Source: Macrostomum lignano
Lineage: Eukaryota
Length of the DNA: 64,000 nucleotides
Assembly (NCBI GenBank): GCA_002269645.1
Contig: NIVC01000019.1
Coordinates: 496,001-560,000, forward strand
Direction: 5' to 3'
Shown here piece after piece: positions 1-64,000 of the stretch. The notes beneath the pieces are model-generated. The model was not told the origin of the DNA and ran no database searches. It saw only the letters and a program-made list of their open reading frames with translations. Both the position numbers and the translations under genes were made by a program. Position 1 is the first letter of the stretch. Every line of letters begins with the position of its first letter.

Positions 1-406
1 CCGGCTTGGAGGCCTCGTCGGCTGCCCGCGCGTTGGCCGACGGTCGGATCGACCTGTCGGTTTTGTGCCTGCGCTCGGCGCCCGGGCCCTGCCTGACGGA
101 GCTTCAGCAGGTTCAGCGCCAACAGCAGCAGCAGCAGCAGCATTTTAGCTTGACCATCTCCAGTCCGGCTGATTGCTCGCTGAAGGCGGTTTCCGAAGCG
201 GTCCAGTCGCTGTGCCAGAGTCGCCTGTCGCCAATGACAGTTCGACTGCATTGCGGCAGCGTCACCCAGCTGGTGGAGCTGCATCCGGGACCTTCCGGCT
301 GCGACCGATTCGTTGGGTCCGGCTGCAGAAGCCCGCGGCGGTACCAGCCCGATAAGGATGTCCGGCTGATCGGCTTCCTGCAGGTCGGCTGATGGTTCGA
401 TAGACC

Positions 407-487
<81 letters not shown>

Positions 488-528
488 CAGACAGACAGAC
501 AGGCAGACAGACAGGCAGATACACAGGC

Positions 529-569
<41 letters not shown>

Positions 570-2206
570 GCCCGACAGACAGACATAGATACACAGACAC
601 ATAGACAGACAGACAGACAGGCAGGCAGATACACAGGCAGACAGACAGACAGCCAGATAAACAGACAGACAGACAGACAGGCAGATACACAGACAGACAG
701 ACAGACAGACACACACACAGACACACAGACAGGCAGATACACAGACAGGCAGATACACAGGCAGACAGACAGACAGACAGACAGGCAGATACACAGGCAG
801 ACAGACAGACAGACACACACACAGACACACAGACAGGCAGATACACAGACAGGCAGATACACAGACAGACAGGCAGACACACAGAGCAGTTACACTGATT
901 CATTCCGCATTGCCTTATCTGTCCCAGATCTCGGAGATCTACAGCCCGGCCGTGCTGTCCCGTCACCTCGTACTGCCAGCCGCAGCCTTGCCAGAATCTT
1001 CCGCTGGCGCGCCAGGCGCCTCAGTCGAGCCGCCTCACCTTACTACGCTGCTTCAAGCCTCGCTTCGAGCCGATTCTTTTGTGGCTTTGGCAACGCTTGG
1101 CAACACCGAAGACTCCGATTGGTACTGCTTCTTGCACGCGCACCCCGGGGGCCGGCGCTGCGCCCTGCTGCTGTCAGTGCTGGAGCCCGGCCCCGAGCCG
1201 GCCGTCTGGCTGGGCAAAATTCCCTACCTGGCTCCAGCCAGCGATTTTGATGAGGCCGCTCTGGCCAATGTTAACCCGTTCCCGGTGAAGCCCAAAGGAA
1301 ACAAGCCGAGCTACGCTGCGTCCTGCATTGTGTGGACTAAGCAGGCGTCGGTATGTCTGACTAAACTCTGAATCTTAGCTGCGGCGCATTGACACCTGGT
1401 GTCGGTGTGACATTTGTGACACCTGTGTGCTAGTCAGTGTGACACCTGTGTGCTAGTCAGTGTGACACCTGTGTGCTAGTCAGTGTGACACCTGTGTGCT
1501 AGTCAGTGTGACACCTGTGTGCTAGTCAGTGTGACACCTGTGTGCTAGTCAGTGTGACACCTGTGTGCTAGTCAGTGTGACACCTGTGTGCTAGTCAGTG
1601 TGACACCTGTGTGCTAGTCAGTGTGACACCTGTGTGCTAGTCAGTGTGACACCTGTGTGCTAGTCAGTGTGACACCTGTGTGCTAGTCAGTGTGACACCT
1701 GTGTGCTAGTCAGTGTGACACCTGTGTGCTAGTCAGTGTGACACCTGTGTGCTAGTCAGTGTGACACCTGTGTGCTAGTCAATAATACCTGTGTGCCAAC
1801 GGTACAGTACTTACAAGCTCTACAAGTCCCCACAATCCCCATTCAACATCAGGTAGTGGCCGACGTACAAAAGATCAGCCGCTGGGCCAGAAAACTGCCA
1901 GACAAAGCCAATCAATTCTACCAGGAGCTGAACAGACTGCGCCGTCACGCCCTGACCATCGGCTTTGTTGAACTGCTGTCGGCTGTGCGCGATCTGCTGC
2001 AACGCGAATACGACTCTCTAGCGGTTGGCACTCCGGCCGCTGAACGGCAGGCCGAGCACCTGCGCCACGCCGTGGCCATGCTGCAGCCGGCCCATTGGAC
2101 CAACGACATCCAGCCGCCGCTGTCCAGACCGAAGCCGCTGGCTGGAGACGCCGGGGCGAACGTTAACGCCGACGGGGTCATCGATCTGACTGTGTCTAAG
2201 CGATAG
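1..2206 (+). CDS. INTS14: Integrator complex subunit 14 (VWA9), 5'-partial; exons <1..383, 928..1350, 1853..2206
   Basis: Spliced translation gives IGFLQ|[17 protein letters not shown] ... [17 protein letters not shown] ... [21 protein letters not shown]|[38 protein letters not shown], matching the recalled INTS14 C-terminal half. GT/AG junctions at 384/927 and 1351/1852 are both phase 0; stop TAG at 2204-2206. Confidence 0.9.
403..885. repeat. (AGAC)n microsatellite with variant units, INTS14 intron
   Basis: Direct reading. Confidence 0.95.
1417..1790. repeat. 23-bp minisatellite (GACACCTGTGTGCTAGTCAGTGT)n, ~16 copies, INTS14 intron
   Basis: Period 23 read directly (1441, 1464, ...). Confidence 0.95.
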
Positions 2207-2245
2207 GCCGGTTAGCATGTTTTCGAGGAAGATTTCTTTTGGTTC

Positions 2246-2552
2246 TAGGGTCGGCAAACCGGCCCCCGCAAAGCCTCTCTATCCCGCCCTCGGGTCCTTT
2301 GAAACTTCTCAATAGCTATCCGGCCCGCTCAAGGTTTGTGCCTCTTCTCAACTCCCTTCTCTCTAATATAATCTCTCCTCTATCCTCTTTCCTCTCCTCT
2401 TCTCTCTCCCTCTCTCCTCTCCCTTCTCCCTTCTCCCCTTTCTTTCTCTTCTCTCCTTTCTCTTCCTTCCTCTCTCCTCTCCTTCTCTCTCCTCTCCCCT
2501 CTCTCTTCCCTCCTCTCTCCTATCTCTCATCTCTCTCCTCTCTCCCCTCCTC
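2246..2552 (+). mobile_element. hAT(Charlie)-like MITE head followed by CT-rich simple repeat
   Basis: TAGGGTCGGCAAACCGGCCC resembles the CAGGGGTCGGCAAAC-type hAT terminus. Its internal GGTCCTTTGAAA..CCGGCCCGCTCAAGGTTTG segment is shared with 52137-52255 and partly with 32575-32640. Confidence 0.5.
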
Positions 2553-2939
2553 TGGCAACTGTAACAGTAAATAGAACTAAAAAACGTTCTGCATTTCTTG
2601 TATTCAAGGTTGCTTATGTCTTTTGCTTTGTTAAACAACTATAAATACCCCATGCTGCTCATAGTAGTACATTTCTGTTGGCTTATGTAATTGCCTTAAC
2701 CAGTAACCTATTCTAGCCATACTTTGATATTTCAAAGTTGCAAATACAATTGTGCATTAATTGACTGTTAGAGTGGATCATAGTTTTGTTTTTTAATCTG
2801 TACTTTAGTAACCAATTGTTTTAGTAGGTCGCAACCTATAATTCTTTCCGTTATTGTTGCGTTAGAAACACGCGTTTCATCGAGTCAGCAGTGTCATGGA
2901 GTATTTCTGCGTCCGAATTCAGATAGCGGGTCATTGTAC

Positions 2940-3955
2940 TTGAGTAGGTTATGTGTCAGAGTCATTGAGTGTGTCATAGAGTCATTGGGTGTATCATTGA
3001 GTTATAGGGTAGGTCATTGGGTATGTTATAGGGTTATTGTGTATGTCATAGAGTCATTGTGTATGCCATAGCGTCATTGTGTATGTCATAGAGTCATTGT
3101 GTATGTCATAGGGTCATTGTGTATGTCATAGGGTCATTGTGTATGTCATAGGGTCATTGTGTATGTCATAGAGTCATTGTGTATGTCATAGGGTCATTGT
3201 GTATGTCATAGGGTCATTGTGTATGTCATAGGGTCATTGTGTATGTCATAGGGTCATTGTGTATGTCATAGAGTCATTGTGTATGTCATAGGGTCATTGT
3301 GTATGTCATAGAGTCATTGTGTATGTCATAGGGTCATTGTGTATGTCATAGGGTCATTGTGTATGTCATAGGGTCATTGTGTATGTCATAGAGTCATTGT
3401 GTATGCCATAGCGTCATTGTGTATGTCATAGAGTCATTGTGTATGTCATAGGGTCATTGTTTATGTCATAGGGTCATTGTTTATGTCATAGGGTCATTGT
3501 GTATGTCATAGGGTCATTGTGTATGTCATAGAGTCATTGTGTATGTCATAGGGTCATTGTGTATGTCATAGGGTCATTGTGTATGTCATAGAGTCATTGT
3601 GTATGTCATAGAGTCATTGTGTATGTCATAGGGTCATTGTGTATGTCATAGGTCATTGTGTATGTCATAGGGTCATTGTGTATGTCATAGAGTCATTGTG
3701 TATGCCATAGCGTCATTGTGTATGTCATAGAGTCATTGTGTATGTCATAGGGTCATTGTGTATGTCATAGGGTCATTGTGTATGTCATAGGGTCATTGTG
3801 TATGTCATAGAGTCATTGTGTATGTCATAGGGTCATTGTGTATGTCATAGGGTCATTGTGTATGTCATAGGGTCATTGTGTATGTCATAGAGTCATTGTG
3901 TATGTCATAGGGTCATTGTGTATGTCATAGGGTCATTGTGTATGTCATAGAGTCA
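2940..3955. repeat. 20-bp minisatellite (GTCATTGTGTATGTCATAGG)n, ~48 copies
   Basis: Direct reading; degenerate at the left end. Confidence 0.95.
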
Positions 3956-4000
3956 AGCAGTCAGCAGGTGAGTGATAGGTTACAGGTGCTTGTTAATGGA

Positions 4001-4996
4001 ATGAATTCGCTTGTCCCCGCAGCCGAAGCCGCCCTCCAAAGCGCCATTTTGATGCTAACGATAGAGGGCCCCAGCAATGCGGAAGCCGCCGCAGTCGGCA
4101 GACGCTCGCAGCAGATGGCTCTGACTACGTCGGCTAAAACTTCGGCAGCAGCGGTCAACACCGGGACAGCTTCCAACACTGCCGACCTCCTTGACCGAAT
4201 GTTGTGCACGCCGCAGCCGCTGCAGCCGCCGCCGCCACCGCCTCCTCGGCCGCCTCCGCCGCCCATGCTCGGCGCTCATCAGCATCAGCAACCTCAGCAG
4301 CCTCAGCAGCAGAATCGCTGGTTGACCTCCACCATCGCGCATGCGACTGTCGGGCCAGCCGACCGCGGCGTCAGCACCCCTGAGGCCGTGTCCAACTCCT
4401 CTAGCGGCGTGTCGCTCAGCCTGCCGCCAGCAGCGGCATCCGTATGCAAGCAGCAGCAGCAGCTGAGCCAGCAGCAGCAGCAGCAGACATCTTTAGAGCG
4501 GGAGTGGTCCAGGCGCATCTCCGCCGGCCTCTGTCCGCACTGCGACGCCCCGGCTGCCACTGACGAGCAGCGCCACTTCCACGAGCGCGTGCACGCCATG
4601 GACGAGCTGTACCGCTGCCAGCTGTGCGCCTGCCGATTTGCCTATCCCTGCTCTCTAAGAATGCACAACAACTTACACGCCAATCGTAGCCTGTTCCTGC
4701 AGCAGCAGCAGCAGCAGCATCGGCAACAGCAGCAACAGCAACAGCAACAGCAACACTATCCAGAGCAGCAGGACCTCGTGCCGCAACAGGCTGCATCTTA
4801 CCAGCAGCAGCAGCAACAGCAGTACGCTGCCGCTGGAGGTAAAATGACTCTTCCAGCCTCTCATCAGCATCATCAGCAGCAGCAGCAGCAGTCGCTAATG
4901 CAGCAGCGCAGTCCTCATGAGTGCCCGCAGTGCGGCCGCGGCTACGTCAGAGCCGGCAACCTGCGCAATCATATGCGCCGCTTTCATCCTTACTAG
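4001..4996 (+). CDS. C2H2 zinc-finger protein with polyQ/polyP tracts (3 fingers)
   Basis: Fingers CPHC..HERVH, YRCQLCACRF..LRMHNNLH and HECPQCGRGY..LRNHMRRFH. First ATG outside the repeat is at 4001; a possible upstream acceptor TACAG at 3981-3985 leaves the true start uncertain. Confidence 0.8.
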   Translation: MNSLVPAAEAALQSAILMLTIEGPSNAEAAAVGRRSQQMALTTSAKTSAAAVNTGTASNTADLLDRMLCTPQPLQPPPPPPPRPPPPPMLGAHQHQQPQQPQQQNRWLTSTIAHATVGPADRGVSTPEAVSNSSSGVSLSLPPAAASVCKQQQQLSQQQQQQTSLEREWSRRISAGLCPHCDAPAATDEQRHFHERVHAMDELYRCQLCACRFAYPCSLRMHNNLHANRSLFLQQQQQQHRQQQQQQQQQQHYPEQQDLVPQQAASYQQQQQQQYAAAGGKMTLPASHQHHQQQQQQSLMQQRSPHECPQCGRGYVRAGNLRNHMRRFHPY

Positions 4997-7611
4997 AAAT
5001 TGTTCTGTAGGCCGTGATTTATTAATTATCCTATCTACCTGGCCAACCAAAAGTGGGGCAGGTTTATTGAGCCGTCTTTCTGTTTTGCCGCTCCCCAGAA
5101 TGGGAAGAATTGCGGGCATGTGCACACGAAATTATTTGGGTTTTTTAATAAAATAATTCAGTTTTCCTCTGAATAATTTATTGGATGCGGCAATTCTTCA
5201 AACTGTTGTTGCTTCATTCGAGTGCAGCGAAGCTGGCAAGGCTCGCCTTCTATTATATTTTATAAAAGCGTCTAATTTCAGGCTTTCCTTGATTCGCAGG
5301 TATTATTATATTAAAGTGACATCCTACTCATGTGTTGTTTATGTGTTTGCTTAATCTATTCATAAGGCGGTCAGATAGACTAGAAGCTTGATCTTGATTC
5401 CGCTCATATTCAATAACTAATGATGCGTTTTATTAATTTATTTCACCCCATCTTTATCCTGTGTTTGGCGTTTTACACTATGTCGATTTTTTTTCTGTTA
5501 AGTCTTATAAGCTTATTGATTTCTAATTAAATTGGTCAGGTGTCTAATGCTGCAAGATTTCCTTTGTTCAAAATCTCACTTAGTTTCTGCCGCAGATACT
5601 ATAATGGTTAGATTGATCTATATTAGGCATATTTAATTGGTTATAACACTTTCTCTACTTAGGTCAGTAGCAAGGAAGGATATGTAAGCTATTTTATAAT
5701 AAGAAAGGCAGTTAGGTTAGCAGAAGAAAAGCTACCAATCTGGCTATTTATAGCATCCGTAGTTCCTGTTGAAGTGTCTAATAAACTGGAATTCCTCGGC
5801 AGTGACATCTCCATAATCCCTAACAATCCCTAGTTTAACATCGCGCTTGATTCCTTTTTTGTCGGGCTATGTTTTTCTTGCTGATAACTGCTTTTGCTTG
5901 TGGTTTTTGCTTTTGCTTCTGTTTTTTCAATTTTTGTTTTGTTCTATTTCAGAAAAACAAGTGTCGCTAGTGCTTGCTTGTTTTGTAAATTTTACAAAAA
6001 TTGGAACGCTTTCAAAAGTATGATGACCTTTCATTTTTCAAATATAAAAATTTTAAATTATAACTGTAAATTGCTTTTTGTACTACTTTCATTTTCATTC
6101 ATAGGTTAAAGTGGATTCCGAGAGCCGGCAACTATGCAATGTTTGGCTTTCACGCCCCTTGTACTACTACCGCAGTAGTATAGTTGTTTTTTATCTTCCG
6201 ATAGCCTTCGGCCTAGAAACTTTTGTCTCCTTGTCCTCACTTATAAGATTTGTCTTTGTCTTTCCAGGAATCGCAACACTTCAATTTAATTCAAACTTTA
6301 TCGATCCGATTTGTTTGCATTAATTAGCTTTTCGTTTTATTACCGGGTTCTTTTCAATTAATTGCCAATTTAACAATTTAAACAATTTAAACAATTTAAA
6401 GTTGTTTGTTTTTTTCATTAAATAAGCTAAATTTTCTTTTGTTCGTAGTCCTACACAGTTAGGGAGTCCCCCCGTTTTCCTCAACGTTTGTTTTACTGCT
6501 AGAATTGTGTTGATTCTTTTTATTGTTAACACTGCCCCAGATAAATTCCACTTACTACCAATGTAAGATGTTAAAATAAGTCATCATCACTTTCTATTCA
6601 TTACCGCAAAGTCAAAGTAAGCTGGGGCTTAATAAATTGGCTTGGATTAAAGTTAGAAAATCACGTGATACAATTTGTTATCAGTTAGGGAGGGGGGTTG
6701 GTCTATGTACATTCACTGGCGGTCGGATAAATGTACATTGGCAAGAGTTTTTTTAACCGGCTTGGGTGCCATAAAATAGAATGGGGTGTTGGGGTGCTGA
6801 AATTGGGCCGTTTGTCTGCGACCATTAGACCGATAAATGAACTAGTACGAGGTAGTAGTAAAACATATAATTTAAGATTATTGATGAATTGTTAATGGAC
6901 TAAGCTTGTTGTATTTGCAAGGACTTATCGATATTAGTGTGTCTGTGCTTCTGACCCCTGTATTGCAATGGTGTTCCATGTTTAGAGATTCGAAAAATAA
7001 CTCGAAGAAAAGCCTTTTCACATTTGTAGCAGTTCTCTCAGTCGCATTGATCCAACCGATTGAAAAGCAAAGTTAATTTTTTCGTATAAATTCATCAATT
7101 TCCTAATCTGAGGCCTTTTGTCAATTGTTAATAAAAAGTACAACTTCATTGATTTTTTGTGTTATGAATTTGCACAATCCTGTTTTGATCCTTCGCTATT
7201 GTTAGTCACATTCGCGAGCACAAGGTAGCCGCTAGCTCCGCTACTCGTGTAAAGTAGCATGTTAAGTAAATACCCAACTGTCTATCGCTTTGACGGCGCA
7301 CTTCGATATTCCGCACTTCTTTGTTCGCTTCTGTTCTATTGGCTAAATAGACGATTCAGTCTTTCATCGCCTGCACCCCTTGCTCCTAACCTAATATCAT
7401 ACTCGTATGCACTTCCCGATGCTCTGCTGTTTTCTCCGGGTTCGATACCTGCTATTTTTTGTTCTAATGTGCTTCTCTTTGGTGTGTCGGAGTCCTAACC
7501 TCTGCTTCGCAAATTTCCCTCTCTGAGAATTTGCATGAATTTTTTTAATTATACTGTCATTGTGGCAAGCGGAGAGCAATGTAACTCCCAGAACTGCAGT
7601 TGCTGGGCCAC

Positions 7612-7851
7612 CGCCAACCTCCCAGATCCTCAGTTGCTGGGCCAGCCTCCCAGATCTTCAATGCTGGGCCAGCCTCCCAGATCCTCAGTTGCTGGGCCAG
7701 CCTCCCAGATCCTCAGTTGCTGGGCCAGCCTTCCAGATCCTCAGTTGCTGGGCCAGCCTTCCAGATCCTCAGTTGCTGGGGCAGCCTCCCAGATCCTCAG
7801 TTGCTGGGCCAGCCTCCCAGATCCTCAGTTGCTGTGCCAGCCTCCCAGATC
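7612..7851. repeat. 28-bp minisatellite (CCCAGATCCTCAGTTGCTGGGCCAGCCT)n, ~8 copies
   Basis: Direct reading. Confidence 0.9.
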
Positions 7852-9085
7852 ACCTGTTATACAGTTTACGAGCGAACATTCTCATCATTTTAAAATGATT
7901 TCTGGCTGCCCAGGTACCTATGAAGCCCTTAAATACTTGAATAAAACACAGCTCCCCTGCGCTTGCCTTGGGCATGTTGCGAATGTCTTCTCTGCTACAA
8001 CTCCCATTGCTTTGTTTTTTATTATCAAATGGCGGGCCTACTTTTGTGCCCTTAGTGGTTTTTATTGTAACTAAGATAGTTATTGTACAGAAGAACTGTG
8101 CTTTCGTTGTTAGTTTTGTGTTCTTTTCCTGCTTGCTTGTTTCCCTCTAAAAATATCTTCTTCTCCTGCCCAGTGCGGCAAGTTGTACTCTCTGGTGAAT
8201 AATATTTAAATGGATAAGTACATTATATTATGACTAATTTGGTAATGGCTCATTACTTCTGTTCTCCCTCGATTCACTGCCTGCCTTTCTAGCGGCTCAC
8301 TACTGTTATTACTATTACAGTTATTGTTATTAATAATATATTGAGATGATTAATAGAGAAAACCGAGAAAAAGTGTGAGTGATTCGTGAGTGACCGCATT
8401 CAATATTTTCATTTGGATTTGACTCCAATTTTTTTCATTTTTGCTTATGCTAGTTTGCAATAATATTTTATTAGTGGAAAATCAGCTTAGCGGCAAACGC
8501 ATCTTACTCTCTCCTAGAATCCTAGTTTTCTGAACAAAAAACTTTATAAATATCAATAGAGCTATAAGAAAGGCACAACATATCAAAAGATGAACATTGG
8601 GTCTGCCTCCTATCAAAAGCAATAACAATTTTTGTGCTGAAAAAAATGAAAACTTCCTATCTCCGTAGTGCATTTTTCGGAAAACCTGGCTCCTAAAATT
8701 TTTCCAAGAAACGAGGTTTCCCGTCCTACTTGAGTAGTCCTTGAATCGAATGTGTAGTTGGCTGCACTACTGTTAGTAGAGATTTCGGAGTTTAAATTTC
8801 TATATGAAAAAGATCGACACCATAAAAGCTGTATCCAACAGACTATTGAAATTAGCTTGGTCTGGGAAATCTTAACGCTGCATGCATTCATGCAATAAGC
8901 ATAAAGTCCTGAACGATTTATTGAAAATTAATGTATTATTTATATACTCGTAGGTGTGCAGACGCATGAAAAAGGTATTTACAAGGTGCATCGATTTACC
9001 TGCATGTAGACACAACACAATATAACAAGTTAAGATGTGTACAAGATGCAAGGATTTCAAGCGTGCAGAGACAATATTTAAAATT

Positions 9086-9338
9086 AATTAACAGAGTCCC
9101 AAGTCCGTGAAGAGGCTGTCCGTTTCCGCGGCCAATTAATTCATCCCCGAGCTTCACAATCACACCGCTCCTTCACGGCCGCATTGTAGGATCTATAATT
9201 AAACATTGTATCGAGATCCGGTTGCGGCACCATTGCCGCAAGAGTCCCAACTCTGCAGCTTCCAATGCCGTAACACAGGATTGTTGAAGTTGCGCAGCGC
9301 CACCGGGCTGTTGATGTGCTCTAGCTGCTGCTGCTGCT
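9086..9338 (-). pseudogene. Degenerate intronless paralog of orphan gene A (3' part; 5' part at ~10743-10860, split by LINE)
   Basis: With frameshifts it reads LRQWCRN/PDLDTMFNYRSYNAAVKER.../AAETDSLFTDLGLC*, versus gene A LRRWCREPDLDM..RAYYAAKRER..AAKLDTLFPGSGLC*. Its downstream 8860-9090 is homologous to 11270-11490. Confidence 0.65.
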
Positions 9339-9360
9339 GTTGTTGTTGTTGTTGTTGTTG

Positions 9361-10714
9361 TTAGTTGGCCCAAACGCGCCCAGGATCCATGCAGAACCTG
9401 GCCAGCGCGACCAAACCATCAGGGTAATCGGACAAGTTGCTGAGGGAGAGCGGAGCTCCAATGAAGCGACGGCGGGCGGCCTCGAGAGCAGGGCACGCTG
9501 TCCAGTGCTCAAGGGTGTCTGGTTCGAGGAAGCACCTTTGGCACGTCGGATCCACCGTGGGGTCCATGAGGGCGCGGAAGGCTCCGAAGAGGCTGGAGTG
9601 GCCGGAGCGCAGCCGGGCAAGAAGGACAGCGTCTTTGCGGTTAGTAATAAGCCGACGTTCCTTTTCGGCGTCGGCGGAGGCATAGGTGAGACGAGATCTC
9701 GCGTGGGTGACCGGCTTGTCAACCAGAGTGCGGCGGATCACCGAGGCGGCAGTGGGAAAACTGATGCTGGGGCGCGGTGCTTCATCGGCGTTGGCGGCAG
9801 CGGAGTTAGCAGCGCGGTCCGCGAGTTCATTGCCCGGAATGCCGACATGACCCGGGACCCACAGGAGAGCGCGGCAGTTGTGCGGGAAGCGGAGGGAAGA
9901 GGCCAGGCGGCTGAAGGGACGCTGAAGGGCGCGCAGAAGAGACTGACTGTCAGAGCAGATGATGGCAGGGCGCGTGGGGTGCGAGCGGAGGTAGTCGAGG
10001 GCTAGGACCAGAGCGCGGAGTTCCTCTTCAAAGGAGCTGGTGTAGCGGCTGCCAGCGGACGTGCGGGCTTCCACGGTCGTCGGGACTGCCGGGTCTCCGA
10101 TGGTGACCACAGCGGCCGCCCCGCCAGCCTCGGAGCCGCCGGCCGCCGAACCATCGCAGTAAATGACGAGCTCAGCCGGGTGAGACCGGATGACGTCGAG
10201 AGCGGCAAGACAGCGCTCCAACGGGGGCGTGGTGGCCGGAGGCAAAGGATTGTCAGCTAGGATCGCCGGAAGATGTTGGTCCAGCCAGGGGCATGGGAAG
10301 GCCGGTGTGAGCGGCAGACGCGGCGTGAGATCAATGCCAAGGCCATTGGCAAGCTGAGCCGAGCGGAGTCTCCAGCTACTGCGGGCGAGCCGGTGTTGCA
10401 CGGTGCCCGAGAGGGCGATGGCGCGAGGATGGTCGTTGGGCAGCCTGAGCGCGCGTTCCCTGGCGATGAGGCAAAGGCGGTCGCTGGTGTTCCTGTAGCT
10501 GCCGATGCCGGCCTCCAGGTGCACAGCGTCAAGCGGCGCCGAGCGGTGCAAGCCCGTGACGATTCTGAGGGCCTGGTTTTGCGCGCGCTCAAGGCGCTCG
10601 AAGGAGGTGCTGGAAAGCCAAGGTTGCCAAGCCGGGGCCGCGTAGTTAAGAAGGCTCTGCTGCATAGCCAGGTAGACGCCGCGAAGGCGCTCCTTGCGCC
10701 AACCCCAAGGAGTC
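9361..10714 (-). mobile_element. 5'-truncated non-LTR retrotransposon (I-group-like) with RNase H and C-terminal CCHC
   Basis: ORF 10665-9361 contains the post-RT region (LERAQNQALRIVTG), RNase H (IYCDGS, EEELRAL, SDSQS, WVPGHVGIPGNELAD) and ARLRSGH..CQRC..DTLEHWTAC. The stop is followed by (CAA)n, and both flanks carry duplicated (GCT)n(GTT)n. Confidence 0.9.
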
Positions 10715-10859
10715 GCTGCTGCTGCTGTTGTTGTTGTTGTTGATGACGGCCCCGCTGGGTCACCTGGTCATTGGGCCTACGGGAACGATCTGACTGCAAC
10801 GTGGCACAGCCAGCCGTCAATGTCCCGCTCACCATAGGACAGGGGTCTTGCACCAGTAT

Positions 10860-11119
10860 CAATTCCCCAGTATAGTCAGGTCGATCATGCCAGCGCCCAC
10901 TTGTATAGAATTGCGCAACGCAAGCCCAGACCGGCCGGCAATCCGAGCGTAGGTCCCATCAGGCGGTTGGATTGAAATTCCGAGAGGAACCCGCGCAACC
11001 GACCGGGCCCGGACAACAGCATCTTCAGAGGCGAAGAGATCAAAGCCAACAGAGCCGATCGTCTGGCGAGCCGGCGGGCGAGCACCATCAGTCAGCAGCG
11101 ACACCTTTAAAGCAGCCAT
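10860..11119 (-). pseudogene. DUT: dUTPase copy 1, truncated after motif III
   Basis: [38 protein letters not shown] then a 1-nt deletion (true reading DPDYTGEL). Homology to copy 2 stops abruptly at ~10860. Confidence 0.85.
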
Positions 11120-11485
11120 GATGACGTAGCTGGAATTGGTAAGTTTTTGGGGTTATATTCAGTCGCAGTGTTTACACACACACACACACAGACTGTTTTA
11201 ATAGTTTTTTTCATTCATTCTAAATATCATTACTCGAAAAAATGGTAAAATCTCAACACAATATTCAAATTTTACAAAACAATTTATTTGAAACTAATGC
11301 GCGAGGTGCATGTGGATAACGCATGTGTGCATTCACAACATTTAATGATATAGCGAGTTGAGATATATGGTGTGGGATGCATGAAAATTTAGCTTGAGTG
11401 CAGACACAACACTTGATAAAAACAAGATATGTACAAGGTGCATGAAAATAAAAATGCGTGCAGACACAACATTAAATTGTCAATA

Positions 11486-12125
11486 TTAACAAAGCCCCGA
11501 ACCGGGGAACAAAGTGTCTAATTTCGCGGCTATCTCCTCGTGGAGCTCCGCCTCATACAGTTCTCTCTCCCTTTTCGCGGCATAATAGGCCCTCTCCTCA
11601 GAGGGGTTGCCAAAACAATAGTCAGCTAGCTAGAATAGGGAATGGGTGGGGAAAGTTTTCCGCTATAATGCGTTGAAATTTTGAATCAGCAATTAGTTTT
11701 TAGTTGCAAAATGAAAAGTTTTCGGGTAAAATGCATTCATAGTAAAATCTGCAATTATTTACCATGTCCAAGTCAGGCTCGCGGCACCAACGCCGCAAAA
11801 ACTCTTGGTAGGCGGCCTCTTCATCGTCAGCCGCGGCAGCAGCAGCAACCTTTCCACTAGCAGCGTCACTACTGTGCTGCAGCCCCATCCGAGGGGCTAA
11901 ATTGATGCCCAATCGGCTGCTCTTCTTCTTCATCTTCGGATGTTGTTGCTGCTGCTGCTGCTGCCGATTTAGACTGCTGTCCGACTCTACATTATTTGCG
12001 GCGGCGGAGGCGGCGGTGGCTGCGGCATATTCCCAGGGACTGGCTCCCAACAGCCCACAGCCATTCGTTGCCGCAATAGCTGCCGCCGCACCAACCTAGA
12101 AAGTCGGCATCGGTGTCGTCGTCAA

Positions 12126-12165
<40 letters not shown>

Positions 12166-12420
12166 ACTGTTGCTGTCATTGTTACCACCGTTGTTATCGA
12201 GACCAGAGTCGTGCCTGATGGGTGTTGATGCGTTTAAAACTAGTTGGGCAGTGGAGCGAGGCGGGTTCCGGCCTACTCGACCACCCCCAACCCCGTACCA
12301 CAGGATTGAGGGAGATCGGCCCCCGCGACGCAGCGCCACCGCCGCCGCAACAAACTGAGTCGGCTCTTCTACACTGCTGCTGCCGTTGCCGCTATTCATG
12401 TGTGCTGGTGTGTAGTTGAT
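11486..12420 (-). pseudogene. Orphan gene A copy 1 (exon 1 ~12420..11763 with a frameshift, intron 11762..11630, exon 2 11629..11486)
   Basis: Homologous to 15342-16290. Donor ATG|GTAAAT and acceptor CCCTATTCTAG|CTA are phase 0. Exon 2 is 144 nt and open (LADYCFGNPSEERAYYAAKRERELYEAELHEEIAAKLDTLFPGSGLC*). Exon 1 is split between the ORF-track frames 11992-12423 and 11700-12050. Confidence 0.6.
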
Positions 12421-12439
12421 CACAAATTTTCAATTTGAA

Positions 12440-12530
12440 AAGATTTTCAGTCGCGCTAGGGTCTCGTTTTTATAGTGATTTTGTGAGGCCTCCCATTGGC
12501 TCCGCCAGCCTGCAAGCAAGCAAGCAAGCA
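12440..12530 (-). promoter_or_regulatory. CCAAT box + TATA box promoter of gene A copy 1
   Basis: Minus strand reads GGCGGAGCCAATGGGAGGCC..CACTATAAAAACGAGACCC upstream of the ORF; conserved with 15230-15285. Confidence 0.65.
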
Positions 12531-13262
12531 AGCCAGTCTGTCCGTGCCCAAACCCCCCAACCCCAGGTAGTCTGACTCAACAGCGAGCTATGCCTGTTTT
12601 AATAATAAAATTTCAGATTCTCAAAATTTCAGAGTCTAGGTTATTTCAATTTCAAAAACAAATGAAATAAGACCATTTTTTAATTCCAGAGATGTTATTA
12701 TCAGTGCCGGTTTATTCAATTCAAAAAGATGGTTTTCACTTTCACATTATTAGAGTTTATATAACACAGAAACAAATTCCCACAAGTAAAAATTATACAA
12801 TTGAGAGTTAATCAACATCCTGCACAGAAGAAGCAAAGAATGGCATCAAAACGGCCAGCTGCGGAAGCTGCCATATCAGCATTGTGGGGCGAGCAGGCCC
12901 ATCTCAACACACAAGGCAAACACAAAGTCCCACAAATAAAAATTATACAATTGAGAGTTCATTTTGTCGCGGCCAAATTGACGGCAGACAATATGATGCC
13001 AACAGTTAATACAAGCGTTGCCCTGACTGCGGGTTAAAATGTTACAATCCGCAGTGCTTTAATAATCACCGCCAAAAGAACCGAGCCGGCAGGTCTCGCT
13101 GCAGCTCCATACGCGTCTGCTCCAAATGCGGATATTTGGAGGAGATGAAAGCGGGCCAAAAGGAGCCAGAGCACAGTAGAGTTATTATTATACAAACATA
13201 TATTCCCACAAAAGCATACAACCCACACAAAAGAGTTTTTTTAGAAATTGTCTTAATCATTT

Positions 13263-13862
13263 TCACTCGACACGCATTGTGGGCAGCTGCTGCAGTTTGG
13301 CCTTGTCGCTGCTGTAGATTAGCTTAATTCGCTTGTTCTGCTCCTTGATCACAACGGCCCAGGCAGCAAAGGCCGGCTCGTGGGGCCCAATCTGATGGGC
13401 CGGGGTCTTGAAAAGCTGTTCATCAGTCAGGCCAGCAGCCCAGCTCTCGAGTTCAGTCGAGTCTGGAGGAAACGAGTGCCACCACTTGTAGCTGCTGCTG
13501 CCGTCAGTCCTAGAAAGCTTCTTCACCTGCGGCTGCAGTTCAATCGGTGGCGGGGTGCCAGCACTGCGGCGGCGGCTGCCCTCGCCGTCACCATCGATGC
13601 TGCTGTTGAACCCCGATGATGGCTCCGAAGCCGTCTTGGGCGGCGGCGGCGGCGGCGGCTGCGATGAGGGCGAGCGCTGGAAATACTCCATCAAGTTCAG
13701 CACCAAATTGTGGACTGCTCTGATGGATGCTGACGTTGATTCGCTGTTTGCCTCGCAGTCGAATGCGTCTTTTGCGTCAAATCTGCCTAAAAATCGACAC
13801 TTAAAGGCGCGATACGTAGTGTCCATATGTACATCGTCAGCCTCTATGCATATCCACCACAT
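13263..13862 (-). CDS. Orphan protein B (199 aa, Pro/Ser-rich middle, Trp-rich C-terminal part)
   Basis: Uninterrupted GC-rich ATG-started ORF inside AT-rich spacer. A paralog of its N-terminus (TTYRAFKCRFLGRFDA) exists at ~17725-17800. Confidence 0.55.
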   Translation of the reverse strand: MWWICIEADDVHMDTTYRAFKCRFLGRFDAKDAFDCEANSESTSASIRAVHNLVLNLMEYFQRSPSSQPPPPPPPKTASEPSSGFNSSIDGDGEGSRRRSAGTPPPIELQPQVKKLSRTDGSSSYKWWHSFPPDSTELESWAAGLTDEQLFKTPAHQIGPHEPAFAAWAVVIKEQNKRIKLIYSSDKAKLQQLPTMRVE

Positions 13863-14119
13863 AACCCCAAAATAAAGGATTCATATTGTCGGAGACTGGT
13901 TAGAATATCTAGAATATTCGGAATGACTTGAATTCATACGAGTACAATAGCCTACATGCTTCTAAAAGCGCGGCCTTTTCAGACCCTCAAACTCTCTTTC
14001 TCTCGCCAAACAATGGGGTGGCGGTTGCGTCATCCAAGTCCCTCTGCTCCCCCAAGTTTGCCCTCTGAACAAGACAGGCGCAGGCAAACTTGAAACAATT
14101 AAAACTCTTTCAAGTCACG

Positions 14120-14430
14120 CCTCGCGAATTCGCAAATTACAGCCGCTCCAAAACTATAAGTTAGGCAATACGCCCCTGCCATGATTAAACATCACCACAG
14201 ATTCCCCAAGGGTCGATCAGGCCAGCGCCCACTTGCGCAACGCCAAGCCCGACCTTCCGGGAATAGGAATGGAAGTCCCCTCCGGGGTTTGAATTGAATT
14301 GAAATCCCTGGAGAGACACTTACGCAACCGCGATTGAGCCTGGACATTGGGCAATCACATCCTCCAGCGGGTGAGCGGACACCTTCAATCAGAAGTGAAA
14401 CCTTCAAAGCAGAGAGCTGGAATTGGTGAA
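14120..14430 (-). pseudogene. DUT: dUTPase copy 3, heavily decayed
   Basis: Recognisable [43 protein letters not shown] and ATAGTTTTGGAGCG segments colinear with 16588-16930; several indels. Confidence 0.75.
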
Positions 14431-15229
14431 TTTTTAATAGAAATTTTTAGTGAAATAAATTATATCGCTCCATTTGGGAAATGTTGAGATTAACATAGCA
14501 TGCTTCTATATATGTACTTGTATATGTGCATTAATTAATCCCTATCTAATTTCCTCAATGTGCCTCTATATGTACACTGCATACTTCTATATGTACTTAC
14601 TACGTAATGTGCAGATAACGGTTGATTTTGGAGGTGCGAGGTGATGTCAGAGCCAATGCAAATTCAACGCCTATCTAAATGCATTAGAGCTCTTCTAATT
14701 GGTCCAGACCCTCATTATGATTCATGTAAGTCATTATGTGAGATATGCATGCATGTAACTCAATATGTAAATCTAATTATACATGTAATCAGTGTACCAT
14801 TCTTATTTGTATATTGTGTTGTGTTGATTGTGTTGATTAAGACAATTGCTAAAAAACTCTTTTGTGTGGGCTGTATAATCATTGCTTTTTGTGGGGATTA
14901 TGTGGGCTAGATTCAGCCTTCAGCTTGAGAAATGTACTGACATAATTTCTGAACAGGCCAGTCCGCTGCTGGGAATTTGCGTTTCTGCAATTACATCAAC
15001 TCTAGTAATGTGAATTGAAAACCATCTTTTTGAATAAACTGGCGCTGACAATAACATCTCTGGAATTAAAATGGTCTTATTTCATTTGTTTTGAAATTGA
15101 AAATAACTGAGACTCTGAAATTTTATTATTAAAACAGATAGCTATAGATTGCTGCTGTTGAGTCAGACAGACTAACTCGCTGGCTGGGCTGGGGGGTTTA
15201 AGCAGACTTGCTTGCTTGCTTGCTTGCAG

Positions 15230-15285
15230 ACTGGCGGAGCCAATGGGAGGCCTCTCAGAATCGCTATAAAAACGAGACCCCAGCG
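15230..15285 (+). promoter_or_regulatory. CCAAT box + TATA box promoter of gene A copy 2
   Basis: GGCGGAGCCAATGGGAGG (CCAAT ~15240) and CTATAAAAACG (~15264), ~75 nt before ATG 15342. Confidence 0.65.
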
Positions 15286-15341
15286 CGACTGAAAATTTTT
15301 TCAAATTGAAAATTTGTGATCATCTCCTCCTACGGCGCACA

Positions 15342-16290
15342 ATGAACAGAAGCAGCAACCGCAGCCGTAGCAGTGTAAAAGAAGACGAGCCGCCGCAGTT
15401 AGTTGCGGTGGAGGTAGCACTGCGTTGCGGCAAAACCACCTCAATCCTGTGGTGTGGGGTTGGGGGTGGCCGAGTAGGCTGGAACCCGTCGCTTCGCTCT
15501 ACCGTCCGACCGGTTTTAAGTCTGACGTACAAGTCTGACAACAACGGCAGCATCAGTAGCAGCAGCATCAGCCACAATCGCACCAGCATCAGCAGCAGCA
15601 GCAGAAGCAGCAGCCGCAGCATCAGCAGCTCCAATGGCGACGAATTCGTAGGTTGGTGCGGTGGCTTTTATTGCGGCAACAAGTGTTGCCAGCCCGGCAA
15701 CGGTTGTGAATTAATAGGCGCCAACAATGAAGAATGGGGCGTTGCCACCGCCGCAGCCGAAGAAGCCGCCGCCACCGCAACTGCTGTTGTTGCAGCTGTT
15801 GAGTTGGGAAGCCGCAGCAGCAGCAGCAGCGGCCTGAAGCAGAAGAAGAAGAAGAGCAGCCGATTGGGCATCAATTTAGCCCCTCGGATGGGGCTGCAGC
15901 ACAGTAGTGACGCTGCTAGTGGAAAGGTTGCTGCTGCTGCCGCGGCTGACGATGAAGAGGCCGCCTACCAAGAGTTTTTGCGGCGTTGGTGCCGCGAGCC
16001 TGACTTGGACATGGTAAACAATTGCAGATTTTACTATGAATGCATTTTACCCGAAAACTTTTCATTTTGCAACTAAAAACTAATTGCTGATTCAAAATTT
16101 CAATGCATTATAGCGGAAAACTTTCCCCACCCATTCCCATTTCTAGCTAAAGCTGACTATTGTTTTGGCAACCCCTCTGAGGAGAGGGCCTATTATGCCG
16201 CGAAAAGGGAGAGAGAACTGTATGAGGCGGAGCTCCACGAGGAGATAGCCGCGAAATTAGACACTTTGTTCCCCGGTTCGGGGCTTTGTT
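15342..16290 (+). CDS. Orphan gene A copy 2 (exon 1 15342..16013 intact; exon 2 from 16147 apparently frameshifted; unspliced ORF ends 16076)
   Basis: Ser/Ala-rich ORF with KKKKKSSR basic stretch and C-terminal LRRWCREPDLDM. Donor GTAAAC at 16014. Acceptor TTCTAG at 16146 is followed by a 2-nt insertion relative to copy 1. Confidence 0.55.
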
Positions 16291-16587
16291 AATACTGACA
16301 ATTTAATGTTGTGTCTGCACGCATTTTTATTTTCATGCATCCCACACCATATATCTCAACTCGCTATATCATTAAATGTTGTGAATGCACACATGCGTTA
16401 TCCACATGCACCTCGCGCATTAGTTTCAAATAAATTGTTTTGTAAAATTTGAATATTGTGTTGAGATTTTACCTTTTTTTCGAGTAATGATATTTAGAAT
16501 GAATGAAAAAAAACTACAAAACATTCTGTGTGTAAACACTACGACTGATTATAACCGCAAACTCACAATTTCAGCTACATCATCATC

Positions 16588-17050
16588 ATGGCTGCTTTAA
16601 AGGTGTCGCTGCTGACTGATGGTGCTCGCCCGCCGGCTCGTCAGACGATCGGCTCTGTTGGCTTTGATCTCTTTGCCTCTGAAGATGCTGTTGTCCGGGC
16701 CGGGTGATCGGTTGCGCGGGTTCCTCTCGGAATTTCAATCCAACCGCCTGATGGGACCTACGCTCGGATTGCCGGCCGGTCTGGGCTGGCGTTGCGCAAG
16801 TCTATACAAGTGGGCGCTGGCGTGATCGACCTGACTGTACTGGAGAATTGACTGTGGTGATATTTAATCATGACAGTGCGGACTGGTTCATAACTCGCGG
16901 CTACCGTATCGCTCAATTAGTTTTGGAGCGTGTATTGATTGCTCCCGTAGTTTAAGGGATCTCTATAGCGGGGATGGCGAAGAGGAGGTTGCTTCCAGCA
17001 GCCACTCAATTCGCGCTGCTGGGGGGTTTGGGAGTACAGGCTATAATTAG
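16588..17050 (+). pseudogene. DUT: dUTPase copy 2, full length but disabled
   Basis: All five motifs are visible (GFDL, RSGLA, GVID(P)DC, RIAQLV, RAAGGFGSTG). In-frame TGA at 16705, 1-nt deletion at ~16831 and a further frameshift near 16950. Confidence 0.88.
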
Positions 17051-17724
17051 GCCTCAACTTGTTGTTGTCCCCTTGCTGTTTTGCTCTCTGTTTCAACTAT
17101 AGAAATGAAAATATGCACGATCTCCGCTTTTCCAATGTGAAACTATATGAATAGTCTTTTTCAGTAGAATCTTGACTCGTAACTCTACTAAAGGTAGTAA
17201 ATAGTGTAATCAACTACATGTAGGTTTTGGTAATTGAACATATAAATGGAAATGTGCATATATAACGTGTTTTGTAAAACTTCGGGGTTAGTTGACTCAT
17301 TTGGTAGTAGATGCGATTGTGCAACCGCTGGTGCGCACGCACTGACCCATCTCTGCACGTACAGCTGTACACGTAGCAATTAGTGTTTCGAGTTGGAATT
17401 GTACATACACTCTTGTGGGGTTGGCGATTCAAATACGCAGAGCTGAGGCCGTCGTGTAGATTGGGGATTAATGTAGACACTGTACATATAGAACTTGTCA
17501 TAGAAGTAGATTAATGCGCAAGTGTACATATAGAAGTATGCACTGTACAAGTAGACAATGTACATATAGAATTTTGGGTAGGTAGGGATTAATTTACAAA
17601 TGTGAGTACATGAGATTAATGTACATATACGAGTAAATATTATAGTATGCTATGTATATCATGCTTAGGATAGCGTTTTCATATACAACTTACTTCATTT
17701 TTCAGATAGTAGTATAATTTGCGT

Positions 17725-17800
17725 TTGTTGCGTCAAATCTGCCTAAAAACCCGGCAGTTTCTGCGCGTTACGTAGTTAGATGTACTTCGATCTAGTGAAA
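17725..17800 (-). pseudogene. Fragmentary paralog of orphan B
   Basis: TTGCGTCAAATCTGCCTAAAAA is shared with ~13770-13795. It translates TT*RAETAGFLGRFDA versus TTYRAFKCRFLGRFDA. Confidence 0.55.
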
Positions 17801-17977
17801 GGCCTTCCAAGGATTTTGGCGTTGTGAAATTTCAACCCTAAGAAGCGACCCCTTGTCAGCCTCTTGGCTTTAAACAGTTGAGTATACAGTGGACTTTATG
17901 GTCGGGAGACAAAGCCAAGAATTCAACATGTACATGTACATGACTAAATTCCTACATGTCCATTATTTTGAACTGCT

Positions 17978-18495
17978 CATTTTGGCAGTGCAGGCACTCA
18001 TTTTGGCGCCGCAGGCACTCATTTTGGCGCCGCAGGCACTCATTTTGGCGCCGCAGGCACTCATTTTGGCGCCGCAGGCACTCATTTTGGCGCCGCAGGC
18101 ACTCATTTTGGCGCCGCAGGCACTCATGTTGGCGCCGCAGGCACTCATTTTGGCACCGAAGGCACTCATTTTGGCGCCGCAGGCACTCATTTGCCACTGC
18201 AGGCACTCATTTTGGCGCCGCAGGCACTCATTTGCCACTGCAGGCACTCATTTTGGCGCCGCAGGCACTCATTTGCCACTGCAGGCACTCATTTGCCACT
18301 GCAGGCACTCATTTTGGCGCCGAAGGACCTCATTTTGGCGCCGAAGGAACTCATTTTGGCGCCGAAGGCACTCATTTTGGCGCCGAAGGCACTCATTTTG
18401 GCGCCGAAAGAACTCATTTTGGCGCCGAAAGAACTCAGTTTGGCGCCGAAGGAACTCAGTTTGGCGCCGAAGGAACTCATTTTGGCACCGAAGGC
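17978..18495. repeat. 21-bp minisatellite (GCAGGCACTCATTTTGGCGCC)n with 18-bp variant units
   Basis: Direct reading. Confidence 0.92.
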
Positions 18496-18622
18496 ACTAT
18501 ATGAGATATTTTGCGCCCTGAAGAAAAACTATTGATTACCACAACGGGTCAGAAGGTGGGGTGGGGGGGGGACAAAGCAGTGGCATACCCCCCCTAGCTT
18601 TTACTGGGGGGGATGTCCATCC

Positions 18623-19679
18623 GGGAAGCTAGATTAAGCGCGCCAGGAACAAGCGCGCATTTTCACACGTATTTTACATGGTTCGGAATAAGCGCGCAGG
18701 AGAACGGACCAAAACCTGAATAAGCGCGCAGTTAACTTTCCACAGACCGGAATAAGCGCGCAGTATTTTTGATTGATACAGGAAAAAGCGCGCACGAGTT
18801 TTCCCATGACTTGGAACAAGCGCGCCAAAATTTTACCCGCTTTTGGAATGAGCGCGCAGCTGCTTTTGTACTGACGGGATTAAGCGCGCAAATGATGATT
18901 TTAACTGACTGACTGCAGGGGCCTGAAATTTTCAAAGGGCCTTTAGGCTCAATATCTGACTGACTGGCCACAGCTGGCTCTCGCGGCTTCTGATTGGCTG
19001 CAGGGGAGAGGGGTGAAATGTACAGTGCCCAGCGCATGGAGCGTGCAAATCAGGTTGTGGGCCTGATTTGACTTACACTTTTAATTACACTTTCAATTGC
19101 GGCGTTTAAAAGCCGATTACACTGCGATCAAATTATTCAGATTTACTTCTAGCTATGGAGTGCATAGAAGGAAACCGTCGCGGTTCAAAGCTTTTGTAAA
19201 GGACGAATTCGTCTATCGAAAAGACAGTGGCAGAGAAAGAAGAAAAGTCGGTTTCCGCTGCTGCGACAAACACTGCTCTGGTCGCCTACTGCAGCATCAA
19301 GACGGTAGCCTGAGTGTGACATCAGTCCACAATCACGAAGCAGAGGGACAGCGTCTGGAGCTTCTGCACTTAAAGAGTAGACTTAAAAGAAGAGCCGAAG
19401 ATTCGAGTGCCACTCTTCGAGACATTTTTGATGTAATCTTAATCTTAATCTTAGTTCTGTTGAAAATCTGTGCGCGCTTATTCCAGGACTTTTAAAAACG
19501 TTGCGCGCTCTTTCCTGTATCGAGGAATATGGATGCGCGCTTATTACAGTATTTTGATATATCGCAGCGCGCTTATTCCAACAACTTTCCGTGCGCGCTT
19601 GTTCCCTGCGCACTTATTCCGACGTGTGCAAAGAAATACACGTGCGCGCTTATTCCTGGCGCGCTTAATCAGCCCTCCC
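18623..19679 (+). mobile_element. Non-autonomous Mutator-like (MULE) element with FLYWCH fragment
   Basis: TIRs GGGA..GATTAAGCGCGCCAGGAA at both ends, built from repeated AAGCGCGC motifs. 8-bp TSD GTCCATCC at 18615-18622 and 19680-19687. Internal FVYRKD..FRCCDKHCSGRL..HNH resembles FLYWCH. Confidence 0.85.
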
Positions 19680-20167
19680 GTCCATCCTGTCCCCCTGGTG
19701 GCGACGCGCCTGTGAATGCAATGTGAGTATAAATAAGTGTCACCACCTTCAAACGGCAGCAAAAGCAAATGCTAAGTTCCCAAAACATTTGTGAAAGAGA
19801 TTTGTGAAAAACAGTGCGCGAAAAAACTCTTGTGCTCTCATTTCGATACGCTTACTTTTACAATATATTATTTCGACGACATAATATGCTTTATAGGTCT
19901 GTCAACCAAACATTGGAATAAGTATAGTTAGCTAACTTATAAGCTATGCACAGGTAATAAGAGAAGTAACGAAAAGGTTTTTTTCAAAGCAGCTATGCAC
20001 AACAACCAAGTGCTATTATGTTATAGTACCTACATGTATACTTTTCACTTAGTCATGCTGCCTTGACGTGCTCAGGTTAATTGAGCATTGTGCCTTGAAC
20101 CCCATTGAACGACAACGGTGCAAACTGGCAATTTTGCACTGTTTGCAAAATCTTATGTCTATTGCTG

Positions 20168-20884
20168 CTACTGCTGCTCCGAGCAGAGTTCCACTCTCTG
20201 CTGCCGCAACAAGGCCAACATCAGGCTGCCTATATCAATGCTGCAGCTTCGGCGATGTCCGCAGCGCAACGACGCATTGGAGAATTTCGAGCAGCTGGTG
20301 ACTTCTTTATCGCGCTGCCTAGACATATTCTTGAGCTGGTGTAGACTGTCGCTGCCAACCAGTTTGCTGTGGTTGAACATGTTCTTGGAATTGTGTAACA
20401 GCTCTCTTCCAACCGATTTCGAGTTCAACTGTCTAGACGTCTTAGATTTGTTTAGTTGCTCAACTGGTCTCGACTGATTGGAAATTTTTCTAGACCTGTG
20501 TAACCGCTCCGTGCCAACTACTAGTTTGCTGAGATTGGAAACATTCTTGGACTTTTGAAGCTGCTCGACACCGATTGGCTTTGACTTGTTGGACCAATTA
20601 ATAGACTCCTGCAGCGGATCGCGACCGATCAGCTTGGAGCCGCTGTATCGGCGGGTGCGCGACGGTTGGAAATTCGGCTGCGACGCTGGCGGCATGGTGA
20701 TGCGTCGGGACGTCGACTGACGACGAGACGCGGACGTCTTGTAGACGGCTAACAGCACCAAGCCGATGACCAGTATAGTCAGCAAGGTTAGCGACACCGA
20801 CAGGGCAATGATAGCCCCGTTGCTAATGGTGCTCATGGCCTCGTTATTCTGGACGCGAGCTCTGCGGACTGGATGGTTCAACAT
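20168..20884 (-). CDS. Unknown single-pass membrane protein with six ~18-aa cytoplasmic repeats (possibly a terminal exon)
   Basis: 238-codon ORF; hydrophobic GAIIALSVSLTLLTILVIGLVLLAVY followed by basic residues, then SKxxG..L..SKN repeats. Confidence 0.6.
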   Translation of the reverse strand: MLNHPVRRARVQNNEAMSTISNGAIIALSVSLTLLTILVIGLVLLAVYKTSASRRQSTSRRITMPPASQPNFQPSRTRRYSGSKLIGRDPLQESINWSNKSKPIGVEQLQKSKNVSNLSKLVVGTERLHRSRKISNQSRPVEQLNKSKTSRQLNSKSVGRELLHNSKNMFNHSKLVGSDSLHQLKNMSRQRDKEVTSCSKFSNASLRCGHRRSCSIDIGSLMLALLRQQRVELCSEQQ

Positions 20885-21606
20885 TTCTTTTGACTCCGGG
20901 AACTGTTTCTAACGCACCCTGGTAACTTTCTCTCCATCATTGACTGTCCATTTCAGCAGTGCCGGATTAATAGGGCTGCAGATCAGCTAAAATAGACTGT
21001 ATAGAATACTCCTTACTCCTCATGTATGGGGCTGTAAACCTCATTATTATGCAACTATTCTCCATGACTGAAGTCGTTAGAGTGGACTAGTGCTTGAAGT
21101 TCAAATGCGTCTAATCGATGACCTCATTTAATAATTATATCTCTCTGTTTTCAAGACAATTCTACTATCACTATAAAAATTCTGTTTTCAATTAGCAAAA
21201 TAATGAGTGAAAATAAAGTACAATTTACCTACCATTCCGTTTTGGAACCACAGTAATCCGCGAAATTCCTTTCTTCACAGAAACTGAAGCGCAATCAAAA
21301 ACAGAGGTTGGAGGACATGAACCGAAACTAAAAGAATATAATAAGAGTTGATTAACTCGGTTAATTAAACTGATCCTTAGCATATCGTCCGTCAAGTCAA
21401 ATGGCAATCGATTGTAGGAAGTAACTTAGGCCATAGATATGATTTTGCGTATCACCATCATTGCCTGCGGCAGTAAGGCGCGCATCAGGAAACATGCCAG
21501 AAGCTGCTTTCTTCAGATCCACTTCTTCAATTAGCCGACCCAGGATGTAGTAGCGAGTTTAAATCGAGCTCATACCAGAGACGGCAAGGCCGCCTCGGCA
21601 TCTGGG

Positions 21607-22445
21607 ATGGGCGATGAAGAAGAAGAAGACGACTACGAGTCCTACCTGTACTACATTCACAGGTGGCACTGCCCTGACGAGCCGGAAGATGCGCCAATCA
21701 GCATCGCCGGCATGGAGGCCTACATCATGCGGATGCTGGGCGAAGAGGTCATGCAAATGCGCGATCCCATCGATACTGACATGGCCGCTTTCTACCACGA
21801 CAATTGGGACAGCGGCAAGATGAAATTGGCGACAGCGTGAGAAAAACTGTTTTTGCTTCGTCTTGGAGAGTCGCAAGCTCAAAAATCGTGTCCGGTTTCC
21901 ATTCGTGCGCATTCGTGTGGGTGTGTTTAGAGCCAACGGAAATCGGCATGACTTTTATTGCCTCCCCATTAGCTGCCTGTCTATTGTCGTCCTGCTTTGC
22001 GGCGGACATTCGTCCAAGGCACACTGCAAACTAGTATCTAACCCAGCTGCACCCAATCCGCAGAGATTCATTCGCCGACCACAGCCACGAGAATGTCCGG
22101 CGCGTTCTCGGCTGCGGCCACTTTGTCTTGTGCCTGCTGTACATGACGCTAAACTGCATGGAGGTGCAGGAAGGCCCAGCCTGGCCCTACGCAAGATTCT
22201 GGCCTCGGATGCGGGAGAACCTCCTAGGCACGGGCCTGCTGGACCGGAAGACAACTTGCCACGCTGCTGGCGTCTATCGTTGGATGCAGGGCTTCCTGTT
22301 CAAAAACATCTTCAAGCGTATTGAGGATGACGATCCCTACAAAGAGATCGTGCGAATCCCGCTGACTAAACTGCGCGTAATGAGCAGCCCCTGCAACCCG
22401 AAAGCTGATGAGTCCACTGAGAAATTTAAGCGAAATTACAAGTGA
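21607..22445 (+). CDS. Orphan two-exon gene (21607..21836, 22064..22445); 5' end may extend
   Basis: Donor GC|GTGAGA and acceptor CCGCAG|A are phase-compatible and join the two ORF-track ORFs into one reading. High GC3 codon style. Confidence 0.55.
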
Positions 22446-23275
22446 GCTTTCGTTTGTCATGCAAGGTTTCTGTAATTCGTGCCAAACTTCGCTTACTACG
22501 AGTAAAAATGGAAAATAACCGAAGCTAACTTCAATCGTACATGTAAATAACTTAAATATTTTTAGTAGCTTCAAATTTTTTAGGTTATGATGAAAAATCA
22601 CTCTCGGGTGTTTATAGTACTCTGGCAATCTGTTGAATGTGCCGACGGCGTCGCTGTGATGAAGGAATGCTTGGGAGACCAGCTGAGAATGTCCAACAAT
22701 TGACGTGGGCCCACTGTCGAGGTTGGATCAGTGAAACTGGAGCAATTCGCAACAGGGTGTCCATAGTCACCCTGTGTCACCTGTTGAAAGTCCAGAAGTT
22801 CCGTTTGGGTGAAGGCCAGTGATCAATGAAGTCAGAGCTGATGCAGACACAAGTGATCGACGTGCTGATGAACTTGGAGGCTTGGCGACGTGCTGATTGG
22901 CGCACAGGGGTGCATTGAATGCACAAGTGCTTATGGGAACAATCCGACCTTCTGGCAGAATTGTTGAATACCTCGACGGTCCCGGAGGGCTGCAGACTTG
23001 ATTCTTGTTTGAGAAAGTGCGCAACAAAAAGTTAGCCTACGTTCTTGAATTTCGTGCGACTGCGTTGCTTTGTTCTGGCGCAGCAAAAATGTCAGGGTGG
23101 TAGTTCTACGGGCGGAAAAATGACTTGGCATTCCTACCCTTTCGAGTAATGGGTCATGAATTTGTTAAACAGATTTCAGTCAGACACTTGTCCCTAAACC
23201 TACTGATCATGAATGTAACATAGCGGTCCCATAAAGTTTGTTGCATGAACTTTTTCATCAATAAATCATAAAGTC

Positions 23276-23572
23276 GTGCTAAAATCACTCAAACTATTCA
23301 GCGAATTCCTCTTACTGCACCTGTACGTGATGGACGAGATGCACATAATGGAGTCCGATTCGCACCGCGACCAGTATCTGAATCTGATGCGACGCCGAAG
23401 CAAGTCCAAGAGCGGCTGGACCCGGCCAGTTATGGACAAGACGTTCCTCGACCGAGGCGGCTCCCTTCGAGCAGCGATGAGCTCGCGAAGGCGGCGTAAA
23501 ATGCTGGTTGATGTGCGTCTGACTGATATGTGTCGGGACCTGGCGGGACCTGTGGCGATTGTCAATTTGTAG
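23276..23572 (+). CDS. Possible exon / small ORF of unknown function
   Basis: Coding-like GC3 bias and an acceptor-like CTATTCAG near its start; no recognisable domain. Confidence 0.3.
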   Translation: MLKSLKLFSEFLLLHLYVMDEMHIMESDSHRDQYLNLMRRRSKSKSGWTRPVMDKTFLDRGGSLRAAMSSRRRRKMLVDVRLTDMCRDLAGPVAIVNL

Positions 23573-26059
23573 GCAGCAGGAGGCTCATGAACACTGTCGA
23601 AAATCAATGCAAAACAGCGAGTACATGTAGGAGGAAAGCCGATATGATCATTCCTCTGTCCCCTGCACATGTACTCGCAGGGTGTGTCAGTTTCTAATGT
23701 CATGGTTCTTATCGTCAAGCCCCAGTCCAGTTTTCGTGCACAAACCCCTGATTAATCGAGCCCAAGGACTTTGGCGCCCCAGATTTAGGCGAGGTAGCGT
23801 AGAGCCAACATAAAATTAGTCCTGTCCGTCCGTATCCTAACAAAAGGGTCATGTTCCATGTTGTATTTTCTATCTTTGGTCTTTCGAAAATATAGTTGTG
23901 CTAGGATTTATATTTGGGTTAATACTAAGGTTTAATTTGTTGAGACTCAGCTTAGATACCATGCAGGACTAAAGTGCTTCGGACCAGAGATATCTGGATC
24001 GGAAGGGAACCTGAGGTCCCTGTTCAGACAGTGCGAGATATTTCTATTGAATATGCAGCTTGTTCCTTTGGTACACAGAAGAAAGATACCGGTGCCAGCG
24101 TCATGACATGACAACGTCATATTTCTTCGTTTTAGGAACCTCGTGCTGAGACTCAACAGTCACCGGATTCTCACCAGGAGCAGAAGCAACAGCCTCAGAA
24201 AGAGGAAAAGCCGGAGTCAGAAATGCACGAGTCGAAACCGAGTCAGGGTGCTGGCCAAGCAAAAATTCGAGGCAATGACGGTACAATCCACTTCCCCAAA
24301 CCGTCGACTGGATCGAAGTCTTGGCGGCGGCGTGGTCGCGGCGCTACTAGTTTAGATGAATCAACGAATGGCACTGCGGAGCAGCTTCGCTGGCATCGCT
24401 GGCACCGGTCAGCAAATTATCGACCCGCCAGCAGCTGGCGCGGCTGGAGCGCTAGTGGTACCACAACTCGCATCAGAGAGGTGGACCGTCACTGGCGGCT
24501 TGGATGCATCGGCTGCCGACCTGGAATGGTGGTGTCCAAGCGGCTGCCTCGTCTGGGCCAGGTCTCGAGATCTAAGCAACATAGACGAAGAAGGCGCCTC
24601 TGCAAGTGGATAACGGTGAAACGCACCGTTCTTGTTCGGCGAATTCTATAAAAGTCGTGCGCAGGCGAGCGCCGAGCGCCATATACATGTAATGCATTTC
24701 TTTGCTCTTCACTATTGCTCTTACTTTCATTGGTTTTTATTTTAACTAAAATGGACTTTTTGCTTTCTTATTTTCGAATTTTTTTTTAAATAATCACTTT
24801 CCTTTACTTAAAATCGATATAATTTCATTGCAATCGGCAATTGAGCAATTTCATTTAAAATCAATCTGTATACTGAGGCGGAAGGCCTTTTTTCAATAGA
24901 TGGAATGGCAGCGAAGAGTTTGTGCTGCTCTGCGTGTGTATTTATATAATTACAGACAGCGCGAGATTGAGGGGCCTAGGGAGGTGCGAGAAGGTGGCGT
25001 GGCGTGATAGGCTACGCCAACCTCTCCGGCTTAGCGAGCCGGCTAGCTTGGTGCGCACCCAGGCCACCCCACCTCAGCTAGACAGAGGTTAGGGGGGCCG
25101 TTTCCAGTGCGGCTGCAGTACAGTCTGGCCGCCACAATACCTGATTTTTGCAGTACAAGTAGTCGGGAGATTTTTTAAAGCTACTTCTGGACACTTTCAA
25201 GATTAGAATTTGCTAAGCTCTATTTCTAAAAGTTCAACTGCAGACGTTACATGTCGCCTACACTTTACTATGCAATATAACGATCGATTCGAACGAAATC
25301 TTCCAAAGTCAATACCACTTTCTTAGTACGAGCTACAATCTTGAAGATCTAAAAAAACTTAATTAAAGCTTTGAATTTAGTCTATTGCGTCATAATCTGA
25401 TCATGTTTTAAAACCCATACATCTATACAAATTTAATTCAACCAACGCTTGTTCTGCTTGTATAAAGGTAGCGGATTACTCTGCAAGTGAGTGTTAACAA
25501 GTTTTAGTCAATAAATACCCACTTTTTAATACATATTTTTAATCACACTAATTTATTTGTTCAAAAACTTATTTAAAATACTTTTAGAAAATGCAATTGA
25601 CACAGAATCTCACAAAGCTTGTGGGAGTCGGAGAAAAATCGCACATTTTTAAATGAACCCTCAAAACGTACAGACTTGAATTATGACCGATTTTTCAGTT
25701 CCAGTTCCCGATAAGATAAAAATAACAATAAGATCGATTTAGCAGAAAACACTTGAATGTAAAACGATTTTTTAGTCGAAACTCAAATTTACCATCTGAA
25801 ATCTGTGTATATACCTAAGGTATAAAAAATCAGCTTCACAGACCTTACTGTTGCTTCAGTGCAGGTCTCCAATCTTGCATAGCGTGATGTTGAAACGTCA
25901 GAAAGTGTACGATTTCGTAACTAAGGAGTCGTAACTTTGAATTTGTAAAATAACCAGCTTATACTCGTAGGTAATTATAAAAACACAGCAACAAAAAATA
26001 CGCATTCGCCCCAGTAGTCAGTGGAGGGAGCGTCAGATGACATGTCGAAGCGCCAGCAG

Positions 26060-27490
26060 GCGAATAATCAATTGTCCGGCCCATTGATCGACAGTGTCGG
26101 GCGCCCCAACGTTGCTCAGGATGCAGTCCACGTATCTCTGTGTCCTCGGTCGCTTGAGCCCGCCTGAACTGTTCTAGCAAAGTGAGCGGCAGGATGTCCT
26201 GGACAGGCTAGGGCAATAGCCCGGATCACGTAGCGCCTGTCAGTTGGAGTCGCCATCTCGCTGCAGGATGGTACATCCTTGAACAGGACGCTTTTGTCAG
26301 CCTGAACGCATGGAGCAGCCCCCGCGGGCCGAGTGATCAAATTGTTTAGCTGTTGCTCCAGCGTGACCGTTAACATCGGGACGCTAGAATTCGCGCGACT
26401 GGATTTCGCGCGATCTGGCATTCGAGCGACTGCATTTGCGCGACTGGAAATCGCACGACCTGGAATTGAAGCGCACGACTTCTTTCTAGCGACTGGATTT
26501 CACACGACTGGATTTAAATCCAGTCGATCGAAATCCGGTTGCGCGAAATTCAGTCGCGCGAAATCCAGTCGCACGAACTTCTACGTCGCGCGAAATCTAT
26601 ACTAGTCGCTTGAAGTAAGTCGAGAGAAATGATGCAGTCGAATTCAATTTAAAGTCGCCTAAAATCATTTTATTTTCATTTTAATCATTCGTGCAAAATT
26701 CTGGTGCGCAGAAGACAATTAGCGCAAAATCCAGTCGCACGAAATTCTACGTCGCGCGAAATCTAGTCGCTTGAAGTAAGTCGCGAGAAATGATGCAATC
26801 GAATTCAATTTCAAGTCGCCTAAAATCATCCGATTCGTGCAAAATCCTGGTGCGCAGAAGACAATTAGCGCAAAATCCAGTAGCCGAATTCTAGCGTCCC
26901 TTGAACATCCACGTCTCTGCAGCGTTGTCGAGCAACACGGTCTCAACAGCCGAGCCCTCTGACGATCGGGCAGCGCTTTGGACTGAAGGATGGCGCGAAT
27001 CGACCGGTAGGCCGTCCAGGCAAGTCCTCTCGATCTAGATCTGCGTCGCCGAATTTCGTCCTCAACGTTGGGCATCAGACCGTCGAGGTGAACCGCTGAC
27101 AGCGCGCGAGGTTGGTCGTCTGCCCGTCTGCGCCGCAACATTACGCTGTGGTGACGGCAGACGGCTTGTCTGATCTGTCTGAAACTTCGTTTAGGAGTGC
27201 TACACAGAGCGACACATTCTAGCACCGTTCCTCTTCGTGCTGCTCCTGGCATGGATTGTGCAGCTTTGGAACGGACCCCCTTCAGCAGGCGACGGCTTCC
27301 TGCTGCGCAGACACATCGGTCGCCGCCACAACGAGAAGCGCCTGAGCGGTTCTGGGCTACGCCGACGACCTCACACTCCTGTCCTCAACTGTTGATGGCG
27401 CACAGCGCTAGATTAAGGTTGGTCGAGGTGGCATCAAAGCGTCGGCCTATTTGTCGACACGCTGAAATGATGTGTTCCTTATTACCCGAC
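26060..27490 (-). mobile_element. Decayed RTE-clade LINE with inverted 5' segment, interrupted by a TIR element
   Basis: Plus strand 27180-27490: GVL..DT.APFLFVLLL and VLGYADDLTLLSSTVDGAQR. Minus strand 27170-26901: RRRR..GLAWTAYRSIRAILQSKALPDRQRARL..AETWM. After the insertion it continues MLTVTLEQQL..RYVDCIL at 26377-26060. Confidence 0.8.
26378..26900. mobile_element. Mutator-like foldback MITE
   Basis: TIR GGGACGCTAGAATTCG..ACTGGATTT at both ends. Imperfect 9-bp TSD GTTAACATC/TTGAACATC. Internal repeated CGACTGGATTT motifs, central palindrome CGACTGGATTTAAATCCAGTCG and a ~160-bp direct duplication. Confidence 0.8.
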
Positions 27491-27599
27491 TTTTGGTAAT
27501 CAAAGAACACTCACTTCTAGCTCTTTTGCTAGGCAACCCAGTAATTCAAATGAAAGTATTCAATTACCTTGACTTCTTATGAGATATCTCTCCTTCTTT

Positions 27600-28123
27600 G
27601 AGTCCTTCGTAGATCTCGTGTAGATCTCGATCTGTAGTTCAGGCCTGAATTCGACTCGATTTGTAGTCCTGGTCCGAGTTTCTCTTTTCTTCTTTTGCCG
27701 GCCGGTATCTGTCGTTCGGACCAATAAGAAGCTTCCAAATTAACAATGGGTACCCTGCGCCAAACTGCGGTTTAATATAAGCCTACTCCTTCTAGCAGTG
27801 CCTCTATGCACTCTAGGTATAGCTCCGGAAACCACTGATAGTCTTCTAAGATCTATCAGGGGCAGTCCTTCTGGAGACTGCAACCAGTAGAGTCTAAACA
27901 GACTCAGGAGTCTCAACAGACTCTAACTAAACTCCAACGAGACGTCTCAAAACACAGGCGTAAATGAGTAAGGCTTACCGCAAGAACTCGACGAGTCTTC
28001 TGTAGGAAGTCCTGTAGTGGCTTCCTCTTCGGAGCTCTTCTCCTTCCGGAGGAATTGTGGCTCCGGGTCCGTTCCGGACCACTTGTATTTATAGGCGTTC
28101 AGACCTCTCTCGAGGTCGTACAT
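27600..28123 (-). pseudogene. Orphan gene/pseudogene; first exon 28123..27979 (MYDLERGLNAYKYKWSGTDPEPQF...)
   Basis: ATG-started open exon ending at donor G|GTAAGC; downstream coding-like but stop-containing segments. Confidence 0.35.
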
Positions 28124-28217
28124 CACTGTCTTCGCAAATGTCAAAGGGTCACGATTCGGTGGCTGTCAAGCATGACAGGGTAGAAAGTTGCGCAACTAGT
28201 CTACTGTAAAAGCGCAT

Positions 28218-28403
28218 GATTGGTTACGCATGATTGGTAGATTGGTAGACTTGGTTGGTAGACTTTGATTGGTTCATCCGGGTGCAACCCGAGTGCAAAC
28301 CAAATGATGACTTGAAGGTGGGGTTTGAATTGACAGTTGTTGGTCGCACGTGATTGGGTGATTTCTAAAATTAGCATGCTCGAGGTCTCTCTCTTCCTAT
28401 TGG
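28218..28403 (-). promoter_or_regulatory. Cluster of six CCAAT boxes plus E-box
   Basis: ATTGG at ~28219, 28233, 28241, 28268, 28353 and 28399; CACGTG at 28347. Confidence 0.55.
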
Positions 28404-30447
28404 TTAGTCCGAATATACTTATAGTTCAAAGCATACCTTTATTCATGCTCTTCAATTTACTACTAAATAAAATGTGTGAATAGTACATTAACACTTTTAT
28501 GTCTTCTTACGGGAGGTAGAACACTCTACAGAAAGACCGAGGCGCTGGCATGACCAGCGAGCCGATATCCCAGGCGGAGCTGACATCACCATACAGCGAT
28601 ATGATGGCGTCAACTACATGTAGCTGCTGGGGACTCGACAGGTTCGTAGGACAAAAGAAAGTGTTACTCTTAGCACTGAATCAAATGCCATAATAATTAA
28701 AAACCCTAAAAAATGCCGAGTAAAGGCCGAGACCTTTCACATAGTCGTGACTCGTGAGAAAGGTCTCGGCACCTCGGAGTTGTAACTCCTTTAATTTCCT
28801 ATTTTTCCGAGGTTCAGCTTGTACATTGTTTCATTTTACGAAATTGTACCTTCAAATGCATAATCACATGCAAGGGCCCGCGTCACCGCGCGGGACAGGG
28901 GCTGACATCGGGACAACTGTGCATGTCCCCCCTGGTCTGAGTGAAAGCTATGAAAAAGCGAACAAAATGAGTGTCTGTTTGGCAATAAAACTGAGTGTTA
29001 AAAACACCGATATAAAAAATAATGTAGGAATTTCGTCACTTAGAATTCTTGACTTTGTCCCCCACCATAAAATCCATAGCGACGCGCTCACGCCCCTGAT
29101 CACATGCAAGTTAAGAATTACATCTAATTGTGCAAAATATTTACATGTTTAATATTTGATCAATTAGATTTGTAAGGTCTGTAGAGAAATTACAATTAAT
29201 CAATTCAAGGTGCACTATTGGATTAAATTACGTATTGTCTGTATTAAGCTATTGATAGAATTTTTACGACAATTACATGCATTTTTCTGGAGAAGTAACA
29301 TCATAATCTTATAAATTACATGTATCCTATCTTATATTTTTATCTCAATATTTTTATTTCACATGTAATATTCAAAACCCATGTTTTATAAGGACCTTTA
29401 ACTTTTACAAATTTTTTAGCGTCAATTGAAACCATTATTTGAATTGCTATTAGTTAATTTATTAATTTACCACAATATTTTTGAGTTCAAAGTAATTGTA
29501 GTTAACTTAATTGTAGTTAACTACTGTCTTTATCAAGTGTAAAAAGAACGAAACATTTTTTATAATTGTCTACTAGTTTCTTTGTTTATTCATACTACAT
29601 ATTATTTTTTTTATGATATTTAGAAGAGTTCTTACTTCATATTGTTATCGTCACATTATCACATACAACGATAATGATAGATGGAGTTGACTCCGAGATC
29701 GAACCGTGGTTTTTTGAACAATTGCCTCTATAATAGTACTTGTTTCTACCAAAAAATTTAAATAAAATAAGAAAACGTTTGAATAATACTGTATTTTATT
29801 CATTTTTTAAAACACTAATGTCAACTTCATTCTTAAAGCAGTAAACATTTGTTTTAATATGCGTTGTAACATATTCCGTTACGGCGGGATTTTAAAGTAC
29901 GATTTGGGAACTGGAACTGAAAAACACCAATCATCTTGAATTACCATCAAAATCTCAAATCAGCCTTAAATGCTTAGTGACTCTAAATCAAAATCTGTCT
30001 CTTTTGGTTATTATAAGCATGATGCCATGATCCATATTATTATTATGGCCTAGGCCTAATTAGCATGCATAAAATACATGGCTTTTTAACATTAACACGA
30101 ATTATTTTTAGCAGAAAACCTGAAAGTAGGCTTGGCTTTGGTGCCTAGCTTAGGTATATTGGTGTTAAAACATGTCTGTTTGATTGGATTGGACCAACAT
30201 TAGTTAAAGGGGTAGACATAGACCTAGGGCCAGCCAGGGGGTCAAGCCAAAAGGGCCAAGAGCTGCATGGCATAGCAAAATACTAGGACTTATTTTATAA
30301 TTAGGGGCCTATATTTTAATGTTATTATGCCTATGACTATGTGATATTCCAAATAAAATTAAAAAAAAAATAAATGCTAGGCCCTACTAAATAGTCTATT
30401 TAGTTCACATAGTCTTCATCACAATATACTAACTAAAACCTAAAGAT

Positions 30448-30806
30448 TTTTTATTAGAGGCAGGAGGGTTGTGTGCACCCTGGTGCACTTTAAGCGACAT
30501 AGGCACACAACTGGCGAGAGGCATTACTGCCCATTCTGCCGACTCCCCTGAGCAGGCATACAAGCGCGCGGATACGTACGCAGGCACTCACTCACACAGG
30601 AGTGTACAGCGGCGCTAACTTTATATTATTGTTAGGCATGTACACTTCACTGCACCTTGGGGGGTTGGCTTTCAAGGCCATTAATTGCATGAGCAGAGCC
30701 AAGCTGAGATTTCAATTCAGCCCCAAATTAATATGACTGTACTTGGAATTAAGCCTGGGTCACTGGCACACCAGAGCTTGCATTAGACTGCTGGGCTACG
30801 GCCCCC
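30448..30806 (-). mobile_element. tRNA-derived SINE (same family as 38919-39278)
   Basis: Colinear homology with the intronic copy; GGGGGCCGTAGCCCAGC 5' head, A-rich 3' end, flanking direct repeat CCTAAAGAT. Confidence 0.8.
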
Positions 30807-31389
30807 AAATCCTAAAGATAACCTATGCACAAAATTCTAGCACTATCAGGCTCTCCTATCAGCATATATAATAAAATTTGGCCCGTTTTGGATAAGGCTC
30901 TGCCTCTAGAATATGATATAGATTAACATATATAAATCCCAAGGTAATGAAATGTACCTGGCATACAAATTGACATACAAAAAACAATTAAAAAATTTAT
31001 ATGTATTTATATAGGGCGCATGACCAAGATGGCCACACACCAAGATGGCCACAGCTCTGAATGGCTGCTTGGATAGGAATAGGTCTATATATTTCCTCAT
31101 TTCCTATTGGCTGTGATTGGGGTTGGGTATGATGTAGCTTCAAGTCTCAGAGAAGATAGATTTCGTTAGTGAAATTAGACTAAGTAAAACAAAAAACACT
31201 TCCCTTTACAGCAGGTATTACTACCTACTAAAGCTAGTAGCACTACTAGAACAAGACATTTGATTTTTGTATCATGGATAATAGTTTTAAACGTATCTCA
31301 ATATACTAAAACTGACGTGTTGTTTGTATATGTTAAAAGTTAAAGGTAGAGGGTAAAGGTATTAGTTATGATAGAAGTAAGCAAAAATT

Positions 31390-32139
31390 GGAGTGCCTCT
31401 TGTCTCTCATCTTTTCTCTCATCTCTGCACTCTTGTCTCTTTTCTTTTCTCTGTCATTTCTGCCCTCTCGTCTCTAATCTTTTCTCTCTCTCTCTCATCT
31501 CTGCCCTCTCCTCTCTCATCTCTTGCCCTCTCCTCTCTTATCTATTCTCTCTCATGTCTGCCCTCTTCTCTCTTTTCTCTCTCATCTCTGCCCTCTCCTG
31601 TATCATCTTTCTCTCTCTCATCTCTGCCCTCTCCTCTCATCTCTTGCCCTCTCTCTCATCTATTCTCTCTTTCATGTCTGCCCTCTTCTCTCATCTTTTC
31701 TCTCTCATGTCTGCCCTCTCTTCTCATCGTTTCTCTCTCTCATCTCTGCTTTCTCCTCTCTCATCTCTGCCCTCACCTCTCTCCTCTCCTTTCTCCTCAT
31801 GTCTATCCTCTCCTCTCTTCTCACCTCTTTGCTATCATCTCCCTTTTCCTCTTCATTCTCTTCTCCCTTCCCTCCTTTCTCCTCTCCATTAATCTCCCTT
31901 CTCCTCTCTCTCCGCTCATATATAATCTCTCCTCTCATCAACTCTCTTCTCCTTTATTCCTTTGCCTCTCCTTTATCCTATGCTTGTATTTCTCTTCTCT
32001 ATTCCTTATCCTCTCTCCTCACCTCTGGCCCGCTCTGTCATCAGGACTCCTCGCTTCGCTTTGGGGGCCAACAAAGCGGACTAGAAGGGCAGTCATGAGC
32101 TGGATTCTCAATCGAGGTAAAAGTTTGCCAACCCCTGCA
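31390..32139 (+). mobile_element. CT-rich simple repeat ending in a hAT(Charlie)-like terminus
   Basis: AAAAGTTTGCCAACCCCTG at ~32121-32139 is the reverse complement of CAGGGGTTGGCAAACTTTT; preceded by ~600 nt of CT-rich repeat. Confidence 0.5.
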
Positions 32140-32214
32140 CTAAAAGCACCTAGCTTAGTCACATTAGATAAAAACTACATGTATAGTGGAATGGGATTGA
32201 GAACAACGTGAACT

Positions 32215-32490
32215 AGCCTCTCTACTCTGAACCTCTCTACTCTCAGCCTCTATCTACTCTCAACCTCTATTCTCAGCCTTTCCACTGTCAGCCTCTCTAC
32301 TCTCAGCCTCTATCTACTCTCAACCTCTCTATTCTCAGCCTCTCCACTGTCAGCCTCTCTACTCTCAGCCTCTATCCACTCTCAACCTCTATCCCCAGCC
32401 CTCTCTACTCTCAGCCCCTCTCTGCTCTCAGCCCCTCTCTGCTCTCAGCCCCTCTCTGCTCTTAGCCTCTCTCTACTCTTAGCCTCTACT
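32215..32490. repeat. ~17-bp CTCTCAGCCTCTCTACT-type minisatellite
   Basis: Direct reading. Confidence 0.8.
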
Positions 32491-32853
32491 TTCATTTTCT
32501 CTCTCAGCTCAGCTTATATCTAGTTCTAAAATCTGAAGTCATACTCAAACAAAAACTTGTCTTTTGAAAACATGTATCAGCAAAATCTCTGGCCTCCTGT
32601 CTCTCTCTATGTCCCTCGGATCCTTTGAAACTCTATCTTCTCTTTTGTTTCCTCTCTCTCTCTCTCTTCTCTCTCTCTCTTCTTTTCTCTTCTTTTCTAT
32701 CTCCTCTCTCCCATCTTCTCTCATCGATCTTCCCTCACCTTTCTTCTCTTTCATCTTTGCTCTCTCTTCTCATTTATCTCTGGTCTCCACTCTCTCCCCT
32801 TAGGAAAGAAGGAAACATAGAAAAGATAGATAGCAAACATAGGAAAGAAGCCT

Positions 32854-33290
32854 ATGTTTGAAAAAGTGCCCGACTTGTACCAGCTGAGGCCAGCCAGAAG
32901 GCAACGCGGGAGAGATATTGTTGTAGAGTATCCAATCAAGAATGTGCCCACCCACCTTCTGGTGGATGGGGGCAGTGCGCTGTCTTTGCTAAGAGCCAAA
33001 GACTATTCTAAAAAATCACTGGAAGGAGCATGGAGGCCTTGGAGCCCCATGTGTGAAGGCCGTGTCATGTCATTAAAGATTATAGGACTGAGAAATTATA
33101 GGACTGACTGACGACACACTGATCAAACGATGGTCGACAGGTTGGAAACGCAAGGAAATAATATGGAACAAATACGAGAAATGATTATAACCAAGTGAGG
33201 GATTACAAAAATCCAAACACTGGGAAGAAAATTGACAACATTTGGGCTAGGCTCAAGGCCAACAAAAGGGGTGAGGTCATATCTCGGTCA
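32854..33290 (+). mobile_element. LTR-retrotransposon (Gypsy-like) remnant: aspartic protease fragment
   Basis: THLLVDGGSALSLL resembles the retropepsin LVDTGS motif; a downstream AQGQQK-like segment resembles the post-integrase region. Confidence 0.45.
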
Positions 33291-34469
33291 ATCAGACCTC
33301 GGTTGGGCATGCAAGAAAAATTAAAAAATTAAAAAAAATATTTAATAGGAAAGTTAAAAAAATTAACCGTGGCAACCCCACTGCCATAGCTAATTAACTT
33401 TACAAAAAACATAGAATGTTATTACAATTTCTATAAGTACAATTAGCTCATAAAATCATTTGTTATTGATTTAGTATTTCTAGTTTATTTCTGGTTTAAT
33501 GTAGTTAATAATTATTAAATCTCTATTGCAATCATATTCTACTTTAAGATCCTAGGATTGAGAAAAATTCTTTAAGTTCCTAGGATTATAGATACTTGAT
33601 TTACTAGGATTGATAATTCTGGGATTATCCTTAGCCAAGATATCCCAATCCTGATAACCCCCATAGTGTGGAAGGATGTCCATATAGGACAGAATGTAAA
33701 TTAAAATTCTGGCTTGTTGTACAACATATGACAGGGATTCAAAAATGGTATTACTGGTGTACAATAGGGTACAATAGGAATAAATGTGAACATAATTATA
33801 AATAATTTAAATATATTCTAATTTTCTAGGAAATGCAAAGTAAAACAACAATTATGTTGTTATTTACTGACTGCACACAATGCACATAAGTTAGAATAGC
33901 AAAACAAAAATAAAAGTTTTCTTATGCATGAATTTTGTTTTTGATTCTTTTTTCATTGACAATAGTGCCATGGTGAATGAGTTTTAAATATGGAAATGAC
34001 TTACAAACTATGGTTAATGAAAAAAAATACTTTGCGATGTGTGACTTGTGTATGACTGTACGATAGTGTACGATACAGCACCCCAAAAAAGAGTGATATG
34101 CGATATGTATGACAGGTTATCCTTGTGTATGACAGAAATTTCCATCATATGCCTGCCTGTCCTTCTGCACTATGGGATAACCCCAGGATTGAGAAAAGAC
34201 CAGGATTTTGTAATCACAAATACTTGCTAATATAAAAATATTATTTATTATGTTAAGAAATTAGCAATTTGTAATTTAATAATTTGTTTATCTTGATCTC
34301 TTATAACTTTTTGTTATAGTATACATTTCTAGCTAAAAGTTTTTTTTGCATATACTAGTATATAGTTTTGTTCAAGCCACTTATTCTAGTATATACAAGT
34401 ATATATGGTATCTTTAGAATCAAATTTTTTAATTTATCTTATATATATATTTCTAATTTATATTGATCA

Positions 34470-34800
34470 AATGTCCAATTTGAGCAATTCCCATTGATCC
34501 CATGTCCAATCTAAGCAATCCCCATTCTATTGATCCTATGTCTAATCTGAGCAATCCTATGTCCAATCTCAGCAATCCCAATTGATCCTATGTCCAATCT
34601 CAGCTATTCCCATCAATCCCATGTCCAATCTCAGCTATTCCCATCGATCCCATGTCTAATCTCAGCTATTCCCATCGATCCCATGTCCAATCTCAGCTAT
34701 TCCCATCGATCCCATGTCTAATCGCACCAATCCCATGTCCAATCTGAGAAATTCCCATCGATCCCATGTCCAATTTCAGCAATTCCCATTGACTCCATGT
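34470..34800. repeat. 31-bp minisatellite (CCCATGTCCAATCTCAGCTATTCCCATCGAT)n
   Basis: Direct reading. Confidence 0.85.
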
Positions 34801-34889
34801 ATTTTTTTTCATTTCCAGCTCCAACCCAGCCAGCCATTTTCCCGGCAAAACCCAGCATCTCGTAGAATCTCCCAAGCCACCAAATCCCC

Positions 34890-36671
34890 ATGGCGGCAGC
34901 GGCAGCCCCCAGCGGCTACGAATCGGTCCTGTGCGTGAAGCCGGACGTTAAAGTCTACCGGCTGCCGCCCCGACAGTCCAACCGGGCCGTCCGCGCCGCT
35001 GACTGGCAGCTGGAATCGCCGGACTGGTGCGGCCGGCTCCGCATTGTGGTGGTGGACAAGCGGCTCTGGCTGCGTCTTGAAGACAAGACCAGCGGCGACC
35101 TGTTCGCCAGGTGCCCGGTTGACGCCTTCCCCGGCGTGGCCATCGAGCCCGTGGCCGATTCCAGCCGCTATTTCGTCATCCGGGTGCAGGACGACAGCGG
35201 CCGGGCCGCCTTTATCGGCATCGGATTCGACGACAGAGGCGACGCGTTCGATTTCAACGTGGCCGTGCAGGATCACTTCAAGGGGCTTAAGCAGGAGGCG
35301 GAGGCTGAGCAGGTGAGAATTATCTTCTTTGCTTTCGCCATCTTTAGTCTAGCTCTTCCGTCTGTCTCAATCTCAGCCTCGCTCTCAATCTCAGCCTCAA
35401 ACTCTCAATCTCACCCTCTCACTCTTAATCTTACCCTCTCACTCTTAATCTTACCCTCTCACTCTTAATGTCAGTCTCTCACTCTCAATCTCACCCTCTT
35501 AATCTGTATCTCACCCTCTCACTCTTAATCTCAGTCTCTCACTCAATCCCAGCCTCTCACTCTCAATCTCAGTCTTTCACTCTTAATCTCAGTCTCTCAC
35601 TCTTAATCTCAGTCTCTCATTCAATCCCAGCCTCTCACTCTTAATGTCAGTCTCTCACTCTCAATCTCAGTCTCTCACTCTCAATCTCACCCTCTTAATC
35701 TGTATCTCACCCTCTCACTCTTAATCTCAGTCTCTCCCTCAATCCCAGCCTCTCACTCTCAATTTCAGTCTCTCACTCTCAATCTCACCCTCTTAATCTC
35801 AATCTCACCCTCTTAATCTGTATCTCACCCTCTCACTCTTAATCTCAGTCTCTCACTCTCAATCTCACCCTCTTAATCTTGATCTCACCCCCTCGCTCTC
35901 GTTCTCAGCCTCTCACTCTCAAACCCACCCTCTTAATCTTGATCTCATTCTCAGTCTCAATCTCACCCCTCACTCTCAATCTCACCCCTCACTCTCAATG
36001 TCTGTCTCTCACTCTCAATCTCACCCTCTTAATCTGTATCTCACCCTCTCACTCTTAATCTCAGTCTGTCACTCTCAAACTCACCCTCTTAATCTTGATC
36101 TCATTCTCACTCTCAATCTCACCCCTCACTCTCAATCTCACCCCTCACTCTCAATGTCAGTCTCTCACTCTCAATCTCACCCTCTTAATCTGTATCTCAC
36201 CCCTCACTCTCAATCTCACCCTATCACTATTGCTCTAACCCCCTAAATCTTAATCTCACCCTCTCACACTCCACTGTCGATCTCATATTCCATTCTCTGT
36301 ATCTAACAAACCCATTAATCTCATCTCATCGGTGGATATTCTAATCTCAACCATTCTTCTATCCTTCATGAATATTCACCCAGGCCGCCAAAGAGATGGC
36401 CGAAGGTCCCAAGCTGGATCTCAGCCTGAAGGAGGGCCAGACGTTTCGCATCGCCATCAACACCGGCCGGGGCGGCGGCGAGTCGGGCAGCGGCGGCTCC
36501 CGCTCCCGGCCAAAGCCGGCCGGAGGCGGTGCTGGCGGCATTTTGCTGCCCCCGCCGCCGGCCCCTGGATCCAGGCACGGCCAGGTGAAACCGTCGACCA
36601 ATTCCGACCAGGTTGGACTGGCTAAACAGCAGGGCGGCGGCGGCGGTCTCGGGTGGGACACATTCCAGTAG
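34890..36671 (+). CDS. NECAP: Adaptin ear-binding coat-associated protein; exons 34890..35312, 36384..36671
   Basis: PHear/DUF1681 domain [55 protein letters not shown], then [17 protein letters not shown] and terminal GWDTFQ. Phase-0 GT/AG at 35313/36383. Confidence 0.93.
35375..36270. repeat. TC-rich compound minisatellite (CTCTCACTCTCAATCTCACC-type), NECAP intron
   Basis: Direct reading. Confidence 0.9.
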
Positions 36672-37439
36672 GGTTGCCTTCGAGTTTCTCCCCTGCAAAT
36701 TCCCCATCCGGCCCGCCCCAATCAGTTCGATTAAATTAATAACTTTACAATTATATGGATAACTATTGTTGCCAAAAATCAACTGACAATAATTAAATTT
36801 CTAATTTGTATCGGATGGCCACGACTAATTAGCTGACGAGGCGTTTAATTTTACTCCCGCCTTTTACTTGGATTATTACAAAGATTTCGCGGACATCCTG
36901 GTTAAGTGAATTAGTGAACAGCTAACAATTAATCTGTTTTGCATAATTATGTTTCATATTATGGCAATTATTATGATTATTTTCTGATTCTGTCGCTCGT
37001 GTACTTTCAATTATTATTATTTGACAAAATTCACAAACTACTGACAGTAATCAATTGTTTCTAACGGTAGAATTTGGATTCGCAATTGCCGTCATATCAG
37101 GCCGGCAAGTTGATTTCTTTGAAACATGAAAATCTTATTATTCTAATTGTAATATAAATAAGCACTATTGTAGACTTTCTCCGCTCCTCTGGCCCTCGTC
37201 ACGTGCCTAGGTGTTTTGTCATATTCAAAATTATTAATTTTTCTGCACCGCTGCTGTGCAAGTTTAGCTAATTTAGTAATAGATTGAAAATACTGTTGTG
37301 AGAAATATATGTTTATTTATTTATTACCCGATGACTGTGCATGCGCTTAAACGCAAACTGAACTTGCCTTAATTTCTTTTGTTTGAACTCTTCTGTAGCT
37401 TTGTGGTAACCCAAAACACTGCATTATTACCGTTTCTCT

Positions 37440-38050
37440 CCCTTGCCTCACCCTCCGCTTCTCTCCCTCTCACCCTCCGCTTATCTCCCTTCCCTCTTAC
37501 CCTCCGCTTCTCTCCCTTTCCTCTTACCCTTCGCTTCTCTCCCTTTCCTCTTACCCTCCGCTTCTCTCCCTTTCCTCTTACCCTCCGCTTCTCTCCCTTC
37601 CCTCTTACCCTCCGCTTCTCTCCCTTTCCTCTTACTCTCCGCTTCTCTCCCTTTCCTCTTACCCTCCGCTTCTCTCCCTTTCCTCTTACCCTTCGCTTCT
37701 CTCCCTTTCCTCTTACCCTCCGCTTCTCTCCCTTTCCTCTTACCCTCCGCTTCTCTCCCTTTCCTCTTACCCTCCGCTTCTCTCCCTTCCCTCTTACCCT
37801 CCGCTTCTCTCCCTCTCTCCCTCCGCTTCTCTCCCTCTCACCTTCCGCTTATCTCCCTTTCCTCTTACCCTCCGCTTCTCTCCCTCTTACCCTCCGCTTC
37901 CCTTCCCTCTCACCCTCCGCTTCTCTCCCTTCCCTCTTACCCTCCGCTTCTCTCCCTCTTACCCTCCGCTTCCCTTCCCTCTCACCCTCCGCTTCTCTCC
38001 CTCTCACCCTCCGCTTCCCTTTCCTCTCACCCTCCTCTCCTCTCCCTTTC
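37440..38050. repeat. 27-bp polypyrimidine minisatellite (CCCTCCGCTTCTCTCCCTTTCCTCTTA)n
   Basis: Direct reading; ends at a CTGCAG acceptor-like site (38059). Confidence 0.92.
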
Positions 38051-38143
38051 CTTCTGCAGCATTTCCGCACAATCTATAGGAGACTCGTTTCAAATTCCAT
38101 CCTCGCTACTATTCAGTAGGCGATTTCGTATCGTCATAACTTA

Positions 38144-46148
<8,005 letters not shown>

Positions 46149-46429
46149 GAATTAGCTGACAAGCTGCTTTTCTTAGTCACCACATTGCATGAAATTGCGA
46201 CTAAAATAAACTTGCTATACTACTTCTTCTGATTGTAGCAGTGAGTAGTGCGAGAAGCGAGCGTGTGTTTTTTAATCTGTTGTATTGCTTCTAACCTGTC
46301 CAAGAGTTTAAGTTTCAAATCAATAACTAATGGATTGCTAATTTATCAGCATGATGGTTTAGACAATTCCGCACCTAAAGGTCACGGGTTCGATTCGGTG
46401 CGCGGCCGATATTAACTTGGGACCCAGTG

Positions 46430-46712
46430 CACGAATTTTTTTGCCTTGGGCTTTGTGCAACCGACAGCTCAGCCGCAGCCATTGCGCGGCGCATCTGAAG
46501 GCTGCGTACGGCTGTTCAGTCCAAGGGCTGGGGGGTCGCCACACACACCCTCAGTTACCCCAGCTAATGCTGGCACCCATTTTACAGCTGGGTGAACTGA
46601 AGCAATGCAGAGTCAAGTGTCTTGCTCAAGGGCACAAATTGTTCCAGCGGGATCGGGAATCGAACCCCCGACCTTCAAGTCGTGAGTCCGACGCTCTAAC
46701 CACTAGGCTACA
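46430..46712 (-). mobile_element. tRNA-derived SINE with CORE-like central segment
   Basis: Minus strand GTAGCCTAGTGGTTAGAGCG (A box) .. GGTTCGATTCC (B box) followed by GTGCCCTTGAGCAAGACACTT..CACCCAGCTGTAAATGGGT. Confidence 0.75.
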
Positions 46713-47204
46713 ACAACTCACACCTGACAATGAGACTGGGTGTGACAATGAGAAAGTTGCAGGGGTCGCTGTACACCGTGAGAACTGGTGCCTCTGTACA
46801 TGTGAGTGCAGTGAAATGGACACGACTGCTTGTCCTGACCAGATTAGCAATCCATTGTCTAAGTAATGATAGTTCTTTTTAAGTGTGCAGCTCTAAATGC
46901 AAACTTGTGTCACCTACGAGTATAGTTAAAAACTAATAGACGACCATGAGTAGTGCTCATTTTGATGGCATTTTTCGGACACCGCGCCAGCGACTGATAA
47001 TGCAGCAGAAGAGAGAAAATAATTGATTAAATGATTGATTTTCGCTGACTTGGAATTGGAAATTGGATTGGATTGAAAATGAATGGTGAATTTTTATATC
47101 GGATTTCTTTTGTCATATTTTAACCTCTAGTACATGTGGACTATTTATGTAATTATGTAAATTAAATTTTGAAGCTGGGATGGTTCGGGCATAGACTAAA
47201 TCTG

Positions 47205-47780
47205 TGATAGTTTGGCCATAGACTATAAATCTGTGATAGTTTGGCTTTGGCCATAGACTATAAATCTGTGATAGTTTGGCTTTGGCCATAGACTATAAAT
47301 CTGTGATAGTTTGGCTTTGGCCATAGACTATAAATCTGTGATAGTTTGGCTTTGGCCATAGACTATAAATCTGTGATAGTTTGGCTTTGGCTATAGACTA
47401 TAAATCTGTGATAGTTTGGCTTTGGCCATAGACTATAAATCTGTGATAGTTTGGCTTTGGCCATAGACTATAAATCTGTGATAGTTTGGCTTTGGCCATA
47501 GACTATAAATCTGTGATAGTTTGGCTTTGGCCATAGACTATAAATCTGATAGTTTGGCTTTGGCCATAGACTATAAATCTGTGATAGTTTGGCTTTGGCC
47601 ATAGACTATAAATCTGTGATAGTTTGGCTTTGGCCATAGACTATAAATCTGTGATAGTTTGGCTTTGGCCATAGACTATAAATCTGTGATAGTTTGGCTT
47701 TGGCCATAGACTATAAATCTGTGATAGTTTGGCTTTGGCCATAGACTTAAACCTGTGATAGTTTGGCTTTGGCCTTAGAC
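47205..47780. repeat. 35-bp minisatellite (CCATAGACTATAAATCTGTGATAGTTTGGCTTTGG)n, ~16 copies
   Basis: Period 35 (47286, 47321). Confidence 0.95.
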
Positions 47781-48601
47781 TATACATGTAGGTCTGTAAT
47801 GTTTTAGTCCATGCACCTAACTCGAGAAAATCTGATAACTTGAGAAAATAATAACATTCAATATAAGAATTTTTGATCCAATTAATAACTCAATAATCTC
47901 GTTAAGCTATACATATAGGACATAATCAGTGTGTTTTATGTCAGCAGTTCGCTTTCGCTAGCTTGCATCGCAAAATAAAAAATTATCTCGCCAATTCGTC
48001 TTTTCTCGGACCATGCAGCTCAAACCGGATCAATTATGCCCAGATTACCACAAAGCTGATTCAACCTGTGAAACAAAAAATTCCATTTAAGAAAACTTAC
48101 GATTTGCTTTTAAGCACTTTTACGCAAATTTGGGTACGAGCGTATATGCATGTTACTTAGAATTAGGACAATTAAGATTAGGCAGTTTAAACTTGCCCTT
48201 ATGCACAAATGATAAACAAATCAAATAAACAAATGCTGTTACAGTATCAACTTCATTGGGCTTGTTAACCTGTAGTTAGACATATCGTTTTTTCCGTTTT
48301 CATTAAAATTACTATTTCAATCAATAAATTTCGCAAACGCTACTTTAATTACTATAATTGGTTAGAAACGCTTTACTACTATATAATAAAGCACTTTCTT
48401 GCATTATACAAACAGCTGTCTCAGTGCTACGTGTGCTGCAGGGCTGATTAATAAACAAGTTTTGCTGAATCGCCGATGCAAGCTATAGCTGCGATATAAC
48501 AGAGTGAGTGAGTCCGAGATGGAGACACTAGCTCAATGGGCCACCGCTCCCCAATTTTAACCTTTTTAGGGACAAACGATCGTAATAGCAACAAATTGAT
48601 A

Positions 48602-49075
48602 TCCCTAACCTAACCCTGCCCTAACCCTACCCGAACCCTTACCCTAATCTTAACCTATCCCTACCCTAACTCTGCTTTAATCTCAACCTAATCCTACCCT
48701 TATCTCAACCTAACCCTACCCTAACTCTACCCTAACCTACCCTACCCTAACCAAAACCTAATCCTACCCTAATTCTACCCTAACCTCAATCTAACCCTAC
48801 TCTAACTCTACTCTAAACCTCAATCCAACCCTACCCTAACTCTTACCCTAACCTCAAAATAACCCTTACCCTAAATCTACCATAACCCCAACCTAACCCT
48901 ACCCTAACCCCAACCTAACCCTATACCCTAACCCCAACCTAACCCTACCCTAACCCCAACCTAACCCTATACCCTAACCCCAACCTAACCCTATACCCTA
49001 ACCCCAACCTAACCCTACCCTAACCCCAACCTAACCCTAACCCTAACCCTAACCCTAACCCTAACCCTAACCCTG
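48602..49075. repeat. Interstitial telomere-like (CCCTAA)n and variants, block 1
   Basis: Degenerate CCCTAA/CCTAA units grading to ~7 perfect CCCTAA copies near 49030-49074. Confidence 0.85.
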
Positions 49076-49737
49076 ACTTAAAGCCCCAAAGTTTTTTTTC
49101 TGAAACTAAATAAATTACTTTGACCAGTAAATTATACTTCTTTAGGCCCCGACTAATAGTTCGGACATTTAAAAGCACATTTAAGAGCACATATTTAGAA
49201 AATATTTTCTTTAGATTTTTGTAAAAAACGGATACGACATTTGCATGCGCAAATGGAGCTACTTATATAGTAGTCCAAATAGCATGTCTGTAATAAATAG
49301 CATGTCTGTAACATGTTATTTAATATTTTATTTAATTTAGTTAGTTTAGTTTAGTTAGTTTAGTTAGTTAGATTATTTAGTTTAATTTATTATTTAGTTA
49401 TTTAATAGCATGTCTGTAGCGTATATAAACTCAAGCAAACATAAAAATTAAAAAACTTATCGTTTGATTATAGACACCTTACTGACATCCTTAAAATGTG
49501 AAAGCACCACATTTAAAGCGCTTTAGTAAGAAAAGAAACAAAATAAAAAGAAGAAATCTCAGTTAAAATTTTTTTTCAAAATACATATATTCTTATGGCG
49601 AGGGGCTTCTCGCACTTTGCGAGGGGCTCATGGCACCTTGGGAGGGGCTTTTCGCGGGAGGGGCGAGAAGCCCCTCGTGGAGCGAAAAGCCCCTCAGCCC
49701 CTCACGACTCTAACCCGCCCTGAGCCCCTCAAAGGAC

Positions 49738-49891
49738 AACCCTACCCTAACCCCAACCTAACCCTATACCCTAACCCCAACCTAACCCTATACCCTAACC
49801 CCAACCTAACCCTACCCTAACCCCAACCTAACCCTATACCCTAACCCCAACCTAACCCTACCCTAACCCCAACCTAACCCTACCCTAACCT
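49738..49891. repeat. Interstitial telomere-like variant repeat, block 2
   Basis: Same CCCTAACCCCAACCTAACCCTA(TA)C higher-order unit as 48890-49030. Confidence 0.85.
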
Positions 49892-50158
49892 AAGTTGGTC
49901 GCAGTCAAAGTTCAACCTAACCTAAGTAAGTTTAAACTTAAATTTTCAAAATCAAGATTATATTTGGCACCGACAAACACCCTTTTAATGGCTACCATAG
50001 CAACAGGCACAGGTTCATTGACCTACATGATATATCGCAGGCATAAGCAACTCGCTACTATTATTATACTTAACTTAACCTATAGACACGTACTAAGCCT
50101 AAGGTTCAAGAAAAAGTCCTTAAATTGAAAATGCGAGGCAGGCAGTCGCCAACCGATC

Positions 50159-50449
50159 CTAGCGGTCAGCCCGCGTCAAATCCATGTTGCTCTTTGCCAT
50201 CTCGTCGCGCCTTATCGACAGACTCGGCCAGATTTTCTGCACCTCGCCGCCGCACCGAAAGCAGATCCGGTCGGGCGGCACTTCCGGTAGAAAATCGCTG
50301 CGCGCCTCGTGGAGTCTGGAGTGGATGAGGATCACCAGGAAGAGGGACAGGAGCAGCAGGATCACGTGGCAGACGGCCTGCATCGCTCCCAGGGCCATCG
50401 AGTTGAGCACGGCGTACATTTTCTTGATGACGACGGTTTTTGTACTCAT
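50159..50449 (-). CDS. Small putative membrane protein (96 aa)
   Basis: ATG-started GC-rich ORF with hydrophobic VCHVILLLLSLFLVILIH; no recognised family. Confidence 0.4.
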   Translation of the reverse strand: MSTKTVVIKKMYAVLNSMALGAMQAVCHVILLLLSLFLVILIHSRLHEARSDFLPEVPPDRICFRCGGEVQKIWPSLSIRRDEMAKSNMDLTRADR

Positions 50450-50635
50450 CTGAGCTCGCTACGAGTACTCATTGCTGCTTCCAGTCGGGAAGATTTCAGT
50501 ACTTTTGCCAACTATTCTGATAGATACGTATTGATTAAAGCCATAAACTAGCGAAGCTTTCTATTCTTGATTCACGGGACAACGTTTGCCCCCGCGAATC
50601 CGTGGTTTTGCTGCACACTGCACACAACTTGCAGG

Positions 50636-51088
<453 letters not shown>

Positions 51089-52136
51089 TACGCACACGGA
51101 ATTCGAACCTGTGAATTGTTTTGTGCGAGGCTTCTCACGCGTGAACAGGCCAGCTCCCTGCACCTTGTTGGTAAAGCCAGGGCATTTAACGGTGTCACCG
51201 AAGGCTTTACGCCAGGGTGACCACAGCCCTCCTGCGAGCTTTTTTGCTTTGTTTTTAGATCGCAGAATCAGGCATCGAGTGCCTGAGTTGTCTGCTTCTT
51301 CAGTTTATTTCCCCACCAAGCCAGCAGCGACAATCCGCATGTACAGTAAAGCGAGAATAAGCTTCGTCACAGAGATAAATACTGTTTCAGAGCGGTCAGC
51401 GAGGCTTCACATCGCTGTTTCGCAGACCTACAGGATCCTGCATTTCGAGCTTTCTTCGTCAAGACTCTCTGAGGAACGCGGCTTTTTGCCCGACTCATTT
51501 GCCGGCGCCGCCACGGCTGCAGCTGCGAAGGAGGCGGTTCGGATGACTAAATGAATGACAATTTTATGGCAGTAGTAATATTGCAGGCTAGACTGCTGAA
51601 GCATCTCTCACCTGCCATAGCCAAGATGAGCATCGTGGCTAATAGGGCTTGTGTTTGCTTGATGTTCAGCATGGTTGCTCTTTCTTGGGTTTGCTGGCTT
51701 CAGTTGAGCTGAGTTTGAGTGGCAATTCGTCAAGCTCCAAAACTTTTCGATTCGATCTGTCACTTTATGTACTTCATTAAAGCTTGTTCGCAATGCCAGC
51801 TGCTTTGATAAGCAGACGTCAAAGGTAAAATCCAGCTGGTTTTGCAGGGCCCTTGGAGCCTGAAGTCAGAGTTTATGTTCGTTGTTAGTTAAGCCGTAAA
51901 TTCGGATCCTCGTGCCAGTTTCTGTACAGAAGCAGAATTGTCAATGGACTGCAGCTGCCTCGTACATTTGGTCTCGTAAATTTTTTAGGTCAATAAAATA
52001 ACTTTGCTAGCAGGTGGCTAGCAGATCTTTCCATTATAGCATGTACTATAGAGCTTAGAAACTTCACAATGTTTATGAACGAGTTACATGTATATGCTTT
52101 GGGCCATTGACTATGAAATGTCAATCTTGTATTAAA

Positions 52137-52255
52137 GCAGGGATCGGCCACTCCGGCCCGCGGGCCACAGAGCCTTTCTATCAGCCTTCGGGGGTCCTTT
52201 GAAATTTTACAATAGGAATCCGACCGACCAGCTCAAGGTTTGCCTCTTTGACGAG
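52137..52255 (+). mobile_element. hAT-like MITE head directly followed by (AGTC)n
   Basis: CAGGGATCGGCCACTCCGGCCCGCGGGCC terminus; internal segment homologous to 2280-2345. Confidence 0.55.
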
Positions 52256-52780
52256 CCAGTCAGTCAGTCAGTCAGTCAGTCAGTCAGTCAGTCAGTCAGT
52301 CAGTCAGTCAGTCAGTCAGTCAGTCAGTCAGTCAGTCAGTCAGTCAGTCAGTCAGTCAGTCAGTCAGTCAGTCAGTCAGTCAGTCAGTCAGTCAGTCAGT
52401 CAGTCAGTCAGTCAGTCAGTCAGTCAGTCAGTCAGTCAGTCAGTCAGTCAGTCAGTCAGTCAGTCAGTCAGTCAGTCAGTCAGTCAGTCAGTCAGTCAGT
52501 CAGTCAGTCAGTCAGTCAGTCAGTCAGTCAGTCAGTCAGTCAGTCAGTCAGTCAGTCAGTCAGTCAGTCAGTCAGTCAGTCAGTCAGTCAGTCAGTCAGT
52601 CAGTCAGTCAGTCAGTCAGTCAGTCAGTCAGTCAGTCAGTCAGTCAGTCAGTCAGTCAGTCAGTCAGTCAGTCAGTCAGTCAGTCAGTCAGTCAGTCAGT
52701 CAGTCAGTCAGTCAGTCAGTCAGTCAGTCAGTCAGTCAGTCAGTCAGTCAGTCAGTCAGTCAGTCAGTCAGTCAGTCAGT
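52256..52780. repeat. Perfect (AGTC)n microsatellite, ~130 units
   Basis: Direct reading. Confidence 0.97.
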
Positions 52781-53025
52781 CATCAAAATAAATTAATAAA
52801 AAGGTCAAAGCTACAAGCAAGATTTTGATTCTTCGTAGTCTTTGACTGAAAGACTAATATTTTGTAATTAAACTATACTATTTTTGAGATTTATTTAATA
52901 CGCTTGAAACATTACAGCGACAACTAAATTTACAGGTGTGAACTCGCTACTCTAAGTAGCATTCGGTGCTTGAACTCAACTACTGTCAGACAAGTTAAAA
53001 GCAACTTAGTTTACAGTAGGGAAGG

Positions 53026-55836
53026 TCATGCCGGCTTCCCGCCTCCCGCACCGCCGCCGGGAACTGCTTCATCAAAGGCCAGCAGGGCCCGGTGCTGGGC
53101 CAGCAGCGACTGCGCCTGGCGCAAAGTCGGCATGTCGATCATCTGGCCGTCGAATACGAAGGCGCCGGCGCCTGCAGACGAGTGGCGCTCGAACTCCTCG
53201 CAGAGTCGCTCGGCCCAGGCGACTCGAGAGGTCACGGGGGAGAAGGCGGCGTGGCACGGTTCGAGCTGCGACGGGTGGATTATCTGCAACAGGTGGGGTG
53301 GATTATCTGCAACAGATGGGGTGGATTATCTGCAACAGATGGGGTGGATTATCTGCAACAGATGGGGTGGATTATCTGCAACAGATGGGGTGGATTATCT
53401 GCAACAGATGGGGTGGATTATCTGCAACAGATGGGGTGGATTATCTGCAACAGATGGGGTGGATTATCTGCAACAGATGGGGTGGATTATCTGCAACAGA
53501 TGGGGTGGATTATCTGCAACAGGTGGGGTGGATTATCTGCAACAGATAGGGTGGATTATCTGCAACAGGTGGGGCGGATTATCTGCAACAGATGGGGCGG
53601 ATTATCTGCAACAGGTGGGGTGGATTATCTGCAACAGATGGGGTAGATTATCTGCAACAGGTGGGGCGGATTATCTGCAACAGGTAGGGCGGATTATCTG
53701 CATCTGGAGGATCATCTTGTTGGATTAAAGCTCGTCAATAAAATTCACCTGCTTCCCAGTGAACCCCATGGCTCGACCTTCGTTGCACTGCCGCTTCAGA
53801 TGTTCAACATCTTTGATGTCGATTTCGACCATGTCGATGGCCAACAACCGGCGCGACCTCGCGGCCAGGGCGAACTGGGCCCGGGCGTGCCGGGTCTCCA
53901 GGCCGTCGCGGCTTCGCTCGACGCCAACGGAGGCGCAGAAATCGTCGGAGCCGAACACGCAGCCGACAGGGTGCAGCAGCCCGCGCTGCCTGCTGGCCGA
54001 CATCGCCGAGTCCAGAATCTGCGGCATGGCCAGCAGGGCCGCAGCCGATTCGATCATGAGGATGAGCGGCACGGCGCCGTCGGGTCCGGACGGTGGTCGG
54101 CGCCAGTGGCGCTCGAGTTGGCCGGACAGCCACGCGACATCGTCGGCGCTTTCGACCTTCGGCAGGACGAGAACGTCTGGGGGCCTGAGACGGGTTGGGA
54201 ATGAAAGACTGTGCCATTCTCATGAGTAGACTGTGCGATTCTCATGAGTAGACTGTGCGATTCTCATGAGTAGACTGTGCGATTCTCATGAGTAGACTGT
54301 GCGATTCTCATGAGTAGACTGTGCGATTCTCATGAGTAGACTGTGCCATTCTCATGAGTAGACTGTGCCATTCTCATGAGTAGACTGTGCGATTCTCATG
54401 AGTAGACTGTGCGATTCTCATGAGTAGACTGTGCGATTCTCATGAGTAGACTGTGCGATTCTCATGAGTAGACTGTGCCATTCTCATGAGTAGACTGGAT
54501 AATATTTTGACTAGATTAGGCGATCAACATTAGACACGAGAATTCGTAGGATTTTTCTCACCTGGCAGAGTCCATCACGCAACGGACGTCGTCCTCGGCC
54601 AGCTGCTCTGTCTCGGCCGGCGGGTTGACCCGGACAGCCACGGACCGGCCGCCACCGAGCAGTTCGGGCAGCCGCAGCTCCGTCAGGGCGCGCCTGGCGC
54701 CCTCCCTGTCGACAGGAAGTTTTTAAAAATAAAATTCTGTTCTAACTACTTTTCTTTCTGTAAAGTAAGTAGCAAGTAAATAAAATTAGCTGCAAATTTT
54801 GTTTCAATGGGTTAAAGATAACAATGGTGGGTGGTGGGTGCCCTGTGGGTCGGTGGATGTTCTGTGGGCTGGTGAGTGTTGTGTGGGGTGGTGGGTGTTC
54901 TGTGGGGGTGGTGGGTGTTCTGTGTGGTGGTGGGTGTTGTGTGGGGTGGTGGGTGTTCTGTGGGGTGGTGGGTGTTCTGTGGGGGTGGTGGGTGTTCTGT
55001 GGGGTGGTGGGTGTTGTGTGGGGGTGGTGGGTGTTCTGTGGGCTGGTGAGTGTTGTGTGGGGTGGTGGGTGTTCTGTGGGCTGGTGAGTGTTGTGTGGGG
55101 TGGTGGGTGTTCTGTGGGGTGGTGGGTGTTCTGTGGGGTGGTGAGTGTTGTGTGGGGTGGTGGGTGTTCTGTGGGGTGGTGGGTGTTCTGTGGGGTGGTG
55201 GGTGTTCTATGGGGTGGTGGGTGTTCTGTGGGTCGGTGGATGTTCTGTGGGGTGGTGGGTGTTCTGTTGGGTGGTGGCTGTTCTGTTGGGTAGTGGGTGT
55301 TCTGTGGGATGGTGGGTGTTCTGTGGGGTAGTGGGTTCTTGGGTTGTTAAATTGTGTACCCATTAGACTAAAATTGATCACGTGACTGACTTTGCTATCA
55401 ACGCAGCAGTAATGTACATTGCTAGCTTAGCAAATAATGCAAATAGCTAGCTTTGCACTTGTGTTGTGGAAGTGAAGATAGAGCAATAACGATTTTAGCA
55501 AGTCAAGGAAGAAAAATAAATGACAGTCAATACTACTACTTAATTGCATGCAGCATAGTAGTATACGTGTACAGTGGATGGATACTATTTAATAATCTAC
55601 CTCGCTGCAGCTTTGGCTGCAAAGGCCACGCCGTCTTCCAGGTCCAACACTGGTAGGTCTGGCAGCGGACGACGAGATGCCAACTTGCACAGCATCTTCT
55701 CTGAGCTGGCGGGCACGTACATGAAGGAGCGGGCCACCAGTGTATGGCTACCAAATTGACGAGCTACTATGTGGTACACTCTTGGCAACTGTCGCCATGG
55801 CAACAGCTGGCCTAAATGTGCAAATTGAGCTTGCAT
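53026..55836 (-). CDS. CLYBL: Citrate lyase beta-like / citramalyl-CoA lyase, mitochondrial; exons 55836..55601, 54705..54562, 54184..53749, 53283..53026
   Basis: ARSFMYVPASSEK..VLDLEDGVA | AVRVNP | LVLPKVES..LMIESA..VFGSDDF..LLAIDMV..AMGFTGKQ|IIHPSQ..GAFVFDGQMIDMP, the HpcH/HpaI aldolase-citrate lyase signature. All GT-AG junctions are phase-compatible. The Arg-rich, acid-free N-terminus suggests mitochondrial targeting; the start codon is inferred. Confidence 0.93.
53274..53704. repeat. 23-bp minisatellite (GATTATCTGCAACAGATGGGGTG)n, 19 copies including the exon junction
   Basis: Period 23 from 53278 to 53692. Confidence 0.95.
54205..54497. repeat. 22-bp minisatellite (GAGTAGACTGTGCGATTCTCAT)n, ~13 copies
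   Basis: Direct reading; CLYBL intron. Confidence 0.95.
54825..55340. repeat. GT-rich compound repeat (GTGGGGTGGTGGGTGTTCT-type)
   Basis: Direct reading; CLYBL intron. Confidence 0.9.
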
Positions 55837-56624
55837 AAAGTTTTTACCATAGTTTAACCAGTATGTGAGGCAGTGAGAAATTTTTACATGAGTTCTACTT
55901 ACTGATGCAAAAATTTTAGATGTATGAATTTGGCATGTATTTTTATAATAGCACATTTTGCTTTTTGTTTGTTAAAATCTATTTCCACTGCTAAAAACTT
56001 GCTAATATAAAGAACCTTCATAATTTTTCTCCCATATACTAAAAATGAGTTGTTTGTCTCTGTGAGATAGATTTCAGAAAAATGGCTCAACCGATTTTCT
56101 TTAAACTTGCACCATTCGATCAGAAATTTTCCTGGGACGGTACATGCATCTTGGCTAAGAAATTGCTCAATGTTAAAGGGATTAAATATTCGAAAAACAT
56201 GCTTTTTTGCAAAGGTCAAGCTAAATTTTTGACTTGAAATGCATTGTAAGAATGCTAGAAAAAACACTGACTGACTGAAATTTGATTCTGATAAAGATTG
56301 CATCACAACAAGTTGAAAGCAGTGTCAAAGAAAAGCACACGACTTGATTGAAATTGCGTAACCATATTGCTAACTTAAATTGAGACTGATACTGGCTGAC
56401 TGAGAAATTGATTATGTCATAACTTTTTACTCTAACTGAATTGCTGTACTCGTAGGTATTAAATTATAAGGGCCACAATTCATGTTCTCCAATTGAAAAG
56501 AGATAGCCTGGATGCAAACAGACTTGGACTACTAATTTAGCGACCTGGGTTCGAATCTTAGTAGTGCAAAATATTTTTTATTAAAACACCTTAAACACAC
56601 ACAACTGCTAAACATAAAAGAAGC

Positions 56625-57010
56625 GCAATGTCAAACATAAAAGAGTCACCGTGTCAAACATAAAAGAGCCATCATGTCAAACATTAATGAGCCACAATGT
56701 CAAACATAAAAGAGCCACCATGTCAAACATTAAAGAGCCACCATATCAAACATTATTGAGCCACAATGTCAAACTAAAAGAGCCACCATGTCAAACATTA
56801 AAGAGCCACCATATCAAACATTATTGAGCCACAATGTCAAACATAAAAGAGCCACCATGTCAAATATAAAAGAGCCACCATGTCAAACAGAAAAGAGCCC
56901 CCATGTCAAACATTAAAGAGCCACCCTGTCAAAAATAAAAGAGTCACCATGTCAAACAGAAAAGAGCCACCATGTCAAACATAAAAGAGCCACCATGTGA
57001 AACATAAGAG
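56625..57010. repeat. ~23-bp minisatellite (ATGTCAAACATAAAAGAGCCACC)n
   Basis: Direct reading. Confidence 0.88.
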
Positions 57011-57224
57011 ACATCATTTCAAACATAAAAAGAAGCATCATGCCAAAAATATTGGAACCACTATAAAGCTAAAGAAATTGTTGCACTTAGCTACTTGTTG
57101 TCTGGTGGATGCTTGTGATTTACTGATAGATAATTGCTATCAGGGGGATGCTTGCTACTGGGGGTGGTGGGTACTTTCTATCTGAGAGGGGGTTGCTAGC
57201 TATCTATAAGGATTCTTTGTATTC

Positions 57225-57865
57225 AGGGTGCTTGCTATTGGGGGATGCTTGCTATCTGGGGGATGCTGTCTAAGGGATGCTTGCTGTCTGGGGGATGCTT
57301 GCTATCTGGGGATGCTTGCTATCTGGGGGATGCTTGCTATCTGGGGGATGCTTGCTATCTGGGGGATGCTTGCTATCTGGGGGATGCTTGCTATCTGGGG
57401 ATGCTTGCTGTCTGGGGGATGCTTGCTATCTGGGGGATGCTTGCTATCTGGGGGATGCTTGCTATCTGGGGATGCTTGCTATCTGGGGGATTCTTGCTAT
57501 CTGGGGGATGCTTGCTGTCTGGGGGATGCTTGCTATCTGGGGGATGCTTGCTATCTGGGGGATTCTTGCTATCTGGGGGATGCTTGCTGTCTGGGGGATG
57601 CTTGCATGTTGTCCGGGGATGCTTGTTATCTGTGGGATGCTTGCTGTCTAAGGGATGCTTGCTGTCTGGGGGATGCTTGCTATCTGGGGATGCTTGCTAT
57701 CTGGGAGATTCTTGCTATCTGGGGGATGCTTGCTGTCTGGGGGATGCTTGCTATCTAGAGGATTCTTGCTATCTAGGGGATGCTTGCTATCTGGGGGATG
57801 CTTGCATGCTGTCTGGGGATACTTGCATGTTGTCTGGGGATGCTTGCTATTAGGGGATGCTTGAT
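57225..57865. repeat. 19-20-bp minisatellite (GGGGATGCTTGCTATCTGG)n
   Basis: Direct reading. Confidence 0.92.
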
Positions 57866-59156
57866 ATTGGGGAGGCAAGAGGCTTTTTAGAGGAAATGTC
57901 TATTGACTTTATGAAGGCTTTATTTTGCTATCTTTTTGTTACTTGTAGAGAGCAGAGATTCTATCCAGATGTCCCCCATTAGAGGGCAAAGATTGCTAGT
58001 CTATATATCTAAATCATATTATACTAAAGTAGCATGTTTGATAAAAAATAAAATATAATAATTATTGTTTTTATTTGTCCTAATGTTTCTATAACTATTT
58101 AAATGTTCCCACAATGTCTCAAATGTCCATTTTATAGGTCAATTAAAAGCGCTTCTTTTAGGCACAAAAATTGGTATATAATTTTATACCAAATTTTAAA
58201 AGTTAAAAAACCAATGGACATACACAATAGCTTAGAAAGAGACATCCACTGTCACCTTCTAAACTATGGTAATAGTATGGTTTATATTGTTATTATTGAT
58301 TGTTCAAATATATAGATTGCTATAATAATAGACAAAGCAATGTTATCAATTGATCCCTATTTATATTGTAGTCAAGGGACAAGGGTCAAGTTGTACCAAG
58401 TAGCTCTTTAAATATGGTAGACTAAATGCAAAGTATACCCAAAAAAGCTGATGCTCCTTATCTTTGCCTAGACACTTGAGCCTTGAAAAATTAATATGTT
58501 AGCCAATTTTTTAATTGTATTAGATTATGATCTACAAAAATATCCCTTGGTATGATGGGCAACTAACTGGGTTTATCTCCTAGCCCTCTATAGTCTTGAT
58601 AATTCTGATGTTTTATATTTGCCTAAAGAAATACTAAATACAAAGCTAAACTACTACTAGAATTTTACATTTTTAAAGGAGTAGGCATAGGCCTAACTAT
58701 CTTATTAAAAATAAAAATATTAAGGTAATATAGAAACATATGAAAAGATTTTAATATCTAATTTAACTATTTATTAAACCAAATTGAAATATAGTTAAAA
58801 AACTGCAAAACCTAATCCTTAATGCAATGAGTATAGTTCTATAGGCTTAACATTGGCATTTCAGCATATTTATATTTTTTATAATATATAACATATGAAG
58901 TATTTTAAAACTGAACTAGGCCTGTTCATTGATAAGGCCTGATAAAGACTGTTAGAATGTAAAAACATATAGTTTTATGTTTTAGCGCTAAATATGGGTT
59001 TCAATCAGACTTCAAATCTGTATGCTTAGCTACTGTAGGCCTGTACTGTAGCTGAAGCTTGCTATATTAATGTCGCCTGTTTACATTTCCATTTGCAGTA
59101 TTGCTTCTTATAAAATTTAACATTTGAACTGAAAAAAACTTTCTAGATGGCAACGA

Positions 59157-62100
59157 TTATAACAGAGCCACGATGTACTCATTCAACCATTCTCGCCAGA
59201 ATTTGGTCAGCATCCGCCGCACTTTGCTCAGACGCTCTGGAAGAGGCAGGACTGTTTGGCTCTCCGGATTCGCTTCTGGTTCTTTTGTCAGGCGATGCAG
59301 AACAAGGAAATGACTCGGCGTGATCACTTCCGCGTGCGCTTCGGACAAGACGAACCCGAGTGGTCTTGAATTCACAACTGCCTCCACTTCGCACACAACT
59401 GTTGTTAACTCGTCCAGAGTGAGAAAGGCTTTGCAGACGGTCTTTTTCAAAGCTGACTTTACGACACCAACCAATCGCTCGTAGAATCCGCCCATCCATG
59501 GTGCTTTTTCTGGGATAAACGACCAGCAGATTCTTTTGGCGGCTAAAAACTCTTGACCTCCTGTGGTCTGAAGGGGCGCCGTGTGGGCGTCTAGTAGTCG
59601 CGCGGCTGCGTGGAAAGTCTTGAAGTTGTCCGAAATGATTGACGGAGTCCCGCGACGAGCACAGAAGCGACGAAGACTCTGCAGAAAAGATTGAGTAGTC
59701 AAATCTGTGGTCACTTCAAGATGGACCACTCGGGTGCCCATGCAGGCAAAGAGCAGGATGTAGGCTTTTTGACCATCTCCCTCCCCCCCCCCTGCGGTAG
59801 AGAAGCGGACCGCAGTAGTCCAGGCCAACATGCTGGAATGCTCTTAGCGACTCGATTCTTGACAGGGGTAACTGCGACTGCTGACCAACTTTGGTTGGTC
59901 AGCTGAGCAACCCCTGGAGCCGGATGCAGGTGTTGCAACGTCGTAGAGTAGATTTAACTTTCTGGCGAGCCTTCAGCAGCCAATACTTCTCGCGAATCTG
60001 CACCAACGTAGCTGCAACTCCCCCGTGAGCCACCTTCCTGTGAGCATGCTCAGTAAGTAGTTGCTGAAAGTTAACATCCGTAGGACATAAAATCGGTGAC
60101 TTCTGATCCGGCGCTATATCCGATTCACCCAGGCGTCCTGAGCAGCGAAGAACGTCGTCGCTGTCCAGATACAGGCGGAGATTCTGGATTAATGGTGGCT
60201 TCGCGGAGTTTTTAGTGATGCACTGTATCTCCGGACTGAAGGCTTTTGCCTGAAGAGAACAAATCCAGAGCTTCTCAGCGGAATGCAATTCGGCAGCAGT
60301 TAAGGTAGCCGACACGGCACGGTTGCGATTCCTCAGCGATGTGACGAAGCGGAGGACCCACGCTGTCACTTGGAGAAGTCTCTCTAAACTGCTGAACTTC
60401 GGCAAGTCTATCATTTCGTCTATCCGAATACGAGGTTTCGGAGGGTCGACGACTTCCACAGTCACACAATGAGTAGAGCTGTCATCCAGGCTAGACTTGT
60501 CAGAAAAGTTTGGCTGAACCAGCCATGTTGAAGAGTCGGACCACAGCCAATTAGGTCCACAAAACCAGCAGGAGCGATTGTCGAGCAATTCCGGAGTGAT
60601 GGGACGAGTCGCAATGTCAGCAGGATTTTCTTTCCCAGGGCAATGTCTCCAACTGTCCGGTGGAACCACTGACCGAATGAACAAAACGCGGTTCTGGATG
60701 AACATCTTCCAAGTTTTGTGTTCCAACTTTATCCACCACAACGCGTCCATGCTGTCACTCCAGCAGATTACGGCGGCATCAGGAAATTCTTTACGAACCT
60801 CAATGATCATGTGAGCCAGTTCTCTGGCTGCCATCAGTTCTAGTCGAGGGATGGTCATCTCAGCGATGGGAGCGACACGCGACTTGGCCATGAGTAGCGA
60901 CACCCTAACCTCACCAGACTCGAAAGTAGACCTCAGGTAGACGCAGGCTGCGTGCGCCACCTTGGAGGCGTCGCAGAAACCATGAATTTCGGAAGCGATT
61001 GGTGTTGATGTAGCAAGAGGGCTGTCGATGCAACAATTCCAGCCTTCCAACTCACTGAAACACTCGCGCCATTGACTCCTGAGCGGTTCCGGAAGTGGCA
61101 TGTCCCAGCCCAAGTTCAAGCGACAACTCTGCTGAAACAGCAATCGAGGACGTGTCAGAAGAGGACTGAGTAGACCCAAGGGGTCGAACGTCTTTGAGAA
61201 TGCCGACAATGTCGAGCGCTTTGTTAGTTCTGCATTCCGAATCTTTAGAGTAGGATTATCGTGGATTGAAAGCACGAAACTGTCCTCTTTCGGATCCCAA
61301 AGCATGCCCAGAACCTTGACCGTGGAAGAATTCGGAACACCAGTGCCATCCTTATCGGAAACTTTGTTTAGCTCTGCCGAATTGGATATCCATCCTCGGA
61401 TATCCATTGAAGCTTCTTCGAATACTTCTCTGGTCTCTGGTCAGATCAAAATCGCTGAGCCGGCCGAATCAGACCCAGTCACGAGGTTGTCCACGTACGT
61501 GTCCATCGTAAGCCGTTTAATGGTGTCCGGCGAAGCCTTTTGCGTGTTTCGAAAGTGATAGAGAAGCACTTCTTGGAGAATGGCCGGACTGCTCACCAAG
61601 CCGAACACGAGACGTACGTAGCGAAGTACACGAATCGTGGAATCTTTCTGATGAGGATGTGTGAGCCACAGGAAACGAAAAGCGTCGCGGTCTTTCTCCC
61701 GAATGACAACTTGCAGGAATGCTTTCTCAACATCGCTTATCATCGCGACAGGATGAGTCCTGAACCGAAGCAGCAAAGAAGCCACAGACGGCAAGCGGCA
61801 AGGACCCTGTTCCAATACGTCGTTCAACGAACAGCCGGCTGCAGACTTGGCGCTCGCATCAAAGACGATACGAAGTCGTGTCGTCGAACTGTGTCCTCTT
61901 TGACAATCGGCAAATGTGGCAGATATGTGGGATCACTGTCAGATGGCACTGGCTCTATGACGCCACTGTTCAGCTGTTCCTGCAGGATCCTGTCATATTC
62001 ATATCCATCCCTGAATGGCAGACCGATGGAGTATCTAACTTGCTCAAATTCCAGACTTGTAGGAAATGGACGCTTCGCCCTCACCGGATCTAGCTCACTG

Positions 62101-64000
62101 CTCGTGGAATCTGCCAGCATACCATCCATCAGGGATGCTCCGGAACAGTGCATCGCGCATGCGGACGAGGAAGCACAGTGTGTCAGCAATTCTTAATCTG
62201 CCAGTGACCAGATAGCCAAGTTTGCTCTTAACGGCGACTGGACCATTGCCGCTCACTGTTCTAACGATGTCGCCGTCCACCAAATCATAGTATCAATCGG
62301 CACCAATCAAGATAGATATCGGCTCATTAGCATCGTGAGGGTCAAATGGATCCGCCAGATCAAGACGCTGAAGTTCTGGATGAGCGTCGCACATCGCCGA
62401 TGCCTGAGGTTCGCAGATCCGAGGAGTCGTGTAGCCTCTCAGAGTCACATATAATCTTCGTCCAGAGAGTTGGCTTTGCGAATGCTAAATCTGACGATGC
62501 TTGATGTGAATTCAGTGCTGCTGGATCCAAATGTGTTGACCCGCAAAACTTCCTTTGCCTCAACTGCAAGGTCCAGCTGCCGACTCAAGTCTTGTCTGAT
62601 ATAAGTTTTATTGCTGGCGGTGTCAAAGAGCGCACGGACCAGTTTTTGCCACCGAACTGATGATGAGACTATTAGCAGTCGGCATGATCACGGCAGGATT
62701 GGAGTGCACGACAAGGGATTGGCTCTCAGAGATTGTCTTGTCCTCGCATGGTATGGTCACGGTTGTTGTGCTACTGCAGTTCGGTGGAGTTACTATCTTC
62801 TGCTGGTCTACGTGCACAGCTCCAACTTTCGTCATCGCAGGATGCGCTTCGCCAGGATGGGAAGTCAGGCAGACGCTCGGGTGATGCATTTTACCGCAAT
62901 GGCGACAAGCTCTCTTCGATCGACACTGACTGGAAGGATGGTTCGGTCGTAGGCAGCAAAAGCAGCGTCTCTCCTTTTTCAGAATTTCTATCCTCTCCTT
63001 TGCTGTGGAAACAACCGTGCAGGAATCGGAATAGTGACCCCGACGAGAGTAAGTGCACGACACGGAATTTTGCGCTGAATCCGATTGCTGACTGCCTGCT
63101 GCTTTGTTCTGCTCCTTTGACGCCGGATGATGCGTGACGAACGATGAGGGATGCGAATCTTAGTCGCATGAAAACTTCTGAGTAGGTCCTGCTACAGAAC
63201 TACGTATCTCTGGCGTGTGTCGGCTCTGGTCGCCTGATCTGCAGCTGAGCCCAGGGCACATCGATCACGGAGTTTAATTTCGTCGTCGAGTGCATCTAAG
63301 AAGTTTTCCAGATTTGACGGTTTTCTACAAGTTCTAGTCAGAATTGGGCGTATGACGTCAGCGCGAATTGATCCGGGCAGCGTAGCTTCCAAATTCGGCA
63401 GAAGTAGCACTTCGTAGTTGTTTGTAGCCACTCCTAGAGTTTCTAGGGCTCGGACGCTGGATCTCACGACGTCTAAGAATGAGCGTAGAGCTACAGTGGA
63501 ATCGGACGCGCATCGGACTGTCTTGAGCCTCTTCATAAAGTGTTGAATGAGGTTATCTGGAGACCCGTACCTGTCTTCCAGCAACTCCCAGGCGTTGTGG
63601 TAGTCACCCGTCGTAAGTTTAAAGTTCTCGATGCATCGTCGTGCTTCACCCTTTAGACAGCTCTAAAGATATGAAAATTTTTCGGCATCTGACAGATGCA
63701 AATTCTGGAGGATTGATGAGTTGAACTGCGAACTAAAGTTGGGCCACTGAGTTGGATCGCTCCCGTCAAAAATAAGGCAGACTCATCTTCGGCAGCTTCA
63801 CATTGCACTGCGGCTTGCGATCAGCCGTCTCCGGCATCACTTTGGAACCGACAGCTGACGCTGGGCTTCCTGAACCAATTGAAGATGGGGCAGCCACCGG
63901 TTTAAATATTTTCTCCCGAATCCGCTCTAGACCTGCAGCCGCTCTTTCTAATTGGAGCATATACTCGTCACATTTTCCGTCTCTTCCTGCAGCTGGTCCG
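59157..64000 (-). mobile_element. BEL/Pao LTR retrotransposon, decayed gag-pol; 3'-truncated and running off the window
   Basis: Gag VKLPKMSLPYF..LEDRYG; CCHC knuckles (HYSDSC, CFCCLRPNH..C, CRHCGKMHH..C); protease ALFDTAS; RT SDVEKAF..VFG..SSP..YVDN; RNase H HGFCDASKVAHAAC..AKSRVAP..TIPRLEL; integrase H..VAHGG..CNTC, VHLE, SDNFKTF, GGFYER. Many frameshifts. Confidence 0.95.

Follow-up and report, generated by a model that had tools for sequence, protein, structure and literature searches.

Within the window (the whole 64-kb stretch of DNA that was analysed), two long sequences in opposite orientations, a plus arm (14970-16859, +) and a minus arm (10851-12782, -), flank a spacer of 2.2 kb. 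The arms were delineated by blastn, a repeat finder and an arm-to-arm alignment, with a BLAST E-value of 0 and blocks of 95-99% complementarity. The inverted duplication of ~1.9 kb proposed in the initial annotation is real, with arm coordinates within about 25 nt of those claimed, and no copy of the cassette was found by blastn elsewhere in the window. Overall, arm identity is a mosaic ranging from 51% to 100%. In the arm alignment, plus-arm positions 15841-16530 are 99-100% identical to the minus arm and the dUTPase part is 94-96% identical, whereas the N-terminal half of ORF A (see below) is 51-74% identical over 500 nt. The arms carry many substitutions and arm-specific indels, one of which is 61 nt long. 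Their homology stops at 10851/16859, inside the footprint of the dUTPase gene, which on the plus-arm side alone runs on as far as 17050; of the units, that of the plus arm is the most complete.

Genes and gene remnants in the cluster

The plus-arm dUTPase (16588-17050, +) has a footprint of full length that begins at an ATG of its own and ends with its own stop after a C-terminal GGFGSTG-type motif. In a frameshift-aware alignment with eight intact dUTPases, it covers reference residues 7-155 of 161 at about 50% identity and contains two frameshifts and one or two in-frame stops. The minus-arm copy (10851-11119, -) is an 86-codon open N-terminal part, cut where the arm ends, at about 60% of full length; the corresponding ORF (10859-11119, -) matches PF00692 in Pfam (E = 2.3e-15). 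The one frameshift identified in this copy by the frameshift-aware alignment is common to the plus-arm copy, and the starting frame is left in the same manner in both arms. A third, older remnant (14060-14412, -) lies in the spacer, is 66% identical to the plus-arm copy at the DNA level, carries 11 indel runs, 9 of which have lengths not divisible by three, is interrupted by stops in each of the three frames, and is no longer detected by Pfam. All three dUTPase-like sequences are pseudogenes, and the cluster no longer has the capacity to encode an active dUTPase. Thus, the domain, the plus-arm copy and the third remnant are present, as the initial annotation had it, but none of the three sequences is intact, being disrupted by frameshifts, stops or truncation. 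The enzyme is eukaryote-type, minimal and stand-alone. The claims that it has neither an N-terminal extension nor coding introns, and that it is not the housekeeping DUT gene, are both correct. A TATA-like box is found upstream of the dUTPase ATG, and there is no poly(A) tract after the footprint.

ORF A of the plus arm (15306-16076, +) comprises 256 codons, followed past one stop by a 71-codon in-frame continuation (16077-16289). Its minus-arm copy (11489-12423, -) is split over two frames, with the same stop preceding the continuation; the orphan gene A annotated previously is therefore an ORF in the plus arm and is not intact in the minus arm. Toward the 3' end of A, the two arms agree at 98-100% of positions. 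In the N-terminal half, the differences are distributed over the three codon positions as 48/53/54 and 4 of the 9 indels are out of frame, so that A appears to diverge neutrally between the arms, a pattern that is indicative only because the alignment of this low-complexity half is uncertain. A is probably a decayed gene. In the plus arm, 511 nt separate the A stop codon from the dUTPase ATG, and in the minus arm the gap is 580 nt; the ~300-370 nt originally given for this spacer is approached (about 298 nt) only when the continuation to 16289 is counted. Direct reading upstream of A reveals CCAAT and TATAAAA boxes (15240-15271, +), a predicted promoter with a minus-arm equivalent at about 12467-12498 (-). 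This promoter-like arrangement, which agrees with the earlier annotation, lies within inverted-repeat block I6 (94% complementary; 93/100 positions in the arm alignment), the flanks of which are not conserved.

ORF B (13263-13862, -; 199 codons) follows the third dUTPase remnant after a gap of about 200 nt. The B paralog reported at ~17750 does show similarity but is merely a 58-nt scrap (17720-17776, -), 81% identical to 13764-13820 and oriented as B. Both ORFs are longer than expected from composition-matched shuffles (p about 0.002 for A and 0.015 for B). Neither contains a domain recognized in Pfam or PHROG, has a homologue among 5.8 billion proteins or an exact match among 15 billion, or yields a confident fold (mean pLDDT 38 for A and B in single-sequence structure prediction, which is weak evidence of absence). 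No relatives of A, its continuation or B were found in viral contigs. We infer that A and B were once coding. Given the ORF lengths and the conserved promoter-like block, A or B may still have a function, whether as a protein or as an RNA.

To the left of the minus arm lies a fourth, decayed partial copy of the unit (8984-9245, -), consisting of a stretch resembling the A C-terminus followed by a match to plus-arm positions 16189-16413 (139/199 identical; local score 84 versus 33 +/- 5, maximum 55, for shuffles). No dUTPase remnant was detected downstream of this copy. Next to it is a 5'-truncated non-LTR retrotransposon fragment (9361-10714, -) that retains the reverse-transcriptase end, an RNase H domain and a C-terminal Cys/His motif; its ORF (9361-10665) spans 434 codons and matches RNase_H, PF00075 (Pfam, E = 1.1e-11). 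Direct reading identified a (CAA)n(CAG)n run of repeat family D3 at the 5' junction of the fragment (10715-10743, -), and the same repeat is present at the 3' junction (9324-9360). Accordingly, the A paralog assigned to 9086-10860 is mostly retrotransposon, and only about 8984-9245 belongs to a decayed partial unit.

Relatives of the dUTPase

No close relative of the dUTPase was found in the database of 5.8 billion sequences, with no protein above 45% identity in a word search and none above about 55-59% in a full HMMER search. The closest relatives, at 50-59% identity, come in equal measure from giant-virus-like contigs, fungi and protists, and identity to IMG/VR contigs is 44-55%. Among single-domain relatives, the best is P0017 (about 59% identity across 91 residues), which is encoded on a compact NCLDV-like contig, between a Pox_A22-like gene (faint match) and a gene for family-B DNA polymerase; two other relatives, P0152 and P0036, are found on dense, orphan-rich contigs. 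For both dUTPase segments taken as they are, the fungal, algal, plant and chlorovirus enzymes score at least as high as those of fly, shrimp and human. The bit scores are 57-63 for algal, plant and fungal enzymes, 59.2 for chlorovirus, 58.1 for fly, 49 for shrimp, and 46 for both human and Wsv112. With fly and chlorovirus this close, the non-animal signal is weak.

Proposed history of duplication and decay

These observations are best accommodated, in our judgement, if the cluster is an array of relics, derived from a compact intronless unit that was duplicated locally, and no longer includes a working system, a reading that we consider likely. The ancestral unit would have comprised ORF A, then no shorter than 327 codons, a spacer of about 300 nt and a dUTPase of about 154 codons, of the minimal stand-alone trimeric type, with ORF B probably included about 200 nt further on. 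Since at least three copies of the unit show the link to A, A belonged to the unit before copying. As for the likely order of events, the reading frame of the dUTPase would have been lost first. Repeated local segmental duplication would then have produced at least four copies of different ages, namely, U1 (plus arm), U2 (minus arm), U3 (14060-14412, with B) and U4 (8984-9245). The latest duplication would have been inverted, with one breakpoint within the dUTPase; the position of the outer repeat edge inside the dUTPase footprint points to segmental duplication rather than to a pair of transposon ends. Subsequent gene conversion between the arms would account for the near-identical and the strongly diverged blocks and, finally, the non-LTR retrotransposon fragment would have inserted into the CAA/CAG repeat beside the oldest copy.

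In its multi-age copies at one locus, breakpoints inside genes, one shared disabling lesion and mosaic arm identity, the cluster resembles unitary or duplicated pseudogene clusters that arise by local segmental duplication, inverted duplication included, with gene conversion between arms. It differs from these in having no recognisable parent gene; relatives of the dUTPase reach no more than about 59% identity, and A and B have none. The earlier suggestion of a fast-evolving host gene array is not supported as far as a working array is concerned, with all dUTPase copies broken, A broken in one arm, and divergence that looks neutral. What we describe is, rather, a genomic relic of dead dUTPase copies, possibly foreign, and neither a working gene set nor a mobile element.

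Origin of the unit and alternative interpretations

Candidate sources of the unit are a large DNA virus or a microbial eukaryote, an old retrocopy, and a lineage-specific paralogue; a foreign origin is possible. The unit could be all that is left of a large DNA virus, or a similar donor, that was endogenised, with the dUTPase as an accessory gene and A and B as viral ORFans. This concerns origin alone and is compatible with the history of decay and duplication outlined above; we regard it as conceivable, if on the unlikely side. The initial annotation had listed an endogenised virus segment among its options, and the minimal, intronless dUTPase with its own start and stop, as well as the NCLDV-like context of the best relative and the orphan-rich contigs of P0152 and P0036, agree with it. 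So do the tight packing and co-orientation of the intronless genes, beside host genes whose kb-sized introns are filled with repeats, and the non-animal and chlorovirus matches of the dUTPase segments, which equal or exceed the animal ones although the host genes are clearly animal. Against this, identity to any viral dUTPase does not exceed 55-59%, with microbial eukaryotes equally close; the fly enzyme scores near that of chlorovirus; no virus hallmark domains occur nearby in any frame; none of the 96 comparison loci is matched by anything else in the window or the cassette; A, its continuation and B lack viral relatives; and the base composition of the cluster is like that of the rest of the window.

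Stand-alone dUTPases of NCLDV (chlorovirus PDB 3c2t/3c3i/3ca9 and IMG/VR giant-virus MAG contigs) are comparable in size, about 140-160 residues, and likewise have no N-terminal extension. Their similarity to the copies described here is the same as that of any other group, and the cluster differs in showing no specific clustering, no shared neighbours or hallmark genes, and broken copies throughout. A virus-derived dUTPase is known from an invertebrate genome, the endogenous nimavirus wsv112-like protein (Nimav-1_LVa g140, 462 aa; PMC7016691). The wsv112-type proteins are about 460 aa long and occur among dozens of nimaviral core genes, in contrast to the roughly 154 codons found here without nimaviral neighbours, and the score against Wsv112 is lower than those of the fly, yeast and plant enzymes.

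The dUTPase might instead be an old processed pseudogene of host DUT mRNA that was later duplicated locally, with A and B as unrelated flanks. A broken intronless dUTPase in a window that holds non-LTR retrotransposons, the machinery that makes retrocopies, is in line with such an origin, as is the fly score close to that of the best solved structures. We nonetheless find it rather improbable: the footprint lacks a poly(A) tract, an N-terminal extension and a 5'UTR-like leader, a TATA-like box precedes the ATG, A is linked in at least three unit copies, and a copy of a conserved gene with just 2-3 lesions should retain much closer relatives than about 55-59%. Animal housekeeping DUT proteins (fly 3ecy, shrimp 7dlv, human 2hqu) belong to the same fold family, PF00692, and have the same motif order; the copies here differ in being broken and lacking the extension and introns, and their scores against the shrimp and human proteins are below those against enzymes of algae, plants and fungi.

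It is quite improbable that A, B or both are lineage-specific genes, still alive and evolving fast, that encode proteins or long non-coding RNAs, with the dUTPase pseudogenes as passengers. The ORF lengths, the promoter-like block 93-94% conserved between the arms and the near-identity of the 3' part of A would fit, but minus-arm A is frame-broken, the same stop precedes the 71-codon in-frame continuation in both arms, the divergence shows no codon-position bias, and neither homologues nor a confident fold were found. A variant of this interpretation posits read-through across both arms, with the resulting hairpin RNA serving as input to a small-RNA pathway; two promoters facing outward would produce two sense transcripts, not a hairpin.

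A DNA transposon or Maverick-/foldback-like element of 6 kb, with 1.9-kb terminal inverted repeats and dUTPase cargo, would explain the long inverted arms around the 2.2-kb centre and the repeated units close by. We deem it highly improbable, and the mobile-element cargo originally envisaged is not borne out: the outer arm boundary cuts the dUTPase footprint, which extends past the repeat at just one end, the mosaic of arm identity drops as low as 51%, and the window holds no further copy of the structure. Six-frame domain scans of the spacer and the right flank found no further domain, in particular no transposase, integrase, polymerase or capsid domain, nor is a protein-primed polymerase or ATPase domain present in any frame. 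Domains of dUTPase do occur in LTR retrotransposons, namely, Juno, Vesta and TelKA of bdelloids and basidiomycete elements (PMC5408684), the parallel being that a selfish element of an invertebrate genome carries the dUTPase. In retroviruses and LTR elements, the dUTPase lies inside pol, between protease and reverse transcriptase, whereas here it has its own start and stop, without protease, reverse transcriptase or integrase beside it and without LTRs on either side; the sole adjacent retroelement is the unrelated non-LTR fragment, 130 nt away.

Inverted duplicates are known among long-read artefacts. That the inverted arm is such an artefact, for example, a fold-back chimera, is hardly credible, given that fold-back is expected to yield near-identical arms, whereas these differ by substitutions, arm-specific indels and identity down to 51-74% over 500 nt, and one arm is truncated and adjoins different sequence; the mosaic speaks against assembly fold-back and, as far as sequence comparison goes, fits gene conversion as its probable source.

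Geometry and boundaries of the inverted duplication

The inverted duplication proposed in the initial annotation was borne out. The arms, at 10851-12782 (minus strand) and 14970-16859 (plus strand), match with a BLAST E-value of 0, far beyond chance, and single blocks are 95-99% complementary. Both arms are oriented outward and are separated by a spacer of 2.2 kb. The CCAAT box and TATA box (TATAAAA) predicted upstream of ORF A, the first component of the A - dUTPase - B unit, were located at 15240-15271, within a promoter-like block that is 93-94% identical between the arms. BLAST detected no copy of the cassette elsewhere in the 64-kb window.

Identity between the arms is 99-100% across plus-arm positions 15841-16530 and 94-96% across the dUTPase, but only about 81% directly upstream of the dUTPase ATG and just 51-74% in the N-terminal half of A. 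Indels particular to one arm are also present, one of them 61 nt long. Such mosaic identity suggests an older duplication that was later partly re-homogenised via gene conversion. Because the arms are strongly diverged in places, a fold-back assembly artefact appears unlikely from the sequence. If the inverted pair is transcribed through, it could, in principle, give rise to double-stranded RNA.

The outer boundary of the arms (10851/16859) falls within the footprint of the dUTPase; this footprint runs about 190 nt further, on the plus side only, to position 17050. Were the arms terminal repeats of an element, one would not break off midway through the cargo gene while the other continued across it; we therefore interpret the inverted repeat as a segmental duplication and not as a mobile element. 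The proposal that the cassette is mobile-element cargo is thus not supported, given this boundary and the lack of mobility domains. No transposase, integrase, polymerase, capsid or ATPase domains were detected in the ORFs or in six-frame Pfam scans, run with stops marked X, of the spacer (12700-15000) and the right flank (18500-20100), and Rfam gave no match over 7-21 kb. Mavericks are expected to encode polymerase B, capsid protein and ATPase besides a transposase or integrase. A DNA transposon, a Maverick or a foldback element would account for an inverted repeat, but the repeats do not end at element termini, and these scans showed no transposase or integrase for any of the three, nor, for Mavericks, polymerase B, capsid or ATPase. 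Annotation should not treat the inverted repeat as a mobile element.

Decay of the dUTPase copies and proposed decay of ORFs A and B

The minus-strand ORF 10859-11119 matches the profile of the trimeric, all-beta dUTPase family (Pfam PF00692, E = 2.3e-15, 57 bits, with the cut-off at 22), with further support from a PHROG dUTPase match (3.7e-13) and from 54 PDB dUTPases recovered at E < 1e-3 among solved structures. A frameshift-tolerant alignment was made of each dUTPase copy with eight intact dUTPases from databases. The footprint follows the intact enzymes colinearly, without intron-sized gaps, and corresponds to a minimal stand-alone enzyme lacking an N-terminal extension. No copy keeps one open frame in which every conserved motif is present up to and including the C-terminal glycine-rich motif. 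In the plus arm, the copy (16588-17050) is of full length: it has an ATG and a stop of its own, the latter just past the glycine-rich motif, is about 50% identical to the intact enzymes, and is spread over three frames, with two frameshifts and one or two in-frame stops. The minus-arm copy (10851-11119) contains one frameshift, leaving its starting frame in the same way as the plus-arm copy, and stops at about 60% of the full length, precisely at the end of the arm homology. As this lesion is common to both arms, the enzyme gene must have been disrupted before the latest copying or homogenisation of the arms. The third copy, on the minus strand of the spacer (~14060-14412), is 66% identical to the plus-arm copy at the DNA level; 9 of its 11 indel runs are out of frame, stops occur in all frames, and Pfam no longer detects it.

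All three copies are thus dead: they are dUTPase-derived pseudogenes and not functional members of PF00692. The initial annotation had described an amplified cassette with compact intronless dUTPases and a third dUTPase remnant. Its geometry is largely right, but its vitality is not: none of the three enzymes is intact, the plus-arm copy being disabled by frameshifts and stops, the minus-arm copy by a frameshift and truncation, and the third being a ruin, so that the small intronless unit reads as dead, not working. The three dUTPase matches should be labelled pseudogenes in annotation.

ORF A (15306-16076, plus strand) is a single ORF of 256 codons in the plus arm and is divided over two frames in the minus arm. 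Both A and ORF B (13263-13862, minus strand) are longer than expected from composition-matched shuffles (p ~0.002 and p ~0.015, respectively). In the N-terminal half of A, the differences between the arms are spread evenly over the three codon positions (48/53/54), and four of the nine indels are out of frame. Past the stop of A, which is common to both arms, the frame remains open for 71 further codons (16077-16289), and this continuation overlaps the segment kept in a fourth, partial copy of the unit. A short stretch of about 60 nt is internally duplicated in tandem at 16040-16130 (plus strand) and at the equivalent position in the minus arm, with 'AATGCATTTTACCCGAAAACTTT...' reappearing as 'AATGCATTATAGCGGAAAACTTT...'. 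The duplication straddles the stop codon of A, which may have arrived with it. The lengths of the two ORFs and the open continuation point to former genes, and the split frame, the pattern of differences between the arms and the negative searches described below speak against living ones. We read A, and possibly B, as a former gene that has decayed like the dUTPase.

Neither A nor B contains a Pfam or PHROG domain, and word-indexed searches among 5.8 billion proteins yielded no homologue of either. No relatives of the continuation of A were found, single-sequence scans of viral contigs detected no relatives of A, B or the continuation, and none of ten ORFs from the window has an exact match among 15 billion proteins. 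AlphaFold models of A and B, single-sequence predictions that count as weak evidence, have a mean pLDDT of 38 each and show no confident fold. The possibility that A and the dUTPase form one gene, with A as an N-terminal extension, was dropped: the extensions of dUTPase relatives of 313-360 aa are unrelated to A, and one of these proteins was fused to a WD40 neighbour by the gene caller.

Relationships and possible origin of the dUTPase

Among known systems, an ordinary cluster of duplicated pseudogenes, formed by inverted segmental duplication and gene conversion, is the closest description of the array; the likeness to endogenous viral dUTPases is loose. A word-indexed protein search with the dUTPase fragment gave one weak match, at 45%. 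Comparison of an 86-residue fragment with 1.84 billion cluster representatives using HMMER produced 5240 matches, with per-domain identity of up to about 55%; the top scorers are multi-domain plant fusions, in which the scores of two or three dUTPase domains add up. The closest single-domain relative (P0017) is about 59% identical over 91 residues, and no database protein is closer than that. P0017 adjoins a family-B DNA polymerase and a gene faintly similar to Pox_A22 on a compact contig that we infer to come from a nucleocytoplasmic large DNA virus. Two further close matches are encoded on dense contigs rich in orphans, and fungal, algal and protist genes are as close to the dUTPase from the window as are the viral-type matches. 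When the two dUTPase segments were compared, as they are, with solved structures, both gave one ranking: algal or plant, chlorovirus and yeast enzymes scored at least as high as the fly enzyme, followed by that of shrimp and then by WSSV Wsv112 and the human enzyme, with small gaps in this ranking (58.1 bits for fly, 59.2 bits for chlorovirus). A profile scan of IMG/VR recovered 421 viral dUTPases at no more than 55% identity, and a metagenome scan reached no more than 47%; a single-sequence scan of viral contigs returned no dUTPase relatives. Comparison of the window and the cassette with 96 comparison loci (tblastx and tblastn) yielded matches to the dUTPase only, and neither virus hallmark domains near the cassette nor synteny with the 96 loci was found.

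These weak similarity rankings, together with the compact gene layout, are compatible with a possible viral or microbial donor of the dUTPase. A more novel but rather improbable reading is that the compact, intronless A - dUTPase - B unit is the last trace of an undescribed large DNA virus, or of some different foreign source, whose DNA entered the genome of this animal lineage by integration, with A and B as its ORFans and the unit later amplified locally, the inverted pair included. Should the unit prove foreign, it would be a minor fossil record of gene transfer from a virus or microbe to an animal, and the two linked ORFans could help to identify the donor. Even then, it would be a dead relic that opens no long-standing question, and the finding as it stands matters mainly for annotation.

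A retrocopy of host DUT would also explain an intronless dUTPase, and the copies do resemble a copy of an mRNA in this respect. No A-rich tract that could represent a poly(A) remnant follows the stop at 17050, and no flanking direct repeat indicative of a target-site duplication was found, but these marks could have been lost if the retrocopy is old. Recent retrocopying of a typical animal DUT is unlikely, given that a sequence with so few disabling lesions has no much closer relatives and no poly(A) remnant. A nimaviral origin was dropped: the copies score low against Wsv112, and the wsv112-type genes of nimaviruses, with about 460 codons and a location among many viral core genes (PMC7016691), differ from the copies in the window in both size and context. 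The dUTPases of retroviruses and LTR retrotransposons are domains within pol (PMC5408684), and this pattern does not fit either, because the dUTPase has its own ATG and stop, no neighbouring pol domains, and no long direct repeats around the unit.

Flanks of the cassette and the rest of the window

The region 9086-10860, initially taken for a paralog of A, consists mostly of the 3' part of a 5'-truncated non-LTR retrotransposon (9361-10714, minus strand). Non-LTR retrotransposons encode a reverse transcriptase, to which some clades add RNase H and a C-terminal Cys/His motif downstream, and are frequently truncated at the 5' end. The fragment matches RNase_H (PF00075, E = 1.1e-11) and, at 0.005, RVT_3, and direct reading reveals a C-terminal C-x2-C...H...C motif and an RT-thumb-like 'LLNYAAPAW'. 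The core of the reverse transcriptase is missing, consistent with the truncation, and the fragment qualifies as a non-LTR element; annotation should assign the 434-codon ORF to a retrotransposon fragment. A (CAA)n(CAG)n run brackets the fragment at both ends (9324-9360 and 10715-10743), for which a target duplication, a repeat-type 3' tail and microhomology are candidate explanations. The stop codon of the element adjoins the CAA/CAG repeat, with no 3' UTR.

A genuine, if decayed, partial unit lies just beyond the retrotransposon, at 8984-9245 (minus strand). It comprises a stretch resembling the C-terminus of A near 9217-9245, followed by a segment (9190-8984) that is colinear with plus-arm positions 16189-16413 and identical at 139 of 199 positions; the local score is 84, compared to 33 +/- 5 in shuffles (maximum, 55). 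No dUTPase remnant follows this fourth copy. On the other side, the supposed paralog of B near 17750 shrinks to a B-like scrap of just 58 nt with 81% identity. Taken together, the locus holds at least four copies of the unit, of different ages.

Directly to the right of the cassette, a 21-nt minisatellite of about 25 copies (17976-18498) is open in several frames, giving rise to spurious ORFs of 180-210 codons. Further to the right, inverted repeats of about 200 nt, 69% identical, at 18632-18834 and 19463-19670 enclose a 132-codon ORF (19097-19495, plus strand), the 3' end of which overlaps the right-hand repeat. By eye, this ORF shows a FLYWCH-like Cys/His pattern ('CCDKHCSGR...VHNHE'), and Pfam returned nothing for it at E < 0.01. 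As a whole, the structure (18632-19670) is possibly a scrap of a transposon.

The window consists of animal DNA and is very heavily loaded with micro- and minisatellites. A NECAP PHear domain (adaptin ear-binding coat-associated protein) is encoded in a single exon at 34890-35330 (plus strand; 206 bits against mammalian NECAP1), and a 20-nt minisatellite spanning about 0.9 kb directly follows it. Exons of cytoplasmic methionyl-tRNA synthetase were identified at 38144-38731, 40415-40921 and 43353-43952 (plus strand; 240 bits against human MetRS). The gene includes a GST-like N-terminal part and large exons, and its introns are full of tandem repeats, among them an (ACAG)n tract of about 1.4 kb at 41841-43270. 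Interstitial telomere-like arrays, composed of (CCCTAA)n plus variants whose periods are 11 and 22-24 nt, occupy 48603-49074 and 49738-49890. A pol fragment of a BEL/Pao-type LTR retrotransposon, consisting of two adjacent ORFs, is located at 59157-61407 (minus strand) and contains the Pao peptidase A17 (E = 1.1e-41) and an integrase zinc-binding domain. A 238-codon ORF at 20168-20884 (minus strand) combines an N-terminal hydrophobic segment with about five internal 'SKN.SN.SKLVG'-like repeats, and its Pfam matches are all below threshold. Finally, a 352-codon ORF at 3938-4996 (plus strand), which is rich in glutamine runs and has a C-terminal C2H2 zinc finger (PF00096, 1.1e-05), is probably an exon of a host gene.
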